Below, one piece after another: positions 1 to 64,000 of a stretch of 64,000 nt of DNA. The stretch comes from an uncultured Planctomycetaceae bacterium (GTDB lineage: Bacteria; Planctomycetota; Phycisphaerae; SM23-33), in NCBI GenBank assembly GCA_964401835.1, contig CAYNZP010000008.1, forward strand, positions 37,899 to 101,898, in the 5' to 3' direction. The notes beneath the pieces were generated by a model. That model did no database searches and was not told where the DNA came from. It worked only from the letters and a program-made list of their open reading frames with translations. The position numbers and the translations under genes are program-made. Every line of letters starts with the position of its first letter. Within the stretch, counting starts at the first letter, position 1.

Positions 1-814
1 CAAAACACGACAAATGTCAGCCAGCCGCGTTGTTGAAGAAGTAAAAGCCGTCGATACTTCACACATAACATTTGTCGATGACAATTTCCTCATGAATTAC
101 AAGCGTGAAGACGCTATTGCGGATTTGCTTCAGGCTGAAGGCATCAAGATGCGTTACTCAATAGAGTGCCGCACGGACTCAATAGTCCGTCATCCGGAGC
201 TCGTTGAAAAATGGGTAGACACTGGTCTTTACGCGGTGCTTTTAGGCCTGGAGGGCGCCTCTGACAAGGCCTTGGCTAATGTAAACAAGAAAAATGCAGT
301 TAAGACCAATACCGAGGCCATCAAGATCCTTCAGGACAATGGTGTGATTATCTGGGGTGCTTTTTTGGTCGATCCGCAGTGGGAGGCTGATGATTTCAAA
401 CAATTGCGTGATTATGTGAATCAAAACGAAATCACTCATACGCAATTTACTATTCTCACTCCCTTGCCAGGAACGGAACTCTACCGTCAGAAATTCGGCG
501 AACTTTTAACGTACGACTACACCTGTTTCGATACGATGCACTCTGTCTTGCCGACAAAGCTGCCGCGCGAAGAATTCTATCAGCATTTCGCAAATCTCTA
601 TCAACAAAACGACCTGGGCCCATATTACGACCTCTTACGCGAAGGCAAGCTTTCCCTAGATGATTGCCGGCGCGGTAAGCAAATGCTCGACACGATGAGC
701 GAAAGTGAATATTACTTCGCAAAAGACCCGATACTGGGAAATGTTCGCAGCAAATCAGAGGCCTTGCCTGGAGCCATACTTCAGGGCCAAGAGCGGGATA
801 CGGTAATCAGCTAA
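1..814 (+). CDS. B12-binding-type radical SAM protein, C-terminal part (5' end lies outside window)
   Basis: Frame is open back to position 2. Sequence resembles the C-terminal half of class B radical SAM enzymes (DTSHITFVDDNF, LLGLEGASD). Confidence 0.5.
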   Translation, partial: KTRQMSASRVVEEVKAVDTSHITFVDDNFLMNYKREDAIADLLQAEGIKMRYSIECRTDSIVRHPELVEKWVDTGLYAVLLGLEGASDKALANVNKKNAVKTNTEAIKILQDNGVIIWGAFLVDPQWEADDFKQLRDYVNQNEITHTQFTILTPLPGTELYRQKFGELLTYDYTCFDTMHSVLPTKLPREEFYQHFANLYQQNDLGPYYDLLREGKLSLDDCRRGKQMLDTMSESEYYFAKDPILGNVRSKSEALPGAILQGQERDTVIS

Positions 815-822
815 AACAGCTT

Positions 823-1872
823 TTACATGAATGATTGAAGTTCTTCTGCGTGTTCGAGAATCCAGTTTACTTTCCGCTCTACCATCTGCAGGAAGGGGAA
901 CCCCTGGAGCCTTCCGAATGTTCCGGTAGCGGCTATCGGCAAAACTGCTTCTGCGATCATGGCTTCACACATCAGGTAAGGAATCGATTTGATTTCCGCG
1001 GTAGAGATGACGTTAACTTCGTCATATCCGCGCATGAAACGTTTGAATCTGGCCAAGTCCACATTTTCAGGCCAGTCGGCAGGATTTTCGCTACCGCCTA
1101 TTATCGAAAACTGCAGTGCGCCATTTGCCAGGTCTATCACACGCTGCTGGAGTCTGGTAGCGTCATAATCTATAACCGCGACAACTTTGTGTTTTTTGAA
1201 TAGCATATTCCCCGGATGCCAGTCCCCATGAACAAACTGAACACCCCAGTCCATTAACCCAAGCTCCTCTGTCTTCTTTGCAGAATGTTTGTAGGATTTC
1301 TCGATGGAATGCACCGTGGAAGTAAGAACATCCTTGGGTGGGCGAGCTTCCATAGGCAGAGAGCTTACCGTGTTCCTGATGGCCTGATGAATAGCCCTTG
1401 CATTGTGATAGCTTCCGATAGGTGGAGTAAATTCGCTTTGAAAATCTTCCAGCAATTTATGACAAAGAGCCAAAGTCTTTCCGGAACTGTGTGTCGCATC
1501 CTTCGAGTTGTCATAAGAACTCCCCTCGATAAACTCGAACATCTCATAGATATTGCTATCCAGAACCAGCATCGATTTTTTGTCGCGTTTTGTGACAATC
1601 AAGTGAGGAAGTGGAAAGTTCTGCCTGCCAAGATGAAGTTGTATATGATGCGCGAAGGATACTCTTTCCAGGTCGTTGCGGCCTACTGCGCGGCGTTTAA
1701 AAAGGAACTTGCCACGTTTGGACTCAATTATCAGCTTGGGGGCCTTGCGACTGCCGCGAGAAAATTCCTCGACGCTTGAGATTGCTCCGAGATCGTAATG
1801 ACTCAGGCAAATCGCCAGTTCTTCAAGGCTGAAGTTATCTCTGTCCAGAGCGTTCGGCATAAGAGAATCCAC
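823..1872 (-). CDS. Phosphotransferase, APH / homoserine kinase type II family
   Basis: 349 aa with HGDWHPGNMLF catalytic loop and a downstream IDYD motif typical of the aminoglycoside phosphotransferase fold. Convergent with the upstream radical SAM gene. Confidence 0.6.
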   Translation of the reverse strand: MDSLMPNALDRDNFSLEELAICLSHYDLGAISSVEEFSRGSRKAPKLIIESKRGKFLFKRRAVGRNDLERVSFAHHIQLHLGRQNFPLPHLIVTKRDKKSMLVLDSNIYEMFEFIEGSSYDNSKDATHSSGKTLALCHKLLEDFQSEFTPPIGSYHNARAIHQAIRNTVSSLPMEARPPKDVLTSTVHSIEKSYKHSAKKTEELGLMDWGVQFVHGDWHPGNMLFKKHKVVAVIDYDATRLQQRVIDLANGALQFSIIGGSENPADWPENVDLARFKRFMRGYDEVNVISTAEIKSIPYLMCEAMIAEAVLPIAATGTFGRLQGFPFLQMVERKVNWILEHAEELQSFM

Positions 1873-2117
1873 AAATAAGGCTTAAAAAAAATCCTTCAAT
1901 TGAATATTAGTATCAACTTCTTTTTAATTCTAGAATTATCTAAACTTGTTCCGTCAATAATTAACTTCGACCCAGTGGATATTGTACATTAAGGTTATTT
2001 TGATTTACTGCCGCCTTCTCATTGGCCAACCTGATACAAAATAAATTATATTGGTGTACTGAATATCAGTATTAAGAAAAGATACTTATAAAATCTGGAT
2101 TTTTAACGGAGTTGTCC

Positions 2118-3263
2118 ATGAAAGTTGTTATAGCCCCGGACTCATTCAAGGAGTCGCTTTCAGCTGTCGAGGTTGCCCGGAGTATTTCCGAGGGTGTCTT
2201 GCGGGCGTGCTCTAATGCGATGATAGACCTGTGCCCAATGGCTGACGGTGGAGAGGGAACTGTCGAGGCGATGGTCGCAGCTACAAATGGCGAGCTCCTT
2301 TCAGCCGAGGCGTTCGGGCCCTTGAGAGAACCCGTTACTGCCAGGTTCGGCCTGCTTGGAGGAAATGAGAACTCAAAAGTTGCCGTGATAGAAATGGCTG
2401 GGGCTTCGGGTCTGGAAATTGTGCCTGCTGATAAAAGAAATCCGCTTGTAACTACGACATTCGGTACGGGCCAATTAATACTGGCTGCTCTCGACGCCGG
2501 CGCAAATGAGATACTTATCGGCATCGGGGGTTCAGCTACCGTTGATGGAGGCTGCGGCTGCGCTCAGGCAATCGGCCTGACTTTCATCAGCAAATCTGGC
2601 AAGCCATGTACATGTGGCATGGGGGGCGGAAGTTTATTACAAGTAGATAAAATTGACATCTCGGACAGAGACCCACGCATAGCAGATACTCGCATAAGGG
2701 TCGCATGCGACGTTACCAACCCATTGACCGGCCCCAACGGAGCTGCCGCCGTTTACGGCCCACAGAAGGGCGCAACTGAGGAAATGGTGACTCAGCTTGA
2801 TGCGGGACTCGCTCATCTGGCTAGAGTTATTAAGCGTCAACTCGGCTTGAAAATAGATCAGATGCCAGGCGCTGGCGCCGCCGGTGGCCTTGGCGGGGGA
2901 TTGATGGCGTTTGCCGGCGCTAAACTCGAGCCGGGCTTGTCAATTGTAGCCGAGGAATTAAAACTTGCCGAAAGGCTCAGCGGAGCGGACCTTTGCATAA
3001 CAGGCGAAGGAAAATTCGATTCTCAAAGTCTTTCAGGCAAGACAGCTGTGGGAGTGGCGCAAATCGCCGCAAAACAGGGCGTGCCGGTCATATGTATTCC
3101 CGGTCAGGCGGATAAAAATGTCGATTGCGATCTCTTCGCGGACATCAGGCCGCTGGTTGCGGATGACGTCCGAGTTGAAGATGCCATCAAAAACCCGAAA
3201 GCACTTCTTCAAAAACGCTCTATGGAAGCTGTGCAGAATTTCCTGCAAAAACTGGACGACTAA
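2118..3263 (+). CDS. Glycerate kinase
   Basis: MKVVIAPDSFKESLSA N-terminus plus the GGGSATVDGG and AGAAGGLGGG motifs of the GlxK/GarK family. The track ORF begins at a TTG at 2112; the ATG at 2118 is the likely start. Confidence 0.8.
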   Translation: MKVVIAPDSFKESLSAVEVARSISEGVLRACSNAMIDLCPMADGGEGTVEAMVAATNGELLSAEAFGPLREPVTARFGLLGGNENSKVAVIEMAGASGLEIVPADKRNPLVTTTFGTGQLILAALDAGANEILIGIGGSATVDGGCGCAQAIGLTFISKSGKPCTCGMGGGSLLQVDKIDISDRDPRIADTRIRVACDVTNPLTGPNGAAAVYGPQKGATEEMVTQLDAGLAHLARVIKRQLGLKIDQMPGAGAAGGLGGGLMAFAGAKLEPGLSIVAEELKLAERLSGADLCITGEGKFDSQSLSGKTAVGVAQIAAKQGVPVICIPGQADKNVDCDLFADIRPLVADDVRVEDAIKNPKALLQKRSMEAVQNFLQKLDD

Positions 3264-3352
3264 TATCTGAAACCTCACGCCAGGCTCTTGTCATAAATGA
3301 AAGTTGTAGATAAGCTACATCCTTTGAATTGCTGAAACACCTGAGGAACAAT

Positions 3353-4645
3353 ATGGATTATTTTGAATACAAGAACGGTAAGTTGTTTTGTGAAGATGTT
3401 GACGTAGCAGATATCGCCGCATCGGCCGGCACGCCGGTTTACATTTACTCAGCTGCTACGTTGCGGCATCACTACAGGGCAATGGTCGACGCCTTTGCCG
3501 AGGTCAATCCAACCATCTGCTTTTCGATAAAGTCTCTCAGTAACTTGTCTGTCATTAAGTTGCTTGCCAGCGAGGGCAGTGGTTTTGATGTCGTCTCCGG
3601 AGGAGAACTTGCTCGCGCCATTGCTGTCGGTGTCGATTCTTCTAAGATAGTTTTCGCAGGAGTCGCAAAGACTGACCAAGAAATTTCAGAAGCAATCGAG
3701 GCGGGGATCGGTCTGTTTAATGTCGAATCTGAGGCTGAATTCGAAAATATCTCCCGCATGGCTGCGGTGGCTGGTAAGAAGACTCGCGCCGCTGTTCGGA
3801 TTAATCCGGACATCTACGATCCGAAGACGCATGTCAAGACTACTACCGGCAAGAAGGAAACCAAGTTCGGCGTGGATATCGACCGGGCGGAAAAGTTTTT
3901 CGAAACATACGGGAATGACAAAAATGTTTCTCTCGACGCTATTGATTTGCACATAGGTTCTCCGATTTATTCTGCCGAGCCATATGTAAGGGCAATCAGG
4001 AAGACCTTTGAGCTGATCGACGCTTTACGGGCCAAGGGAATTGAAATCCGCACACTCGATATCGGCGGCGGTTATGCTGCTGACTACGAGGAAGGTGCAT
4101 CGCCATTGGCGGCTGACTATGCGCTGGACATCGTTCCGCTGCTAAGCGGTAGCGGCCTGGAGATAATCCTTGAACCGGGAAGGCAGATTGCCTGCAACGC
4201 GGGCATACTCCTGACACAGGTGCAGTACATTAAGCAGGGCGGTACGAAAAAGTTTGTAATCGTGGATGCGGCAATGACCGACCTGATCCGCCCGGCCTTG
4301 TATGACTCGCAGCATTTTATCTATCCAGCCAGGTTGGGTAAAAATGAACCAGCCCCGCAGCGGAAGATGGACTATTCTCCAACTGGAGGCGACAAAGTCG
4401 ACGTCGTAGGCGGAGTATGCGAATCGTCAGATTTCCTCTGCAAGGACCGCGTCCTGCCGGAGCTCAACCGCGGCGACATGGTGGCTGTGTTCTCGGCTGG
4501 AGCTTATGGGTTTGTCATGTCCAGCACATATAACTCCAGGCCACGCTCGGCGGAGGTACTGGTCGAGGGTGATAAGTGGAAAGTCGTCCGGCCGCGTGAG
4601 ACATATGACGATTTGTTTTCCTCCGAATTGGATGCCATCAGCTGA
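3353..4645 (+). CDS. lysA: Diaminopimelate decarboxylase
   Basis: MDYFEYKNGKLFCEDV...PVYIYS start and PLP fold III decarboxylase motifs (ILEPGR, CESSD). Track start 3329 is TTG; ATG at 3353 preferred. Confidence 0.85.
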   Translation: MDYFEYKNGKLFCEDVDVADIAASAGTPVYIYSAATLRHHYRAMVDAFAEVNPTICFSIKSLSNLSVIKLLASEGSGFDVVSGGELARAIAVGVDSSKIVFAGVAKTDQEISEAIEAGIGLFNVESEAEFENISRMAAVAGKKTRAAVRINPDIYDPKTHVKTTTGKKETKFGVDIDRAEKFFETYGNDKNVSLDAIDLHIGSPIYSAEPYVRAIRKTFELIDALRAKGIEIRTLDIGGGYAADYEEGASPLAADYALDIVPLLSGSGLEIILEPGRQIACNAGILLTQVQYIKQGGTKKFVIVDAAMTDLIRPALYDSQHFIYPARLGKNEPAPQRKMDYSPTGGDKVDVVGGVCESSDFLCKDRVLPELNRGDMVAVFSAGAYGFVMSSTYNSRPRSAEVLVEGDKWKVVRPRETYDDLFSSELDAIS

Positions 4646-4667
4646 CATGTCCGGATTGTAAAGGCGG

Positions 4668-4973
4668 CTATTTCTGCGGAGATGTCGCCAGACAGACCAG
4701 CCGTTTTTCACCCGTAGCAGTTATTGTGTGCGCTTCGCTGGGCGCAAAGGCAAAAAATTGGCCGGAAATCAATTTTGCACGCTGAGAGCCATATGCCACA
4801 GAGGCCATTCCTGTGATGACATAATAAGACCACTCACCGGAGCTGACCTTTTCATCCTGGCCTGGTTCCATGCACAAAAGCTCTGCGCGGAGATTCCAGC
4901 CTTTATGTATTTTCACTCGCTGCGGTCTGGCGGTGCTGAAGCGGACCTTAGCTATGGCGTTTACAAGGTTCAT
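4668..4973 (-). CDS. Cupin domain protein
   Basis: 101 aa with the small beta-barrel cupin pattern. Convergent with lysA. Confidence 0.45.
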   Translation of the reverse strand: MNLVNAIAKVRFSTARPQRVKIHKGWNLRAELLCMEPGQDEKVSSGEWSYYVITGMASVAYGSQRAKLISGQFFAFAPSEAHTITATGEKRLVCLATSPQK

Positions 4974-5138
4974 ATTTCACCTTCAGCGGCTAATTCCTAG
5001 CATGTTTTATTCCCAAATCCGAAGTTTCAGTGAAATGTTCATTCCTGATGGTATATTACATAATCCCAGCGATATTGCAATCGTCTGGATTTGTTCATAA
5101 AGTTATAGTGAAATCGTAAGGAAGCCATAAGCGACAAA

Positions 5139-6776
5139 ATGAAAATAGCTATTGCCCAATACAATCCGATTGTCGGTGACATTTCCGGCAACAGCGAAAA
5201 GATGGCTGATTTTATTTCGCGAGCCAAAAAGGCCCAGGCCGACCTGGTGGTCTTTTGCGAGCTTTCGATGGTCGGATATCCGCCGCGCGACCTTTTGAGA
5301 AAATCTGGATTCGTCGCCGACAATGTCTCTGCCGTAGAAAATCTTGCCAAACAATGCAAGGGCATCTCCGCATTGATCGGATACGTTCAACCGAGCAGCA
5401 GCACCGCTGGCAGAGAATTGCAAAATGCCGCAGCACTGCTAGCCGACGGTGAAATCAAACATATCCATGTAAAGACACTGCTGCCAACTTATGACGTTTT
5501 CGACGAAACACGGTATTTTGAGCCGGGACCAAAAACCGCCTGCATAGAAATTGCCGGTAAAAAAATAGGCCTGAGCATCTGTGAAGACCTATGGGACGCC
5601 CAGGCACTGGGTAGGGAGCTTTATGGAACGGACCCGATTGCTGCGATAACAGACAGTGGTGCAGAGATAATAATTAACATGGCTGCCAGCCCTTTTCAGA
5701 TAGGAAAGGCTCGGATACGCGAAGAGCTTTTCAAGAGACAGGCCCAGCGTACCAAACGGCCGATTGTTTATGTGAATCAGGTTGGCGGTAATGATGAGCT
5801 TCTTTTCGACGGGGGGAGCTGTGTCTTTTCGGCTGATGGCGGGCTTATGGCCAGAGCCAGGAGCTTCGACCAAGACTTGCTCGTAGTCGATATGGATAGC
5901 AAGGATAACCGACTGGAACCTCTGAATTCTGAGATGCAACGCCTCTCTGCGGGCCTGAAAATGGGGCTGCGGGATTATGTCAATAAATGCGGTTTCAAAA
6001 GCGTTGTTTTGGGGCTTTCAGGGGGAATCGATTCCGCTGTTGTCGCAGCTATCGCAGCGGATGCCCTGGGCAGCCAAAACGTTCATGCCATTGCCATGCC
6101 AAGCAGATACAGCAGCGAGCATAGCCTCAGCGACGCTGAAAGCCTCGCCAAAAACCTTGGCATTCACTACTACGTCGTCCCGATAGAATCGATGCACCAG
6201 GCCTTTGAGGACTCCCTGGCTGAGACTTTTAAGAAGGGTGGGGGTGATACCGCAGCAGAAAATATTCAGGCGAGAATACGCGGGAATATTGTCATGGCCT
6301 TTAGCAATGCCTTCGGCCATTTGCCACTTGCCACCGGTAATAAATCCGAACTTTCTACGGGCTATTGCACCCTTTACGGGGATATGTGCGGCGGTCTTGC
6401 ACCAATCGGCGATGTATTGAAGACAATTACCTATGAATTGGCCCAGCAGCTCAATGACGAGGCTGGCGAAGACAGGATTCCCCGCAGCACAATAACCAAG
6501 CCTCCCTCGGCGGAGCTGAAACCGGACCAAATAGATCAGGATAAATTGCCGCCTTACGAGTTGCTGGACGAGATACTAAAAAGGTACATAGAGCAGGACA
6601 AAAACGCGGAGCAGATTATCTCTGATGGCTTCGATCAGAGCGTCGTCCGCCGAATTGTCAGGATGGTCGATCTGGCTGAGTACAAGCGCAAGCAGGCGGC
6701 GCCCGTCCTTAAAGTAACTGCCCGGGCCTTTGGCACCGGACGACGGATGCCAATTGCGCAACGGTATAAGATTTAG
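5139..6776 (+). CDS. nadE: Glutamine-dependent NAD+ synthetase (nitrilase domain + NadE domain)
   Basis: N-terminal CN-hydrolase domain (CELSMVGYPPRD, ICEDLW). C-terminal NAD synthetase domain with the SGGIDS P-loop. Confidence 0.85.
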   Translation: MKIAIAQYNPIVGDISGNSEKMADFISRAKKAQADLVVFCELSMVGYPPRDLLRKSGFVADNVSAVENLAKQCKGISALIGYVQPSSSTAGRELQNAAALLADGEIKHIHVKTLLPTYDVFDETRYFEPGPKTACIEIAGKKIGLSICEDLWDAQALGRELYGTDPIAAITDSGAEIIINMAASPFQIGKARIREELFKRQAQRTKRPIVYVNQVGGNDELLFDGGSCVFSADGGLMARARSFDQDLLVVDMDSKDNRLEPLNSEMQRLSAGLKMGLRDYVNKCGFKSVVLGLSGGIDSAVVAAIAADALGSQNVHAIAMPSRYSSEHSLSDAESLAKNLGIHYYVVPIESMHQAFEDSLAETFKKGGGDTAAENIQARIRGNIVMAFSNAFGHLPLATGNKSELSTGYCTLYGDMCGGLAPIGDVLKTITYELAQQLNDEAGEDRIPRSTITKPPSAELKPDQIDQDKLPPYELLDEILKRYIEQDKNAEQIISDGFDQSVVRRIVRMVDLAEYKRKQAAPVLKVTARAFGTGRRMPIAQRYKI

Positions 6777-6787
6777 GAGTCAATTTC

Positions 6788-7564
6788 TTGCCATCCCAAA
6801 GAAAGTTTAAATTTATCGGCTGCGAGGTTCTTTATCGCGAAGCCTGTTACTTGGCAGCTACCTGCAAAAACCATGTAGATATTGAGTTCCTCAAAAAAGG
6901 GCTGCATGACGTTGAAACCTGCGATATGCTCGCAAAGGTCCAATCAATAATTGACTCTGTCGATCCCGAGGAAGGTTACGAGGCCATTTTACTCGGTTAT
7001 GCTCGATGCAATAACGGAGTAGTGGGCCTTACCGCCCGGGACACACAACTTGTGATTCCCCGTGCCCACGACTGCATAAGCCTCTTTTTCGGTTCCCGGC
7101 AGCAGTACAAGGAATACTTCGATGCCAACCCCGGCACGTACTTTATGACTTCGGGCTGGTCTGAAAGAGAAAACTTCGGCGAGTGCGAATATTCTCGACC
7201 AGCCTATGGCATGGAAGGGGTGATGGGCAAAATAGGCTTGGCTGAGCCTTACGAAAAAATGGTCGAAAAGTACGGCAAGGAGCAGGCCGATTTCATTATG
7301 GAAACTCTTGGCGATTGGCGGAAAAACTACAGCAAGTGCTGCTATATTGAGATGGGAATTTGCGATGAAGCCCAGTTAATTCAGGAAGCACGTGAAAAAG
7401 CAGCCGAGAACAATTGGGAGTTCGAGCTCATCAAAGGCGACCTGGGCCTACTGAAAAACCTCTTCGATGGCCAGTGGGATGAAGATTTTGTCACCATCCC
7501 GGCGGGGGGGGAAATCACATCACGCAACGACGAGTTTGTTCTGGACTCAGACGCAAATACTTAA
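6788..7564 (+). CDS. Hypothetical protein, DUF1638-like
   Basis: 258 aa. TTG start preceded by an AGGAG RBS 8 nt upstream. The IPRAHDCISLFFGS motif resembles the DUF1638 family. Function unknown. Confidence 0.45.
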   Translation: MPSQRKFKFIGCEVLYREACYLAATCKNHVDIEFLKKGLHDVETCDMLAKVQSIIDSVDPEEGYEAILLGYARCNNGVVGLTARDTQLVIPRAHDCISLFFGSRQQYKEYFDANPGTYFMTSGWSERENFGECEYSRPAYGMEGVMGKIGLAEPYEKMVEKYGKEQADFIMETLGDWRKNYSKCCYIEMGICDEAQLIQEAREKAAENNWEFELIKGDLGLLKNLFDGQWDEDFVTIPAGGEITSRNDEFVLDSDANT

Positions 7565-8295
7565 ACTCGTTTTCGACGAATCAGCCCAAGCCCACCGAGA
7601 ACCAGCATCGAAAGTGTAGCCGGCTCGGGGTTAACGGCACCGCCAACACCTACGGCCCATTCTTCAAAGCCATCATCTGAAGCGACATTTTGGCCGAATT
7701 CAGAATACAGATATATATACTTTGCGTCGTCTGTCCCGAAAAGATTATTTGGGACAAGTAAAGTCATATCACCTGAGCCGCTTCCACTTGAAAGACTCGC
7801 ATCTAACAATATCCAATTATCCACGGAATCATCCAAACTATAGATTAATTGCCCAAACGAATTGTCATAACCGGTCAGATTGCCGGAATCGGCTAGACGA
7901 ATCTCGAGCGAATCAAGTGATATGAAACTTGTCGAGCCACTTACCTCGTTTGTATCCAATATGAACTCACGATAGGTAATTCCGCTGAAATTTAAGGTCG
8001 GCACAGCTGATAATTGCAGAGAATGAGTAAATTGTCCGCTTTTGGTTTCGAACTCAGTCTTGCCGCCGGTGTTGTAACCCTTTTCCACTCCACTTCCTTG
8101 TATTCTCAGAAAAGAATCCATCGAGCCGGAACCTGTCGAACTAGCAGGGTCAAATTGCATGAAGACCGCGTTATTTACAACTCCAGTGGAACCCTGTTGG
8201 GTAAGGTCGAGCATCGAACCTCTGGCAGAATCAGTAAACATCACCAGCGCGATAATCGCCAGTGTCTTCAGGACATAAGAGAAAGCCCTTAACAT
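7561..8295 (-). CDS. PEP-CTERM sorting-domain secreted protein
   Basis: N-terminal signal peptide. C-terminal PEPATLSMLVLGGLGLIRRKRV is a canonical PEP-CTERM motif followed by a TM helix and basic tail. Confidence 0.75.
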   Translation of the reverse strand: MLRAFSYVLKTLAIIALVMFTDSARGSMLDLTQQGSTGVVNNAVFMQFDPASSTGSGSMDSFLRIQGSGVEKGYNTGGKTEFETKSGQFTHSLQLSAVPTLNFSGITYREFILDTNEVSGSTSFISLDSLEIRLADSGNLTGYDNSFGQLIYSLDDSVDNWILLDASLSSGSGSGDMTLLVPNNLFGTDDAKYIYLYSEFGQNVASDDGFEEWAVGVGGAVNPEPATLSMLVLGGLGLIRRKRV

Positions 8296-8508
8296 TTTTC
8301 CCTCTTTTCAAACGGCTCTTTTTGAAAAGCAAGTATTAACACAAACAATTAGCATTAACAATGAGTCAGGCAGGAATACTTGCAAGGCGTGCCTAACCCT
8401 CCAATTCAATTACCGCTGGCTCTTAGCGGTATTCAGATAACTGAAGTAGTATAAGGCCTTTTTATGTCGAGGTGTTAAAAAAAATTCTAAATAATTTTTT
8501 AATTATTT

Positions 8509-9330
8509 TCACAACCGGCGAAGATGGAAACCGCCATCGACATTTATTACTTCACCGGTAGAGAAGGGCAGCAGGTCTTGGGCTATGGCCGTAATTGCCC
8601 GTGAAACATCCTCGGGCCGGCCCCAACGGCGAAGCGGTGTCAGGCCCTGGGAAATCAAATCATCGTATTTTGCATGTGCAGAATCCAGGGCGCCGGCAGA
8701 GATTATCCCAGTGCGCAACTCATAGACGTTAACGCCGTGTTCGCCCAGGCTGTCGGCGAACAGTTTTGTCATCATGGCAAGGGCGGATCGGGCGATGCAG
8801 TGAGGACCATGATCGACGCTCGTGGTGTAGGCACTTATGGAATTGATTGTCACGATCTTCGGGTTCTCTATCTGCCCAGCCTCGACAAGACGCACCATCT
8901 CATTGGCTATCAGTTGAGTGAAGAACAGCGTCCCTTCGACAATTGTTTCCATAACCTGTCGATACGTATCTTGCGACAACTCCAAAAGGTCGGCTGATGC
9001 GACAGTATGGAAGGAGGGGCAGTTAACAAGCAGGTCAATCTGTCCAAACTGTTCGACAGCCGCCTCGACAAGCTGCTCTCGCTGAGAGGCAACGCTTAAA
9101 TCTGCCTGAAAGGAGAAAGCTTCTATTTCGCTGCGCGAACCTGCGGTTTTTTGACCGGCTGCTGTGATATCGGCCAGAGCTTCATCGGCTGACTCTTGCT
9201 CACTGCTGTATTGAAGGAACACCGACCAGCCTTTACGAGCCAGCTCGATGGCAGCCGACTTGCCAAGTCCACTGGTTCCGCCTGTGATAAGCGCAACACG
9301 AAATTTTTGATCATCCATGACCCAATTCAC
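8509..9330 (-). CDS. SDR family oxidoreductase
   Basis: TGGTSGLGK Rossmann motif and short-chain dehydrogenase length. Confidence 0.8.
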   Translation of the reverse strand: MNWVMDDQKFRVALITGGTSGLGKSAAIELARKGWSVFLQYSSEQESADEALADITAAGQKTAGSRSEIEAFSFQADLSVASQREQLVEAAVEQFGQIDLLVNCPSFHTVASADLLELSQDTYRQVMETIVEGTLFFTQLIANEMVRLVEAGQIENPKIVTINSISAYTTSVDHGPHCIARSALAMMTKLFADSLGEHGVNVYELRTGIISAGALDSAHAKYDDLISQGLTPLRRWGRPEDVSRAITAIAQDLLPFSTGEVINVDGGFHLRRL

Positions 9331-9429
9331 CTTATGTTTTATTCTTAGAGCTTATCTTAATTTATCGGCCTAAGGTGTCTGGAAAGATTTGCCTGTTTTG
9401 CAGTTATTCACTACAACGCTTTTTCGAAT

Positions 9430-9466
9430 TAAAAAAACGGCATGACCTGTGAGCAAGCCATGCCGT
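9430..9466 (-). terminator. Rho-independent terminator after the LeuC-like gene
   Basis: On the minus strand: ACGGCATGGCTTGCTCACAGGTCATGCCGT hairpin followed by a U7 run, 28 nt after the stop codon. Confidence 0.5.
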
Positions 9467-9493
9467 AAATTAGAGATTAATTGTTACAAATCG

Positions 9494-10846
9494 TCAGACG
9501 AAATCCCTTGGGTCTGTCATCTTGCCTGTAATGGCGCTGGCCGCTGCTGTCAGCGGACTTGCCAGATAAATACCAGCTTCCTTAGAGCCCATGCGACCGG
9601 GGAAGTTTCTGTTGGTGGTAGAGACGATAGTCATCGGCTCGTTAGCGCGGCCGAACGTATCGACCGGGCCACCCAGACACGCGGCACAACTGGCAGGGCC
9701 TATCGTGCAGCCGGCATCCTGGAATATTTTCCGCAGGCTCTTGCCGTTTACTTGCTTTTCGTCAAGGTCAACATCTACTTCAACCGTCGCCGGAACAATG
9801 AACGTCTCAGCCTTGACGCTCTGGCCATCCAGTATTTTGGCTGCAGCAATAAAATCTTCCGTCTTTCCACCCGTGCAGGAACCGATATAGGACCGGTCAA
9901 TTTTCAGGTCTTTCAAGTCTCTCACGAGTGCTCGCCTGTCCGGAGAATGCGGCTGAGCAACTGTTGGCTCAAGCTTGGAAGCATCAAATTCCATAACCTT
10001 GGCGTAGGCTGCATCGGGATCGGACTCGACAACCTTGAAAGGTTTGTCCGACCGGCTGCGGACATATTCCAGAGTTACATCATCAGGGGCGATTATGCCG
10101 TTCTTGCCGCCTGCTTCTATTGCCATATTGCAGATTGTCATCCGCTCATCCATGTTGAGACCCATCACCGCATCACCGGCAAATTCCATCGCACAGTAGG
10201 TAGCGCCGTCGGTCCCAATCTCGCCGATAACGTATAAAATCAAATCCTTGGCCATGAGGTAGTGCGGCATCTCGCCATTGAAGACGAACTTCAACGAAGC
10301 GGGAACCTTCAGCCAAGTCTTGCCCGTGCCAAGTATAAAGGCGGCATCTGTATTGCCCACGCCCGTTGCGAATTCGCCAAAGGCGCCATGTGTACAGGTA
10401 TGGCTGTCGGTGCCGATGAGAATCTCTCCCGGCCGGGTGTGCCCGTTTTGCGGCAAACCCAAATGGCAAACGCCACGATAGCTCGTGGTCTTAGGGTCAG
10501 CGTACGGCTGGGGGATTCCTTCCTGGCCAGCCTTGATGAAGTCTGGGTCGTAATAATATTTAATGCCCTGGTTCTTCACGAACTCACGAAGTATCTCGAT
10601 ATTCCGGTGGGCCTTGGGATCGGCCGTGAATATATAATGGTCGGGGATGATAACTATCCCTTCCTTATCGAACACCGGCGCGTTGGAGCCGAATTTCTCC
10701 TGGAATATCCCGATCGTACCCGGGCCACAGACATCGTGGGTCATCAGGACGTCGACATCGCACCAGATATTTTCGCCGGGTGCTGCGTTTTTCTTACCCG
10801 CATGGGCAGCCAAAATCTTTTCAGTTATTGTCATTGCCATATCCAA
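9494..10846 (-). CDS. leuC: Aconitase-family dehydratase large subunit (archaeal-type 3-isopropylmalate / homoaconitate dehydratase LeuC-like)
   Basis: MTITEKIL start, IGTDSHTCTHGAFG and the GSCTGG / CAACLGG cluster ligands. No small (LeuD) subunit gene adjacent. Confidence 0.7.
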   Translation of the reverse strand: MDMAMTITEKILAAHAGKKNAAPGENIWCDVDVLMTHDVCGPGTIGIFQEKFGSNAPVFDKEGIVIIPDHYIFTADPKAHRNIEILREFVKNQGIKYYYDPDFIKAGQEGIPQPYADPKTTSYRGVCHLGLPQNGHTRPGEILIGTDSHTCTHGAFGEFATGVGNTDAAFILGTGKTWLKVPASLKFVFNGEMPHYLMAKDLILYVIGEIGTDGATYCAMEFAGDAVMGLNMDERMTICNMAIEAGGKNGIIAPDDVTLEYVRSRSDKPFKVVESDPDAAYAKVMEFDASKLEPTVAQPHSPDRRALVRDLKDLKIDRSYIGSCTGGKTEDFIAAAKILDGQSVKAETFIVPATVEVDVDLDEKQVNGKSLRKIFQDAGCTIGPASCAACLGGPVDTFGRANEPMTIVSTTNRNFPGRMGSKEAGIYLASPLTAAASAITGKMTDPRDFV

Positions 10847-10913
10847 ACTCCATGTATCGGAGAGATGTTACGGAATTTGTTACGCCGGGTCAACTTCGAG
10901 GAGCCAGAATCCG

Positions 10914-11780
10914 TCAATCCACTCGCATTAAGCCTTTGGATGACGCATAGCTTCGCAGATTTGCCACATCTATTCCGGAAGGAAGGTCCATTAGTTCCGG
11001 AAAATTACTTGCACGAAAGGCAGGGCGGTATTGGCCCATGACATTTATCGCACAGCCCGGTGCAACTTCGGCAATGATATCCATTACCTTTGAGCTGGGT
11101 GTCAAATTATTGGGCAAGACCAAATGCCTTACCAGCAGACCACTTGTCGCCACGCCATTTTTATCCAGTTCTAGCGGGCCTACCTGTCGATACATTTCAG
11201 CCAGTGCAGCCTTGGCGATTTCTGGATAATCTTTCACGCCCGAATACTTCCTGGCTGCATCCGCGTCAGCATATTTAAAATCCGGCATGTAGATTTCAAT
11301 CAACCCATCCAATAGCTTGAGCGTCTCGACAGACTCATAGCCGCCACAGTTATAAACTATCGGCACTGTAAGACCATCTTTCCGCGAAATAGCTATCGCC
11401 TCGGCGAGACTGTGGGCAACATGCGTCGGCGTTACAAAGTTGACATTCACGCAGCCGGTTTTCTGAAGGTCCAGAGCAATGTCGGCAATTTCTTTGGGGG
11501 AAAGAGTCTGTCCTTTGTTTGAATGACTGATATCAAAGTTCTGACAAAAAGCACAATCCAGATTGCAACCTGAAAGAAAAATCGTACCGCTTCCGCCTCT
11601 GCCGACAAGGACGGGTTCTTCGCCGAAGTGCGGCCCGTAAGAAGCTACAACGGCTTGGGCTCCAATTCGACATGCACCGATCTGGCCTGCAGTGCGATCG
11701 ACGTGACATTGCCATGGGCACAACGTGCAATCGCGGATAATTTTCTTCAATTTTTTTATGTTCTCATTCAAAACTGCCAT
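10914..11780 (-). CDS. Radical SAM protein, PflA/PflX-like activase family
   Basis: GCNLDCAFCQNF radical SAM CxxxCxxC motif plus an N-terminal CTLCPWQC cysteine cluster. Confidence 0.7.
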   Translation of the reverse strand: MAVLNENIKKLKKIIRDCTLCPWQCHVDRTAGQIGACRIGAQAVVASYGPHFGEEPVLVGRGGSGTIFLSGCNLDCAFCQNFDISHSNKGQTLSPKEIADIALDLQKTGCVNVNFVTPTHVAHSLAEAIAISRKDGLTVPIVYNCGGYESVETLKLLDGLIEIYMPDFKYADADAARKYSGVKDYPEIAKAALAEMYRQVGPLELDKNGVATSGLLVRHLVLPNNLTPSSKVMDIIAEVAPGCAINVMGQYRPAFRASNFPELMDLPSGIDVANLRSYASSKGLMRVD

Positions 11781-11833
11781 TACTTTATTTTAACGATTCG
11801 GCAGGGGGGACAAAAAGGTCCCAAAAGATGAGA

Positions 11834-13396
11834 TTATTCTTCAGCTTGGAGAATGGCTTCGATTAGGCCGTCAATGGTGTGCTCTTGAGCTACGGCAGCG
11901 GGTTCCATGCAGAATGAGCGAAGCGCGTCAGCTGTTACCGGACCAATAGCGGCAAACCTTGTATTGGATAAATCCAACTGCATATCTTTGGTAAGTGTCA
12001 CAAAATTATCAACTGTCGAAGATGAAGTAAAAGTTATCCAGTCAGCTTTGCTTTCTCGAAGGAATTTGATCGCTTCGTGTGGGAAATAATCCGGGCGCAG
12101 GGTATGGTATACGGTGAGGTCTTCTACGGTTGCCCCAGCATCTCTAAGTCGATTTGCCAAATCTTCTGTTGCTATGTCAGCTCTTGCAAGCAAGAAGCGT
12201 TGTCCGTCAAGCGGCCCATTGGCTGTCAGCACCTTGGCCAAAGCTTCCGTAGTGAATATTTCAGGAACCAGGTCGGGTTCGATAAGGTTATTGCGCAACG
12301 CGTCGGCAGTCGCTGGCCCGATAGCAGCTATAGCCAGATTGCCCAAAGCACGTAAATCCAGGCCAAGCTTTAAGAGGCAATATAGAAAAGCGTCCGCACC
12401 ATTTGGAGATGTAAAAACCAACCAGTCAAATTCGCTTAGTCTAAATATTGCTTCATCAACCGGGTTGGTATCATCTGGTAATTCGATCGAAATTGTAGGG
12501 GCCTTGATAACATCCGCCCCGAGCTTTTTGAGTTTTGAGAACAAATCGAATGACTGCTCCTCAGCCCGGGTTATCACAATTTTTTTGCCAAAAAGAGGTA
12601 GTTGCTCAAACCATTTGAGCTGAGATTGCAATTCAACTACTTTTCCAACGATGATTATGGCAGGGGGGGTAACCCCGGCAGAGTCAGCCTGAGAGGGAAG
12701 TTTTTCCAATGTAGAAGTAATCGTTCTCTGGTTCGGTGTGGTTGCTCGCTCCACGATCGCTGCAGGTGTGTTCGGGGCCCGGCCGGCCTGTATCAGGCGT
12801 TCTGCGATAAGAGGAAGGTTTCCAACACTCATATAAAAAACTACGGTTTCCATCCGTGCAAGAGCTTCGTAATCTATCGATGATTCCGTTTTTTCGTCAT
12901 CCTCGTGGCCGGTAATAAAAGTGACACTGGAGGCTTTGTATCGGTCTGTTAAAGAAATCCCCGCAAAATCCGCAGCCCCAACTGCAGATGTAATACCGGG
13001 CACTATTTGAAACTTAAGCCCAGCTTTTTTAAGAGCTTGGGCCTCTTCGCCTCCCCGTCCGAAAATAAAAGGGTCTCCACCTTTGAGGCGAACAACAAAT
13101 TTTCCATCCGAGGCTTTTTCCACCAAAAGTGAATTAATCTGCTCCTGCGTCATGGTCGGCTGGGAAGGTTTTTTTCCAACATAAATTTTCTCAGCTTTTT
13201 CTGGAACGATACTGATAATAGACGGGTCAACAAGCCTGTCGTAAATTACTACATCTGCTGAGGTTAGGCATTCAACAGCCGCTATTGTCAAAAGCCTGAC
13301 ATCTCCTGGACCAGCCCCGACAAGCGCTACGTTTGGATAGTTATCTTCGTAAGTTCCCATCAGAACTATTCTAAGCGCAGTTTTTGGGAAAGGCAA
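11834..13396 (-). CDS. cobA-hemD: Uroporphyrinogen-III C-methyltransferase fused to uroporphyrinogen-III synthase
   Basis: N-terminal SUMT domain (VALVGAGPGD, GGDPFIFGRGGEE) followed by a HemD-like C-terminal half. 520 aa. Confidence 0.8.
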   Translation of the reverse strand: MPFPKTALRIVLMGTYEDNYPNVALVGAGPGDVRLLTIAAVECLTSADVVIYDRLVDPSIISIVPEKAEKIYVGKKPSQPTMTQEQINSLLVEKASDGKFVVRLKGGDPFIFGRGGEEAQALKKAGLKFQIVPGITSAVGAADFAGISLTDRYKASSVTFITGHEDDEKTESSIDYEALARMETVVFYMSVGNLPLIAERLIQAGRAPNTPAAIVERATTPNQRTITSTLEKLPSQADSAGVTPPAIIIVGKVVELQSQLKWFEQLPLFGKKIVITRAEEQSFDLFSKLKKLGADVIKAPTISIELPDDTNPVDEAIFRLSEFDWLVFTSPNGADAFLYCLLKLGLDLRALGNLAIAAIGPATADALRNNLIEPDLVPEIFTTEALAKVLTANGPLDGQRFLLARADIATEDLANRLRDAGATVEDLTVYHTLRPDYFPHEAIKFLRESKADWITFTSSSTVDNFVTLTKDMQLDLSNTRFAAIGPVTADALRSFCMEPAAVAQEHTIDGLIEAILQAEE

Positions 13397-13476
13397 AAAT
13401 TTACGTAGTTATTTAAGGTGACACCCGACTGGACCGATTCTCAAAGTAGCTGATAATTTTTCAGCCTTTAGGAGCA

Positions 13477-13836
13477 ATGAAAATGAACAGCTCAACTGGA
13501 AAAAATATGGAACGTAGGCGTCACCCACGCACGCAGCTGCAAATGTCTCTCAGCGCCATCCGGCTGGACCCGGAAGGTGGAGATGTCGTCGACAGGCTTC
13601 ATATGCTTGATATTTCAAAAGGCGGCATGGGGGCAATGACCGACCGAACTTACTACCCTGGCCAGCGTCTCATGCTCAGGCTTCCATTGTCAGAAAACAG
13701 CGGACGACGAAATGTTTACGCCACCGTGGTGCGTTGTATGGCAAGGGAAGAGGGATATAAGATCGGTTTGGAATTTGATGCAGCTTCAGTCGGTTCATGG
13801 TGTGGAGTAAGCACAACTACAGCTATTGCCGCATAA
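13477..13836 (+). CDS. PilZ domain protein (c-di-GMP-binding type)
   Basis: RRHPRT ... DISKGGMG matches the RxxxR and D/NxSxxG PilZ signatures. Confidence 0.7.
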   Translation: MKMNSSTGKNMERRRHPRTQLQMSLSAIRLDPEGGDVVDRLHMLDISKGGMGAMTDRTYYPGQRLMLRLPLSENSGRRNVYATVVRCMAREEGYKIGLEFDAASVGSWCGVSTTTAIAA

Positions 13837-13869
13837 GATTTTGGCTTTTTATTGATGTGAGGGTGAGGG

Positions 13870-13897
13870 AGGGCCGCTTTTGCGGCCCTTTCTTTAT
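13870..13897 (+). terminator. Rho-independent terminator after the PilZ gene
   Basis: AGGGCCGC-TTTT-GCGGCCCT hairpin followed by TTCTTTAT. Confidence 0.6.
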
Positions 13898-13965
13898 GCG
13901 CTTTTAGTCGCCAAAAAGTCCCGCTTGACATTCAGATGAAACTATTGCTAGACTTATCCGCGCAC

Positions 13966-14036
13966 TGGGGATTGGTGTAACGGTAGCACGACTGACTCTG
14001 GATCAGTTAGTAAAGGTTCGAATCCTTTATCCCCAG
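13966..14036 (+). tRNA. tRNA-Gln (anticodon CUG)
   Basis: Hand-folded cloverleaf. Acceptor TGGGGAT/ATCCCCA with U1-A72 as in bacterial tRNA-Gln. T-arm AAAGG-TTCGAAT-CCTTT. Anticodon stem ACTGA/TCAGT with loop CTCTGGA. CCA is not encoded. Confidence 0.85.
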
Positions 14037-14097
14037 GTTAATAAAAGCCGCGAAGCTCAAACGAGGCTGACCGCCCAAATAAACAATCTCATCTTTT

Positions 14098-15516
14098 TTA
14101 TTCGCCTGTAACCACCCTTACGATTTTTCGTGGCGGAAGGTGCAGCGCGGCCCCGAAAGAATCTTCGGCAGATTCTTTAAGAGACTCGCTTATGGTGGGG
14201 TGTGCGAATACCGTTTCCGCCATCTCTTTTGCAGAGACTTTTTGTCCAAGAAGAACGGTGGCAGCTGCGATAATCTCGGTCGCATTATGTCCGATCATGT
14301 GAACGCCGAGAAGCTTTTCGTCTTCTCTTGAACGGATGACCTTGACGAAGCCTTCGGTCTTGCCGACAGCCATCGCCTTTCCAAGGTGACCGATAGGGAA
14401 GGTGCCAACAGATACCGGAATGTCTTTTTCACGGGCTTGTTTACTGGTCAAACCGACTGAAGCGACTTCCGGGAATGTATAAACAGCGCCAGGTATTGGG
14501 GCTGTGTATTTCCTTTTGTGTCCGAGTGCATTTTCGACAGCTATTACGCCCTGTTCGCTTGCCGCATGGGCCAGAAGGCATCTGCCATTGGCATCACCAA
14601 TACAGAAATAGCCCTTTACCTTGGTCTCCATTTTTTCATTTACACTGATAAAACCGCGATCAGTATCAAGGCCAATCTTATCCAAGCCTAAATCGGCTGT
14701 ATTTGGTTTGCGGCCTATAGCTACAAGAACTTTGTCAGCCTCTATCGTACGTCCACCGCTTAATTTGGCTGTTATCTTGTTTGCGGAAGTTGTCAGTTCT
14801 TCTACCTTGGTGCTGGTAATGCAATCTATCCCTCGCTTAGTGAAAATTTCGGCAAGAGAAAGTCCCAATTGGGTTTCCATCTCCGGCAGAAGGTTGGGTA
14901 GCATCTCGACGACGGTCACTTCTACGCCGTATTCCCGCATCATGCAGGCAAACTCGCAGCCGATAACCCCGCCACCAATGATCAATAGACTTTGTGGGGG
15001 TTTATCCCAATGAAGAGCCTCGTCACTTGTGCATACAAGCTGTGGATCTTCAGGCCAACCGGGTATGCGTGTAGGAACAGAACCGACAGCGATGATGGTC
15101 TTGGCTGCGGAAATTGATTCTTCCGAGCCATTCTGTTTTGTTATTTTTATCTTTCCATCGCCTGCTATCGTGCCTTTGCCTTCGAATAAAGTCACTTTTC
15201 GCGAACCGAACAACCCTTTGATTCCACCACGCAGGGTCTTGAGAACGGTATCTTTACGTTTCTGAATGGAGGGCCAATCGAAGTTAACCTGCCCCGAGAC
15301 GCTTACTCCGAGGCTTGAAGCGCCATTGATTTTGTAAAGAAGCTCGGCCGAAGCGAGCAGCGCTTTTGAGGGAATGCAGCCATAGTTCAGACAGGTGCCT
15401 CCGAGATGATGTTTTTCTATAACTGCTACCTTGGCGCCCAACTGTGCCGCTTTCAAAGCAGCAACATAACCACCGGGGCCGCTGCCGATTACCGCAATAT
15501 CAAAATCTTTACTCAT
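14098..15516 (-). CDS. lpdA: Dihydrolipoyl dehydrogenase (E3)
   Basis: DIAVIGSGPGGYVAA FAD motif, redox-active CLNYGCIPSK, NAD and interface domains. Track ORF extends 12 codons upstream of the probable MSKDFD start. Confidence 0.9.
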   Translation of the reverse strand: MSKDFDIAVIGSGPGGYVAALKAAQLGAKVAVIEKHHLGGTCLNYGCIPSKALLASAELLYKINGASSLGVSVSGQVNFDWPSIQKRKDTVLKTLRGGIKGLFGSRKVTLFEGKGTIAGDGKIKITKQNGSEESISAAKTIIAVGSVPTRIPGWPEDPQLVCTSDEALHWDKPPQSLLIIGGGVIGCEFACMMREYGVEVTVVEMLPNLLPEMETQLGLSLAEIFTKRGIDCITSTKVEELTTSANKITAKLSGGRTIEADKVLVAIGRKPNTADLGLDKIGLDTDRGFISVNEKMETKVKGYFCIGDANGRCLLAHAASEQGVIAVENALGHKRKYTAPIPGAVYTFPEVASVGLTSKQAREKDIPVSVGTFPIGHLGKAMAVGKTEGFVKVIRSREDEKLLGVHMIGHNATEIIAAATVLLGQKVSAKEMAETVFAHPTISESLKESAEDSFGAALHLPPRKIVRVVTGE

Positions 15517-15548
15517 ATCAAATACCTTATGGGAAATGCAGGAAAGAA

Positions 15549-17441
15549 TCAAAGCAACTGTTGGGGTTCTTCGAGTAATTCCTTTAGTCTTATCAGGAAC
15601 TGGGCAGCGACCAACCCGTCGATTACCCTATGATCAACACTTAGTGTAACGGTCATAACTTTAACAGGCTTGATAGCGCCTTCGCTGACTTTGATGCTCT
15701 CATTGATTGCGCCGACTGCAATGATAGCTGCTTCAGGTGGGTTTATGATTGCCTGGAATTCTTTTATTCCAAACATGCCAAGGTTGGTTATGGTAAAGTT
15801 ACCCTGGCCTAGACCTTCGAGCTTACCATTGCGGGCATTTTCAACAATCTTTCGTGCCTGAACAGAGATGTTTTCGAGATTCATCCTGTCTGCACCGACT
15901 AGAACGGGAACTACCAAGCCCTTTTCAGTGCCCACGGCGATACCAACATTAGCGGTTGGAAATTCGACGATTTCTTCATTATCGAATTTGCTGCGAAAGG
16001 CTGGGAATTCCCGCATTACGCGGGCACAGGCCAGCACCACGAAATCATTGATTGTGCACTTGAACTTTTCCTTCGTCTGTTTATAGACTCCGAAGAGTTC
16101 GTCAGCTTCGATGTCCTGTTTAATATAAAAGTGAGGAATGTTTTGCTTTGAATATAACAAATTGCGAGCTATCGCCTTTCGCATATTCGACATTTTCTTA
16201 CGAACAGGCTCAGTCCCGGTTACAGTAGCGGTTTCGACGTCTTTTGAAATAATTCGTCCACCGGGGCCGCTTCCTGTACCTACTGCGGTCAGATCAATAC
16301 CAAGTTCGGCTGCAATCTTTCTGGCTGCGGGCGATGCTTTGATTCGCCCACTGTCAGATACCGCAAGCTTGGATTTTGGCGCGCCGATAGTCGGTTTTTG
16401 TTCAGCTGCTTTGGGGGCGGGCTGCGCTTGCGATTTTGCTAGGCTTCCCTGTGCAGCTATATAAGCGTCGGCATCGGCATCGTTGTCCGCAATAATCCCT
16501 ACCGTTTGCTTAACTTGAGCTGTTTCATCTTCACCGATTAGGATCTTCGCTACTCTACCACTGTCAATCGCTTCAATTTCTACCGTGGCCTTATCAGTTT
16601 CAACGTCGAATATTACATCTCCGGCCTTGATTTGATCGCCCACCTTGACATGCCATTTAACTATCGTGCCTTCTTCCATGGACTGGCCGGGTTGGGGCAT
16701 TAAAATTGGAATGACGTTTTCAGGTACAGACACTTCTTCACTTTGCGGAGTTGGTGGCTTGGGCTGTTTAGTGTCAGGCTGTGCGGATGGCTGCTCTTGA
16801 AGATATGCTTCAACGTCTGCATCATTATCAGCCAAATACGCAACAGTTTGTTTTACTTGAGCGGTTTCATCTGCACCGATTACGATCTTTGCGACTCTGC
16901 CGCTATCAATTGCTTCGATTTCGACCGTAGCCTTGTCGGTTTCAACGTCAAAAATCACATCGCCGGCCTTGATTTTATCGCCGGCCTTGACATGCCATTT
17001 AACTATCGTGCCTTCTTCCATGGACTGCCCGGGCTGGGGCATAAGAATGGGAGTAACTTTACCGGAAGGCTTAGGTTTTTCCTGTTTTGGTTCTGATTTA
17101 TCAGTCGAAGATTCTTTTTTCTTAACCATTTTTGTATTCTGAATCTGGGGAAGTGGTATTTCGAGGGTTTCGTTTTCAAGTTCTTTGAGGAAGGCCGATA
17201 CGTCTTCGCCCTTTTTGCCTATCAGGCCTATTAGTTCTCCATTTGTAATTACGGTTCCTTCTTTCAAAAGTATTTTCAGTAAGGTTCCGCTGGATGCAGC
17301 TTCAAGTTCGATTATTGAGTCGGAGGTTTCGACCTCTAAAAGGACTTGGCCTTTGTCAATTTTATCGCCTTCTTTTTTGAGCCAGCGACCTACCGTTCCT
17401 TCGTGAGTCGCACTCGTTAAAGACACTTTAATTGCGTACAT
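15549..17441 (-). CDS. 2-oxoacid dehydrogenase E2 (dihydrolipoamide acyltransferase) with three lipoyl domains
   Basis: Three lipoyl domains (ETSD and two ETDKATVEIEA lysine sites), an E3-binding domain, and a catalytic domain with DHRVIDG. Confidence 0.85.
   Translation of the reverse strand: MYAIKVSLTSATHEGTVGRWLKKEGDKIDKGQVLLEVETSDSIIELEAASSGTLLKILLKEGTVITNGELIGLIGKKGEDVSAFLKELENETLEIPLPQIQNTKMVKKKESSTDKSEPKQEKPKPSGKVTPILMPQPGQSMEEGTIVKWHVKAGDKIKAGDVIFDVETDKATVEIEAIDSGRVAKIVIGADETAQVKQTVAYLADNDADVEAYLQEQPSAQPDTKQPKPPTPQSEEVSVPENVIPILMPQPGQSMEEGTIVKWHVKVGDQIKAGDVIFDVETDKATVEIEAIDSGRVAKILIGEDETAQVKQTVGIIADNDADADAYIAAQGSLAKSQAQPAPKAAEQKPTIGAPKSKLAVSDSGRIKASPAARKIAAELGIDLTAVGTGSGPGGRIISKDVETATVTGTEPVRKKMSNMRKAIARNLLYSKQNIPHFYIKQDIEADELFGVYKQTKEKFKCTINDFVVLACARVMREFPAFRSKFDNEEIVEFPTANVGIAVGTEKGLVVPVLVGADRMNLENISVQARKIVENARNGKLEGLGQGNFTITNLGMFGIKEFQAIINPPEAAIIAVGAINESIKVSEGAIKPVKVMTVTLSVDHRVIDGLVAAQFLIRLKELLEEPQQLL
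16455..17085. repeat. Tandem ~342-bp duplication encoding lipoyl domains 2 and 3 of E2
   Basis: Two direct units (about 16460-16740 and 16803-17083) roughly 85-90% identical at nucleotide level. Encoded peptides are near-identical (PILMPQPGQSMEEGTIVKWHVK...). Confidence 0.7.
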
Positions 17442-17517
17442 TTAATCACCTTTGAATAATAAGTATCTTAGATAATGTTAAATATAATGCAAAAAAAAGC
17501 AACATTCAATCACATAA

Positions 17518-17536
17518 ATGCAAAAATATGTTGCAT
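17518..17536. promoter_or_regulatory. Candidate operator palindrome ATGCAA-N7-TTGCAT in the deoR / E2 divergent region
   Basis: Perfect 6-bp inverted repeat. It overlaps a TTGCAT -35-like hexamer 18 nt upstream of TATTAT, ahead of the DeoR gene. Confidence 0.3.
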
Positions 17537-17605
17537 CAATGCTCGTTTTAGGGATATTATAGGCTGCGCATCAAGCGATAAACCCAGAAAAAGGGTAGGT
17601 GAAAG

Positions 17606-18391
17606 ATGGTTTCAATCAGGCAGAGACAAGAGCTGATAATTGCCCAAGCCTATGAAAAAGGGCATGTTACAGTAAAAGATCTGGCAAATGAGCTTGGTGT
17701 TTCTGAAGCAACAATACGCCGGGATCTGCGAGGTTTGGCAGATCAGGGCCAGCTTCAGCTCACACACGGTGGTGCGTATGTGGCCAAGGATTTTAATTAC
17801 TCGTTTCGGTCAAAGGCCGCCCGTAATGTTGAATCGAAGCGGGTAATTGGAAAACTTGCCAGCGAGTTGGTCAAGGATGGAGACCAGATATTTCTGGATT
17901 CCGGCACGACCTGTTTTGAGATGGCCAAGTATCTTCGGGCGAAGCAAGGTTTGTCAGTAATAGTTAACTCACTTCGCCTGGCAGAGGAATTGTCCTCACC
18001 TGGTGTCAATGTTGTGATGTTGGGGGGGCAATACAGGCCGGAACGATTGGATACTGTCGGGCCGCTGGCGATGGCCTCGTGTGATCAGTTGCGAGGTTAT
18101 TTAGCCATTATCGGCGTTGACGGAATCGAGAAGGACTTCGGATTGGCTGCGAGCGACATCGATAGCTCTCACCTGTTCCGTTTGGCTGCTCGAAACGCAC
18201 GGGAGACAGTCCTTGTCGCTGATAGTAGTAAGTTCAATATACCGTCTCTTTACAAGATCGTTGGTTGGGAGTCGGTTTCGCGAGTAATAACCGATGTTCG
18301 CCCAAGTCGTGACTGGGAAGAGTTTTTCAGTTCACAGGGAATTGATGTAATTTTCCCTGATGGCAAACAGCAAGAAGCTGGTACGAGCTAG
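17606..18391 (+). CDS. DeoR family transcriptional regulator
   Basis: N-terminal DeoR HTH (VKDLANELGVSEATIRRDL), C-terminal DeoR sugar-phosphate-binding-like domain, AGGTGA RBS. Confidence 0.8.
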   Translation: MVSIRQRQELIIAQAYEKGHVTVKDLANELGVSEATIRRDLRGLADQGQLQLTHGGAYVAKDFNYSFRSKAARNVESKRVIGKLASELVKDGDQIFLDSGTTCFEMAKYLRAKQGLSVIVNSLRLAEELSSPGVNVVMLGGQYRPERLDTVGPLAMASCDQLRGYLAIIGVDGIEKDFGLAASDIDSSHLFRLAARNARETVLVADSSKFNIPSLYKIVGWESVSRVITDVRPSRDWEEFFSSQGIDVIFPDGKQQEAGTS

Positions 18392-18421
18392 CAAGAAAAA
18401 ATTTATTGCAGGAGTTTTCCA

Positions 18422-20893
18422 ATGCCTAAGTCTCAAATGGTCATACCTGAAGAAGTTCGCAAGAGTAGTTTCATTGAATTTAATCCAATACCGGTCAATC
18501 AATACAACAAAACCATCAAGGAAGAGTTAAGCCGGTTAAGCAAAGAAGACATGGTTCGTATCCAGCGAGACATGGTCATCATTCGCTCTTTTGAAAATAT
18601 GCTCAACGAAATTAAGCTGCGAGGTTCATTCGAGGGTATTGAATATAACCACAAAGGCCCGGCCCACTTATCAATAGGGCAGGAAGCTGCCGCCGTCGGC
18701 CAGGCATTTTCCCTGGAGATTGAAGACCATATCTACGGAAGCCACAGAAGTCACGGAGAGATTCTTGCTAAGGGTCTTTCGGCTATTGAGAAACTAGATG
18801 AAAAGACTTTGACAGACATCATGGAAAACTATTTCGGCGGCCAATGCCTGAGAATCGTCGAAAAAGACTGCAATGGTTCAGTAAAGGATTTAGCGAAAGA
18901 CTTTCTTATTTACGGCGCTCTTGCAGAAATATTCGGCCGTGAGATTGGCTTCAACAAGGGCATGGGTGGTTCCATGCACGCGTTCTTTTTGCCTTTCGGG
19001 ATTTATCCCAACAACGCAATAGTAGGTGGTTCTGCTGATATTTCCGTTGGAGCAGCCCTATTCAAGAAGGTGAATCGCAAAGACGGAATTGTAATTGCTA
19101 ATATCGGCGATGCTTCTTCGGCTTGCGGACCGGTTTGGGAAGGTATTTGTCTGGCGACAATGGACCAGTACAAGAAGCTTTGGGATGAGTCGATTCGCGG
19201 TGGCCTGCCGTTAATACTTAACTTCTACAATAACTTCTATGGCATGGGTGGCCAGCCTGCCGGTGAAACGATGGGTTTTGGCTTTTTGGCAAGGTTGGGG
19301 GCTGGCGTTAATCCCGAGCAGATGCACGCCGAGAGAGTTGACGGCTTCAATCCACTTGCTGTAATCGACTCGATTATTCGTAAAAAAGAAATTCTTGCCC
19401 GCGGTGATGGCCCAGTCCTGCTCGATACAATTACTTATCGTTACAGCGGCCATTCTCCTTCAGATGCCAGCAGTTATCGAGATAAGGCTGAAATCGAAGC
19501 GTGGCAGCAGCACGATCCGATTAATGCTTATGCAGACAGCCTCGTAAAAGCGAAAGTTTGTTCGTCAAGTGACATTGAAGCAATAACTGCAAATGCCCAG
19601 GAGCTAATCCTCAAGGCCTACAAAAAGGCAATCGATACGGATATTTCTCCAAGGCCGGAACTGAAAAGCAAGCACTGTCTCCTTGAAAAGACAATGTTCT
19701 CTAATCAACAGGCCAAGTCCATGGAGCCCGATCGCAAGCCGGATGTGCTTATCAGTAAAGAAGAAAATCCACGCGTCAAGATGCTTGCCAAACGTAGCCG
19801 CTCAGCCTTTGACGCAGATGGCAAAAAACTTTCCAAAACCAAGTGCATTGGTATTCGCGATGCGCTTTTCGAAGCAATAATCGACAGGTTTTACGAAGAC
19901 TCCACCTTAATAGCATATGGTGAAGAAAATCGTGACTGGGGCGGTCCTTTTGCCGTTTATCGTGGCCTTACCGAGGCATTACCATACCACAGACTGTTCA
20001 ACTCGCCGATTTCCGAAGGCGCTATCGTGGGTTCGGCTGTCGGTTATGCTCTTGAAGGCGGCAGGGCGTTAGTGGAATTGATGTATTGTGATTTTCTCGG
20101 CAGAAGTGGTGACGAAGTATTCAACCAACTGGCCAAATGGCAGTCGATGTCTGGCGGACTTTTGAAAATGCCTGTTGTGGTTCGTGTATCTGTCGGAAGT
20201 AAATATGGGGCGCAGCACAGTCAGGACTGGACAAGCATGTGTGCCCATGTGCCAGGTTTGAAAATTGCCTTCCCGGTCACACCTTACGATGCAAAGGGTT
20301 TATTAAATACCGCATTGACCGGCACCGATCCGGTGATCTTCTTTGAGAGTCAGCGAATTTATGACCAACCTGAAGAGTTCGTAGCTGGTGGCGTACCTGA
20401 AGGTTACTACGAAGTACCATTCGGTGAACCGGCAATTCGCAAGGAAGGAACTGACCTGACGATAATGACTATTGGTGCGACCCTTTACAGAGCAATTGAA
20501 GCGGCAAAAGAATTAGAAGAAAAATACGGAATTAGTTGTGAGATTATCGATGCTCGAAGCATAGTGCCGTTTAATTACGATAAGGTTATCGAGTCGGTCA
20601 AAAAGACTCGAAACATTCTCCTTGCATCAGACGCTTGCGAACGAGGAAGCTTTTTGACGACAATGGCTGCTAATATCACACGGTTTGCATTCGACGAGCT
20701 TGACGCTCCCCCGGTAGTTGTTGGGGCCAGAAACTGGATAACTCCGCAAGACGAGATCGAAGATTCTTTCTTCCCGTATCCATCAGACATTATCGATGCG
20801 GTTCATGAGCATGTCAGGCCGTTGTCTGGTTACACTCCTCAAAGGGAGTGCGATGTGAATGAGCTTAAGCGTCGCAGCCAAGAGGGTGTTTAA
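18422..20893 (+). CDS. 2-oxoacid dehydrogenase E1 component, fused alpha-beta subunits (TPP-dependent)
   Basis: 823 aa. N-terminal E1 alpha TPP-binding region and C-terminal transketolase-like beta region. 30 nt downstream of deoR. Confidence 0.8.
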
Positions 20894-20944
20894 ATAATAG
20901 ACGTAATACGGTGCCGCAGATTTATAAAAAATACGAGGCTTAAG

Positions 20945-22057
20945 ATGAACGAGATCAGAGTTGCCATTGCTGGCGTTGGTAATTGCGTTTCTTCGTTGAT
21001 CCAGGGGATATATTACTACAAGGAACTTTTCCAGAGCAAAACGGAAGAGATCGTCGGTTTGGCTCATCCGACGCTCGGCGGTTACGCACCGGGCGACATA
21101 AAGATCGTTGCAGCCATTGATATCGACAAACGCAAAGTCGGCAAGCCGCTGCACGATGCGATTTTCGCTCAGCCGAATAATACCAAGCAGTTTTATACCG
21201 ACTTTACCTGTGACGGCGTAACTGTGCAGATGGGCAACATACTGGACGGCTGTGCTGAGCACATGGAAAACTATCCCGAGCATCAACGCTTCGTAGTAGC
21301 CGATCAGCCGTCTGCGACTCAGGAAGAAATCGAAAAGCTTTTGCGCGAAAGCGGGGCGGAAATTCTCATGAACTATCTGCCTGTCGGCTCTCAGAAAGCG
21401 ACTGAATTTTATGCCGAATGCTGTCTGAATACGGGCGTGAGCCTGATTAACTGCATTCCAGTATTTGTCGTATCCAATCCTCAATGGGCAGAGCGTTTTC
21501 GCAAGGCAGGTATCTGCTGTATTGGCGACGATATCAAAGCTCAGATCGGAGCTACCATTACTCACCGCGTACTTGCGCGGCTGATGCAGGAGCGTGGCGT
21601 CAAGGTCGACGCGACATACCAACTCAACACTGGCGGCAACACCGACTTTTTGAATATGCTCAATCATTCGCGTTTGGGTTCCAAACGGACTTCCAAGACA
21701 GAGGCTGTCCAGTCGCAGCTTGACGTGCCGCTGCCGCCGGATCAGGTTCATATCGGCCCAGCTGATTACGTTCCCTGGCAGAAAGACAACAAGGTCTGCT
21801 TCCTGCGGCTCGAAGGGCGTGGCTTTGGCAATGTGCCGATGAATCTGGAACTTCGCCTCAGCGTGGAAGATTCACCAAACTCGGCCGGCGAAACAATCGA
21901 CGCGATTCGCTGCTGCCAACTAGGACGCGACAGGGGGCTTGCCGGCCCGCTGGATGCAATCTCAGCCTATACTATGAAGCATCCACCAATACAGTATACC
22001 GACAGCCAGGCTCGCGAAATGCTGGATAACTTTATTGCTGAAAACAACGTCGAATAA
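20945..22057 (+). CDS. ino1: myo-Inositol-1-phosphate synthase
   Basis: IAGVGNCVSSLIQGI, NYLPVGS, GDDIKAQIGATITHRVLA and NTGGNTDFLNML closely match bacterial/archaeal MIPS. Confidence 0.85.
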   Translation: MNEIRVAIAGVGNCVSSLIQGIYYYKELFQSKTEEIVGLAHPTLGGYAPGDIKIVAAIDIDKRKVGKPLHDAIFAQPNNTKQFYTDFTCDGVTVQMGNILDGCAEHMENYPEHQRFVVADQPSATQEEIEKLLRESGAEILMNYLPVGSQKATEFYAECCLNTGVSLINCIPVFVVSNPQWAERFRKAGICCIGDDIKAQIGATITHRVLARLMQERGVKVDATYQLNTGGNTDFLNMLNHSRLGSKRTSKTEAVQSQLDVPLPPDQVHIGPADYVPWQKDNKVCFLRLEGRGFGNVPMNLELRLSVEDSPNSAGETIDAIRCCQLGRDRGLAGPLDAISAYTMKHPPIQYTDSQAREMLDNFIAENNVE

Positions 22058-22154
22058 TCCAGTTCCCAGCAGGCTTACAGTTAAGCCCAGAAAAATCCGT
22101 CGGTGGCCAAAGACAGACCCTATTACGGTAAGATGACTCACGGAGAAAATATTA

Positions 22155-23438
22155 ATGAGTAAATTCGCTGAATATCGTAGTCAAACAAAATTTGAGTTGC
22201 CGGAGACGATGCAGGCGGCTGTGGTATCGGGTGCAGGGTTCGAAAATCTCGCTTGTCGAGAAGTTCCCATCCCGCAGGTCGGCCCGAACCAGCTACTGGC
22301 CAGAGTTGACGCAGCCGGCGTTTGTACCTCCATCCTGAAACTCATTGCCCAAGGCGACAAGCACACCTTCATCAATGGCTGGGATCTTGAAAAGTTCCCG
22401 ATCATTCTCGGTGACGAAGGTTCTGTAACAGTTGTCAAAGTCGGCGAGAATATTACCGATCAATACAAGCAGGGCCAGCGTTTTGGTGTACAGCCGGCTG
22501 TTGACGTTGCCCCCATCAACCATCGCGAGCGTTACAAAAACAATGCCGAGGGCATGTTCAAATGTGCAGTCGGTTACACACTCGGCGGTAATCTGGCGCA
22601 GTACATCCTCATTCCGGAAGAAGTTCTTGAAGGCCAATGCCTCATGCCCCTGCCAAGCGACGAAATGTCATACTTTGGGGTTTCGATGGCAGAGCCGATT
22701 TCCTGCATCTGCTCGGCACAGGAGCGGAATTACCACATACACAAGGCCGGGCCACACGCATCTCGCCAGCCCAAACTGGGCCTTCTGGAAGGCGGCACGA
22801 CCGTAATCGTCGGGGCTGGCGGAATGGGCCTGATGCATCTGGAAATGGCTATGCGATATCGGCCCAAGACAATAATTGTCTCCGATCTCGTCGAGGAAAA
22901 GCTGGAAAAAGCCCTGAGCCTTGTCGGCGAAAAGGCGAAGGGGCTGGGAATTGACCTTATAACCACACTACCAGACAAGATTGAAGCAACACTGAAAAAA
23001 GCCAGCCAAGGCAAAGGTGCGGACGACATTATTCTGGCAGTCGGCGTCCAGCCGGTCCAGCAGCATGCACTGACCATGCTCGGTAAGGGCGGTGTGGCAA
23101 ATCTTTTCGGCGGCCTGCCCAAGGGCAAGAATATGCTCCAGATAGACGCAATAGCCGTACACTACGACGAAATTAAACTTGTCGGTTCCAGCGGCGGCGA
23201 ACCGTCCGATTTGAAAGTCGCCCTTGATGCAATCGCAAGCGGGGATATCGATGCAGGCAACTACGTCTATGCTATCGGCTCGCTGAAGCATGTACCGCAA
23301 GCGTTGCAGATGATTGCCGAGAATAAGACTGACGGCAAAATCATCATCTATCCGCACGCCGAGATAGACGAACTTATGCCCGTGACGTATTGGGATGCAC
23401 AGAAAGAGAAAGATTACCTCAACGAAAGATTGAGCTGA
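22155..23438 (+). CDS. Medium-chain (Zn-ADH-like) dehydrogenase/reductase, atypical
   Basis: 427 aa MDR fold with GAGGMG Rossmann motif. The usual GHE catalytic-zinc motif reads GDEGS and there are inserts. Confidence 0.7.
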   Translation: MSKFAEYRSQTKFELPETMQAAVVSGAGFENLACREVPIPQVGPNQLLARVDAAGVCTSILKLIAQGDKHTFINGWDLEKFPIILGDEGSVTVVKVGENITDQYKQGQRFGVQPAVDVAPINHRERYKNNAEGMFKCAVGYTLGGNLAQYILIPEEVLEGQCLMPLPSDEMSYFGVSMAEPISCICSAQERNYHIHKAGPHASRQPKLGLLEGGTTVIVGAGGMGLMHLEMAMRYRPKTIIVSDLVEEKLEKALSLVGEKAKGLGIDLITTLPDKIEATLKKASQGKGADDIILAVGVQPVQQHALTMLGKGGVANLFGGLPKGKNMLQIDAIAVHYDEIKLVGSSGGEPSDLKVALDAIASGDIDAGNYVYAIGSLKHVPQALQMIAENKTDGKIIIYPHAEIDELMPVTYWDAQKEKDYLNERLS

Positions 23439-23439
23439 A

Positions 23440-24720
23440 ATGAGTTTAAATAAAACATTCGTTGGTTTTGGTTTCGGGCCGATTCAGACCGGCTTGTTTC
23501 TTTACGAGGCGTATCTGTCCGGCAACTTTAAAAGGTTCGTGGTGTCTGAAGTTGATCAGACACTTGTTGATGCGATAGCCCAAAATGATGGACGATACAA
23601 CGTGAACATCGCACGCAAGGACCGGATAGACCAGTTCGCATTGGAGGGCATCACACTTTACAACCCTCGTGACGAACAAAGCCGAGAGAAGATAACTCAG
23701 GCCATCGCCGAATCCGACGAACTGGCAACTGCCTTGCCCAGCGTAAACATCTATGACGCCGGCGGCGAAACCAGCGTCATAGGCCTTCTTGCCGCGGGCC
23801 TGAATCAGCGAGGCAAGTCAAAACCAACCGTTCTTTATGCTGCCGAAAACAACAACCACGCTGCGGAAATTTTCACCGAGAAACTCAACAGCCAACCTGA
23901 CACATCACACCTTGCCAACTTTCAGGCATTGAATACTGTCGTCGGTAAAATGAGCGGCATAATAACCGAGCCGGATGTAATCGAGCATCTGAACCTCACT
24001 ACGATAACACCGGATATTCCGCGTGCGATACTTATCGAAGAATTCAACCGCATATTAATCTCAAAGATTACACTGCCAGGCTATCAGCGAGGAATTGACG
24101 TATTCGAGGAAAAAGACGACCTCTTTCCATTCGAGGAAGCCAAACTCTACGGCCACAATGCAATCCACGCACTAATTGCCTATCTCGCGGACTTGAAGGG
24201 CCTGAACACAATCGCCGACGCCGGCCGAGGTGAAGAAATAATGTCTATCGCCCGAAAGGCATTCATCGACGAATCCGGCGCCGCGATGATCCACCACAAC
24301 GGAAAAACCGGCGACAGACTTTTCACGCCGGATGGTTATCGCGATTACGCCGAGGATCTTCTTGAACGCATGACTAATCCGAACTTAAACGACCTCGTCA
24401 GCCGTGTCGGCCGGGACCATCTCCGCAAACTCGGTTACAATGATCGTATCTTTGGTACGATGCGTTTGGCACTGGAAGCAGGCGTCGAGCCGGTCAATCT
24501 TGCGTGCGGCGCAGCAGCCGGTGTTCTGAGCATGATCAAGCGCAAAGACGAGTTACCCGCCATCCCACAAAATCTACCTGCAAGCGATGCGGAACTTTCG
24601 CACGAAAGCTTGAAAAAGCTGCTGGATGAACTATGGGCTGGCGACACTGACGAGAAAGCCTGCAAACTGATCGCACTTACATGGGACGCAACAGAAAAAA
24701 TCCGGTGCTTCCGCCGTTAA
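23440..24720 (+). CDS. Mannitol dehydrogenase family protein (mannitol-1-phosphate 5-dehydrogenase-like)
   Basis: FGFGPIQTG N-terminal NAD motif, KLYGHNAIHALIAYLA and VSRVGRDHLRKLGYNDRI align with MtlD motifs. Starts 2 nt after the preceding gene. Confidence 0.6.
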   Translation: MSLNKTFVGFGFGPIQTGLFLYEAYLSGNFKRFVVSEVDQTLVDAIAQNDGRYNVNIARKDRIDQFALEGITLYNPRDEQSREKITQAIAESDELATALPSVNIYDAGGETSVIGLLAAGLNQRGKSKPTVLYAAENNNHAAEIFTEKLNSQPDTSHLANFQALNTVVGKMSGIITEPDVIEHLNLTTITPDIPRAILIEEFNRILISKITLPGYQRGIDVFEEKDDLFPFEEAKLYGHNAIHALIAYLADLKGLNTIADAGRGEEIMSIARKAFIDESGAAMIHHNGKTGDRLFTPDGYRDYAEDLLERMTNPNLNDLVSRVGRDHLRKLGYNDRIFGTMRLALEAGVEPVNLACGAAAGVLSMIKRKDELPAIPQNLPASDAELSHESLKKLLDELWAGDTDEKACKLIALTWDATEKIRCFRR

Positions 24721-24941
24721 CTGATACGGGAGGTTACTTTTCGGGCCGCCCCTTTTTGTTTGGATTCTTCCTCAAAAGCATATTTCTAACGTTGTGTGCA
24801 ATCGCCCTTTAAGTAATCGCTCATTTTTTAAAAAATCCTTTTCGAGTGGGCCTTCCATGCCTATAATGCCACGCTCTTTAAGACGATTTGCGGTTTTACT
24901 GAGTTTTAATGAACTCCAGACAGGGAAAAAGAGGAAAAAAA

Positions 24942-25958
24942 ATGTTAGTACCAATGCGAATACTGTTAGATCACGCCGCCGAGAACAACTACGGCGTAGT
25001 TGCCCTTAACGTCAACAACATGGAGCAGATCCAGGCGATCATGATGGCTGCCCAGGAAACCGATTCTCCGGTTATCATCCAGGCCTCTCGTGGCGCTCGC
25101 AGCTACAGTAACGACGCTTATCTGCGTCACCTAATACTGGCCGCTGCAGAGCTCAACCCAACCATTCCTATCGCCATGCACCTTGACCACGGCAATAGCT
25201 TTGAAACTTGCGAAAGTGCAATCCAGCAGGGCTTCACCTCGGTGATGATGGACGGTTCACTCTCCGAAGACGGCAAGATTCCAAGCAGCTATGAATACAA
25301 CGCTGAACTTACAAGAAAAGTCGTCGATGCAGCCCACGCCGTTGGCGTCAGCGTCGAAGGCGAAATTGGCGCCCTTGGCGGCATTGAGGATGGACACGGT
25401 GCAGGCCTGAGCGAAGAAGAGGCACAGGAACACCTCACCAACCCGGACCAGGCTGAGCAGTTCGTAGCCGACACAGGCGTTGATGCATTGGCAGTTGCCA
25501 TAGGAACCAGCCACGGTGCCTATAAATTCAAAAAGAAGCCGACCGGCGATGTTCTCAAGATGGACCTTATCGAGGAAATCCACCGCCGTCTGCCCAACAC
25601 TCACCTAGTCATGCACGGCTCTTCAAGCGTTCCACAGGAACTGCAGGACATCATCAATCAGTATGGCGGAAAGCTCAACCCGACCTACGGTGTGCCTGTT
25701 GAGCAGATTCAAAAAGGCATTCAAAATGGCGTCCGAAAGGTTAATGTCGATACTGACAACCGCTTGGCGATTACCGGCGCGATTCGCAAAGTATTTTCCG
25801 AAAGCCCGGAAAAGTTCGACCCGAGAGCCTACCTCAAACCCGCACGTGAAGCCATGAAGGAACTCTGCGTCTCTCGCATGACAGCTTTCGGACAGGCTGG
25901 CAACGCTGGTAAGATAAAACCTGTAACCTGTAAAGAAATGGTCGACTTCTACAAATAA
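24942..25958 (+). CDS. fba: Fructose-bisphosphate aldolase class II
   Basis: [31 protein letters not shown] and HGSS motifs of class II FBA. Confidence 0.85.
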
Positions 25959-25984
25959 AAATGACTGATTAAGCGCATTAAAAA

Positions 25985-26016
25985 GGCCCATGGCATTTAC
26001 CACGGGCTTTTTTTTT
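25985..26016. terminator. Bidirectional rho-independent terminator between fba and tyrS
   Basis: GGCCCATGG / CCACGGGC hairpin flanked by an A-run upstream and a T9 run downstream, between convergent genes. Confidence 0.55.
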
Positions 26017-26029
26017 ATTCATTAAAAAC

Positions 26030-27250
26030 CTACTTGGTTACAATCTTACCGAATCGCCGTTTGCCGACCTTCAAAACCTGGCCTGTTTGCAATTCAACTT
26101 CACCATCGATATCAGTAACCTTAACATCATCGATACTAACGGCATTCTGTTGTACTAACCGCCTTGCTTCACCTTTGGATTTTGCAAATCCAGCCAAGGT
26201 GATAAGTTCGATGATATTCATCTTTGTATCCGAAACAGTCACCTCAGGTATATCCGTTGGTGTTTTCTTGGCTGCGAATACGCGGTCGAACTCGTCTGCT
26301 GCGGCCTCTGCTGCTTCCTTGCCGTGATAGGTTTCAACAATCATTTTAGCAAGCGTAACCTTGGCCTGGCGGGGGTGCGTCTTGTCCGGATTGACAAGGA
26401 CATCTATTTGCTTACGAGACAGTTCTGTAAGCAGTGTAAAATAATTCTCCATCAGTGAATCGGGAATTGACATGACCTTACCGAACATATCGTTGGGCTC
26501 ATCGGTTATGCCGATGTAATTGCCCTTGGACTTGCTCATTTTTTCTGTGCCATCAAGGCCTACCAGAAGCGGGAACATCATGACGATCTGCCTTGACTGC
26601 CCGGCATTTTCCTGAAGTTGCCTGCCGACAAGGTTGTTGAATGTCTGATCTGTTCCGCCAAGTTCAACATCCGCCTCGATGCAAACGCTATCGTAACCCT
26701 GCATAAGAGGATAAAAGAACTCATGCACACCGATAGGGGCGCCAGCCTTAAAGCGAATCTCGAAAGTGTCGCGTTCCATCATCCTGGCGACCGTCATCTG
26801 GGCTGAAAGCTTGAGGATGTCGGCAAGATTAAGCTTTTCCAGCCATTCACTGTTGTAGCGAATCTCGATTTTATCTTCGGAAGTATCGAGCACTTTTGCC
26901 GCCTGTTGGACATATGTTTCGGCGTTTTCTTTTATCTGCTCCGGAGAGAGCATGGGGCGGGTCTTGTTCGTGCCGGAAGGATCGCCGATACGGGCTGTGT
27001 AATCGCCAATAATCAACACAGCCTTGTGGCCAAGGTCCTGGAAGCGTCGTACGGCTTTTAGCTGGACGGTATGGCCCAGATGGATATCCGGAGCGGTCGG
27101 GTCCAGCCCGAGCTTTATTCGCAATTGGGCTGAGTTTTCGGATGCTTTTTTCAGCCGCGTCAGGAGTTCTTCCTGACTGAAGAGCGCCTCGCAGCCACGC
27201 GTCAGGAATAAAACCTGATCCTGTAATTCTTTTTCACTTAATTTGCTCAT
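26030..27250 (-). CDS. tyrS: Tyrosyl-tRNA synthetase
   Basis: HLGH (HIGH) and KMSKS motifs, C-terminal S4 domain. Probable start is MSKLSEKEL; the track ORF extends 25 codons upstream. Confidence 0.9.
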   Translation of the reverse strand: MSKLSEKELQDQVLFLTRGCEALFSQEELLTRLKKASENSAQLRIKLGLDPTAPDIHLGHTVQLKAVRRFQDLGHKAVLIIGDYTARIGDPSGTNKTRPMLSPEQIKENAETYVQQAAKVLDTSEDKIEIRYNSEWLEKLNLADILKLSAQMTVARMMERDTFEIRFKAGAPIGVHEFFYPLMQGYDSVCIEADVELGGTDQTFNNLVGRQLQENAGQSRQIVMMFPLLVGLDGTEKMSKSKGNYIGITDEPNDMFGKVMSIPDSLMENYFTLLTELSRKQIDVLVNPDKTHPRQAKVTLAKMIVETYHGKEAAEAAADEFDRVFAAKKTPTDIPEVTVSDTKMNIIELITLAGFAKSKGEARRLVQQNAVSIDDVKVTDIDGEVELQTGQVLKVGKRRFGKIVTK

Positions 27251-27382
27251 AAGGCCGATGAGTCTAACCAGAGTAAAAGAAATTTGCAACAAACGCTGTA
27301 AGCAATATATTGTGTGCTTGCTCATTTGGCGGTTGTGATATTAAAATCCAACGCCGGGTTCTTTCTATATCGATAAAAAGGC

Positions 27383-28879
27383 ATGAAAGTGATTATGAAA
27401 ACGACGAGATTATTAATTCCATTATTGGTTTTTTCCGCATTTTTTACCGGGTGTGTCCAGCAGGTCCCCGAAACACCGAGCAATCTGGTCGAATACCACA
27501 ACCAGCAGCGGACAAATCCGGATGCGTATCCCGAGCGAACCATCCTGCTTTATAACCTTCAGCGGGTCCTGGATAGCGACATCGAGACATCCGACCGTGT
27601 TCACTCTATGGAACTTGTAACCTACCTTGGTGGTGAGGACGAATCTGTCCATGCACAGCTGGCAGAGATATTGGCAAAGCCCAACACGCCGCCGGAGCTC
27701 AACCAGGCTGTGTTGGAATTTCTGCTCAAGAAAGATTACCCACATGTAGCAGCCTACGTCGTAAAGGCTCTTCCTCAGGCCAAGCCGGGCAGCGAAATGC
27801 GACAAGCCATGCTGGATTGGCTGGCTAAGCATCCTCGCGGAGATGTACTTGCCGAGGTCGTCAAGCTTTGGGCACAGGAGCCCTCCAGCACCAGCCCGAA
27901 CGAGCCAAGATTCAGACACCTTGTTGAACGCATGAGCGGAAGGCAGTGGGATCAGGCCCTTATTGACGGCATTAACACGCCGATTTTCTTCGCACGCGGG
28001 TCTGCCCTGAAGGTTCTTACTGAGAGAATCCCTGTTAAGATACTCAAGGCCAGGATATCCAAGGCAACACCTCGTACGGATGCGATGAAGGTCTTGCACG
28101 CCTTTATTTACAGGTTCGACTATATTCCGGTCAACGGCCAGCAGTTTGCCACGGCAGCATCACTTTCAGCCAAAAAGTGGAGCGTAATGGATGATGCAGC
28201 CAAGCTTTCCAGCAAATGGCAGGAGAGTTACGGCTACCGTTTCGACATTCGTGACTTCCACCTTTTGAGCGAGCTTTCACGAGACCCGCTCCGCAAGATG
28301 CTCAGACGAACGCAGATAGCCCTTGAATTGGGACAGGAATTCGGCGCGCGTCGGCATGTCAAGCATATCCCTTCTAGGCTCGGCGCCGAAGATGACTATA
28401 ACGACCGCTTCTGGCCACAGGTTGAAAGCCTCACCATGGCTGACCTTTGGAACCTGTACCTGCTTAACGAGATGCTCTCCAGCCCGAGAGTGCAACTGGC
28501 TTTGAAGGTTATGGGCGACCTTGACCGACGAGACAGAAGAAACGCCTGGGGCGGCCTTGTTTCATACGAAAACGGCAAGGCCGAAGCCAAGATTTATCCG
28601 TCTGACCAGACAAATGTCCAAAGCAGCGACACTCGTTATATAATCTCTAAACAGGCCGCTAAGGAAGGGCGGGACTCATTGTGCCGCTTCTCGGCCCATT
28701 TCAGCCAGCAAGCCAATTCACAGCAGGCCGGGCCGGGAATTGAAGAACTGCAGGACGCCAAAGAAAACAATTTCTACGGATTGGTACTGACCAGCATAGG
28801 TCCGGACGAATTCTGTGCGCATTACTTCAATCCGGATGGAACTGTCGTTTCAATGGGAACATACCCGTTCGGAAAATAA
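27383..28879 (+). CDS. Lipoprotein, function unknown
   Basis: Signal peptide with lipobox FFTGC. 498 aa, no recognisable catalytic motif. Confidence 0.6.
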   Translation: MKVIMKTTRLLIPLLVFSAFFTGCVQQVPETPSNLVEYHNQQRTNPDAYPERTILLYNLQRVLDSDIETSDRVHSMELVTYLGGEDESVHAQLAEILAKPNTPPELNQAVLEFLLKKDYPHVAAYVVKALPQAKPGSEMRQAMLDWLAKHPRGDVLAEVVKLWAQEPSSTSPNEPRFRHLVERMSGRQWDQALIDGINTPIFFARGSALKVLTERIPVKILKARISKATPRTDAMKVLHAFIYRFDYIPVNGQQFATAASLSAKKWSVMDDAAKLSSKWQESYGYRFDIRDFHLLSELSRDPLRKMLRRTQIALELGQEFGARRHVKHIPSRLGAEDDYNDRFWPQVESLTMADLWNLYLLNEMLSSPRVQLALKVMGDLDRRDRRNAWGGLVSYENGKAEAKIYPSDQTNVQSSDTRYIISKQAAKEGRDSLCRFSAHFSQQANSQQAGPGIEELQDAKENNFYGLVLTSIGPDEFCAHYFNPDGTVVSMGTYPFGK

Positions 28880-28891
28880 GAAAACCTGAGC

Positions 28892-29491
28892 CTACTCGAC
28901 CTTTTTCAGGACGCGTTCTATCGCCTCGTACTCGGTCTGCATCTCGTTGAGTTTCGTGCGATGTTCCTGAAGCACTTCTTCGGGCGTGTTTGTCAGGTAA
29001 TCATTATCGCCAAGCTGATCGGAGAGCAGGGAAATCTGGCCGGCCAAAAGTTCCATTCTCTTTTTTAGCAGTTCGATGCGATCGTTCTGGCTTGGCGTAG
29101 CCATGACCGTATCGAACACATGTTCAGCGACATAGAAGGGCACGTCCAAGCCGACACCAAGTGCAATGGCATCGCTGGGGCGTGAATCGATTTCAATCAT
29201 CTCGCCGTCTAGGCTGATAAAGAGTTTTGCGATAAAGGTATGTTCGTGAAGATCGCTTATGACTACTTTTTGCACCTCACCACCCATCTCCTTTATAACG
29301 CTTCCAAGGAGATCGTGGGTCATCGGCCGGGGAGTTTGCATTCCCTTCAGGCGACGATCGATTGCCATAGCTTCGCTTATACCAATGAGAATGGGAAAAT
29401 TCCGCTCACCGTCTTTCTCACGGAGGAAGATTACCTGCTGATCCCCAAGTTCCGTTATGAGGATGCGCGACAGTTCAACGGGCACGTCCAT
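28892..29491 (-). CDS. Bifunctional nuclease (DUF151/BFN) domain protein with coiled-coil tail
   Basis: N-terminal 130 aa match the BFN domain pattern (ILIGISEAMAI, DSRPSDAIALGV). The C-terminal 60 aa are a heptad-repeat region. Confidence 0.6.
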   Translation of the reverse strand: MDVPVELSRILITELGDQQVIFLREKDGERNFPILIGISEAMAIDRRLKGMQTPRPMTHDLLGSVIKEMGGEVQKVVISDLHEHTFIAKLFISLDGEMIEIDSRPSDAIALGVGLDVPFYVAEHVFDTVMATPSQNDRIELLKKRMELLAGQISLLSDQLGDNDYLTNTPEEVLQEHRTKLNEMQTEYEAIERVLKKVE

Positions 29492-29586
29492 TTTGCGATC
29501 CTCTAAAAATTAAATAGTCTTAATGTATTCTATTAAGCCCACTTGGCTGCTGCAAATAAATGGGCCTAACCGGGCCGAATCCCCAG

Positions 29587-32500
29587 CTATTCCAGGCTTT
29601 CCAAAGACTCCAAAACCGCTGCCAGCTCTGCCTTTAGGGCTTCGCAGCGATGGCGTTCTTTTTCGATAACTTCCTGGGGCGCTTTTTCGAGGAAATTTTC
29701 GTTGCCGAGTTTTGCCTCAATAGACTTAATGCCGCGCTGGAGGGTTTCCTTATGCTTTGTCAGGCGGACAACTTCAGCATCACGGTCGATGATATCCAAT
29801 ACATAAAGTTTTATACCACCAGCCGTAACGGCGGAAGCATTGGCAGGTGGGCTCACTGGTTCGCTGGAGACCTTTAACTCGCCCAACGCAGCCTGCGATG
29901 TAAGAAGGTCGACGTTGTCGCCTACCATCCCAGCCATCTGAGGAGTTACTTCGATAATCGCATCGACCTTCTGGCTGGGGGCTACCTCGTGTTGTTTGCG
30001 GACATTTCTGACCTTGCGGATAAGCTCAGCCATCAGCGTGAAGTTTTCTTCTGCAGCTTTGTTGATAAAGGCAGAATCAGCCTGCGGCCATTGTGCCCTT
30101 ATCAGCATGGGCTCAGCAGCAATGTCGCCGGGGCCTCGCGATGGTGCGATGGAATTCAGCGAGGCCCAAATCTGTTCCGTGATAAACGGACAGACCGGAT
30201 GCAGAAGTCGCAGGAAAACATCAAGGCAATGGGCAACAATCGCCTTGGGCGCGTTTTCACCGGAGTTAATCCGTGTCTTGATTATTTCCAGATACCAGTC
30301 GCAAAGTTCGTCCCACATGAAGTGGTAAAGCGTATCGCAAACCTCATTAAACCTGTAACTCGACATGGCGCTGGTAACATCACGAACAGTTGCCTGCAGG
30401 CGGCTGAGTATCCAGGCGTCGGCAAGGTTTTTGGTCGGATGTATTTCTCCCCAGGTGGGAATGCCCTTCAGGTTCATCATCGCAAAACGCGAAGCGTTCC
30501 AGAGTTTGTTGCAGAAGTTCCTGCCGACGTCGAACTTCGGGCTGGTGTTTACACGTCTGCCGTCGGGAAGGTCCATTTCCTCCACCGGCATGCGGACATC
30601 CTGCGTCTGGGTCGTCATCGCTGCAAGCGTGTACCGCATCGCGTCGGCACCGTGCGAGTCGATAATATCCAGCGGGTCGATGCCGTTGCCGAGGCTCTTG
30701 GACATCTTGCGTCCTTCGCCATCCTGGATCATCGCGTGAATAAATACGTCGGTAAAGGGGATATCGCCCGCACAATACTGGCCCATCATGACCATGCGTG
30801 ACACCCACAGCGTGATTATCTCACGGGCTGTGCAGAGCAAATCGCCCGGATAATACTTATTAACTTCTGGCGTATCTTCCGGCCAACCCAGCGTACTGAA
30901 AGGCCAAAGTGCACTGCTGAACCATGTATCGAGAACGTCTGGGTCTTGTTTAAACTCGGAAATTAAATCTTTTACTTTATGGGCAGCGGTACCTGCTTCT
31001 TTACTTGGGAATTCGGGAGATGCTCGATAAGGTGCTTCTTCCCCAGGAGTATGGTTGCGAGCTTGATAAAGCTCAAAAAGCTGCTCGATTTTGTGCAGGG
31101 CGCTATCAGCACTACTTCCATTTGTGCATATATAAAACTCCCATCTTTCACCCACTACACTAACATGTTTAGCCAAGAAAGAGTTATGGGGCAAATTCAT
31201 CAATTTTGCATAGTCATCTAATCTCTTATTGAGAGTGTTGATATATGCATCAGAATCCTCAGCAGCGCAAATAAAATCGTCGTTGGCAGAAGGAACCATA
31301 GGTTCTAAGTACCATACCGGTATCTGGTGACCCCACCAGAGTTGTCGGCTTATTGGCCAATCGCGGAGGTTTTCGAGCCATGTTTGATAGGTCTTGGCAT
31401 ATCTTTCGGGCACGAATTTAACCCGGCCGTCAAGCAGGGGCTTTAGCGCCAGGCCGGCAAGTGAATTTACAGGCACATCCGTATCTTCAATAAGGCCCTC
31501 GTCGGGCATTGTCGGAATCGGCTTTTTGACGGCTACATACCACTGGTCGGACAGATATGGCTCGATCGGCACGTGGCTGCGGTAGCTGTGGCCGACCGGA
31601 TGAGTGTACTGGCGGACATCTTCGAGGAGGTTTTCCTTGCGGAACCATTCGACGATTGCTTCGCGTGCTTCGAAACGGTCCATGCCCAAAAGAATTTCGG
31701 CATCGCTTTCGGCAGCGTCTTCCCAGCCGTACTTATCGGAAATGCTGCCATCGGGGGCCATGACGTTGATAATCGGCAGGTCATGGCGTTGACCTATCTG
31801 CCAGTCGTCCGGGTCGTGGGCCGGCGTTACCTTTAAAAAGCCCGTCGAGAAACGCGCCTTCTCATCTTCGCTTTCCGGGTCGGGCAATACAACGTGCTCG
31901 TCGGCAATGATCGGAATCTTTCGGCCGACTATCGGCAGGCGAACCATCTGGCCAACAAGCAACTCCGCACGCGGGTCGGAAGGGTTCATCGCAACGGCTG
32001 TGTCGCCCAGCATCGTCTCGGGGCGTGTAGTAGCGACGGTGACATGTTCTATTTTGCAGCCGTCAATTTCCACCGGCTTGACAAGTGGATATTGCAAATA
32101 CCAGAAGTTTCCGGCAACGTCCTCGTGTTCGACCTCGTCATCGGCCAGTACTGTTTGCGTTGCGGGGTCCCAGTTTACCAGTCGCTTTCCGCGGTAAATC
32201 AGGCCGTCTTTGAATAACTTGAAGAAAGTCTCCCGCACAGCCCGTGCGCAGGTATCGTCCATGGTAAAACGAGTGCGGTCCCAGTCGCACGAGCAACCCA
32301 TAAGTTTTAGCTGGTTGAGAATGCGCTGTTCGTACTCATCCTTCCATGCCTGAACGCGGCCTACAAATTCTTCTCGCTCGAAATCGGTGCGGCGTTTGCC
32401 TTCCTCGGCGAGTATCCGTTTTTCGACTACGGTCTGCGTAGCGATGCCGGCATGGTCCGTGCCGGGCATCCAAAGCGTATTAAACTGACCCATACGCTTG

Positions 32501-32703
32501 TAGCGAATAAGAACGTCCTGCAGTGTATTATTGAGCGCATGGCCAAGGTGCAGCGGAGCTGTCACGTTGGGCGGGGGGATAACGATGCAGTACTTCCGCC
32601 TTTGGTCGGTTGGGTCTGCCGCGAACGAGCCAGCCTCAATCCAACTTTTGTAAACCTCTTGCTCTACGCTTTTGGAATTATAAACTTTGTCTAATTCAGC
32701 CAT
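29587..32703 (-). CDS. valS: Valyl-tRNA synthetase
   Basis: 1038 aa. PPPNVTAPLHLGHA (HIGH), KMSKSLGN, editing domain, and C-terminal coiled coil. Confidence 0.9.
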   Translation of the reverse strand: MAELDKVYNSKSVEQEVYKSWIEAGSFAADPTDQRRKYCIVIPPPNVTAPLHLGHALNNTLQDVLIRYKRMGQFNTLWMPGTDHAGIATQTVVEKRILAEEGKRRTDFEREEFVGRVQAWKDEYEQRILNQLKLMGCSCDWDRTRFTMDDTCARAVRETFFKLFKDGLIYRGKRLVNWDPATQTVLADDEVEHEDVAGNFWYLQYPLVKPVEIDGCKIEHVTVATTRPETMLGDTAVAMNPSDPRAELLVGQMVRLPIVGRKIPIIADEHVVLPDPESEDEKARFSTGFLKVTPAHDPDDWQIGQRHDLPIINVMAPDGSISDKYGWEDAAESDAEILLGMDRFEAREAIVEWFRKENLLEDVRQYTHPVGHSYRSHVPIEPYLSDQWYVAVKKPIPTMPDEGLIEDTDVPVNSLAGLALKPLLDGRVKFVPERYAKTYQTWLENLRDWPISRQLWWGHQIPVWYLEPMVPSANDDFICAAEDSDAYINTLNKRLDDYAKLMNLPHNSFLAKHVSVVGERWEFYICTNGSSADSALHKIEQLFELYQARNHTPGEEAPYRASPEFPSKEAGTAAHKVKDLISEFKQDPDVLDTWFSSALWPFSTLGWPEDTPEVNKYYPGDLLCTAREIITLWVSRMVMMGQYCAGDIPFTDVFIHAMIQDGEGRKMSKSLGNGIDPLDIIDSHGADAMRYTLAAMTTQTQDVRMPVEEMDLPDGRRVNTSPKFDVGRNFCNKLWNASRFAMMNLKGIPTWGEIHPTKNLADAWILSRLQATVRDVTSAMSSYRFNEVCDTLYHFMWDELCDWYLEIIKTRINSGENAPKAIVAHCLDVFLRLLHPVCPFITEQIWASLNSIAPSRGPGDIAAEPMLIRAQWPQADSAFINKAAEENFTLMAELIRKVRNVRKQHEVAPSQKVDAIIEVTPQMAGMVGDNVDLLTSQAALGELKVSSEPVSPPANASAVTAGGIKLYVLDIIDRDAEVVRLTKHKETLQRGIKSIEAKLGNENFLEKAPQEVIEKERHRCEALKAELAAVLESLESLE

Positions 32704-32741
32704 GCTTTTTTAATACCGTTAACTCGTTAATTCAAAGAAGA

Positions 32742-34322
32742 TTACTTCAGCAACTTGTATTCTATTGCATCTATCAAAGCAAGCCACGACGCATCGATTA
32801 TATTTTCGCTGACGCCGACGCTGCCGAAGTAGGCGGTGCTGCTGGTCTCGTGCCAATCGATAACGACTCGCACCTTGGCTGCGGTCTCCGCGGCGGTGTT
32901 TACCACGCGGACCTTATAGTCGGCCAGATGCAAATCATCTACCTGCGGATAGGCCTTGCGTAAGGCTGCGCAAAGAGCGTTATGCAGCGAATCGACCGGG
33001 CCGTCGCCTTCAGCCACCCTGTGACGAACAACACCGTCAACCAAAAGCTTAACTATTCCTTCGGTGTTGGCTGTCTCGCCGTCTCGCTTGAGTATGACGC
33101 AACGATAATGGTCAAGGTCCCAAAGCTTGCGATACCACTTTCCGCCAAGCGTTTTTCGCACGAGAACGTCAAGGCTGGCCTCGGCGGCCTCGAACTGATA
33201 GCCCTGGTTTTCCATTTCCATTATCTTTTTGAGAATCTTGCGCTGGGCGACCTTGTCTTTGGCAATCCTGTATCTCTTGTCAACGGACGCAGCGATATTG
33301 CTGACGCCTGAAACCTCGCTGACCAATATCCGCCTTGTATTACCAACGGCGGAAGGGTCCATGTGCTCGTAAGTGGCCGCGTTTTTATTTACGGCATGTA
33401 CGTGCATTCCACCTTTATGAGCGAAGGCCGAAGCGCCTACAAAAGGCTGATTTTCGCGCAGGTTAAGATTAGCCACCTCGTAGATGAACCGGCTGGCCTC
33501 GGTAAGTTTATCCAACTTGTTTCGACCCAGGCAGCTGTAACCGTATTTTACGACAAGGTTCGGTACGATAGCGGTTAAGTCAGCATTGCCGCAACGCTCA
33601 CCGATACCGTTTATCGTTCCCTGCACCTGCACTACACCGCCAGTAACAGCAGCGAGCGAATTCGCCGTTGCCAGATCGCAGTCGTTATGACAATGAATGC
33701 CAAGTCTGGCCTTGGGTAGTTTCGCTTGAACCGCGCCAAGGCATTCGCATACCTGGTTCGGCAGCGAACCGCCGTTCGTATCACAAAGCACAAGCGTGCT
33801 GGCACCAGCGCTCATGGCTGCGGCGAGCGTCTCGATTGCGTAAGCCGGATTAGCACGCCAGCCGTCAAAGAAATGCTCTGCATCGAAGATAGCCTCCCGG
33901 CGGGCTTTTTTCATATAGGCTACCGAGTCGGATATCATCCTTAGGTTTTCTTTGAGGCTTACATTTAGAACATCTCGAACGTGCAGGTCCCAACTCTTGC
34001 CGACGATGGTTACAACCTTAGCCCTGCAGGCAAGCAGAGCCTTCATGCCGGCATCGTCTTTTGCCTTCCTGCCTTTTCGACGGGTCATGCCGAAAGCAAC
34101 GATCTTCGACTTTTTGAGCTGTTTTTTACGCAGGGCCTTGAAGAACGCTTCGTCTTTTGGATTACTCAGAGGATAACCGCCTTCGATGTAATCGACACCA
34201 AGAGAGTCGAGCGTATCGACAATCAAAAGCTTATCCTCGAGCGAAAGGCTCACGCCCTGGGCCTGTGTGCCGTCTCGAAGCGTGGTGTCATAAACTTCTA
34301 TTCTTTTTCTTTTATGTGCCAT
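32742..34322 (-). CDS. cimA: (R)-citramalate synthase / 2-isopropylmalate synthase family (CimA-like)
   Basis: VYDTTLRDGTQ and HCHND(C)DLA motifs plus a C-terminal LeuA-dimer regulatory domain. About 525 aa, typical of CimA. ATG at 34322 with AAGGTG RBS preferred over the GTG at 34331. Confidence 0.75.
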   Translation of the reverse strand: MAHKRKRIEVYDTTLRDGTQAQGVSLSLEDKLLIVDTLDSLGVDYIEGGYPLSNPKDEAFFKALRKKQLKKSKIVAFGMTRRKGRKAKDDAGMKALLACRAKVVTIVGKSWDLHVRDVLNVSLKENLRMISDSVAYMKKARREAIFDAEHFFDGWRANPAYAIETLAAAMSAGASTLVLCDTNGGSLPNQVCECLGAVQAKLPKARLGIHCHNDCDLATANSLAAVTGGVVQVQGTINGIGERCGNADLTAIVPNLVVKYGYSCLGRNKLDKLTEASRFIYEVANLNLRENQPFVGASAFAHKGGMHVHAVNKNAATYEHMDPSAVGNTRRILVSEVSGVSNIAASVDKRYRIAKDKVAQRKILKKIMEMENQGYQFEAAEASLDVLVRKTLGGKWYRKLWDLDHYRCVILKRDGETANTEGIVKLLVDGVVRHRVAEGDGPVDSLHNALCAALRKAYPQVDDLHLADYKVRVVNTAAETAAKVRVVIDWHETSSTAYFGSVGVSENIIDASWLALIDAIEYKLLK

Positions 34323-34366
34323 AACCGTCACCTTTTAAATTTGTGGCTCTCGGTTCCTTTGATAAT

Positions 34367-34432
34367 AAAAAAACCCTGAAGCTGAATCCGCCTCAGGGCC
34401 TGTCTTTTCCTGTATTTCAAAGAGCCCTAAGG
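34367..34432 (-). terminator. Attenuator: terminator hairpin + U7 with alternative antiterminator pairing, in the cimA 5' leader
   Basis: Minus-strand RNA: CCCUGAGG-CGGAUUCAG-CUUCAGGG then UUUUUUU (34398..34367), 44 nt before the cimA ATG. CCUUAGGGC (34432..34424), which overlaps the leader-peptide stop codon, can pair 9/9 (one G-U) with GCCCUGAGG, the terminator 5' arm. Confidence 0.7.
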
Positions 34433-34543
34433 TACGCAGCCGATTACTATAATTACTCCAATAATGCTAATAATGCCGGCGCGAACGCTGGATACGCTTA
34501 TTTCGGCATCTTTATATACCAGATTGTCGCCAGCTTTTCGCAT
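34427..34543 (-). CDS. Ile/Val-rich leader peptide (38 aa) of the cimA-valS attenuator
   Basis: Hand translation: MRKAGDNLVYKDAEISVSSVRAGIISIIGVIIVIGCVP*. It has 8 Ile and 6 Val, with 9 of the 11 residues 24-34 being Ile or Val. Its stop codon is embedded in the antiterminator strand. Confidence 0.7.
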   Translation of the reverse strand: MRKAGDNLVYKDAEISVSSVRAGIISIIGVIIVIGCVP

Positions 34544-34590
34544 TGTTTTCTCTTATCGGCTAAACTCTTTAAGTATATCTTAGAATTTAG

Positions 34591-34618
34591 ATTATATATT
34601 ACCAACACATGGCGTCAA
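34591..34618 (-). promoter_or_regulatory. Sigma70-type promoter for the leader-cimA-valS transcript
   Basis: Minus strand TTGACG - 16 nt - TATAAT, about 50 nt upstream of the leader peptide ATG. Confidence 0.55.
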
Positions 34619-34668
34619 CGAAGATTGTATTTCCTCGGGACAGCCAAATGTTTGTGGGCTTTGTTATA

Positions 34669-34697
34669 TTGGATTCGTCGGAAAGATTTTCTATAAT
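34669..34697 (+). promoter_or_regulatory. Possible promoter for the ykgJ-hisS operon
   Basis: TTGGAT - 17 nt - TATAAT on the plus strand, 86 nt upstream of the ykgJ-like gene. GGAG RBS present. Confidence 0.3.
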
Positions 34698-34783
34698 CGC
34701 CTGGGGCTAATGTAAATGGGTTTTTGCTGCCGATAAGCTAACATTCTTGTCGTTTTGAACAATGAAAATTTTGGAGAGTTGTA

Positions 34784-35200
34784 ATGAGTTTGACGTGTAA
34801 ACAATGTGCTGCGAAATGCTGCAATTATTTTTGCTTTGAAATCGACGAACCGGGCGATTACGAAGAGTTCGAAGATATCAGATGGTATCTCTGCCACGAG
34901 GGCGTGACGGTACATATAGACGATGGCGATTGGTATATCTCCATCGCCAATAAGTGCAAAATGCTAGCTGACGATAACAGTTGCAGGTTTTACGAGAACC
35001 GCCCGCAGATTTGCAGGAATTATTCACAAAAAGGCTGCGATGACATAGGTGGCGATTACGGCTATGATGAGCACTTTGAAACCCCCGAACAACTCGAAGA
35101 GTATGCCAAAAAGGTTCTGGGCAAAAAGATATTCGATCGCGAGCGGGCCAAGTTTCGCGCCCGGGCAGAGCAAAAAGCCAGGAAAAACCAGGTCAAATGA
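34784..35200 (+). CDS. YkgJ-family cysteine-cluster (CxxCxxCC) protein
   Basis: CKQCAAKCC and later NSCRFY / PQICRNY motifs typical of UPF0153/YkgJ. The stop overlaps the hisS start. Confidence 0.65.
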   Translation: MSLTCKQCAAKCCNYFCFEIDEPGDYEEFEDIRWYLCHEGVTVHIDDGDWYISIANKCKMLADDNSCRFYENRPQICRNYSQKGCDDIGGDYGYDEHFETPEQLEEYAKKVLGKKIFDRERAKFRARAEQKARKNQVK

Positions 35201-36471
35201 AGATACAGTCAGTAAAAGGAACGCGTGATTTTTATCCCGACGCCATGCGTCTGCGTAATTGGATATGCGACAACTGGCGGAAGGTATCGCTGCGCAATGG
35301 CTTCGAGGAATACGACTCGCCCATTTTCGAGTATCTCGACCTTTTCACGATAAAAAGCGGCGATGAAATCGCCAGCCAGCTTTTCAACTTCACAGACAGG
35401 GGAGGGCGGTCCCTGGCCATTAGGCCGGAGATAACACCCTCGCTTGCCAGAATGGTCAACGCACAGATTAACTCGCTGCCTAGACCCATAAAGTGGTTTT
35501 CCATTCCCCGCCTTTGCCGGGCCGAGAATCCTCAAAAAGGGCGGCTGAGAGAGTTTTTCCAGTGGAATATCGACGTTATCGGCAGTGACGACGTCCTTGC
35601 AGACGCTGAATGCCTTTTAGTCGCAGTCGATTTTCTACGGGAAATCGGACTGGACAGTGATGATGTCAAAATCCAGATAGGCTCGAGGCCGCTTACTATG
35701 GCAGTTCTTAAGGCTATCGGAGTCAAAGATGGCAGCTACGAGAAGGTTCTTGCCGTCCTCGATAAGCGTCCAAAGATAGGTGAAGAAGAGTTCGCCAGGC
35801 TTTGCAAAACTGCAGGCATTGATGATGAGCAACGCGATGCTATCTGTAATTTTCAGGATGTGGAAAATATAGACGCCTTGAAATCTTTCGGGGATAAATA
35901 TTTTTCCGACTGCGAAAAGCAGCTGGAAGATATGGGGAATCTTTGGCAACGGCTGGATAAATTCGGTGTTGCAGACTATTGCGTTCTGGACATGCGGATT
36001 GTCCGCGGCCTGGCGTATTACACCGGCATTGTTTATGAAATTTTCGACGCCAAACAGTCTTTGCGTGCCGTCGGCGGGGGCGGCAGATATGACAATCTTT
36101 TGCAGGTCCTGGGAGGCCCAAAAGTTGGCGCAACAGGATTCGGCATGGGCGACGTCGTGCTGGGAATTCTGCTTGAAGAAAAAGGTAAAATCTCTTCCGA
36201 GATACTATCGGGCAGCTTGGACTATTTTGTAATTGACGGGGAAGATGGCCTGTTCTCAAAAGTAATGGAACTGGTCAGTCAGTTGCGAGCCAGGCAGATT
36301 TCCGCAGAATTCAGCTACAAACGGCAAAACATTGGCAAACAGCTCAAAGAAGCCAACCGTCGCGGTGCAAAGTCGGCCTTGATAGTTAGAGACAATGAGG
36401 TAGCAATCAAAAACCTTTCTACGGGTGAGCAGGCGGAGAAATCCCTGGACGATTTTTTAAAATCTCTTTGA
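35197..36471 (+). CDS. hisS: Histidyl-tRNA synthetase
   Basis: KGTRDFYPD class II motif 1, RPE, GGGRYD motif 3, anticodon-binding domain. Confidence 0.9.
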   Translation: MKIQSVKGTRDFYPDAMRLRNWICDNWRKVSLRNGFEEYDSPIFEYLDLFTIKSGDEIASQLFNFTDRGGRSLAIRPEITPSLARMVNAQINSLPRPIKWFSIPRLCRAENPQKGRLREFFQWNIDVIGSDDVLADAECLLVAVDFLREIGLDSDDVKIQIGSRPLTMAVLKAIGVKDGSYEKVLAVLDKRPKIGEEEFARLCKTAGIDDEQRDAICNFQDVENIDALKSFGDKYFSDCEKQLEDMGNLWQRLDKFGVADYCVLDMRIVRGLAYYTGIVYEIFDAKQSLRAVGGGGRYDNLLQVLGGPKVGATGFGMGDVVLGILLEEKGKISSEILSGSLDYFVIDGEDGLFSKVMELVSQLRARQISAEFSYKRQNIGKQLKEANRRGAKSALIVRDNEVAIKNLSTGEQAEKSLDDFLKSL

Positions 36472-36489
36472 ACATCATGACAGGGGGCT

Positions 36490-37011
36490 ATGGCAAATCG
36501 AAACATACATTACGAAGCCGCCTTCGAAGATTACCTGCGAGGCAAAGGCTGGCCGTATGTCGCGGTAGATGAAAATAAAAAGGCGATCTTCGGAAATGCG
36601 GGCGTCAAGAGCTTCGATTTCCTTGTATACAGTGAGACAGGACCTAACTTGCTTGTGGACGTAAAGGGTAGAAAATTCCCGGACCCCACAGCCGGTTCCA
36701 AGAGATCCAAGAGCAAGAGGTGGGAAAATTGGCTAACCAGGGACGATGTTGAGGGTCTGGAAAAGTGGCAGAAAGTTTTCGGCAAGGATTTTTTGGCTAT
36801 GCTGGTTTTTGCCTATTGGCTGCAGGGACCTCCGCGAAAAAGTCCTTTCGATGATGTGCATATATTTCGTGAAAAGAATTACGCATTTGTGGGTATTACT
36901 CTGGTGCAATATTTGACTCAGGCAAAGCCAAGAAGCGCCAAATGGCAGACCCTTTCAGTGCCCTCAGCTTTATTTTCGGATAAAGCCGAGGACTTGGCGG
37001 CTTTTCTCTGA
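36490..37011 (+). CDS. HYExAFE-family protein with a PD-(D/E)xK nuclease-like core
   Basis: NIHYEAAFEDYLR N-terminus, then FDFLVY ... LLVDVKGRK matching the hhhD ... (D/E)xK restriction-endonuclease-like motif. Confidence 0.6.
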   Translation: MANRNIHYEAAFEDYLRGKGWPYVAVDENKKAIFGNAGVKSFDFLVYSETGPNLLVDVKGRKFPDPTAGSKRSKSKRWENWLTRDDVEGLEKWQKVFGKDFLAMLVFAYWLQGPPRKSPFDDVHIFREKNYAFVGITLVQYLTQAKPRSAKWQTLSVPSALFSDKAEDLAAFL

Positions 37012-37088
37012 GCAACAGCCTTGGGGAAGCAAGTTTGCAATGCGAACTCATAAAGCTATAATTCAGTAAACACTTGGGAGTTTTTGAT

Positions 37089-37292
37089 ATGAAAAAATAC
37101 CGGTTTCTTCTTTCTGTTTTGTTGCTCATTACAACAACCGCGAGTGATTTCGCTTTGGCATTATCTGATGGATACGAATCTCCAGAGCTTAAGGATGAGG
37201 CGCCATGGACAGCAATACTCTACCTCGTAGTTGCTCTGGCTGGTATTTGCATAGTAGCATTCAAAAACTCCAGAAGGACACACCTGGATTGA
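37089..37292 (+). CDS. Small membrane protein (68 aa)
   Basis: GGGAG RBS 8 nt upstream of the ATG, N-terminal hydrophobic segment, and a C-terminal TM helix (AILYLVVALAGICIVAF). Confidence 0.5.
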   Translation: MKKYRFLLSVLLLITTTASDFALALSDGYESPELKDEAPWTAILYLVVALAGICIVAFKNSRRTHLD

Positions 37293-37307
37293 TTGGGAGA
37301 TAGCACC

Positions 37308-37610
37308 ATGAAAAAGCCATTAATAGTTTTGCTTGTGATTGTCAACGTGGCGCTTTTGGCTGGGTTGTTTTGGGAAGTCGCCACACCAAGCGCTAAAGCT
37401 CAGACAATTGGCGGCGGGTCGGACTATATCATGATTACCGGCAAGACCGGAAGTAACTGGGATGCAGTGTATGTCATCGATCTGGGCACCAGGCGGATGG
37501 CTGCATGGAGGTTTGAAAAGGGTCGAAGGAGAATGATACAGTTCAGAGGCCGCGAACTGACTACCGATTTTGGCCGAAGAACTCGCCAGCCAGGAAAAAG
37601 TACCTATTAA
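37308..37610 (+). CDS. Small N-terminally anchored protein, paralog A (101 aa)
   Basis: GGAG RBS, one TM helix, then an ~60-aa domain GGSDYIMITGKTGSNWDAVYVIDLGTRRMAAWRF that is homologous to the next gene's product. Confidence 0.55.
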   Translation: MKKPLIVLLVIVNVALLAGLFWEVATPSAKAQTIGGGSDYIMITGKTGSNWDAVYVIDLGTRRMAAWRFEKGRRRMIQFRGRELTTDFGRRTRQPGKSTY

Positions 37611-37638
37611 GAGTCAACTGACATCCGGAGAAATCGCC

Positions 37639-37920
37639 ATGAAGGATATGCAAAATATAACGATTGTTCTTCTGCTGGTAACTGCGGCAATTCTTTCTGC
37701 CGTGCTTATTACCTCTTACGCCACCAAGCCCGCTTTTGCTGAGGCATCCGTTAAGGGTGGGGATTATGTAATGGTCGCAGGAGCCTATGAGTCATCAACG
37801 GACTTCATTTATGTAATGGATGTTGCCTCACAACGAATGAATGTTTATTTTGCCAACGCGCAACGCAAAGAAGTTGAGCTTATTCAATCCGTTGATATCG
37901 CACAGGCTTTTGGCGAGTAA
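37639..37920 (+). CDS. Small N-terminally anchored protein, paralog B (93 aa)
   Basis: GGAG RBS 8 nt upstream, one TM helix, then the domain KGGDYVMVAGAYESSTDFIYVMDVASQRMNVYF. It shares the GGxDYxMxxG ... YVxD ... RM ... F pattern with paralog A. Confidence 0.55.
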   Translation: MKDMQNITIVLLLVTAAILSAVLITSYATKPAFAEASVKGGDYVMVAGAYESSTDFIYVMDVASQRMNVYFANAQRKEVELIQSVDIAQAFGE

Positions 37921-37930
37921 ATTTTACGCA

Positions 37931-38995
37931 GTGGACGATTATACAGAATCATTTGCAAACCGCGTACTAAACGGCGAAAAGCTCAGCAGGGCGGAGCTAT
38001 TAAGCCTTGCAGAGTCATCCCAGGAAAACCCCTTTGATTTGCTCTATTGGGCAAACCGTATCCGCACAGAGAATTTCGGCCGGGCTGTAAAGCTCTGCTC
38101 GATAGTCGCAGGCAAAACAGGTGCATGCAGCGAAGATTGCAAATGGTGTGCTCAATCCGCCAAATATGAAACACCTGGCTCACCATGTTGTTCAGGAGCG
38201 TCTAATTCACCTGCAAGAACAGAAGTCGAAGCTATCAAACAGGCTGCCAAGGAAGCTTCGCAAGCAGGCGCAGCGAGCATCGGTATAGTAAACTCAGGTA
38301 GAAAGCCATCTGAAAAAGATATTAATGACGCTGTCGATGCAGCACAACTCGTAACGTCCGATAATATGTGCGGGGATTTACAGATGTGTGCATCTCTGGG
38401 GGAACTGGATGACCAAACTGCCCAGAAATTGGTAGCCGCCGGTTTTACCCGATACAACCATAACCTGGAAACCTCAAAGGCATTTTATCCCAAGATGGTT
38501 ACAACGCACAAATATGAAGACCGGATCAATTGCCTGAAAACGGCAAAAAAGGCCGGCCTGAGTATTTGCTGCGGGGGAATTTTTGGTCTGGGCGAAACAT
38601 GGCAGGATCGCATAGATTTGGCTATCACTTTGCGGGATGAAATCGGCCCGGCAGTTGTACCCTTAAACTTTTTACATCCAATTGAAGGGACGCCGCTAGA
38701 AACAAACAAACCCCTCGAACCAATGGAAATCCTCCGAATCATCGCTGTTTTCCGATTTGCCTTGCCATACGTTGACATCAAAATAGCCGGTGGCCGCGAG
38801 AAAAATCTGGGCGATCTCCAAAGCTGGATCTTTTATGCAGGCGGTACAAGCTTTCTAATAGGGAATTACCTTACGACAATAGGTAGGCCGCCAGAAGATG
38901 ATTTAAGGATGATTTCAGACCTTGGCTTAGAGATTGTAAGGAAATTGCCACAAAAACCCTCCAAAACACCTAAAAATCAACAAAATCTACCCTAA
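37931..38995 (+). CDS. bioB: Biotin synthase
   Basis: GACSEDCKWCAQS radical SAM motif, YNHNLETS, CCGGIFGLGET. Start is uncertain; a GTG at 37931 lies just after the upstream stop. Atypical insertion TPGSPCCSGAS after the cluster motif. Confidence 0.8.
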   Translation: MDDYTESFANRVLNGEKLSRAELLSLAESSQENPFDLLYWANRIRTENFGRAVKLCSIVAGKTGACSEDCKWCAQSAKYETPGSPCCSGASNSPARTEVEAIKQAAKEASQAGAASIGIVNSGRKPSEKDINDAVDAAQLVTSDNMCGDLQMCASLGELDDQTAQKLVAAGFTRYNHNLETSKAFYPKMVTTHKYEDRINCLKTAKKAGLSICCGGIFGLGETWQDRIDLAITLRDEIGPAVVPLNFLHPIEGTPLETNKPLEPMEILRIIAVFRFALPYVDIKIAGGREKNLGDLQSWIFYAGGTSFLIGNYLTTIGRPPEDDLRMISDLGLEIVRKLPQKPSKTPKNQQNLP

Positions 38996-39283
38996 GTCTT
39001 TTAAATGTAATTAGTTGCCCTTATTTATCGCCTCATCCGTAAAGTCACATAACATATATTATCGGACTCTTTGGGCAGGCGAGAAATCAAACCACTTGAA
39101 ATTCAGGGCTTTATCCAGCGGTAGCTTTGTAGCAATTCCCAGCCCTCAAACCAGCATCAACATATACGCAACTTCTTTATCAAAAAGATGTTAGGATACT
39201 AAGGTTTCTTTCTGAGCCTACTTCATAACACTAACTCCAGGCTTAAGTTGCCTTCAACAGCTTTCAATCGTTAGTTTTACGAA

Positions 39284-39312
39284 TTGACAGATTTGGGGGT
39301 TTGATTTATAAT
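39284..39312 (+). promoter_or_regulatory. Consensus sigma70 promoter driving the PEP-CTERM protein gene
   Basis: Exact TTGACA - 17 nt - TATAAT. It leaves a 5' UTR of about 215 nt before the ATG at 39534, which has a GGAGGAG RBS. Confidence 0.6.
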
Positions 39313-39533
39313 TTTGTGAATGGAGGAGCTGCTTTTAGGACCTATGCTCAGGGACCTGATTGTTTGTACGAATTGCTCAAGTACAAATAAAACCTCAGCT
39401 CAAAACTCCTGATTATTTAGTATTTTTTTGCTCAGACTTACATGCAGGATGTTTGTAACGCCCTTCGCTCAAAATTAGGGATTTAAGAAGCTGGTGCTTC
39501 AGAAGCGCCAGACAGGATTTGGAGGAGTTAAAT

Positions 39534-41063
39534 ATGGTTTCCTCACGGCTCGGTGAGGTGTTGGTTGTCTCGCTCGCAACTTTTGCTCTGCTGGCTGGAA
39601 ACGCCCTTTCAGCTACTGTGCCCCCAACACCCAGCACGGATTTCAGGGATTTACGCGATGGTTATGTCAGAACCTGGTATATCTACAATGACAGCTCCGG
39701 CGGCGGACCTGCTGATGGTGTGCTTAAACCCGGAGATACCCGGATTGAAACATTCCAGAACTGGTGGACCCCGGTCTCTGCCCACACTCAACATAACTAC
39801 GTGCGGTCTGTTCCTGGTCAAAATGGACCGCAACAGGCGATACCAGGCTATGACATGTATGGTGACTGCCCGTCGGCTCCGATGAATTTCGCTACTTTTA
39901 CGCTTCCTGCGGGCGATCCGAACAAAAACAATGCTGACTATAACTACTGGCTGCCGGAACGTGAAAATTCCATCCGCTTCTATATGACATACAGCCAACT
40001 GGATAACAACGATTCCGCGACCTACTATGAACCCGGCAATCCAGGCTACGAGGAGTTGGAGCGAGCTGGCAATGGCACGGTAGACGAAGACTTACGTCTT
40101 CTTCTCAAGCAGCGTAATATGGAACGTAATGGCTGGGCTCTCGGCTGGGTTGATAACGGCATAAACAAGGCTGCTCATGAAGCGAATCCTGGATTAATTG
40201 CCGGTAACATTGAAATGGCTATTTACGTTCATGAAGGTGCCCACGATATAAATTTAGCCGGATGGGGCGACTCCAGGTCCAACCCTCAGGTCGCAATGTC
40301 CAATGATATCGATTACAGCGCAGGCTATACCAACCTGGTTGGAACTCAGTGGCATCCTCCGCAGTATGATGAGGTAACGCAATCTTATAACGCCGGCACC
40401 CCTGTAAACCAGGCATATATGGCTTCAATTGACGATGGCAGTGCCAACTTTAACACTATCGTCAATTCCATGGAAATCAACGAACACGATCCAGACGATA
40501 TGCCCGCCCTTTCATGGCTGAGAGATTTGCCGGGGAATATTCAGAATAATGCTGCACTTAACGATCCGGACGGAAACCCCTATCAGTATGAAGACGGCTT
40601 TACTGATCTTTCGACGTACACGATCGGCAGCAGTGACGGCGGGGTTATTTCCGGTCTTGGCGGTTATGACGAGTACGACCCTGAGAACCCGGAAACGACA
40701 TGGCATAATCAGCAGGTAATCCGAATTGATATCTCCGAGAAAACCCTGCTAGATTATATCGAGAGCAGCGGCGGTGAAATCGACCATATTATCTTCTATG
40801 ACTTCATAAATGATGGAAACGGCCAGATTAATCCCCGTGAAATAGTATTCGGTGTGAATACCTCAAGAAGCGTCACTGACGGGCAGATATTTTACGATCC
40901 AGGTGATCCCTCGAATCCTGACCCGCTGGGTGAAAACCTGGTTTATTTCCAGGACAACCGAATTTACATTGCCCAGGTAGACATAGCGCCAGAGCCTGCG
41001 ACGATGGTACTGCTTGGCCTTGGCAGCATAACGGTTATCGCACGCAGGAGACGCAAGAGATAA
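39534..41063 (+). CDS. PEP-CTERM sorting-domain secreted protein (510 aa)
   Basis: Signal peptide and a Gly/Asn/Asp/Tyr-rich body. C-terminal APEPATMVLLGLGSITVIARRRRKR is a PEP-CTERM anchor. Confidence 0.75.
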   Translation: MVSSRLGEVLVVSLATFALLAGNALSATVPPTPSTDFRDLRDGYVRTWYIYNDSSGGGPADGVLKPGDTRIETFQNWWTPVSAHTQHNYVRSVPGQNGPQQAIPGYDMYGDCPSAPMNFATFTLPAGDPNKNNADYNYWLPERENSIRFYMTYSQLDNNDSATYYEPGNPGYEELERAGNGTVDEDLRLLLKQRNMERNGWALGWVDNGINKAAHEANPGLIAGNIEMAIYVHEGAHDINLAGWGDSRSNPQVAMSNDIDYSAGYTNLVGTQWHPPQYDEVTQSYNAGTPVNQAYMASIDDGSANFNTIVNSMEINEHDPDDMPALSWLRDLPGNIQNNAALNDPDGNPYQYEDGFTDLSTYTIGSSDGGVISGLGGYDEYDPENPETTWHNQQVIRIDISEKTLLDYIESSGGEIDHIIFYDFINDGNGQINPREIVFGVNTSRSVTDGQIFYDPGDPSNPDPLGENLVYFQDNRIYIAQVDIAPEPATMVLLGLGSITVIARRRRKR

Positions 41064-41087
41064 TCCCGCATCAGCTCAGAAAAACAA

Positions 41088-41127
41088 AAGCCCGCGAAAT
41101 TGTTAACATTTTTTCGCGGGCTTTTTT
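41088..41127. terminator. Bidirectional rho-independent terminator
   Basis: AAAGCCCGCGAAA ... TTTCGCGGGCTTTTTT hairpin between convergent genes. Confidence 0.6.
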
Positions 41128-41144
41128 ATTATCAGTTACAAAAT

Positions 41145-41885
41145 TTACTTCGATTGCTTCTTGCCTGCTTTTCTCAGCCTACCAACTTCAGCAAAACTAA
41201 GGCAGCGGTTACTGCCAACCTTCAGGCCCCTATCTGTGATAGGACCTATAGCAGTTCTTTTGAGCTTTCTGACCTTATGGCCAAGCCCGGCCAGGATTCG
41301 CCGAATTTCACGGTTTCTTCCCTCTGTAAGTTTTATCTCAAGAAGGCTTCGAGCAGGCCCGCGTTTGATTATCTTAACCTTGGCGTTTTGTGTTCGCTTG
41401 CCGTCGAGATAGACGCCCTGCTTAAGTTTTGTGATATCTTCGCTAACCACCCGCCCGTCAACTTCAACGACATATGTCTTTTCCACACAGTAACGCGGAT
41501 GCGTAAGATACTCTGTCAGATCGCCGTCATTCGTAATGATAATCAGACCTGTACTATCCTCGTCCAGCCGCCCCACGCAATAAACTCTTTTGCCTACGTG
41601 TCCAACCAGGTCAACCGCCCGAGGCCGTCCAAGAGGATCGCTCTGTGTGCAGATTACACCCTTTGGTTTGTTGAGTAAGAAATAAATCTTCTTCTCGGTT
41701 CTTGGCTTTTTAATATACCGGCCATCGACCATGATTTTGTCGCTGTCAGGATCAACAAAACACGGCAGGTCGACAATTAGCTTCCCGTTTACACTGACCC
41801 GCCCTTCCAGGATCATTTCCTCAACAGCCCTGCGAGATGCCACACCAAGTTCGGCTAGATGTTTTTGTACCCGTACCTTTGCCAT
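41145..41885 (-). CDS. Pseudouridine synthase, RsuA/RluB family
   Basis: N-terminal S4 domain (RVQKHLAELGVASRR) and catalytic VGRLDEDSTGLIIITNDG. Confidence 0.8.
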   Translation of the reverse strand: MAKVRVQKHLAELGVASRRAVEEMILEGRVSVNGKLIVDLPCFVDPDSDKIMVDGRYIKKPRTEKKIYFLLNKPKGVICTQSDPLGRPRAVDLVGHVGKRVYCVGRLDEDSTGLIIITNDGDLTEYLTHPRYCVEKTYVVEVDGRVVSEDITKLKQGVYLDGKRTQNAKVKIIKRGPARSLLEIKLTEGRNREIRRILAGLGHKVRKLKRTAIGPITDRGLKVGSNRCLSFAEVGRLRKAGKKQSK

Positions 41886-41890
41886 CTGGG

Positions 41891-42844
41891 TCAGTTCTCC
41901 GGAAGCGTAACTTCAAGCCAACTCGCATCGCCGGCTGAGACAAATTTAGACTCTTTTAACGCGGCTGGCAGCAATACGGTATCACCAGCTTGCACGGCTG
42001 TGACTGGTTCGTCGCCCTCATGGTGGATTTCAGCGCCCTCGCAGGAAAGCATCATCATAGCTGAACACCTTCCAGCTGGAAGATCGAAAGTTTCACCAGC
42101 TTTTGAATTGCGCCTGGACACTGTGAAAAAGTCCGTTCGCAAAAGAATATCGCCCGACGCGCCCGGCCTTTCGTCACTGGCAGGAGCAAAATGAATACAG
42201 CGCATAGACATATCGACGTGAATCTCCCGTCCCCTGCCCCAATCCGTAACGCGGTAGGTCGTATCAGAAGGCGTTTGTATCTCGGCAATAACAATACCCG
42301 CACCATACGCGTGAACAGTTCCAGCAGGGACGTAATGAAAATCGCCAGTGGTAACATCATAGCGTTTTACGAGCTGTTCAACGGTGTTATCTTCAATTGC
42401 CTGGCGGAATTTTTCGGGCTGCGTCGCCTGCTTTAGCCCCTTGTAAATATACCCTCCCCTGCTTTCGACGATATAAAGACATTCTGTCTTAAGGGCTGCA
42501 TCAGGGCCGATGTCCTTGACGGCTTGTTCGTCAGGGTGCACCTGGAGTGAAAGGATATCATTGGCGTCCAGCAGTTTAAGCAGTAATGGAAAACGGCCAT
42601 TCTCCAGGGCCTTGGCCTTTCCAAGTAAATCTGGGCCAAGTTTTTGAGTAAGTTCGGTAATCGTCGAGCCTTTCTGGGGACCGTTTGCGACAATGCTTGT
42701 GCCTTCAGCTAAATCCGAGATTTCCCAACTTTCCCCGATTTTTTTTTCTGCCGGCAACTCACGGCCAAAAAGCCTCTCAAGATTTCGCCCGCCCCAAATC
42801 TTTTCTTTGTAAATCGGTTCAAATTTAAATGGATAAAGTTTCAT
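41891..42844 (-). CDS. manA: Type I phosphomannose isomerase (ManA-like cupin)
   Basis: MKLYPFKFEPIYKEKIWGG start, QVHPDE and HAYGAG zinc-ligand motifs. Track ORF has 32 extra N-terminal codons. Confidence 0.7.
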   Translation of the reverse strand: MKLYPFKFEPIYKEKIWGGRNLERLFGRELPAEKKIGESWEISDLAEGTSIVANGPQKGSTITELTQKLGPDLLGKAKALENGRFPLLLKLLDANDILSLQVHPDEQAVKDIGPDAALKTECLYIVESRGGYIYKGLKQATQPEKFRQAIEDNTVEQLVKRYDVTTGDFHYVPAGTVHAYGAGIVIAEIQTPSDTTYRVTDWGRGREIHVDMSMRCIHFAPASDERPGASGDILLRTDFFTVSRRNSKAGETFDLPAGRCSAMMMLSCEGAEIHHEGDEPVTAVQAGDTVLLPAALKESKFVSAGDASWLEVTLPEN

Positions 42845-42928
42845 TTCTATCGCTGCCTTGATATCCTGAGTTAATTCGTGTAATTCGATAAAAATTAGCG
42901 TGATTCGTATCAATAGAAAGGTAACTAA

Positions 42929-43279
42929 ATGTCTGAACAAAAGCCAACCATAACATACGAAGATTTCTTAAAGCTTGATTTAAGAGTAGCCAAGGTCGTG
43001 GAAGTTGGCGATCATCCCAACGCCGACAAGCTCCTCTGTCTGAAAATAGACCTGGGTGGCCAGCAGCGGCAGATTATCGCCGGGCTCAAGGAATACTGCA
43101 GCCATGAATCACTACTTGGAAAAAATATCATTGTCGTAACCAATCTCGAACCGCGAAAGATGCGAGGCCTGGAATCCAACGGGATGCTTTTGGCGGCTTC
43201 CTATGGTGAGGAAGACCAGCGAAACGTTGTTGTCTTGACTGCTGACATTGAAACACCAGCAGGTGCTGAGGTAGGATAG
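42929..43279 (+). CDS. csaA: tRNA-binding protein CsaA/Trbp111 family
   Basis: DLRVAKVVEV ... HPNADKL ... VVTNLEPRKMRGLESNGMLLAA OB-fold tRNA-binding domain. Confidence 0.7.
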   Translation: MSEQKPTITYEDFLKLDLRVAKVVEVGDHPNADKLLCLKIDLGGQQRQIIAGLKEYCSHESLLGKNIIVVTNLEPRKMRGLESNGMLLAASYGEEDQRNVVVLTADIETPAGAEVG

Positions 43280-43639
43280 TTTCTGAGATATCTTCAATAA
43301 TCCTGTAAGTCCATTTTTGGCAAAACAATGGGTATGATTTCCCGGACGCCATGCATGATTGGGAAATTATGCCCATTTTGCAAAACTCAGAAAATCACAA
43401 ACCTCCCTTCGAGCATTTTCTATAATTTCTTAGGCCTTTTATTTACAAGTACATAAACCCAGATGGTTGAATTTCGATTCATTCCCCATTTACAAATGGC
43501 GCGGGCAGTGCATCTTGGAGGGTTGAGGTATTGGGTAAATTTAAAACCTGTTCGCCCTAAGCCTGTACGCCACGGAGGGTGGCCAAACGAGGTCGCTACG
43601 TTGTAGTAAGTTGATGAAATTTACTATGGCGTTGCGGCC

Positions 43640-44812
43640 TTAGGCTTTGCTGAGTTCCTTCAATATTAGCTCAGCTGCATTATCGGAAGCTTTTGCGGGC
43701 GGCTTGACGTGAAGGGGTTTGACAACCTCGAGCAACTCCTGCCTTGCCTGGTTTAGCCATCCAAAATCACAAATTACTTCCATGACAATATCTTTAAGTT
43801 TTTTATAGTTTCCGTGCCATGGCATCAATTCAGGCACCAATCGCTTCCCCGCCAGAATGTTAACCAGCGAAAGGTTCGGAGTGCTAAACATCCAACGCCT
43901 TGTGAGGTAATATAAATAGCCCGTCAAGCCAGTACGATAAAGAACAACCATAGGAACGCCAAAATGGGCTACCTCAAGTGTTACAGTACCGCTGGCGGCG
44001 ATAGCAAAATGCGAGTCAGCAAGGACCTCCCTTGCTGGCGCGATTTTTATTTCTATCTGGTCGGGAATTTCTTCGATTGTAGATACAATCAGCTTGCGAA
44101 TCTTCTCGGCGGTCTCTTCGTCCCTGGCAACAAAAACACATCTGGCTTTGTTCCACTTGCGGCAAATCTTTTTTGCAATTTTGGCAAATGCAGGAGTATG
44201 CCCGGAAATTTCGCTCTGCCTGCTTCCAGGCAGGAGGGCAACCCTCCACAAGCCCTCACTCCACGCCTCGGCCAAGTCGGGCAGCGGCTGCTTCGCTGGC
44301 GGCATGAAGTCGAAAAGTGGATGACCTACATACGTAGCGTTTACCCCCCTGTCTCGCAGATATCTCTGTTCAAATGGCAATATGCATGCCACATGGTCAG
44401 TCAGTCTGGCAAGCTTTCGCACACGCCACGGAGCCCATGCCCACACCTGTGGAGCAACGTAATAGACAACCTTTATTCCGATGCTTTTGGCAGTAGCCGC
44501 TAAATGCCAGTTAAGAGCCGGTGAATCTACAGGAATGAAGACATCCGGCTTAATCTCGCGTATTTGCCTTTGGAGCCGCCTGAGAGTCCTTACGTAATAA
44601 CCGAGCCGAAGCAACGGGCCGCCTAACATGCTCGCCTTTTTGGAAAGGTCGGCCAACACCTCACAGCCGGCAGCTGCCATCTTTTCTCCAGCAACACCGA
44701 CAAAACGGACATCGCCAAGTTTTTCGCGAATGGAGCGAATCAGATGCGCAGCGTGCAAATCTCCGCTCGGTTCGGCAGCTGAGATGAAAATTGTTATCGG
44801 CTTATTACTCAT
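43640..44812 (-). CDS. lpxB: Lipid-A-disaccharide synthase
   Basis: ITIFISAAEPSGDLHAAHLIRSI, VDSPALN and YVAPQVWAW match LpxB. Confidence 0.85.
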   Translation of the reverse strand: MSNKPITIFISAAEPSGDLHAAHLIRSIREKLGDVRFVGVAGEKMAAAGCEVLADLSKKASMLGGPLLRLGYYVRTLRRLQRQIREIKPDVFIPVDSPALNWHLAATAKSIGIKVVYYVAPQVWAWAPWRVRKLARLTDHVACILPFEQRYLRDRGVNATYVGHPLFDFMPPAKQPLPDLAEAWSEGLWRVALLPGSRQSEISGHTPAFAKIAKKICRKWNKARCVFVARDEETAEKIRKLIVSTIEEIPDQIEIKIAPAREVLADSHFAIAASGTVTLEVAHFGVPMVVLYRTGLTGYLYYLTRRWMFSTPNLSLVNILAGKRLVPELMPWHGNYKKLKDIVMEVICDFGWLNQARQELLEVVKPLHVKPPAKASDNAAELILKELSKA

Positions 44813-44844
44813 TTATTTTGGCGAAGATGTTTTGCTGATAATTT

Positions 44845-45258
44845 TCAGTCTCCGATGCCGATCGCCCCACCGACAGATTCGTCAGAACCGATGGCGGATG
44901 CAATGGCATGGGTTTCAATGTGGCTTATGGAAATAATAATTCCAGATAATCCCAGTTCGTCGGCTATTTCGCGGCTTCGGCCTGTAAGACGTACTATTGG
45001 TTGGCCCGAAGGTTTGTTAAGTATTTCAATATCATTCCAACTGATGCCGTTCTTCCAGCCGGTACCAAGGACCTTCAATACGGCCTCCTTGGCTGCAAAC
45101 CGCCCGGCAAGATGTTCGATCTGGCGTTTCCGCCCCATGCAGTATTCCAGCTCTTTGGGCGTAAAGACCCGATCCAGAAACTTTTGGCCGTGCTTGTCGA
45201 TGGATTGTGACAAACGGGCACAATCAACCATATCAATTCCGTGCGCTATTACGTTCAT
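44845..45258 (-). CDS. acpS: Holo-ACP synthase (4'-phosphopantetheinyl transferase)
   Basis: MNVIAHGIDMVDCARL aligns with MAILGLGTDIVEIARI of AcpS; FAAKEAVLKVLGTG. Confidence 0.85.
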   Translation of the reverse strand: MNVIAHGIDMVDCARLSQSIDKHGQKFLDRVFTPKELEYCMGRKRQIEHLAGRFAAKEAVLKVLGTGWKNGISWNDIEILNKPSGQPIVRLTGRSREIADELGLSGIIISISHIETHAIASAIGSDESVGGAIGIGD

Positions 45259-45300
45259 AGGCCAGCATCATAATTGCAATTGCGCCTAACGCAAAGCCTT

Positions 45301-45579
45301 TTACCTATCTCCAGCCGCTTCATCCAAAATATTCCTGATTTCAGGCTTAATGAACATCTCTTCCAATTCAATCCGCCCTACCAATGCCAAAGCCACCACC
45401 GATATCTGATCGCTCACCGAAGCGCCGGTATCGAGAAAAATAATCTCCTTGCCCTTAAATTTGACTAGCGATCCGCCGGGATTCGACTGGCCATCAATAG
45501 CCGCCGGTGCCCTTCGAATGGGTATATCGAGCGTTTCGGCAAGTTGGATAAGAGCCGATAATTTTTTGAAGTCATCCAT
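45301..45579 (-). CDS. Hypothetical protein (92 aa)
   Basis: Only ORF of plausible composition in this gap. Co-oriented upstream of acpS-lpxB. No recognisable motif. Confidence 0.3.
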   Translation of the reverse strand: MDDFKKLSALIQLAETLDIPIRRAPAAIDGQSNPGGSLVKFKGKEIIFLDTGASVSDQISVVALALVGRIELEEMFIKPEIRNILDEAAGDR

Positions 45580-45641
45580 CGATAAGACAAGCCTTCAAGA
45601 TAAGTTGCCCAAAAAGCCGATTATAAAAGTGAAGCTGGAGT

Positions 45642-46469
45642 ATGTTTAAATACCGGAACATACGACTTTTATCAATAGGATCTAACGTGTTAAAAACTGC
45701 CGAAAAAACAAAAAAGGAAAATCACGAACAAAAGCTGGAAAACCTGCAGGCTGAGGTCGAAGCACTCAAAGAGCAGCTGCGCCGTTCACAAAGACTGGCA
45801 ACTGTCGGAACGATGACGGCAATGGTAGCCCATGAGTTCAACAACATCCTTACACCGATAATCAACTATGCGCAACTGGCTCGCAGCAACCCCGATCTTA
45901 TTGAAAAGGCAATTTCCAGGGCAGCCGACGGCGGGCAGCGGGCAACGAACATCTGCAACGCGATTTTGAATATGACGCGAAACGCGCCCACTGAACCCGT
46001 TGAAATAAACATCAAGGAACTTATATCAGACACAATCTCAGCAATGGCAAGGGATCCAAAGTCTGATGCTATAGAACTGACCATTGATTCCCCTGACGAT
46101 CTCGTCATAACTACACGCCGAGTGGAGCTTCAGCAGGTATTGCTTAACCTCCTGATAAATGCCCGCGCTGCCGTATTGGCCAAAAACGGCCCCAGAAGCA
46201 TCAATATCTCCGCAACAAAAACGAAGGGTTCCATAGAAGTATGCATAAGTGATAATGGAATCGGAATCGGTCCGGAAAACCTGAAGAAAATATTCCAGCC
46301 GTTCTTCACCACAAAAGCTTCCGAAACTGGAGATTCCAAAGGTAGCGGCCTCGGCCTCGCCGTCTGCAAAGAAATTCTGACAGCTCTCAGAGGAGACATT
46401 GACGTCGAAAGCAAACCCGACCAGGGCACGACCTTCATTATCAACCTTCCAGCTGAATGGCCCGAATGA
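45642..46469 (+). CDS. Cytoplasmic sensor histidine kinase
   Basis: Coiled-coil N-terminus, HisKA H-box (MVAHEFNNILTPI), HATPase_c N, G1, G2 boxes. No TM segment. Confidence 0.75.
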   Translation: MFKYRNIRLLSIGSNVLKTAEKTKKENHEQKLENLQAEVEALKEQLRRSQRLATVGTMTAMVAHEFNNILTPIINYAQLARSNPDLIEKAISRAADGGQRATNICNAILNMTRNAPTEPVEINIKELISDTISAMARDPKSDAIELTIDSPDDLVITTRRVELQQVLLNLLINARAAVLAKNGPRSINISATKTKGSIEVCISDNGIGIGPENLKKIFQPFFTTKASETGDSKGSGLGLAVCKEILTALRGDIDVESKPDQGTTFIINLPAEWPE

Positions 46470-46656
46470 TTTCAATTTCAACCCTCTCGCACAGCCATTT
46501 CTTACGTTAAGGGCAGATTATCCCGCAGTTTATCCGTCCAACCGGGCATTAGCCCCCTAACGCTTATTGACATGCTCCCTGCAAAATGCTAACGTCCTGA
46601 GAATAATTTAGGGCACCAAAAAAGGATTGCCGACTTCTGAGCGTAAGGAGCATGTC

Positions 46657-48390
46657 ATGATAAAATGGGCGATTGTATTACTTTGTGCTTTTGCCTTGAC
46701 TACATCCGCTTTTTCCCAGACACCCGCACCCGTTACTGGACAGGAAAAGTACGTTGGTGAACTTACAGGAACAAATGTCCACGTCCGAAGCGGGCCTGGC
46801 CTTAACATGTATCCATGCGCCAAAATTTCCATGCCGACAAAAGTCACGGTCATGGGCAAAACAGACGCCGGCTGGCTGATAATTCTTCCGCCTGAAGGTT
46901 GTTTCAGCGTAATCCACAAAAAGTACGTCAAAGTTGACGAAACCGGCAAGACTGGCACAGTCACCAGCGACAATATATGGCTTCGCGCAGGCGGCAATTT
47001 GCGCAGCTCGGATTTCTGGAAGATTCAACAGCGTGTCAATAAAGCCCAAGAGGTAAAAATACTCGGTGAGATTAGCGACTTCTACAAGATCGAGTCACCC
47101 CAAGGTGTTTACTTCTATATCTGGCAGGACTTCGTAAAACCTGCCGCCGAAACCGCTGCTGCCGAAGAAGAAGTAGCCCTCGTCGAAGATGAAGTCGAAA
47201 CCACCCCTGCTATGCCAGAAGACAAGGCGGAACCTACAACGCAGCCGTTGGTTGCTGATGTCGAACAGGAAGAAGACCTGGAGCAGGCCGTTAATAATTA
47301 TAATAAGCTCGAAACTCTTCTAATCGACGAATACAAAAAGCCTCTAGCCCAAAGGGACCTTGAAGGCCTGCTTGAGAAATACCAAGCCCTGAAACCTGAC
47401 CCTGACGGTTATCTCAAGCCGCATGTCGAAGCAAGAACGCTTTTCCTCCAGCAGGCAATAGAGAAAAAAATGGAGCTGGAAGAAGTCGAAGTCCTTGCCC
47501 AGAAAACAACCAGTGCCCAGCAGGAATACGAGATCAAGCGGACGAAAATTGAGATCGAAAAACTGCCCGAGCGACAGATGCAGATTTACCCAGCCAAGGG
47601 CGTCTTAAAGGCCAGCGATATCTTTGTCGGAAACGCCGCAGCACCAAAGCGGTATATGATCCGTGACAGTAAAACGAACGAAATTATCGCCTATGTCCAG
47701 TGCACCACCGGGATGGTCAAACTGGAAAACTTCGCCGGCAAAAATGTCGGGATCATCGGTACGAGCAAATATGACAGAAAACTTGCTACAGATGTCATCG
47801 AAGCTGAACAGGTTGTCGTGTTGTCGCAAAAAGCAACTCTGCCTACACCGCCGCAGCCGGTTGTTATTCCAAGGCCCGTTACGCCAGAGATCAAAAAGGT
47901 TCCCAAGCCGGCAAAACCCAAGCCTATCCAAAAGGCAGCTCCCAAGGCCAAGCCGACACCGGCTCCAAAACCAGTCGTAAAACCAAAGCCAACGCCCAAG
48001 CCTACACCAAAACCCCAAGCAGTAGCGCCGGCAATAAAGAAGGCCCAGCCCAAACCTGCTGTCAAACCAGAGCCAAAGCCTGAAGTAACCAAACAAATTA
48101 AGCCTGCTCCCAAGAAGGTCGAACCGAAAAAGACCCCAGCAACTCAGCCGGCCAAGAAATCTGAGCCAGTCATAAAAAAAGAGCCAAAACCAGCCAAGGC
48201 ACCTGTTGTTAAGGAACAACCTAAGGCTGAACCTGCCAGGGTAAAAGAAGAATCTAAATCCCAGCCGGAACCGAAGCCGGCAGAAAAAGCAAAAGAGAAA
48301 ACCAAGCCTCTACCCCCCACCGGACTTCCTGTAGCTTCGCCGGAAAATCAGCCAGCCCCTGGGCCTGTAAACGAAAAAGAATACGAGTAA
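46657..48390 (+). CDS. Secreted SH3-like domain protein with long Pro/Lys/Ala-rich C-terminal region
   Basis: Signal peptide, bacterial SH3-like segments (GTNVHVRSGPG, DNIWLRAGG), and a ~180-aa C-terminal KP(x)P low-complexity tail. Confidence 0.6.
   Translation: MIKWAIVLLCAFALTTSAFSQTPAPVTGQEKYVGELTGTNVHVRSGPGLNMYPCAKISMPTKVTVMGKTDAGWLIILPPEGCFSVIHKKYVKVDETGKTGTVTSDNIWLRAGGNLRSSDFWKIQQRVNKAQEVKILGEISDFYKIESPQGVYFYIWQDFVKPAAETAAAEEEVALVEDEVETTPAMPEDKAEPTTQPLVADVEQEEDLEQAVNNYNKLETLLIDEYKKPLAQRDLEGLLEKYQALKPDPDGYLKPHVEARTLFLQQAIEKKMELEEVEVLAQKTTSAQQEYEIKRTKIEIEKLPERQMQIYPAKGVLKASDIFVGNAAAPKRYMIRDSKTNEIIAYVQCTTGMVKLENFAGKNVGIIGTSKYDRKLATDVIEAEQVVVLSQKATLPTPPQPVVIPRPVTPEIKKVPKPAKPKPIQKAAPKAKPTPAPKPVVKPKPTPKPTPKPQAVAPAIKKAQPKPAVKPEPKPEVTKQIKPAPKKVEPKKTPATQPAKKSEPVIKKEPKPAKAPVVKEQPKAEPARVKEESKSQPEPKPAEKAKEKTKPLPPTGLPVASPENQPAPGPVNEKEYE
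47840..48380 (+). repeat. Low-complexity Pro/Lys-coding repeat region
   Basis: Iterated AAACC/AAGCC codon patterns encoding PKPxPKP. They generate spurious ORFs on both strands. Confidence 0.5.
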
Positions 48391-48399
48391 CTTACTGAT

Positions 48400-49179
48400 A
48401 TGGAAGAAACGACACAAACACAGCCCCTCGAGCAGCAGCGCGATGAGAAGTCGCAACTGGAACAAGCTCAGGCAATAGAGACAGTCAAGCCCCAGAGCAA
48501 TAAGACTCTCTCCGATGACGAGAAACAGGAAATAGCCGCTACGGTCGAAGCTATCCTCTTCAGCATAGATACACCCATCAGTGCGGCGAAGATCGCCCAG
48601 GTAGCTGAATTAAGCGGCCAAAGGTGCGTCAAGGACGCCATCAAAACCCTTAACGAACAGTATCGGCAAACTCACAGAAGCTTTGAAATAGAGCAGCTTG
48701 CCGGCGGCTATCGAATGATGACGCTTCCACAGTACCACGACGTAATATCCCGGCTATTCAAGACCCGCAACGATTCACGCCTAAGCCAGGCTGCAATGGA
48801 GACACTTTCGATAGTTGCCTACCGCCAGCCCGTCTTACGGGCCGACATCGAAGCAATCCGCGGTGTGGCTTGCGGCGAGGTGCTTCGCTCTCTGATGGAA
48901 AAACAACTTGTAAAAATCGTCGGCCGGGCTGAAGTGCTCGGAAGACCCATGCTTTATGGCACGACCAGGAGATTTCTTGAGATATTCGGGCTTAACAGCC
49001 TGGATGAGCTTCCTAAATTCGAGGAACTCCGCAAGAGTCAAGTCGAACAGCCCAGGAAAGAATCCTCTCAAAACGGAGAAGATGCGGGAAGTGTAGAAGA
49101 AACTGAGCAAACCGCCCAATCAAATCCTCCCCAGCAAAATCTGGAAGATGCTGAAGCTACGCAAGAAGCACAAGAATAA
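48400..49179 (+). CDS. scpB: Segregation and condensation protein B
   Basis: Tandem winged-helix ScpB pattern (VEAILFS, LSIVAYRQPV, YGTTRRFLEIFGL) with an acidic tail. Confidence 0.8.
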   Translation: MEETTQTQPLEQQRDEKSQLEQAQAIETVKPQSNKTLSDDEKQEIAATVEAILFSIDTPISAAKIAQVAELSGQRCVKDAIKTLNEQYRQTHRSFEIEQLAGGYRMMTLPQYHDVISRLFKTRNDSRLSQAAMETLSIVAYRQPVLRADIEAIRGVACGEVLRSLMEKQLVKIVGRAEVLGRPMLYGTTRRFLEIFGLNSLDELPKFEELRKSQVEQPRKESSQNGEDAGSVEETEQTAQSNPPQQNLEDAEATQEAQE

Positions 49180-49264
49180 TATCTTACTTCGGTTTTCCCA
49201 TAAAGAAAAAGGCCGTCGAGTTTTACCTCTCCGGCCTCTACACCCAGTAACGTGGTTATTCTTT

Positions 49265-49597
49265 TTAAGCAGCTGCGATTTCTGAAGCCACTTTCGTTGT
49301 TTCAGGTTGCATAATCCGTACAGGCTGAGCTTCGACGCGGAGAATGCTGTCCATGCCGAACCTGCTCGGTTCGATCCCAAAAGCGGCGTAATCGGTAAAC
49401 CATTCGCCATCGGCACAATAACGGAATCGGTACTCGCCGGCTGGAAGTTGCATTGTCGCCATCCAATAACCTTCAGGGGTGCGAACCATGGTAAGTTCGT
49501 TCTCATGCCATCCGTTGAAGTCCCCCGCTATACTGACTCGATTTGCCTGTGGCCGATAGAAGCAAAATTCTACGGCACTATCCTTTACTGTTACCAT
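49265..49597 (-). CDS. Stand-alone CBM48 / E-set (glycogen-binding) domain protein
   Basis: VEFCFYRPQANRVSIAGDFNGWHENELTM ... GEYRFRY is the isoamylase-N / AMPK-beta GBD pattern. Confidence 0.55.
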   Translation of the reverse strand: MVTVKDSAVEFCFYRPQANRVSIAGDFNGWHENELTMVRTPEGYWMATMQLPAGEYRFRYCADGEWFTDYAAFGIEPSRFGMDSILRVEAQPVRIMQPETTKVASEIAAA

Positions 49598-50062
49598 TTC
49601 GATCTTCCTTGATAAGTTGGCCTCTTAAAGGCACTTGGGTTAATCCTGATCGGCAACTTACTTACTTCATCGGAACCGCGGAACTGCTACTTTAATAAGG
49701 ACTTGGATAAAACTATAAATCCGGCTTTTTAGAGATGTTAAGCTATATTATTATTTCTGCCGCATTCTGAGTGAATTCTAGCGCCGAATTTCCGTTTGTC
49801 TAATAAGCGAACCCAGAAAACATTTCCCAACAGCTATCCATTTTTCGCAAAGCCAAAACTCTAAAGACGCTGTGGAAATATCCGGCCGATAAAAATTTTT
49901 TATTTTTTTTGGGATAATTAGCCTGTCCTTTTTGTTTTCAGGACCCAAACGGCCATAAGATATTGTAATTTCGACAAATCCTGCATTTCTGACCACCAGA
50001 CGTCTTGCAATACCCCCCTTGGCAATCTAAACTTTTGCTTTAACCGAGTCAGGACAGGAAAA

Positions 50063-51247
50063 ATGGCGTTAGTATACTTCGATTGTTTTGCAGGAGCCGG
50101 TGGCGACATGATTGTCGCTGCACTCATCGACGCTGGCGCCGATGCGGAAAAAATATCCACCGAGCTTGCCAAACTTGGGGCAAACGGATATGAAATCCGC
50201 ACGGAAAAGGTCCACCGTAATGGCATAGCTGCCACGAAATTTACAGTCGAGGTTACTGGCGAAAACCCACCTCGCCGCCATCTGTCCGAAATTCTTGAAC
50301 TTATCGACACAGCCGAAATTGCTCCCCGGGCCCGTAAGCGAGCTAAAGATATCTTCATTCGCCTTGGCCAAGCCGAAGCCAAAGTGCACGACATAGACAT
50401 AAGTGAGGTTCACTTCCACGAAGTCGGTGCCATCGACAGCATAATTGATATCGTCGGGGCGTGTCTCGCACTGGAATTGCTGGACATCGACGAAATAATC
50501 TGTTCTCCGATTCCCGTAGGCAGCGGGACTATAGATTGCGCCCACGGCTCACTGCCGGCTCCATCGCCGGCAACAGCTGAGTTGCTGCGAGGAGTAAACA
50601 TCGTTCATGGCGAATTGGCCGGTGAGGTTACGACCCCGACGGCCGCAGCCATACTGACGACCCTTGCAGACAACATCGGCGCAGTACCGGAGATGAATGT
50701 CGATTGCGTGGGTTATGGAGCGGGCACACGGGAAGATGGCAAAATTCCGAACCTGCTGCGAGTGCTTATCGGCAAAGGTGAGCAAGACGGCTCGGTAGAC
50801 ACCGTCGTGGAACTCTCAGCCAATATCGACGACTGCAACGGCGAGATAATTGGTGCGACGATAGACAAACTCCTCTCAGCCGGCTGCCTGGACGCTTGGG
50901 CGACCCCAGCGTTTATGAAAAAATCACGGCCGGCATTTACGCTTTCTGTACTTTGCCTGCCAGGTGACGTCGAAGCCGTTGAGAGAATAATCTTTAGCGA
51001 AACGAGCACCTTTGGAATCCGCAGGCGAACCTGTCATCGCAGCAAACTCTCTCGCCACTGGGAAACCCTCGAAACAGCCTACGGGCCTATCCGCATTAAG
51101 GTTGGAACGCTCGGAAAAGAGACGCTAACAGCATCGCCGGAATTTGAAGATTGCCTTAAGGCTGCCCAAACACATCACGTTTCGGCGAGGGAAGTCGTCG
51201 AGGCTGCTAAAAGTGCATATAGAGATAAATGCCAAGGGAATGGCTGA
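50063..51247 (+). CDS. larC: LarC-family nickel-pincer cofactor nickel insertase (DUF111)
   Basis: LVYFDCFAGAGGDMIVAALIDAGA N-terminus and overall LarC architecture. Confidence 0.8.
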   Translation: MALVYFDCFAGAGGDMIVAALIDAGADAEKISTELAKLGANGYEIRTEKVHRNGIAATKFTVEVTGENPPRRHLSEILELIDTAEIAPRARKRAKDIFIRLGQAEAKVHDIDISEVHFHEVGAIDSIIDIVGACLALELLDIDEIICSPIPVGSGTIDCAHGSLPAPSPATAELLRGVNIVHGELAGEVTTPTAAAILTTLADNIGAVPEMNVDCVGYGAGTREDGKIPNLLRVLIGKGEQDGSVDTVVELSANIDDCNGEIIGATIDKLLSAGCLDAWATPAFMKKSRPAFTLSVLCLPGDVEAVERIIFSETSTFGIRRRTCHRSKLSRHWETLETAYGPIRIKVGTLGKETLTASPEFEDCLKAAQTHHVSAREVVEAAKSAYRDKCQGNG

Positions 51248-51708
51248 TGAATCAAATGCAGTGGATAATCGTAGCTTCGGCGTCGGCAGTTGCCGCTCTG
51301 GTAGTATTGGTTTTACTATGGCTTTTTATTCGAAAAAAGCGATGCTTCACTCCCAGGCAATCTTTAAGTGCCGACCAAGTCGAACAGACCCAGCGGGATC
51401 TTCTCGAAATCAAAGATGAACTCGAGCAACTCGTTTCCAGAATTGATATCCAGGTCGAGCAACGTGTCAGAGAGTTAAAGAAATTGCTGGCCAGGGTAGA
51501 CGGCAAGATCGAATTGCTTCGTGGCATGGAAAGCTCCGCACAGCTTATGACAAAGGAAAAGTCCGGCTGTGACCAGAGCCTCATAATAAAACTTAGCCGC
51601 CAAGGCCTCGATAGCCTTGAAATCGCCCGACGGATGGAAATGACTGTCGGTGAAGTCGAATTAATCATAAACCTGCAACGAGGTTCAAAGGAACAGCTAA
51701 GGACGTAA
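51247..51708 (+). CDS. Membrane-anchored coiled-coil protein with HTH-like C-terminus
   Basis: ATG overlaps the larC stop (ATGA). One TM helix, a heptad-rich region, and a C-terminal LSRQGLDSLEIARRMEMTVGEVE resembling sigma region 4. Confidence 0.5.
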   Translation: MNQMQWIIVASASAVAALVVLVLLWLFIRKKRCFTPRQSLSADQVEQTQRDLLEIKDELEQLVSRIDIQVEQRVRELKKLLARVDGKIELLRGMESSAQLMTKEKSGCDQSLIIKLSRQGLDSLEIARRMEMTVGEVELIINLQRGSKEQLRT

Positions 51709-51710
51709 AA

Positions 51711-52892
51711 ATGTTTACTTTTTCAATTTTACTGACAATTTTTGCCGTGCTGATTTTCCTAATCTGGGTCAGCCGCTACTTTATGATCCGACGCGAGAAA
51801 AATGGCGGTTTTGTCCTTTCGGAAGATTATTCCGGCCCACCGACCGATGCACCGGGAATAAGCGTTGTTGTCGCGGCTAAAGACGAGCAGGACAATATCG
51901 AAGCGTGCCTGCGAACGATGCTTAAGCAGGATTATCCCAACTATGAAATTATCGTCTGTAACGACCGTAGCGACGATGACACCGCTGCTATTGTCGAGCG
52001 AATCGCGGCTGAAGATTCTCGGGTGCGCCTGATTAATATCGACCATTTACCCGGAGACTGGTGTGGAAAAAATCATGCCATGCAGCATGGAATAAAAACT
52101 GCAAAACACGAATGGATATGCATGATCGATGCTGACTGTGAGCAGGATTCCACTCGAACACTTTCTATCGCCATTCAGTACGCTCTGGACAAAAACGCCG
52201 ACTTGCTCAGCGTCCTGCCGGTTTTGAAAACCCAGACATTCTGGGAAGATGTCGTCCAGCCGGTCTGCGGAGGCGTGATGATGATCTGGTTCCATCCGGA
52301 TAAGGTCAATAATCCTGAAAAGCCAAACGCCTACGCCAACGGCGCGTTCATGCTGATGAAACGCAGTGCATATGAAGCTATCGGTACACACGAGGCAGTC
52401 AAGGACCGCGTGAATGAAGACATGCACATAGCTTCATGTGTAAAAGGTAGCGGGCTCAACCTTAGGGTGGTGAGAAACAAAGGACTTTACCAGGTGCGAA
52501 TGTACACCTCGCTCAAGCAGATAATCCGCGGCTGGAGCAGGATTTTTTACGGCACCTTCGGTACGCTAAAAAGGCTGAGCCTTTCAATAACGCTTCTGAT
52601 GACTGTAAGCATGCTGCCTTATATCTCGATGGTTCTCGGCTTTTCGATGGCCGGTGCGAATGCCCCGTCTCCCAACTGGTGGCTGGCCTGCGGAATCATT
52701 GGAACAATTGCCGCAACGCTCCAGCTCTATGTAATAAATAAATTCTATAGGATGATAGGTTCAAAGGGCATCTTTGCATTAGCCTATCCGCTTGGATGTG
52801 TGATAACTCTGCTGTCACTGATTATCGCACTTGGCAAACTCAGGCCGGGAGCACAGGTAGTCTGGAGAAACACGAGCTATTCATCCACCTGA
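51711..52892 (+). CDS. Membrane glycosyltransferase family 2 (GT21 / ceramide-glucosyltransferase-like)
   Basis: N-terminal TM helix, ISVVVAAKDE, DAD, the QIIRGWSRI (QxxRW) motif and C-terminal TM helices. Confidence 0.75.
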   Translation: MFTFSILLTIFAVLIFLIWVSRYFMIRREKNGGFVLSEDYSGPPTDAPGISVVVAAKDEQDNIEACLRTMLKQDYPNYEIIVCNDRSDDDTAAIVERIAAEDSRVRLINIDHLPGDWCGKNHAMQHGIKTAKHEWICMIDADCEQDSTRTLSIAIQYALDKNADLLSVLPVLKTQTFWEDVVQPVCGGVMMIWFHPDKVNNPEKPNAYANGAFMLMKRSAYEAIGTHEAVKDRVNEDMHIASCVKGSGLNLRVVRNKGLYQVRMYTSLKQIIRGWSRIFYGTFGTLKRLSLSITLLMTVSMLPYISMVLGFSMAGANAPSPNWWLACGIIGTIAATLQLYVINKFYRMIGSKGIFALAYPLGCVITLLSLIIALGKLRPGAQVVWRNTSYSST

Positions 52893-52903
52893 ATAGATGA
52901 AGA

Positions 52904-53848
52904 TTAAGAAACATCGCATTTCAAAACTTCGAAAAACTCGCCTGGGTCTTCTTCAAACTCAAGGGTATGACAGCCATGCAGATGCTTTATCAAAGCCCGG
53001 CCGGCTGTTAACCGCAACACGACTGCTTCAGTAGCTTCATTCTCAATAATCCGATCTTTGCTGGCCAGTATAAGCGTTGTCGGACAGTCTAAGCTGCCTG
53101 GAGCGGCTTTTTCGATAATTCGATCAAGAGACCTGCTCGCATAAAAAAAAGCGGCTGTAGCGTTATGAAGCTGGAATTCATCCTCTCTTAAATATTGCTG
53201 CATTTGCAAATTATCCGTAAACAGCTCTACATCATCGAGGGGAATGGCAAATTGCTTTTTGCCGCCCAGCAAAAGGGCTGACGCAATGCGAAGTTTCGTT
53301 AAAAAAGTAACGCTTACCTTAGGAACAATTCCCGGTGCGACAAGTGTCAGTGACGCTATTGGGGAATTTTTTAAATTAAATTTATTGCTTGCCAGATAAG
53401 CGGTTAAAAGCTTTCCCCCCCAGCTTACCCCCAAAAGGCTAATACAATCGCAGCCGGAATGCTCTCCCACAAATCTCAGCGCCGTATCAATATCGTCCAG
53501 CAATTGCTCCGCGCTACCGGCGTGACCGCGGAGAGTTTGGTTTTGCCCACTGCCGCGACGTACAATCTGATAGACGGGATGTCCATTGCCCGCCAAGGCT
53601 AAAGCTGAGGCGGCAAACCATCCGGGATGCGACTGTATCCCATGAATGTAGAGAAGGGGGTTTTTGCGTGCCGCGGTTGGCGGGCTAAATAAATAAACAT
53701 AAGTTTCATATCCGTCGGGTAATGACAATTTGAGACATTCAGGTTCGCTTCCCACTGGTATTGGTGCAGGCGTGGGCAAAATTGTTGTGGTTTTGTTCAG
53801 CGGCATAATTTTACTGTTCCGAGCCTTTAAACTTTGCTCCGAAGCCAA
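52904..53848 (-). CDS. Alpha/beta hydrolase (lysophospholipase-like)
   Basis: HGIQSHPGWF oxyanion region and LGVSWGG nucleophile elbow. Confidence 0.7.
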   Translation of the reverse strand: MASEQSLKARNSKIMPLNKTTTILPTPAPIPVGSEPECLKLSLPDGYETYVYLFSPPTAARKNPLLYIHGIQSHPGWFAASALALAGNGHPVYQIVRRGSGQNQTLRGHAGSAEQLLDDIDTALRFVGEHSGCDCISLLGVSWGGKLLTAYLASNKFNLKNSPIASLTLVAPGIVPKVSVTFLTKLRIASALLLGGKKQFAIPLDDVELFTDNLQMQQYLREDEFQLHNATAAFFYASRSLDRIIEKAAPGSLDCPTTLILASKDRIIENEATEAVVLRLTAGRALIKHLHGCHTLEFEEDPGEFFEVLKCDVS

Positions 53849-53853
53849 TAATT

Positions 53854-54276
53854 ATGGGAAACGCGCACACAATACCTGTTGGACTCATCTCTTCTGCCGG
53901 GGAGCGGAAAAGCTGGCCAGTAGCTTTTAAAGCATGCATACAGGCTGCCCGTCGAAATCCAAGGGCTTGCAGAACCCGCCGCGTTATTCTCGCATTGGTA
54001 ATCATATGGCTGTTAAACATTTTTGATCTTTGCTTTACAGTTCTCGCACACCAGGCCGGCGACTTTGTAGAAGCCAACATCCTTGCCAGTTTCTTTATCG
54101 GCAATACAAATGCACTGATACTTTTTAAATTATCCGCATTGGTTTTGGCGACAAGTATTTTTCTTACATTTCGTCGCCGTTTTATAACCGAACTGAGCTG
54201 CTGGACAATCTGCATCATTTATCTTGCACTTTCGTTCATATGGGTTGGCTACTACACCCTTATATCAATGATTTAA
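53854..54276 (+). CDS. Hypothetical multi-pass membrane protein
   Basis: Three to four predicted TM helices. The start is uncertain. Confidence 0.3.
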   Translation: MGNAHTIPVGLISSAGERKSWPVAFKACIQAARRNPRACRTRRVILALVIIWLLNIFDLCFTVLAHQAGDFVEANILASFFIGNTNALILFKLSALVLATSIFLTFRRRFITELSCWTICIIYLALSFIWVGYYTLISMI

Positions 54277-54308
54277 CCTGTTATTTAGCTGGGGGGCTGG
54301 GCCGTCTG

Positions 54309-55655
54309 TCACTTGGCCAATGGGCCGTATGGGGCAGGCGGCTTTTCTTTCTTTTGACCATACTCGAATGGTCGGCGCCCAAGCAATATAGGCCTGCGCT
54401 GTCCGACGTTCACCAGTAAGCCCAAGGCTGCGCAGTTAATGACCAGAGACGACCCGCCGTAACTGATAAACGGCATTGTCATTCCAGTTATAGGCATAAG
54501 CCCCATCGTCATTCCGACGTTTATGAAAAGTTGCGAAAAAAGAAGCGTAAGCACCCCCACTGCGAGCAGCCGTCCGAACGCGTCATTGGTTATGGCCGCT
54601 ATCTCGATGCCAAAAACAAAAATCACGGCATAGAGAAACAATACCGCCAGGCAACCCAAAAAACCCCAATGCCCGGCGATAACAGCAAAGATGAAGTCTG
54701 TGTGATCGTCAGGGATGCCGAAGAATGGCTCAGCCTCTTTGCCTAAAGTGTTTCCGGCAAGGCCGCCTGCCCCGAGAATCATCATTGACCTGTTTAGTTG
54801 GTACCCTTCGTTCATGGCTATTTTTTTTGTTAATTCCGCAGTCTCATCATCATTTCCAAGCAATCCCAAAACCGCGAACCATCCTTCGACGCGCTGAATC
54901 TGGTGGTGGGCCATTAGTGATAAGGGAGCAGCCGAAACAAGGTATTTATCTTGCCCAACCTCGAAGGCCCTTCCTCCATAAGCCAGCAATGCGCGATCTT
55001 CAACTTCTTCGGCTGACCACGTTTGCGGAACCTTACGGGGCACAGGAATAAAGATAAGCACTGTAGCGATTGTTACGATTCCCAATAAGTGTTTTAGTTT
55101 GGCGCCAGCCATGAAAAGCATGAAATAAAGTGTCGGGAGAAACAGCAAGCTCGTACCAAGGTCTGGCTCGATAAGGATCAGGCACATAGGAACAAACGTA
55201 AGCACCAACGGCACGACAAGCCCGCTAAGTTTTCGATAGTGGCTACCATACCGAAAGTACCATGCAAGCAGGATGATGTAGGTTAGCTTGGCAAGTTCAG
55301 ATGGCTGGAAATTTATAAAACCCAGGTTTATCCACCGATGCGAACCCCTGATTGCAGGCAGAAGAATTGACGAATGATGAAAAACCTTCGCCCCTGCAAG
55401 AATCAAAAGCACCACGAGCGTCGCAGCGAAAAGTGGATATGCCCACCGTCCGATTTTCTGGTACGGCAGGACCGTAGCGACAACAAAGGCGATTATTCCG
55501 ACGCTTGCAAAGAGAATCTGCTTGTCGGCGAAGATACTTTCCGGATCGTATCGCTCGGTTACGTTGATGGCAGTTACGCCTATAAGCATCAGAGCAAGCA
55601 TTGACGCTATGATAGGCCAACTTGTATAGCGAAGATATGTTCTCAAATGTTCCAT
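54309..55655 (-). CDS. rodA: Rod-shape determining protein RodA (SEDS family glycosyltransferase)
   Basis: FtsW/RodA/SpoVE TM topology and motifs (GSHRWINLG, FQPSELAKL, PDDHTDFIFA). 448 aa, with an insertion relative to E. coli RodA. Confidence 0.85.
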   Translation of the reverse strand: MEHLRTYLRYTSWPIIASMLALMLIGVTAINVTERYDPESIFADKQILFASVGIIAFVVATVLPYQKIGRWAYPLFAATLVVLLILAGAKVFHHSSILLPAIRGSHRWINLGFINFQPSELAKLTYIILLAWYFRYGSHYRKLSGLVVPLVLTFVPMCLILIEPDLGTSLLFLPTLYFMLFMAGAKLKHLLGIVTIATVLIFIPVPRKVPQTWSAEEVEDRALLAYGGRAFEVGQDKYLVSAAPLSLMAHHQIQRVEGWFAVLGLLGNDDETAELTKKIAMNEGYQLNRSMMILGAGGLAGNTLGKEAEPFFGIPDDHTDFIFAVIAGHWGFLGCLAVLFLYAVIFVFGIEIAAITNDAFGRLLAVGVLTLLFSQLFINVGMTMGLMPITGMTMPFISYGGSSLVINCAALGLLVNVGQRRPILLGRRPFEYGQKKEKPPAPYGPLAK

Positions 55656-57683
55656 CTAATCAAACCCCAGATATCCAAACTCTTCGCACTTTCGTATAAG
55701 CTCTCGGCCAATCGGCGCTGCATTTTTCGGGCCGCTACCGGCATAATCAACTACTATGGCAAACGCGATTTTTGGATTTCTGTACGGAGCAAAGCCCGCA
55801 AACCAGGCCATGTCTTCGCTGCGTACCACATCAACCACCCCATCGCTGTCCGTATCTACTCTGAGCGAATTAACCTTGGCAGTTCCGGTCTTGCCGCAGA
55901 TTTCCCAATGCTCTGGAAGAGGTCTCTCAGCTGCCCTGCCGTAAATATACTTATGTGCCGTCCCACCTGGCCGCGTCACCTCAAACATTCCGCGTTTGAC
56001 AACATCGAAGTACTGTTTTGGAATATCCAACTGGCGGAGAGTCTGTTGTTGAATATCGTTTTGCACAAGCTTTGCAGTACGAAATTCGCCATCACGAGCG
56101 ATAGTCGCCATTGCATTAGCGACATGGAGAGGAGTTACCGCGATAGGCCCCTGGCCCATAGCTAACATTCGCGACTCGCCTATGTTTTCAAATTTGTCCG
56201 GAAGTTTTCCGCGTATTTCTTCACCAATTCCTATGCCGGGTAAATTTTCAAATCCAAATTGCCTGAACCAATCGCACAACAACTCGGGTTGCTTTCTCTG
56301 TAGCCATTCACCGACATTATAGAAGAAGATATTGCAGCTTTTCTTTATCCCGTTTACCAGGTCAAGCGGCCCATGAGAGCCACCGCTTTGTTTATATATC
56401 CAGCAACGAAATGAATTCGGGTTATGAAGGTAACCGTTACAGGTGATTTGGGTATCCACACCAATAACGCCTTCGGAAAGCCCCACCAGCGCCGCCAACG
56501 GCTTAACCGTTGAACCCGGCGGATAGAGCTGGCTTATAGCGCGATTTCTGAGCGAAAAATCAACGCTATCATTTGCGAGCCACTGGAAATCTTCTTTGTA
56601 GAGATTCAGGTCATAAGTTGGTATTGAAACCATCGCCAGAATTTCATTCTCCGGAACGGAAAGTACAACCAGACTGCCGTTTTTCCCTCCGGTGAGATTA
56701 ATAAAAATCTTCGCCAGTTCAATTTGGAGGTCTATATCAAGCGTTAGCTGAACATCCTGTCCGACCTTGGCGTCATGGTTGCGGATTATTGCCCCTGTCC
56801 GTTTGAAATTAACAAAACCTCGCTCTCCCCGCAGCATTTGTTCGCACATCTTTTCCACCCCTGTCTTGCCGACAACATCGTCCGGCCAGTAATAATGGAG
56901 CTTGCGTTTGAAATTGCTAGCCGCCCCGTCGGCAATATTGTGCTGAGCGGAAACTTCATCATTGAGTTTGTCTATTTCTTCTGCATAAATCCTGTCTGTC
57001 AGCCCAATAATATGGCAGGCGGCTGATTGGTATGGATAGATGCGCTTATGGCTAGGCCGGATAGTCGCGCCGACGGTTTTATGGAGCATGGCCTTTAGTT
57101 CCACAGCAGCTGCGGAACTCAAGCCGGCCACGATCACGTGAGACTGGTTTTCCTCCGCAATCCGTTCGATTCCACGCTTTTTAAAATACTCGTGGAGTTT
57201 CGTAACCCGCTGGATTATTCGAGATATCCGGAGGTCAAAATCCTTCTCATATACTTCACAAAGCTTACGAGCCAACGCCCAGGAAAACTGCCACCTCTGG
57301 CGGAAAATATCTTCCGCTTCGGCGGATGAGACAGATTCGTCTCGCTTTATTTTCAGCTGTTCATCCCTGATCCATTTAGCTTCGGGGGGAAGCTTCTTCG
57401 CTTTTTCGCGTTGAGCAACACTGATCCATTTTTCATCCACTGTCAGCAAACGGTAATCCAGGCAGAAGTCATAACAGCTTTGGTCGGTGGCGAGTATGCT
57501 CTTGTTCCTATCAAAGATATTCCCTCTCGCCGCAGGGAGGAATTGAGTTACTTCCAGCAGTTTTTGTGCCTGACTGCGATAATGCTCGGCCCTGATTATC
57601 TGCAAATATCCAAGCCGGGCGACTATCACCAGAAGGAATAAACCTATCAGGCCAAGAAAAATTTTTATGCGTAGTTTATACAT
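55656..57683 (-). CDS. mrdA: Penicillin-binding protein 2
   Basis: N-terminal anchor and dimerisation domain. Transpeptidase motifs STVK, SCN-like and KTGT. Confidence 0.85.
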   Translation of the reverse strand: MYKLRIKIFLGLIGLFLLVIVARLGYLQIIRAEHYRSQAQKLLEVTQFLPAARGNIFDRNKSILATDQSCYDFCLDYRLLTVDEKWISVAQREKAKKLPPEAKWIRDEQLKIKRDESVSSAEAEDIFRQRWQFSWALARKLCEVYEKDFDLRISRIIQRVTKLHEYFKKRGIERIAEENQSHVIVAGLSSAAAVELKAMLHKTVGATIRPSHKRIYPYQSAACHIIGLTDRIYAEEIDKLNDEVSAQHNIADGAASNFKRKLHYYWPDDVVGKTGVEKMCEQMLRGERGFVNFKRTGAIIRNHDAKVGQDVQLTLDIDLQIELAKIFINLTGGKNGSLVVLSVPENEILAMVSIPTYDLNLYKEDFQWLANDSVDFSLRNRAISQLYPPGSTVKPLAALVGLSEGVIGVDTQITCNGYLHNPNSFRCWIYKQSGGSHGPLDLVNGIKKSCNIFFYNVGEWLQRKQPELLCDWFRQFGFENLPGIGIGEEIRGKLPDKFENIGESRMLAMGQGPIAVTPLHVANAMATIARDGEFRTAKLVQNDIQQQTLRQLDIPKQYFDVVKRGMFEVTRPGGTAHKYIYGRAAERPLPEHWEICGKTGTAKVNSLRVDTDSDGVVDVVRSEDMAWFAGFAPYRNPKIAFAIVVDYAGSGPKNAAPIGRELIRKCEEFGYLGFD

Positions 57684-57710
57684 GGATGCAGTTCAAGATT
57701 TACCCAGGCT

Positions 57711-58271
57711 CTATCTTCTCGATCTTCCAGCGCGGCCAGGCGAAGATGAGAATATCCATCGCCGGATTTTACTCAGGCCAATATAACCCAGCGGCGCCAA
57801 TACTGCTGTATAAAGAGCCAGGACCAGAAGTTGCATAAACAGCAGGCTGTAAGACGACCAGCTTACATTTCCGGCAATCAGCGACTGGGCGGTTATCCAA
57901 ATCCAGTGTACGAGGATACAGAAAAGCAAGGTTAGAAACGCTCGCGTAAGGGTATGCTCGCGAAAGAATGCTTCACGAACTTTAAAGATTAATCCCGCCC
58001 CAATAGAGTACGCCAGTGCCATTGGACCAACAACCGTAACAGCCCCACCCGCACCGGCTGAGGTAAGATCAACAGCTAACCCAAGCAGCCAGCCGGCCAG
58101 TATGGCATCTGAGCCACTGCGAACGTTTAGAGCGACGTAAACGGCAAGAATGGCCAGAAAGTCCGGTCCGACGTTGCTGACCACCGGCCAGTCGAAGGCC
58201 AGCAGCTTTCCTATCGTACATTGGAAGAGCACGACGGCATAAACCAGAATTAAAAATGGAATCCAACGCAT
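57711..58271 (-). CDS. mreD: Rod shape-determining protein MreD
   Basis: 186-aa polytopic membrane protein between mreC and mrdA. Its start overlaps the mreC stop. Confidence 0.7.
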   Translation of the reverse strand: MRWIPFLILVYAVVLFQCTIGKLLAFDWPVVSNVGPDFLAILAVYVALNVRSGSDAILAGWLLGLAVDLTSAGAGGAVTVVGPMALAYSIGAGLIFKVREAFFREHTLTRAFLTLLFCILVHWIWITAQSLIAGNVSWSSYSLLFMQLLVLALYTAVLAPLGYIGLSKIRRWIFSSSPGRAGRSRR

Positions 58272-59278
58272 CAGCGCCTCGCCGTTTCATTACCTGAAAG
58301 ATCTGCTAGTGGCACGACAATGTAAACATTTCGCAAGGCCTCAAGATTCGCATAAGGCCTGATTCGCAGTATCCGTAAACGCGGGTCGGCCGGATTGACC
58401 TTTACCTCCTGGACCTCACCAATTTGCATCTCGATGGGAAGAAATTCGTCCTCGCTGCAAGTAACAAGGACATCTCCGGGCATAATGTTATCATGGGCAG
58501 GGACGTCTTTGATGATAAGGCCGTCCTTGCCGTCGCCGACTGCATAAACATCCACAAGGGTGTTAATAAGTGTCGCATTTTGCTCGGACAGGATTATTTC
58601 CTTTGCTTCGCCAGCCATAATGATTCGTATCGGGCGATGGTTGCGAGGATCGCGGCTGATTCTTGCGGGTATTTCAAAACCCAGATCGCTTACCAGCTGT
58701 AACCGTGCTGAAAACCTTCCAGTCTCAATTATTCTGCCAACCAGATATTGAGACGTGATGGCTGAGAGCTTTTCCGGAAACGCTTTCGAGCGATCGGTCA
58801 TAAGCTTGCGTGTTGTCACGCTAAAGCCGGCATTCACGTCCCGTGTACTTCCTGCATTGACCAATCTTGTTTTGCCGTATGGAAGTGAATCGGCAGCTGC
58901 CACCCGGGCAGAAACAAGTTCGCAGGAAAGGTCTTTAACGGGCCCGTAAAGCCGTTCGAAAACCATCATGTCCGAAAGCTGTCTGCGGTAATCGCTCGCC
59001 AAATTCCGCCAATAGGCTTCGCTTCCTCGCAAATAATCGTTATGACTTTTTACCTGCTCAACTTCAGCCGGCGTCAGGTTATCGTAAGTGTGGCCGCTGA
59101 AATGCGACTGCAGGGAAGTAGTGAAATACATGGCACCATCGCCGAATTGCGGAAGTAGGTAATTGGCAAGTGAGCGCACGCGGCTGGCAAGTTTTGGCCC
59201 CATCAGCGATGTGATAACTGAGGCAATAATCAGTATTGCCAGAATCGAGCGTTTCGATGGTTTTATATTTAACCTCAT
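58271..59278 (-). CDS. mreC: Rod shape-determining protein MreC
   Basis: N-terminal TM helix plus a periplasmic beta-rich domain. The internal ATG at 59278 (MRLNIKPSK) avoids overlap with the upstream gene; the track ORF begins at 59323. Confidence 0.7.
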   Translation of the reverse strand: MRLNIKPSKRSILAILIIASVITSLMGPKLASRVRSLANYLLPQFGDGAMYFTTSLQSHFSGHTYDNLTPAEVEQVKSHNDYLRGSEAYWRNLASDYRRQLSDMMVFERLYGPVKDLSCELVSARVAAADSLPYGKTRLVNAGSTRDVNAGFSVTTRKLMTDRSKAFPEKLSAITSQYLVGRIIETGRFSARLQLVSDLGFEIPARISRDPRNHRPIRIIMAGEAKEIILSEQNATLINTLVDVYAVGDGKDGLIIKDVPAHDNIMPGDVLVTCSEDEFLPIEMQIGEVQEVKVNPADPRLRILRIRPYANLEALRNVYIVVPLADLSGNETARR

Positions 59279-59288
59279 ATCTGGGTCA

Positions 59289-59675
59289 TTATTCCGGTTG
59301 TGTTGTTGGCTCCTGACCCACAAGTATCAAATCGCCAGGTTCAAAACCAAACCGCTTGCCCGCCGAAGGGCTGATATAAAAAGCCTGTTGGAATTTCCCA
59401 TCGACTTCCATCTGCCTGACAAGCAAATCATCACGACGAACAGGAGTTGCCGAGCGATCGGTAGAAGTCAAAAAGTACTTATCCATGACTGTTTTCAAGC
59501 TACTGTAATCGTGTGTAATCCGCGAGAGATCATTTTCTGCCTGCAGGCGGCGGCTTCGTTCCAAAAGCCAAAGCGATGCAAGTGCTGCGATAATAACAAG
59601 CAGCAAAACCCCCACAATCAGAAAATATCTGTTGTCCGATTTTACTGCCGATTCGGATAAATTTTCTTCTGTCAT
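59289..59675 (-). CDS. Hypothetical bitopic membrane protein directly upstream of mreC
   Basis: 128 aa: a cytoplasmic N-terminus, one TM helix (YFLIVGVLLLVIIAALASLWLL), and a ~80-aa C-terminal domain. Confidence 0.5.
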   Translation of the reverse strand: MTEENLSESAVKSDNRYFLIVGVLLLVIIAALASLWLLERSRRLQAENDLSRITHDYSSLKTVMDKYFLTSTDRSATPVRRDDLLVRQMEVDGKFQQAFYISPSAGKRFGFEPGDLILVGQEPTTQPE

Positions 59676-59697
59676 ATTTCTCAGCCTTATTGCAAAT

Positions 59698-60171
59698 TTA
59701 TTGCAAATAAACCTCAGCGATAGCCCACGCCCTGCTTCCAGAGCCTATTCCTTCCAGGCGGATGTATCGGGCAAGAACGGGTGAGTACAGAGAAACTATG
59801 CTCACACGCCGGGTCCCATAAGTTGAAGATTGATAAATAAATTTGTCGCCGTCCATGCTGGTATGCAAAGCAATGCGGTTGGGAAACTGAGCCTGGTTAC
59901 TGCCATGATCTATTACAACCATGTTGAACAAACACGCCTTGCCCAAATCTACCATCAAAGCGGGTCTCGAAACACTAGCGCTGCTTAATGAAGCTGTAGC
60001 TATGTTATCGTCAATTGCATTTGCAGGAGACAGCATAGCCCCTGCCGCAGTCCAAATAGCCTTGCGGGAGATATTGCCCTTGGAGTTGTGGCTGGTATTT
60101 TGCTGGTATATCGGACCAGAATCGCAGCCGCTCGCCAAAATCGCCAATAGAATCAAATGTAAAAACAGCAT
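59698..60171 (-). CDS. Lipoprotein with discoidin (F5/8 type C) domain
   Basis: Lipobox ILASGC and the NAIDDNIATAS ... RYIRLEG pattern of galactose-binding-like domains. The track ORF start is a TTG; the ATG at 60171 is preferred. Confidence 0.6.
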   Translation of the reverse strand: MLFLHLILLAILASGCDSGPIYQQNTSHNSKGNISRKAIWTAAGAMLSPANAIDDNIATASLSSASVSRPALMVDLGKACLFNMVVIDHGSNQAQFPNRIALHTSMDGDKFIYQSSTYGTRRVSIVSLYSPVLARYIRLEGIGSGSRAWAIAEVYLQ

Positions 60172-60371
60172 TTGTTTTAAGTTTTTAAGCACGTTACTTT
60201 CTACTCCAAATTTCTTGTAATTTTTTTGCAATTACTTATCAGATACTGGCCACTTACTTACTGCCTAAACTTATTTGGTGGAGTGATTATACAAATTAGT
60301 TGCTCCGAGGCCAACAAAGCGAAATTGGGTTTTGAAGTTTCATTGGCGTTCAAAGGCGTTATTATAAAAAC

Positions 60372-60689
60372 ATGATCGGACTAACAGGATTTCAATGGCT
60401 TGCTCTCGCCCTGCTGGTAGTGCTGTATATACTCAGTTGCGTGCGGGTTGCAGCCCGTATGAAGAGAATTGGCAGAAATGGGGCCGCCTGGTTTTTTATA
60501 TCGTTTTTTTGTACGGCAATCCCGGCAACCATCGTTTTTTACAGGGAATTTTCAAAGTTACAGGCCACGGGAGCAAAAAGATGCCTTCACTGCGGGCAGA
60601 TAATAACACCAGCTGAGTTTGACAAATCTGCCCCCGTTAAGACCTGCCCGAAATGCGGCTTGGACAGCGATGAGGTACATCTGGCATGA
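60372..60689 (+). CDS. Small membrane protein with C-terminal zinc-ribbon (CxxC ... CxxC)
   Basis: Two TM helices, then CLHCGQ ... CPKCG. Its stop overlaps the cinA ATG. Confidence 0.5.
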   Translation: MIGLTGFQWLALALLVVLYILSCVRVAARMKRIGRNGAAWFFISFFCTAIPATIVFYREFSKLQATGAKRCLHCGQIITPAEFDKSAPVKTCPKCGLDSDEVHLA

Positions 60690-61924
60690 ATGCCATAATA
60701 ATAGCAATCGGTCACGAACTCATCACCGGTCAGTCGGTAGATACAAATAGTGCGTATCTGGCGCGAGAGCTGGGCCGGCGAGGTATCGAGACAATCGAGC
60801 ATCTGACTGTTGACGACGACCAGCAAGTAATCGCCTCGGCTATAAGCTCTTCAGCGAAACGCTGTGATATTGTCCTGGCAACCGGCGGCCTTGGGCCAAC
60901 AGCTGACGACTTGACCCGCCAGGGCCTTTCTGAGGCGATGAAAAGTGAACTCGTTTTGGACGAGCAATGCCTGGAAAAAATCAAGGAGTTCTTTTGCAAT
61001 CGCGGCAGGAAGATGGCTGGCGAAAATGAAATCCAGGCGATGATTCCCCGGGGAGCTCAGGCGCTGCAGAATTCGCTGGGAACCGCCCCTGGCATAGCCG
61101 CCAGAGTCAACGGGGCCGATGTGTTTGTAATGCCCGGCGTACCCTCTGAAATGGAGAGCATGTTTCATAAATTAGTCGCCCCACTGCTTCCCAAAAAGTC
61201 CGGCATTATTTTGCACAAACTGGTCCACATTTACGGCAAAGGCGAATCAGACATAGCAGCCGAAGTCTCTGACATTATGCACCGCAAGGGAGCAGTAACG
61301 GTTGGTATAACGGTTACTGCAGGCAAGATTTCTCTGCGGATAACTTCGCGGGCCGACGATGAAAAAACCGCCCAGGCCCAGGCTGACAAAACAGCTGATG
61401 AAATACGCCGGCGCCTTGGCGAACTCGTTTTCGGACAGGATGAAGAAACGATGGCCTCGGTTGTGGGAAATTTACTGGTTAAAAACTCACAAACCCTGGC
61501 AACGGCTGAGAGCTGCACGGGGGGACTTATCGGCGAACTTATAACTTCGGTGGCAGGATCGAGCGAATATTATCTGGGCGGCATCATTTCATATTCAAAT
61601 CAGCTCAAGATAGACCAACTCGGCGTGCCAAAGAAATTACTTATAGAACACGGAGCAGTCAGCCAGCAGGTAGCTCAAGCGATGGTGAAAGGCTGCAAAG
61701 AGCGGCTTGGTAGCGATTGGGCAATTGCCATTACCGGAATTGCCGGCCCCATTGGCGGAACCGAAGAAAAGCCAGTCGGCCTGGTCTACATTGCACTTGC
61801 AGGGCCGGAAACGGTGAAAGTGCACAGGCACATATTTCCGGGCACAAGGGATATTGTTCGACTCAGATCGGCAATGAGTGCACTGAACTACCTGAGGCTT
61901 GAACTTTTGAAATTTTCAGTGTGA
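60686..61924 (+). CDS. cinA: CinA family protein (MocF-like domain + C-terminal PncC NMN deamidase domain)
   Basis: MNAIIIAIGHELITGQSVDTNSAYLA N-terminus and a C-terminal CinA domain (TAESCTGGL). Confidence 0.85.
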   Translation: MNAIIIAIGHELITGQSVDTNSAYLARELGRRGIETIEHLTVDDDQQVIASAISSSAKRCDIVLATGGLGPTADDLTRQGLSEAMKSELVLDEQCLEKIKEFFCNRGRKMAGENEIQAMIPRGAQALQNSLGTAPGIAARVNGADVFVMPGVPSEMESMFHKLVAPLLPKKSGIILHKLVHIYGKGESDIAAEVSDIMHRKGAVTVGITVTAGKISLRITSRADDEKTAQAQADKTADEIRRRLGELVFGQDEETMASVVGNLLVKNSQTLATAESCTGGLIGELITSVAGSSEYYLGGIISYSNQLKIDQLGVPKKLLIEHGAVSQQVAQAMVKGCKERLGSDWAIAITGIAGPIGGTEEKPVGLVYIALAGPETVKVHRHIFPGTRDIVRLRSAMSALNYLRLELLKFSV

Positions 61925-62061
61925 CTAACCAACGCGGTGCGCTATCTGTAGACTCTGAACTACCAACCAAGGTTAGACGCTTTTCTAATAATCTAGCATC
62001 ACATTCCAATGCGATCTGCTATCAACACCCCTAAAACAACCAACTGCGGTTAGACGCTATG

Positions 62062-63114
62062 CTAAAATTCGTCCTCATCGGAGTCCATTGTCTCTTTCCA
62101 GAGTTCGAGGTTCTCCAGATATACGGCTGTTCCACGAGCGACACACGAAAGTGGATCATCGGCTATTCGGACATCAAGGCCGGTTGCGTTTGACAGCACC
62201 GTGTCCATGCCTCGCAGCAAAGCCCCACCGCCGGCCAATGCGATTCCGTTATCTACCAGGTCAGCAGCCAGTTCGGGCTCGGCTTTTTCAAGAGTCCGGG
62301 TAACGCAGTCAATAATCGCCCCGATAGGCTCTTTGAGTGCTTCGCGGACTTCCTCGGAAGAAATAATCGTCTTTCTCGGCAGGCCGGAGATCATATCCCT
62401 GCCGCGGACTTCCATCGTGATTTCCTGCTCGAGGGGAGCGGCTGAACCGATGCCTATCTTGATTCTCTCAGATGTCTGCTCGCCTATCATGAGGTTATAG
62501 GTGCGTTTCATATGTGAAGAAATTGACTCGTCCATATCATCGCCTGCAACACGAATCGACTCGCAGACTGAAATGTCCGCCAGTGACATAATGGCAACCT
62601 CAGTTGTTCCACCGCCTATATCAACGATCATCGAAGCTGTCGCTTCTGTAATGGGCAGTTCTGCCCCGATGCCGCATGCCATAGGTTCTTCAACCAGATA
62701 AACACGCCTTGCCCCGGCGCGTTCAGCTGAGTTCAGCACAGCCCTTTTTTCAACAGCTGTGATACCTGAAGGAATCGCGATAACTACCCGAGGTTTTACG
62801 AGGCTTCTACGACGGTGGACTTTACGGATGAAATAGCTCAGCATCGCTTCGGTGATGTCAAAGTCGGCAATTACGCCGTCTTTCATCGGCCTGATGGCAC
62901 TGATGGAGCCCGGTGTCTTGCCAAGCATCTCCTTGGCGACGACACCGACCGCATTGCCATTCTGGAGAACACGGTTGGTTCCACGCTTTACGGCGACGAC
63001 CGAAGGCTCGTTTAGTACTATACCCTGGCCGCGCACGCAGACGAGGGTATTGCAAGTACCCAAGTCGATACCCATATCCATTGAAAACAAACCGACTATT
63101 GAATTGAAGATCAT
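62062..63114 (-). CDS. mreB: Rod shape-determining actin homolog MreB
   Basis: MIFNSIVGLFSMDMGIDLGTCNTLV aligns with the MreB N-terminus. Actin-fold phosphate and adenosine motifs throughout. Confidence 0.9.
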   Translation of the reverse strand: MIFNSIVGLFSMDMGIDLGTCNTLVCVRGQGIVLNEPSVVAVKRGTNRVLQNGNAVGVVAKEMLGKTPGSISAIRPMKDGVIADFDITEAMLSYFIRKVHRRRSLVKPRVVIAIPSGITAVEKRAVLNSAERAGARRVYLVEEPMACGIGAELPITEATASMIVDIGGGTTEVAIMSLADISVCESIRVAGDDMDESISSHMKRTYNLMIGEQTSERIKIGIGSAAPLEQEITMEVRGRDMISGLPRKTIISSEEVREALKEPIGAIIDCVTRTLEKAEPELAADLVDNGIALAGGGALLRGMDTVLSNATGLDVRIADDPLSCVARGTAVYLENLELWKETMDSDEDEF

Positions 63115-63308
63115 ACTTTTATCATCCCTTGCCGGCTTTGATCCCGCCGCCAGCGAGTAAACCTTACTGAACCGGCTTATTTTTTCAAATGCCCGGGCTT
63201 TTTGAAGGATGCCGGCGTAATTAATAAAAAAATCTTAACCTGATATGAACAATCTACTGCCCGGCCCGGCGTTGTGCAACGGCAAAAAATGCGATATTAA
63301 CCGACCAT

Positions 63309-63509
63309 TTACTTGGTCGGTACAGCCGACGGGCTGAAAAGATCGCCAATTGACAGCCCATAACCGCCCGGGGGAGCAGACAGCAAATTCCAAAGCACAA
63401 AACCTATCGTCACCGCTAAGACCAATATTGCAATGATGATAAGCAGAGTATAAATACTCGGCTGAGGTTTGGCCCGAACCACCTGACCTGGAGTCGTTAA
63501 TTGCGTCAT
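63309..63509 (-). CDS. Small single-pass membrane protein (66 aa)
   Basis: One strongly hydrophobic helix (IYTLLIIIAILVLAVTIGFVLW). Upstream of mreB in the same orientation. Confidence 0.35.
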   Translation of the reverse strand: MTQLTTPGQVVRAKPQPSIYTLLIIIAILVLAVTIGFVLWNLLSAPPGGYGLSIGDLFSPSAVPTK

Positions 63510-63524
63510 GTCGTTTTGCTCCGG

Positions 63525-63998
63525 TTACTTAAGGCTAGTGGTGACCTTGTCCCCTTGCTGCGGGTCGACTCGCTTGTCGACAATAAGTCCGGCAGCCTGG
63601 GTTACATCCACCTCTTCGATTCTCAAATATCCAACAAATTCGGCACCACGGTAGACAATCAGCTTCATATTGGGACGTATGCCCTTGGCAGAGCCGATAT
63701 TAATGCTCGCCAAATCGTCCTGAACCGCAGTAATCGTACCGGTAACTTTCTCGGCAAGTGCAGGTGCGCCTGGGTCTACATCGCCTTCAACCGCAATGCC
63801 GCCACCGGCTGCAACTCCCTGTTCGAGTTCTCTGATTCGGTCGTCTCTCTCGGCAAGCTGCTCTCTGAGGACCTTAACAACCTGATTCAGGCGGTCACTT
63901 GCAGCCTCTGCCTGGTTGAGCATCTCTTCGATTTTTGTATTTTCCTCGGTGAGCTTATCAACGCTGCTGCGTGCCTTGTCGAGCTGCGCCGAAAGCTG
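63525..63998 (-). CDS. Coiled-coil protein, C-terminal part (5' end outside window)
   Basis: The frame stays open to the window edge. Heptad-rich N-terminal part and a beta-rich C-terminus. Confidence 0.4.
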   Translation of the reverse strand, partial: QLSAQLDKARSSVDKLTEENTKIEEMLNQAEAASDRLNQVVKVLREQLAERDDRIRELEQGVAAGGGIAVEGDVDPGAPALAEKVTGTITAVQDDLASINIGSAKGIRPNMKLIVYRGAEFVGYLRIEEVDVTQAAGLIVDKRVDPQQGDKVTTSLK

Positions 63999-64000
63999 TT

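Follow-up and report, generated by a model that had tools for sequence, protein, structure and literature searches.

The window, meaning the whole 64,000-nt stretch of DNA analysed here, carries on its minus strand, to which all features below belong unless stated otherwise, a gene for (R)-citramalate synthase (cimA; 32742..34322) followed 38 nt downstream by a gene for valine-tRNA ligase (valS; 29587..32703). The cimA product matches the TIGR00977 equivalog at 667 bits (cutoff 450), with all models for 2-isopropylmalate synthase (LeuA) falling below their own cutoffs, and the valS product matches NF004349 at 1064 bits; both genes are thus what a preliminary description of this DNA had taken them for. 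No hairpin is present in the 38 nt that separate them, in line with that description, and no terminator-like or promoter-like site was found between the two genes on the minus strand. Upstream of cimA, the first gene of the unit, lies a predicted sigma-70-type promoter (34591..34618) composed of a -35 element TTGACG (34618..34613), a 16-nt spacer and a -10 element TATAAT (34596..34591), which together match 11 of 12 consensus positions. Transcription would start at about 34584.

The 5' leader of this putative operon contains a short open reading frame (ORF), MRKAGDNLVYKDAEISVSSVRAGIISIIGVIIVIGCVP (34427..34543), of 38 codons and a UAG stop. Its ATG, at 34543, is preceded at a distance of 5 nt by AAGAGA (34549..34554), which resembles a Shine-Dalgarno (SD) sequence. 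Eight of the 38 codons specify Ile and six Val, and 9 of the 11 codons from 24 to 34 (IISIIGVIIVI; 34442..34474) are Ile or Val codons: seven for Ile (five AUU, one AUA and one AUC) and two for Val (both GUA). The peptide has no Pfam match. Promoter and leader were both noted in the preliminary description and are present as reported there.

The stop codon (UAG, 34429..34427) lies within CCUUAGGGC (34432..34424), here called region 2b, which together with region 2a, AUCGGCUG (34444..34437), makes up region 2 (34424..34444). Region 2b is the 5' strand of a candidate antiterminator: it can pair at 9/9 positions, one of them a G-U, with region 3, GCCCUGAGG (34391..34399), exactly the pairing first proposed. 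The spacer between the two strands (34403..34423) contains a small helix, UCUUU (34423..34419) with AAAGA (34407..34403), that lengthens the antiterminator stem and appears in folds of the nascent transcript. Small spacer hairpins were also seen by eye in most relatives. Region 3 doubles as the 5' arm of a predicted intrinsic terminator (34367..34401), whose stem core pairs GCCCUGAGGC (34399..34390) with GCUUCAGGGU (34382..34373) around a 7-nt loop and which ends in a T7 run (34373..34367), 44 nt before the ATG of cimA. The hairpin, the U7 run and the 44-nt distance stand as previously described; the stem, however, is 10-12 bp long and not 8 bp.

On the opposite strand, the same region is open for 117 codons (34343..34696), and a 104-residue minus-strand product has been called upstream of cimA on a Logan contig (L082), which could suggest that the region codes for a plus-strand protein. 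However, the translation is of low complexity (YYNYSNNANNAGANAG) and is the mirror image of the Ile/Val codons, has no Pfam match and is absent from the gene calls on the ENA copy of this contig, and the antisense frames of relatives show no evident similarity to it. The antisense ORF was rejected as a gene on grounds of low complexity, missing Pfam match and lack of conservation, and a coding role for it is extremely improbable.

The switching logic that the preliminary description attached to the leader, stalling at Ile/Val codons against rapid translation to the stop, is reproduced in silico by masked folding. A ribosome positioned over Ile24-32 allows 9/9 antiterminator pairs to form in the nascent RNA, and one positioned over the stop codon allows 0. 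The antiterminator also forms in the nascent window RNA when the ribosome is left out, which means that a 'default off' state held by region 1:2 pairing (see below) is not clearly dominant in the window. The comparison of energies proposed as a check in that description gives -18.3 kcal/mol for the terminator hairpin and -14.5 kcal/mol for the antiterminator; the terminator always wins at equilibrium, and the switching model therefore depends on kinetics.

The window sequence alone would not prove the presence of an attenuator. Single-sequence fold z-scores are unremarkable (-2.0 and -0.96), and simple scans return about as many promoter-like and terminator-like sites in shuffled sequence. Support comes instead from rarity, from a covariance model and from relatives. 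Among 212 short ORFs with an amino-acid run in the 64-kb window, three are followed by a hairpin and T-run, the hairpin of the cimA leader being the strongest of the three, and other comparable combinations of leader-like ORF and terminator were not found in the window. The covariance model (R1) gives a single match in the window, at 45 bits (E 6e-8), with no second copy. The Ile/Val leader with its paired hairpins upstream of cimA is a real observation, far beyond chance.

The closest relatives of the cimA gene belong to Planctomycetota and are labelled Phycisphaerae or Planctomycetaceae. The same layout is found in about 35 of about 50 planctomycete cimA loci and in about 15 metagenome contigs; related cimA loci thus carry the Ile-rich small ORF and both hairpins, a point on which the preliminary description had staked its reading. 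The window aligns with the three loci L001-L003 over the promoter, the SD sequence, ATGCG, RAGII, the stop inside CCUUAGGGC and the terminator. In most of 16 close relatives, TTGAC and GATATAAT stand at equal distance from the leader ATG. In the close relatives, GAGG or GAGGA lies 5-8 nt before this ATG. Twelve more metagenome contigs share these features, with cimA, often a downstream valS, and a divergent hisS upstream. More broadly, the layout is common to about 30 cimA loci of Planctomycetota, assigned by record title to Phycisphaerae, Planctomycetia and Ca. Kuenenia, whose leaders have little sequence similarity. Matches to R1 upstream of cimA also occur at loci outside its building set (L020, L017, L033, L035 and L038); the last is Novipirellula rosea JCM 17759, with the leader MIIRVVGIDSRP and a score of 31.6 bits. 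Elsewhere, R1 matches are limited to weak reverse-strand ones beside the same hairpins and to two at E >0.1. A pattern scan of metagenomes returned 80 loci, mostly chance matches, of which the covariance model accepted 17. Among the 17, L142 shows tandem matches, carries neither an Ile leader nor cimA, and was set aside. About one third of the planctomycete cimA loci are without the leader (for example, L004, L021, L022, L025, L026, L030, L031 and L036), and none was found at the non-planctomycete cimA loci (L049-L080), where cimA usually follows directly after an aspartokinase gene.

What is kept in the leaders of relatives is the ATGCG start, the RAGII motif, the Ile/Val run and the stop context; the remainder of the peptide varies in sequence and length. 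This pattern bears on the notion that the 38 codons form a gene in their own right, coding for a small hydrophobic (membrane) protein, or mark a small RNA, in either case with a terminator of its own and with the promoter of cimA lying further downstream. Promoter, ORF and terminator do constitute a formally complete transcription unit, and the C-terminal half of the peptide, AGIISIIGVIIVIGCV, resembles a transmembrane segment. Yet the hydrophobic run is often 4-6 residues long in relatives, too short for a membrane span, and neither peptide length nor sequence is conserved outside the Ile/Val run and the stop context. The unit also invariably sits directly in front of cimA in the same orientation, the 44 nt that precede cimA are free of promoter-like sites, and Pfam, as noted, offers no match, all of which makes an independent gene highly improbable.

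At the structural level, the loci tested were chosen for having an Ile-rich ORF. Across this family, the terminator stem is 89.9% paired, 8 of its 10 pairs change on both sides, with 41 compensatory cells, and its covariation is reached by 0/500 shuffles. The strand that pairs best with the 5' arm of the terminator overlaps the leader stop in 28/29 related loci; the stop is thus embedded in the complement of the 5' arm of a downstream hairpin with a U-run in relatives as in the window. The mean energy of the antiterminator duplex at the stop is -17.3 kcal/mol, whereas dinucleotide shuffles average -12.2 and other windows of the leaders -8.3 (mean z = -2.1 versus shuffles). In a rigid alignment, this helix is 70.4% paired versus 63.9% in shuffles (0/500 reach the observed value), with 21 compensatory cells, including a change from CCU..AGG to GGG..CCC, although a register slid by +1 matches its covariation with a slightly higher score (0.260 versus 0.240). 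The metagenome relatives add nothing to the covariation of this helix because they were retrieved by a pattern that fixes both 9-mers.

The variability of the terminator among relatives could indicate that the main effect of the leader ORF is on Rho-dependent polarity or mRNA stability, translation shielding the transcript, and that the hairpin is a minor or constitutive partial terminator. U-runs or hairpins are weak or missing, by the criteria used, at three loci (L008, L035 and L040), and the terminator lies up to about 270 nt from cimA in relatives. Precedents come from Seliverstov et al. 2005 (PMC1262725), where Rho-dependent termination is suggested for terminator-less leaders of actinobacterial cys operons and mutation of candidate regulatory codons upstream of Streptomyces coelicolor ilvB is described as having no effect. 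On the other hand, a strong GC hairpin with a T5-T8 run behind it is present at most loci, and a Rho-based mode gives no role to the position of the stop within the complement of the terminator arm. Such a mode of action is accordingly given little chance of being the main one.

A likely element missing from the preliminary description is region 1, a strand of the 5' untranslated region (5'-UTR), AAAGAGUUUAGCCGAU (34555..34570), that pairs with region 2a, AUCGGCUG, in the final codons of the leader, and with CUCUUU (34424..34419) in the minimum free energy structure of the full leader. The duplex between regions 1 and 2 has an energy of -13.6 kcal/mol in the window versus -7.8 in shuffles (z -2.6), and its z averages -1.9 at related loci. 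The equivalent helix is 81% paired in the clade alignment versus 24-62% in slid registers, with nine compensatory cells, and its covariation score is reached by 34/500 shuffles. Region 1 is a candidate anti-antiterminator, for which these comparisons provide moderate support.

Codon usage provides evidence that the leader ORF is read as codons. At least three Ile codons within six codons of an upstream ORF are found at 29/49 loci in the forward direction versus 7/49 in the reverse complement (p 7e-6), and the last Ile lies 4-8 codons 5' of the stop at 26/32 loci, about one ribosome half-footprint. AUU makes up 69% of the Ile codons in leaders versus 20% in cimA (odds ratio 8.8, p 6e-23), and GUA 47% of the Val codons versus 5%. 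The AUU bias is not explained by local composition, since T/(T+C) at the third position of the other leader codons is 0.33; nor need it mean greater sensitivity to starvation, because one tRNA reads both AUU and AUC. Leu codons are not enriched in the leaders, and an Ile-rich leader of this kind fits an enzyme of the isoleucine pathway rather than LeuA.

The Val codons of the leaders follow the gene content downstream. The valS gene lies downstream of cimA on the same strand at 36/80 loci. Where it does, leaders hold a mean of 2.43 Val codons per 12-codon window, with at least one at 21/21 loci; where it does not, the mean is 0.29 per 12 codons, with at least one at 2/7 loci (Mann-Whitney p 5.7e-5, the loci being treated as independent and kinship ignored). 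Both synteny and codon composition suggest that valS is probably co-transcribed and co-regulated with cimA, as the preliminary description had proposed. At several loci, cimA and valS are separated by a long gap, or a T-run lies between them. The long cimA-valS spacers were searched for a Val-rich leader belonging to valS itself and none was consistent, a Val-rich open frame being present only at L048.

These observations also bear on the possibility that the terminator/antiterminator switch is real and worked by an RNA-binding protein, an uncharged tRNA or a small ligand, the ORF being incidental. Both competing helices are conserved irrespective of any assumption about translation, and constraint at the RNA level could equally account for the retention of CGCGCCGGCAUUAUU and of the stop context. 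A ribosome-independent switch would, however, give no reason for the conservation of the SD sequence and ATG, for an Ile run that is always in frame with a stop lying in the antiterminator strand (28/29 loci), or for a distance from last Ile to stop that is constrained in codon units. Nor would it predict that AUU, AUC and AUA are exchanged while Ile stays, with a strong codon bias, or that leader Val codons track valS. The rest of the peptide and of the leader is freely variable and has no conserved core resembling a ligand pocket, and no T-box or riboswitch family is matched. There is thus only a slim chance that the ORF is incidental, if a little more than that Rho-dependent polarity or mRNA stability prevails.

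The preliminary description's attenuator interpretation is supported by this analysis: the element is very likely a ribosome-mediated attenuator that responds to the charging state of tRNA-Ile and tRNA-Val and controls cimA and, very probably, valS, a reading drawn from sequence comparison. RNA polymerase would start from the promoter at 34618..34591 and move on while the 38 codons of the leader are translated behind it. As long as Ile-tRNA and Val-tRNA are in good supply, the ribosome would reach the UAG and cover region 2b, CCUUAGGGC. Region 3, GCCCUGAGG, could then pair with region 4, and the resulting hairpin with its U7 would stop transcription 44 nt short of cimA. If charged tRNA-Ile or tRNA-Val runs low, the ribosome would stall in IISIIGVIIVI, 4-14 codons before the stop, where its footprint would melt the pairing of region 1 with region 2a, AUCGGCUG, while leaving region 2b free. 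Region 2b could then pair with region 3 as soon as the latter is made and before region 4 exists, so that the terminator would be pre-empted and transcription would read through into cimA-valS. With no ribosome nearby, region 1:2 pairing would be expected to hold region 2, making termination the default.

Beyond the window, the leaders likely represent a phylum-wide family of leader-peptide attenuators for the citramalate route to isoleucine, with codon content tuned to the operon. As read from the sequences compared, this family would cover Planctomycetota, including Phycisphaerae, Planctomycetia and the anammox Ca. Kuenenia; Ile-only leaders would precede a lone cimA and leaders with Ile and Val a cimA co-transcribed with valS, with a preference for the rare codons AUU and GUA and with region 1 located in the 5'-UTR.

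At the gathering score, Rfam 15 detects only tRNAs in the window and 20 related loci, and neither a known leader nor an ilvB motif or T-box. Scanned permissively by E-value, the leader yields only four unrelated weak matches driven by the terminator, the best being the trpB motif at 24.7 bits (gathering score 59, E 0.3); the PyrG leader has an E-value of 8. The literature searchable in full text yielded no attenuator for cimA or in planctomycetes and no regulatory RNA for cimA. Within this scope, the view of the preliminary description that the element was undescribed agrees with Rfam 15 and with the literature: the mechanism is a textbook one, and the lineage, the operon and the sequence family are new.

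The ilvGMEDA leader (ilvL) of Escherichia coli and Salmonella is the classical case of multivalent Ile/Val/Leu attenuation. Like ilvL, the cimA leader has branched-chain codons clustered in a short leader ORF, mutually exclusive antiterminator and terminator helices, an intrinsic terminator before the first biosynthetic gene and, as predicted here, readthrough on ribosome stalling. In contrast to ilvL, to which no sequence relationship was detected, it belongs to Planctomycetota, would sense Ile or Ile and Val and not Leu, and precedes cimA of the citramalate route and valS rather than ilvGMEDA; its candidate region 1 lies in the 5'-UTR and not over the regulatory codons, and its stop is embedded in region 2. 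T-box riboswitches, which precede ilv/leu genes and ileS/valS in Firmicutes, resemble the proposed mechanism in that low tRNA charging leads to antitermination and to higher expression of biosynthetic and synthetase genes. However, a T-box binds tRNA directly and without translation, whereas the sensor of the cimA leader is an ORF predicted to be translated. No T-box match was obtained in the leader, the window or the 20 related loci. Among synthetase genes, the E. coli pheST attenuator uses the pheM leader. T-boxes of ileS occur in Actinobacteria, and attenuators of trpS and leuS have been predicted in Streptomyces (PMC1262725). The pheST, trpS and leuS attenuators share with the present case a synthetase under a leader rich in codons for its own amino acid, poor charging raising expression. 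They differ in that valS comes second here, behind a biosynthetic gene for another amino acid, and in that the leader mixes both kinds of codon; control of valS is suggested by synteny and codon composition only. Actinobacterial ilvB leaders, comprising the Corynebacterium ilvBNC attenuator, the ilvB-II motif and the ilvB-OMG uORF motif (PMC10272879, PMC11857589, PMC1262725), are likewise branched-chain leader-peptide attenuators outside Proteobacteria with a uORF and a terminator, found by comparative genomics. They precede ilvB and differ from the cimA leader in sequence and structure.

Leader-peptide attenuators have been described in Proteobacteria, Actinobacteria and a few Firmicutes, as far as the sources consulted report (PMC2965389, PMC1262725). 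The cimA leaders would extend classical attenuation to Planctomycetota and to the citramalate pathway, and the match between leader codons and operon content would be a clear case, provided by nature, of evolving attenuator specificity. If functional, the family would provide a natural dual-input (Ile OR Val) attenuator and would imply tight coupling of transcription and translation in the phylum. The planctomycete cell plan once prompted claims that the two processes are spatially separated. Attenuation of this kind works only if a ribosome follows RNA polymerase closely, and the family therefore offers a simple genetic read-out of this coupling, which would apply in planctomycetes, including Gemmatales-like variants.

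There are also benefits for annotation. The comparison uncovers a conserved cimA-valS linkage, and an Ile-rich, Leu-poor leader may serve as a sequence-based label that marks a LeuA-family enzyme as a citramalate synthase of the isoleucine pathway. Recognition of the element would also correct a spurious antisense protein that one gene caller places over it.

The promoter, the Ile/Val-rich leader ORF, the complementary strand overlapping its stop codon and the U7 hairpin that the preliminary description had placed upstream of cimA are all present within 34620..34323 of the minus strand, each confirmed individually. The predicted promoter (TTGACG-16-TATAAT, 34618..34591), from which transcription would start, matches the consensus at 11 of 12 positions, and a ribosome-binding site of Shine-Dalgarno type (SD; AAGAGA) lies 5 nt before the ATG at 34543 that opens the 38-codon ORF MRKAGDNLVYKDAEISVSSVRAGIISIIGVIIVIGCVP. 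Ile occurs 8 times and Val 6 times in the encoded peptide; from codon 24 to codon 34, 9 of 11 positions are one or the other. Its stop codon, UAG (34429..34427), is embedded in CCUUAGGGC, which is fully complementary, with one G-U pair, to GCCCUGAGG at 34399..34391; the latter forms the 5' arm of a predicted terminator whose U7 ends at 34367, leaving 44 nt to the cimA ATG. The hairpin and its U7 stand as originally placed, but the stem is 10-12 bp long, not 8 bp. Both downstream genes had been correctly named: family models identify cimA (32742..34322, minus; citramalate synthase, TIGR00977 at 667 bits versus a cutoff of 450, with all LeuA models under their cutoffs) and valS (29587..32703, minus), and inspection of the 38-nt gap between them found no hairpin or promoter-like site.

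Taken by itself, the sequence of the window would not be persuasive: simple scans for promoters and terminators return about as many sites in shuffled sequence, and single-sequence folding gives modest z-scores. Even so, only 3 of 212 short ORFs in the window join an amino-acid run to a hairpin and T-run, and of these the cimA leader has the strongest hairpin. The comparison set comprised 80 fetched loci (numbered from L001), mostly from Planctomycetota, that encode relatives of the window CimA. The closest loci, L001-L003, are alignable to the window over the entire leader, including the -35/-10 boxes, the SD, the ATGCG start, the CGCGCCGGnAUUAUU (RAGII) block and the terminator with its T-run; in these the stop also lies inside CCUUAGGGC, or inside CUUUGAGGC in L003. 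More distant loci (including, by record title, Planctomycetia, Phycisphaerae/Tepidisphaerales and Ca. Kuenenia) have leaders that are not alignable in sequence and are identical in layout: an Ile run in a short ORF (AIIIIT, GGIIIA, LIIIA, VIVVII, IIVVII and others), a stop a few codons later within a G-rich strand (for example, GGGUAGGGC or CCUGAGG) and, complementary to that strand, the 5' arm of a GC hairpin that lies further downstream and is followed by a T-run (GCCCUGCCC..., CCCUCAGG...). Upstream ORFs with 3 or more Ile in a 6-codon stretch were found in the forward direction at 29 of 49 loci versus 7 of 49 in the reverse complement (p 7e-6). A model-filtered pattern scan of metagenomes added 16 contigs with Ile- or Ile/Val-rich leaders; 12 of these were included in the alignment of the close clade (MRT...VRAGIIVAIIVPNVP and similar), and contigs of sufficient length show cimA and valS, with the divergent orf138-hisS pair again upstream. 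Ile-rich short ORFs and covarying hairpins do recur upstream of related cimA genes. Conservation limited to the Ile/Val run and the surroundings of the stop speaks against the leader ORF being a small-protein gene in its own right.

Relatives conserve the SD and the start codon, and the distance from the last Ile codon to the stop is 4-8 codons in 26 of 32 loci, approximately the reach of a ribosome past its A site. Leader Ile codons are AUU in 69% of cases (72/105) versus 20% in the neighbouring cimA genes (odds ratio 8.8, p 6e-23), and Val codons are GUA in 47% versus 5%. The skew is absent from the other leader codons, whose third-position T/(T+C) is 0.33, where upstream base composition gives 0.43. 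No Leu enrichment was found in the leaders, which fits an isoleucine-specific enzyme. The evidence from frame, codons and spacing argues against a switch worked by an agent other than the ribosome.

The best duplex that the 33 nt surrounding the stop can form with the terminator 5' arm averages -17.3 kcal/mol over 29 loci, versus -12.2 kcal/mol for dinucleotide shuffles and -8.3 kcal/mol for other leader windows (mean z -2.1). In 28 of the 29 the stop codon falls at least partly within this antiterminator duplex, and most terminators lie 20-36 nt beyond the stop. Control through Rho or through stability would leave unexplained the location of the stop in a strand complementary to the terminator arm. 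Pairing and covariation were scored on an unfitted MAFFT alignment of 28 elements, in which the terminator is 89.9% paired, with both sides changing in 8 of 10 pairs and 41 compensatory cells, and the antiterminator is 70.4% paired (shuffles, 63.9 +/- 1.6%) with 21 compensatory cells. Sliding the antiterminator by +1 register gives about the same score because its strands are runs of G and C. The covariance model built from this alignment has a single match in the window and also matches upstream of cimA in loci outside its training set (L020, L017, L038, L033 and L035); its remaining matches in 607 kb are all weak, comprising reverse-strand matches beside the same hairpins and two at E above 0.1.

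Ribosome-masked folding of the window leader was carried out on the nascent transcript, with the terminator 3' arm not yet made. A ribosome masked at Ile24-Ile32 leaves 9/9 antiterminator pairs in silico, one at Ile34 leaves 7 and one at the stop codon leaves none, reproducing the proposed logic by which stalling frees the antiterminator and a ribosome at the stop masks it. The terminator (-18.3 kcal/mol) is favoured over the antiterminator (-14.5 kcal/mol), so control must be kinetic; in known attenuators the terminator is likewise the more stable structure. The original observation is confirmed and its interpretation as an attenuator supported: the element is very probably a functional, ribosome-mediated attenuator of cimA, in which stalling at Ile/Val codons would prevent termination.

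A third helix involves the 5' UTR. In the window minimum-free-energy fold, the 5'-UTR strand AAAGAGUUUAGCCGAU (34570..34555) pairs with AUCGGCUG (34444..34437), which comprises the last Ile codon and following bases, and with CUCUUU, located just after the stop. Equivalent pairings with compensatory differences occur in close relatives (GGCACGCGGGA with UCCCGCGUGCC, GGCACGCAGG with CCUGCGUGCC, GGCAUGCGG with CCGCGUGCC, AGGCGCGC with GCGCGCCU, and GCACAGC with GCUGUGC). Pairing in this helix reaches 81% in the MAFFT alignment versus 24-62% in slid registers, with 9 compensatory cells; its covariation score is equalled by 34 of 500 shuffles, and its duplex z-scores average -1.9. With moderate confidence, it is a candidate anti-antiterminator, equivalent to a region 1:2 pairing and unusual in its 5'-UTR placement.

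cimA is followed by a co-directional valS in 36 of the 80 loci, with gaps of 20-800 nt; among them are most Planctomycetota, together with two Omnitrophota and one Auribacterota MAG. This order was noted at 29587-34322 (minus) in the window and among loci L001-L048, L045, L065 and L067, and we know of no report of linkage between citramalate synthase and ValRS genes. Val codons were counted over the 12-codon stretch that ends with the last Ile, and valS was scored as absent when none lay within 3 kb. Leaders with valS downstream have a mean of 2.43 Val codons (at least one in 21 of 21 loci) versus 0.29 where valS is absent (at least one in 2 of 7), a difference with a Mann-Whitney p of 5.7e-5 that is not corrected for phylogeny; the leaders lacking both valS and Val codons represent several lineages. 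No separate Val leader was found in the cimA-valS spacers. Since Val codons track valS, the spacers carry no such leader and the window gap is free of hairpins and promoter-like sites, it is reasonably likely that valS is controlled, and would be co-transcribed, with cimA in this genome. The 253-nt spacer of L048 (4558-4812) has a very Val/Ala-rich open frame (AVVVVAVAV...VVAVVVAVVV), which may represent a GTN-type repeat or else a distinct Val leader serving valS.

The cimA element works like the classical trp, ilv, leu, his and phe leader-peptide attenuators; ilvGMEDA is closest to it in the residues sensed, and pheST in placing a synthetase under codons for its own amino acid. Actinobacterial ilvB leaders (PMC1262725, PMC10272879, PMC11857589) provide the closest non-proteobacterial branched-chain example. 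No curated Rfam family matches the leader, no T-box is present, and the searchable full-text literature yielded no account of a leader-peptide attenuator for cimA or in planctomycetes. Thus, the mechanism is textbook but the lineage, the cimA-valS operon and the sequence family are new; of note are a codon content that matches the operon, a bias towards rare codons and the location of the candidate region 1 in the 5' UTR. The sole match at an Rfam gathering score in the 64 kb is a tRNA gene (13966-14036, plus; 66.5 bits).

Variant leaders (...I.I..AAQGVR...) lie upstream of cimA in L007, L029 and L035 (Gemmataceae, Fimbriiglobus; L029 is labelled Alcaligenaceae). Their tail from the Ile codons to the stop is much longer (14-17 codons in L007 and L035) and their model match weaker, and the attenuator geometry may differ in this lineage. 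Metagenome locus L142 has two tandem model matches (902-973 and 1226-1310, plus) upstream of a small Cys-rich ORF, with neither an Ile-rich leader nor cimA; these are perhaps unrelated terminators, or perhaps another attenuator. An antisense 117-aa ORF (34343-34696, plus) was rejected as a gene, being of low complexity (YYNYSNNANNAGANAG), unconserved and without a Pfam match. One gene caller annotates this ORF, which lies over the attenuator, as a protein in one assembly of the contig (L082, 1-312), probably a mis-annotation arising from the Ile/Val codon run.

Directly after valS, a 199-aa ORF (28892-29491, minus) matches the bifunctional nuclease family PF02577 (3e-34) and the ValRS C-terminal tRNA-binding arm PF10458 (9.7e-6), an odd fusion to find beside valS. 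The window ValRS itself is 1038 aa long, and family models and many tblastn matches break near residues 468 and 580, which suggests an insertion of about 110 residues that L001, L003, L004 and L048 appear to share. Transcribed divergently from the leader, orf138 (34784-35200, plus) encodes a 138-aa CxxCxxCC (PF03692) putative metal-chelating protein and overlaps the start of hisS (35197-36471, plus) by 4 nt, an arrangement also seen in metagenome loci L110, L120 and L088. In the non-planctomycete loci L049-L080, many of the phyla have cimA directly after an aspartokinase gene (...ISTSEIKISC... C-terminal ACT motif) with gaps of 5-60 nt, which suggests that cimA is tied to the aspartate-family pathway in another way there, through operon membership.

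Follow-up and report, generated by a model that had tools for sequence, protein, structure and literature searches.

Introduction

The described protein closest in structure to HYE, the first of four proteins encoded between hisS and bioB in the DNA studied here, is the archaeal junction resolvase Hjc (PF01870; structures 1gef, 1hh1, 2wcw, and 2eo0), the top structural match to the HYE model. The two have their secondary-structure elements in the same order and their catalytic tetrads in register. They differ in that there is no significant sequence similarity between them and in that HYE is about 40 to 50 residues longer, with a basic insertion past the (D/E)xK strand, a WENW motif, a C-terminal extension, and its own invariant H7-Y8. 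HYE is also bacterial, restricted to Planctomycetota, and unusually conserved, and its nuclease role is predicted. RecU (PrfA) is the Holliday junction resolvase of Firmicutes, where its gene is cotranscribed with ponA (PBP1). RecU also has the PD-(D/E)xK resolvase fold (1zp7 and 1rzn are among the structural matches to HYE) and provides a precedent for a resolvase-type nuclease in a conserved envelope-gene context (PMC3424549). However, the RecU match is weaker than the Hjc match, HYE has no PF03838 match, and its neighbors are three proteins of <105 aa (S1, S2, and S3) rather than a penicillin-binding protein.

Two of these neighbors, S2 and S3, recall the seven-bladed propellers of the lactonase/YVTN type (PF10282; YncE-like PF21783). 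The S2/S3 profile covers strands B to D in 12 blades, the "lYViD" motif of S2 and S3 corresponds to "YV(A/T)N," and both kinds of protein have a four-stranded antiparallel meander. In contrast to the seven blades of those propellers, S2 and S3 have one blade per polypeptide, placed after a membrane helix. They are two differentiated paralogs, single S2 or S3 sequences fall below the Pfam and NCBIfam thresholds, and the toroid is here a proposal. According to the prevailing model, single blades gave rise to propellers, and Lupas and colleagues have reportedly proposed a single-blade state, before amplification, as the ancestor of all propellers. Closure by association of parts smaller than a propeller is known from WRAP/PkwA, Pizza, and tachylectin fragments and from the natural Ph1500 (PMC6805158, PMC9218822). 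These are mostly engineered homo-oligomers of at least two blades, whereas S2 and S3 would be a natural, widespread, single-blade pair, hetero-oligomeric and tethered to the membrane. Engineered single blades were unfolded, as were single WD40 blades in the laboratory (PMC6805158), and natural oligomeric propellers are rare, a "minute fraction" (PMC9218822, PMC6805158).

The reading that we favor, to which we give about an even chance, is that two adjacent units lie between hisS and bioB: the Hjc-like HYE and an envelope trio, S1-S2-S3, with a propeller ring.

Four co-oriented genes between hisS and bioB

The window (the whole stretch of DNA that was analyzed, 64,000 nucleotides) has four co-oriented plus-strand open reading frames (ORFs) between hisS and bioB, just where an earlier reading made from the sequence alone had placed them. 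The features of the locus are as follows.

34784 to 35200, plus strand: gene for a CxxCxxCC (PF03692) zinc/iron-chelating-domain protein (Pfam E = 1.8e-6), with a 4-nt overlap with the hisS start
35197 to 36471, plus strand: hisS, histidine--tRNA ligase (TIGR00442, 339 bits)
36490 to 37011, plus strand: HYE, 173 aa, HYExAFE family (NF038001, 208.9 bits)
37035 to 37062, plus strand: promoter-like site in the spacer between HYE and S1, TTGCAA-16 nt-TATAAT (10 of 12 positions match the consensus)
37089 to 37292, plus strand: S1, 67 aa (orthologs in 68 of 85 sources)
37308 to 37610, plus strand: S2, 100 aa, paralog of S3
37639 to 37920, plus strand: S3, 93 aa (AlphaFold2 model and a family of 1689 representatives)
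37931 to 38995, plus strand: bioB, biotin synthase (TIGR00433, 348 bits; start per the public gene call)

The gaps along hisS-HYE-S1-S2-S3-bioB are 18, 77, 15, 28, and 10 nt. The first four agree with the 15- to 80-bp spacers given by the sequence-only reading, and the 10 nt between S3 and bioB fall outside that statement. Its lengths of 173 and 93 aa were correct, whereas its 68 and 101 aa become 67 aa for S1 and 100 aa for S2. The strong ribosome-binding sites that it assigned to the last three genes are present as GGGAG or GGAG, 8 nt 5' of each ATG of S1, S2, and S3. For bioB, the start is most likely the GTG at 37931 (354 aa, 10 nt past S3), as called in the public record of the source contig. 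The promoter-like site between HYE and S1 could be a separate start for S1-S3; it is weak evidence, because shuffled sequence is expected to contain just as many such sites as the region does. The statement of the sequence-only reading that the cassette is cotranscribed with hisS and bioB found no support. The PF03692 gene is a conserved upstream neighbor, preceding hisS in 48 of 80 related loci. The wider surroundings are core housekeeping genes (tyrS, valS, a leuA-like gene, lpxB, scpB, and ftsW/rodA), and the GC content of the cassette resembles that of its flanks.

HYE is predicted to fold like a junction resolvase

HYE matches the NCBIfam HYExAFE model NF038001 with 208.9 bits (E = 4.2e-62; cut-off, 60 bits), its residues 4 to 171 aligning to model positions 2 to 165 of 166. 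The earlier statement that no family assignment was evident is therefore not fully accurate for HYE. For S1, no Pfam or NCBIfam family scores above threshold. The HYExAFE family is present in at least 375 species genomes, and a literature search for its name returned zero papers. The motif H7-Y8-E9-A10-A11-F12-E13 is present in HYE. In an alignment of 120 homologs, H7, Y8, E13, D43, D57, and K59 are invariant, and at least 90% of the sequences keep E9, A10, A11, and F12. In 48 of 64 loci, conservation is higher for HYE than for hisS, and HYE is no less conserved than HisRS.

In the AlphaFold2 model (pLDDT 86, pTM 0.84), the putative catalytic residues lie at helix 4-19 and strands 44-46 and 53-63. 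The top Foldseek matches to this model are the Hjc structures 2wcw, 2eo0, 1gef, and 1ob8 (E down to 8e-6, target TM-score 0.6 to 0.75), and all 15 PDB matches with E <= 1e-3 are Hjc or Hje resolvases, followed by RecU (1zp7 and 1rzn; E of about 7e-3), HincII, and EcoRV. When the fold was compared with viral models, Hjc and RecU were again the best structural matches. The predicted structure contains the alpha-beta-beta-beta-alpha-beta core of the PD-(D/E)xK fold, with E in helix 1, D at strand 2, and (D/E)xK in strand 3. A global hhalign alignment, which is not statistically significant, places E9, G20, D43, D57, and K59 of HYE on E9, G20, D33, E46, and K48 of Pfu Hjc. The proposed catalytic residues are E9 (and/or E13), D43, D57, and K59. 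The sequence-only reading, which had recognized a PD-(D/E)xK arrangement behind the HYExAFE N-terminal motif and suggested that the conservation of its residues be checked, is borne out by the predicted fold and the intact active site (D43, D57, K59, and E13 invariant; E9 in at least 90% of homologs); what it had not recognized is that the predicted fold is specifically of the Hjc/RecU type.

Sequence comparisons did not place HYE in the Hjc or RecU family. HYE has no Pfam family at E <= 1, so neither Hjc PF01870 nor RecU PF03838. Comparison by hhalign with four Hjc sequences gave probabilities of 1.8 to 3.3% (P of 0.013 to 0.033, not significant), a PDB sequence-profile search with HYE returned no Hjc, and BLASTP of HYE against Hjc returned nothing. 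Thus, the link to resolvases rests on predicted structure. The four aligned Hjc sequences share 36 to 43% identity with one another, far below the conservation of HYE, a contrast that may point to additional constraints or to another substrate. A tblastn search for RuvC and RuvB in about 1 Mb of collected sequence gave no matches, a result that is uninformative given the small and biased sample.

S2 and S3 as putative single propeller blades

S1 consists of a signal peptide, a short periplasmic DGY..PE segment, one transmembrane (TM) helix, and a cytoplasmic C-terminal tail, AFKNSRRTHLD here and FKnskRtHld in the C-terminal consensus of the orthologs (FKNxKRTHLD). The 85 sources searched for orthologs were 84 loci and the window. 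An interpretation of S1 as a PEP-CTERM-like sorting signal found no support (no PF07589 match at E <= 1; the FKNxKRTHLD tail has no Arg cluster). A neighboring 514-aa protein, unlike S1, has a PEP-CTERM hit. Weak matches of S1 and S3 to DUF3747, FixQ, AmaP, and a "lipo-invert tail" were judged to be noise from hydrophobic segments.

Judged by their sequences, S2 and S3 are ancient paralogs (BLASTP E = 4e-14, 31% identity over 91 aa), with periplasm-facing mini-domains, as the sequence-only reading had claimed, and the S2-type and S3-type proteins form separate orthologous groups. The N-terminal hydrophobic helix ends in A-K-A followed by Q in S2 and in A-F-A followed by E in S3, and past it lies an A-x-A-like motif with a nearly invariant Ala. 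This motif could be a signal-peptidase site, and the helix may be either a signal anchor or a cleavable signal peptide; the earlier description of the small proteins as membrane anchored is thus only one of two possibilities for S2 and S3.

The AlphaFold2 model of S3 (pLDDT 85.5; 88 to 95 per 10-residue block over the sheet) shows one helix and a four-stranded antiparallel beta-meander (strands 43-51, 54-61, 66-73, and 78-86). The S family comprises 1689 representatives at 50% clustering, nearly all of 90 to 125 aa, and throughout the family strands A and B carry hydrophobic residues on each of their two faces. Its profile, built on alignment A3, matches protein P0275 at E = 9.4e-21 in a library of 1.84e9 proteins, and P0275 is a Lactonase propeller protein (Pfam, E = 2.6e-87). 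On P0275, the S beta-domain HMM finds 12 blades above the HMMER inclusion threshold (96.7 bits in total) and one weaker match, and hhalign of the S beta-domain against lactonase blades gives a probability of 92.8% (P = 3.9e-7). With a four-stranded blade in the model and profile similarity to the lactonase/YVTN type, S2 and S3 are each predicted to be one blade related to such propellers, which the sequence-only reading of the mini-domains had missed. Singly, S2 and S3 fall below every curated propeller threshold: S2 reaches E = 0.19 and 11.5 bits against YNCE (cut-off, 27.1), S3 matches no Pfam propeller family, and NCBIfam has none for either protein. A PDB sequence-profile search with the S family returned only subthreshold matches, to Pizza3 and an NHL repeat.

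Natural fusions join an S2-type to an S3-type domain (P0274), two blades (P0303), or four blades (P0184). S2/S3 pairs are duplicated as units in three loci (L008, L031, and L037), where S1 remains single.

It is possible, although we think it unlikely, that S2 and S3 form no propeller and are instead small periplasmic beta-sheet proteins, perhaps released by signal peptidase, that build a heterodimer or sandwich or donate blades or strands to another protein. The A-x-A-like motif and the S3-type domain of P0274, which has no helix of its own, point in this direction, whereas the polar residues conserved in the N-terminal helices (N in S2, QNIT in S3) and the 48-residue N-terminal extension of P0260 argue for retained anchors. 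A Foldseek search of the PDB with the S3 model found no significant propeller match (the best hits, DPP4/DPP6 blades, have E = 0.2; DPP4 blades superpose on the model with an rmsd of 1.5 A over 44 columns at a nonsignificant E of 0.3), yet the S beta-domain has profile homology to lactonase blades, and strand D is joined to strand A between the blades of P0303 by a 5-residue linker, as in real propellers. The rarity of natural oligomeric propellers and the unfolded single blades of the laboratory (PMC9218822, PMC6805158) also favor a nonpropeller structure; against it, the two-faced hydrophobic strands A and B suit a blade between two neighbors better than a two-layer dimer.

Conservation and synteny of the cassette

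The order hisS-HYE-S1-S2-S3 is repeated across Phycisphaerae-type Planctomycetota, and all four ORFs keep their order and orientation in dozens of species. The S2/S3 pair lies downstream of HYE in 54 of 62 species loci. In a metagenome scan, for which the query was alignment A6, narrower than the broad S-family alignment A3, HYE preceded S3 at all 25 of the 25 loci, including a lineage whose hisS is only about 43% identical, and distant relatives of S3 have the same gene context. hisS directly precedes HYE in 57 of 71 loci (median gap, 44 bp), and bioB, a frequent but not constant downstream neighbor, immediately follows S3 in 20 of 44, also in a deep-branching lineage. No S genes were found within 1.5 kb downstream of HYE in 8 of 62 loci; in seven of these there are none within 5 kb, and in the eighth (L073) the pair is 2.4 kb away, behind an insertion. 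Chance ORFs are ruled out by conservation in more than 100 loci. We conclude that the four ORFs are real, vertically inherited core genes of Phycisphaerae-type Planctomycetota. The small ORFs are conserved and HYExAFE homologs regularly neighbor them, which answers the question, raised in the sequence-only reading, of whether the small genes co-occur with such homologs and decides for a conserved unit over a chance juxtaposition.

Whether the four proteins also work together is a separate matter. One integrated module, in which an Hjc-like HYE is recruited or regulated by an S1-S2-S3 complex, for example through the S1 tail, and links the envelope or division with recombination or the resolution of chromosomes, is a possibility that we regard as doubtful. 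It would agree with the persistence of HYE together with S1-S3 at seven loci without hisS (L053, L062, L063, L066, L076, L079, and L083) and with the presence of HYE before S3 at every one of the 25 metagenome loci. For a cytoplasmic stub of 10 residues, the FKNxKRTHLD tail is highly conserved, and the context of the RecU family includes a penicillin-binding protein (PMC3424549). However, no other spacer in the cassette is as long as that between HYE and S1 (77 nt here and often 100 to 300 nt elsewhere), which contains the promoter-like site, and 7 of 62 HYE loci are without S genes inside 5 kb. Synteny alone is no proof of a functional link between HYE and S1-S3, because hisS and bioB are also conserved neighbors with no obvious shared function, so that the lineage keeps gene order broadly.

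The proximity of hisS also allows a reading in which HYE is no DNA junction resolvase and is instead a nuclease linked to HisRS and directed at RNA or tRNA (e.g., in maturation or quality control of tRNA-His), which we consider improbable. The tight packing of hisS and HYE (a gap of <=30 nt in 25 of 62 loci and a 4-nt overlap in 2) fits such a role, but HYE stays with S1-S3 where hisS is elsewhere. tRNA-splicing endonucleases are included in the PD-(D/E)xK class (PMC3424549), but the best structural matches of HYE are DNA junction resolvases and type II restriction enzymes, with no tRNA endonuclease among the matches listed. Conservation on a par with an aminoacyl-tRNA synthetase and the invariant H7-Y8 beside E9, which has no counterpart in Hjc, would also suit an RNA substrate, whereas the acidic/Lys tetrad is typical of metal-dependent DNA cleavage.

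The proposal of the sequence-only reading that the cassette is a stress or defense module, for which only a nuclease-fold protein beside small membrane proteins of unknown function speaks, is very improbable, because its vertical inheritance and strong conservation (one syntenic locus across hundreds of species, with HYE identity of 55 to 72%) are the opposite of a defense island, and the housekeeping neighborhood, the flank-like GC content, and a PADLOC-DB search of the cassette proteins that gave only noise (E = 0.038 and 0.023, 11 to 13 bits) also argue against it. Nothing was found in support of the chaperone-like pair that had been suggested for S2 and S3.

Discussion

In the two-unit reading that we prefer, the first unit would be HYE, a cytoplasmic PD-(D/E)xK endonuclease that is predicted to share its fold and its catalytic tetrad with archaeal Hjc and is probably coexpressed with hisS. 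If Hjc and RecU are a guide, it may be a metal-dependent, structure-specific nuclease, probably a dimer, that acts on branched or structured nucleic acid. The second unit would be the envelope trio, in which S2 and S3 would each contribute one hydrophobic helix and exactly one blade. A lone blade is not expected to be a soluble monomer and would have to oligomerize, because both faces of its inner strands are hydrophobic. As S2 and S3 are always encoded paired, duplicate as pairs, and are sometimes fused, we infer that they alternate in a closed ring. This ring would be propeller-like, with six or eight blades, and would sit at the periplasmic face of the cytoplasmic membrane, with S1, single copy even where the S2/S3 pairs are multiplied, as a putative third, bitopic subunit whose FKNxKRTHLD tail would be on the cytoplasmic side. 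In its full form the proposal is tentative, with the chances somewhat against it: that S2 and S3 are natural free-standing single blades alternating in a membrane-tethered hetero-oligomeric propeller, across the class, beside an Hjc-like nuclease that may cooperate with it.

The four-gene set is ancient and conserved in Phycisphaerae-type Planctomycetota. HYExAFE is a named family without literature that is conserved like an aminoacyl-tRNA synthetase, and the predicted Hjc/RecU-type fold with its intact tetrad makes HYE amenable to a specific biochemical test and prompts the question of what role a second or alternative junction-type nuclease may have in a phylum whose cell biology is unusual. 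The single-blade form of S2 and S3 is rarely seen in nature. If the S2/S3 ring is real, it would be a living example of the ancestral, pre-amplification state of propellers, and its relevance would extend beyond the Planctomycetes, as the single-blade origin model would become testable with natural material.

Gene layout between hisS and bioB

The sequence-only reading placed a PD-(D/E)xK protein with an HYExAFE motif (HYE) and three small membrane proteins (S1, S2, and S3) between hisS and bioB, and this description of the cassette is correct except for two lengths that differ by one residue. Public gene calls for the source contig, which spans 383,750 bp and comes from a JGI metagenome, give the identical gene set (173, 67-72, 100, 93, and 354 aa), and the bioB start is taken from them.

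Genes of the cassette and its immediate neighbors (window coordinates)
34784-35200, +, CxxCxxCC-domain gene (PF03692), 4-nt overlap with the hisS start
35197-36471, +, hisS (TIGR00442, 339 bits)
36490-37011, +, HYE (173 aa)
37089-37292, +, S1 (67 aa)
37308-37610, +, S2 (100 aa)
37639-37920, +, S3 (93 aa)
37931-38995, +, bioB (TIGR00433, 348 bits)

The spacers from hisS through HYE, S1, S2, and S3 to bioB are 18, 77, 15, 28, and 10 nt, and each ATG of the three small genes is preceded at 8 nt by GGGAG or GGAG. The 77-nt spacer between HYE and S1 contains a promoter-like site (TTGCAA-16 nt-TATAAT). Because the cassette region contains no more of these sites than shuffled sequence does, transcription of S1 to S3 separately from HYE is possible but unproven; the cotranscription proposed earlier for the cassette is unsupported.

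Several features of the surrounding sequence deserve mention. Three aminoacyl-tRNA synthetase genes (tyrS, valS, and hisS) fall within ~10 kb (26030-36471), and the order valS, leuA-like gene, CxxCxxCC gene, hisS also occurs in three related metagenome contigs (L001-L003). The CxxCxxCC gene precedes hisS in 48 of 80 related loci and is thus a conserved member of the gene string. Directly downstream of valS (29587-32703, -), a gene at 28892-29491 (-) encodes a 199-aa protein with a bifunctional-nuclease (BFN) domain and a segment resembling the C-terminal tRNA-binding arm of ValRS. All 12 positions of the sigma-70 consensus are matched at 39284-39312 (+; TTGACA-17 nt-TATAAT), ~200 nt upstream of the gene for a 514-aa PEP-CTERM protein (39519-41063). 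Two long open reading frames, at 27383-28879 (+; 498 aa) and 46627-48390 (+; 587 aa), matched no Pfam family at E <= 1e-4.

Conservation of the gene order

One genome per GTDB species was scanned for HYE relatives, which were found in 375 species, and 80 loci were fetched (tblastn and hmmsearch). The protein collection holds 1135 HYE homolog clusters; the best 120 of these homologs are 65-73% identical to HYE of the window, and the named ones are labeled Phycisphaerae or Planctomycetota. Of the 62 loci with enough downstream sequence, 54 have an S2/S3 pair no more than 1.5 kb downstream of HYE; hisS is directly upstream of HYE in 57/71, and bioB directly follows S3 in 20/44. The pair still accompanies HYE in seven loci that lack the upstream hisS. 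Conversely, among 48 metagenome loci retrieved with an S3 alignment, all 25 that extend 1.7 kb or more upstream carry HYE upstream of S3 on the same strand. These 25 include a deep lineage whose proteins share only ~43% (hisS) and ~50% (HYE) identity with those of the window, and in which hisS is still followed by HYE, a gene for a small protein (S1-like where inspected), a pair of S genes, and in most cases bioB. The loci of three distant S3 relatives each comprise hisS, a 172- to 181-aa gene in the HYE position, no more than one small called gene, and two 91- to 107-aa genes. We conclude that the cassette is real: the four open reading frames are genuine genes, and their arrangement is ancient.

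The pair was not found within 1.5 kb downstream of HYE in eight of the 62 loci; in seven of these, even relaxed thresholds revealed no S-like open reading frame within 5 kb. In the eighth, the complete Phycisphaerales chromosome CP070827.1 (L073), the pair lies 2.4 kb downstream of HYE, beyond an insertion. Direct repeats of 122 nt (5382-5503 and 7286-7407; 93% identical, 1904 bp apart), which duplicate the 3' end of the HYE gene, border this insertion; it encodes tyrosine-recombinase-like open reading frames and is followed by S1, S2, and S3. The arrangement suggests an integrative element for which the 3' end of HYE serves as attachment site.

That HYE and S1 to S3 stay adjacent is striking, but since hisS and bioB are conserved neighbors as well, it does not decide the matter. 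The hisS-HYE junction is short (median gap 44 nt; <=30 nt in 25/62 loci, with a 4-nt overlap in two), and HYE is unusually conserved, being more similar than hisS to its window counterpart in 48/64 loci. Retention of a resolvase-type nuclease beside an envelope gene has a precedent in RecU and a penicillin-binding protein (PMC3424549).

The surroundings of the cassette are core housekeeping genes (tyrS, valS, a leuA-like gene, lpxB, scpB, and ftsW/rodA), its GC content resembles that of the flanks, and no component matched a PADLOC model. In practical terms this excludes a defense island, and neither the defense module nor the chaperone role suggested from sequence is supported.

HYE as a predicted Hjc-like nuclease

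HYE belongs to NCBIfam NF038001, "HYExAFE family protein", which it matches over the full length (208.9 bits; cutoff 60). It matches no Pfam family, and the family name was not found in any paper of the library searched. Six residues (H7, Y8, E13, D43, D57, and K59) are invariant in 120 homologs, and E9 is kept in at least 90%. The AlphaFold2 model has high confidence (pLDDT 86, pTM 0.84), and archaeal Holliday junction resolvases head its PDB matches: Archaeoglobus fulgidus Hjc 2wcw is best (E = 7.8e-6, target TM-score 0.73-0.75), accompanied by S. tokodaii 2eo0, S. solfataricus Hjc 4tkd and Hje 1ob8, and P. furiosus 1gef. RecU and the restriction enzymes HincII and EcoRV come next, and among viral models most of the named matches are likewise resolvases of the Hjc or RecU type.

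A forced global profile alignment places E9, G20, D43, D57, and K59 of HYE on E9, G20, D33, E46, and K48 of Pfu Hjc; established mutagenesis of Hjc identifies E9, D33, E46, and K48 as its catalytic tetrad. Sequence comparison with Hjc gave no significant similarity, and the sequence test for PF01870 membership failed. The model matches, aligned catalytic columns, and nonsignificant sequence comparison together argue for a family apart from Hjc, with a predicted Hjc-like fold and a complete predicted active site. The PD-(D/E)xK assignment holds, and on paper HYE would work like an Hjc.

The small proteins

Of 85 sources searched (84 loci and the window), 68 yielded an S1 ortholog. Common to these orthologs are a signal peptide, a short DG(Y/F)..PE segment, one transmembrane helix, and a C-terminal tail (consensus FKnskRtHld) with which the protein ends. 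No curated family in Pfam or NCBIfam matched S1.

The proposed paralogy of S2 and S3 is borne out (E = 4e-14). The two types form separate orthologous groups, with mean identities of 0.33-0.37 within and 0.21 between groups, which points to an old duplication. Searching 1.84 billion representative proteins with a profile recovered 1689 S-family members at E <= 1e-3, nearly all of those listed being 90-125 aa long.

In the S3 model, a helix (2-27) and a linker precede a four-stranded antiparallel meander (strands 43-51, 54-61, 66-73, and 78-86; pLDDT 88-95 per block in the sheet). Several lines of evidence suggest that this meander is a propeller blade of the lactonase type. The S-family profile matches P0275, a 1144-aa protein that Pfam assigns to the lactonase seven-bladed propellers (E = 2.6e-87), eleven times (E = 9.4e-21 over the whole library). 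With the beta-domain HMM alone, "alyViDlatrkLnayrfdrtrkrlvpv" aligned to "FLYVANADSHDISAYTIDVKTGRLTPM" in 12 P0275 blades (96.7 bits total), and comparison of the P0275-blade and S profiles gave an hhalign probability of 92.8% (P = 3.9e-7). Subthreshold matches also pointed to propellers (a YncE-like propeller, Pizza3, an NHL repeat, and DPP4 blades, the last at an rmsd of 1.5 A). Strands C and D are amphipathic; four consecutive positions of strand A and five of strand B are at least 86% hydrophobic across the family and so present hydrophobic residues on both sheet faces. Such a distribution is typical of a blade flanked by two others and rules out a soluble monomer.

Natural fusions occur: P0274 joins an S2-type protein to an S3-type domain without its own helix, P0303 has two blades with a 5-residue linker between them, and P0184 has four blades. 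The S2/S3 pair also duplicates as a unit, occurring in some species two or three times in tandem beside a single S1 (L037:2173-4523, L008:5646-7382, and L031:6016-8502). The fusions and pair duplication indicate that S2 and S3 probably act together in one compartment, and we infer that their blades would alternate into a ring.

P0184 (383 aa) has Pro-rich linkers between its blades. At its locus (L091:722-5150), its gene directly follows that of an ECF sigma factor, where an anti-sigma factor is usually encoded, and precedes a gene for an 878-aa ARPP-1/HEAT protein, a context different from that of the HYE cassette.

An envelope location, as proposed earlier for the small proteins, is likely. 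The N-terminal helix of S2 and S3 may be either a cleaved signal peptide, given the A-x-A-like motif that follows it (one Ala nearly invariant), or a retained anchor, given its conserved polar residues and the 48-residue N-terminal extension of P0260.

Afanasieva et al. found single WD40 blades to be unfolded, whereas fragments of at least two blades formed oligomeric propellers (PMC6805158); a natural and widespread one-blade pair would therefore be notable. In contrast to the lactonase seven-bladed propeller, S2 and S3 would be free-standing and paired, with one blade each. HYE would represent an Hjc-like nuclease family of its own.
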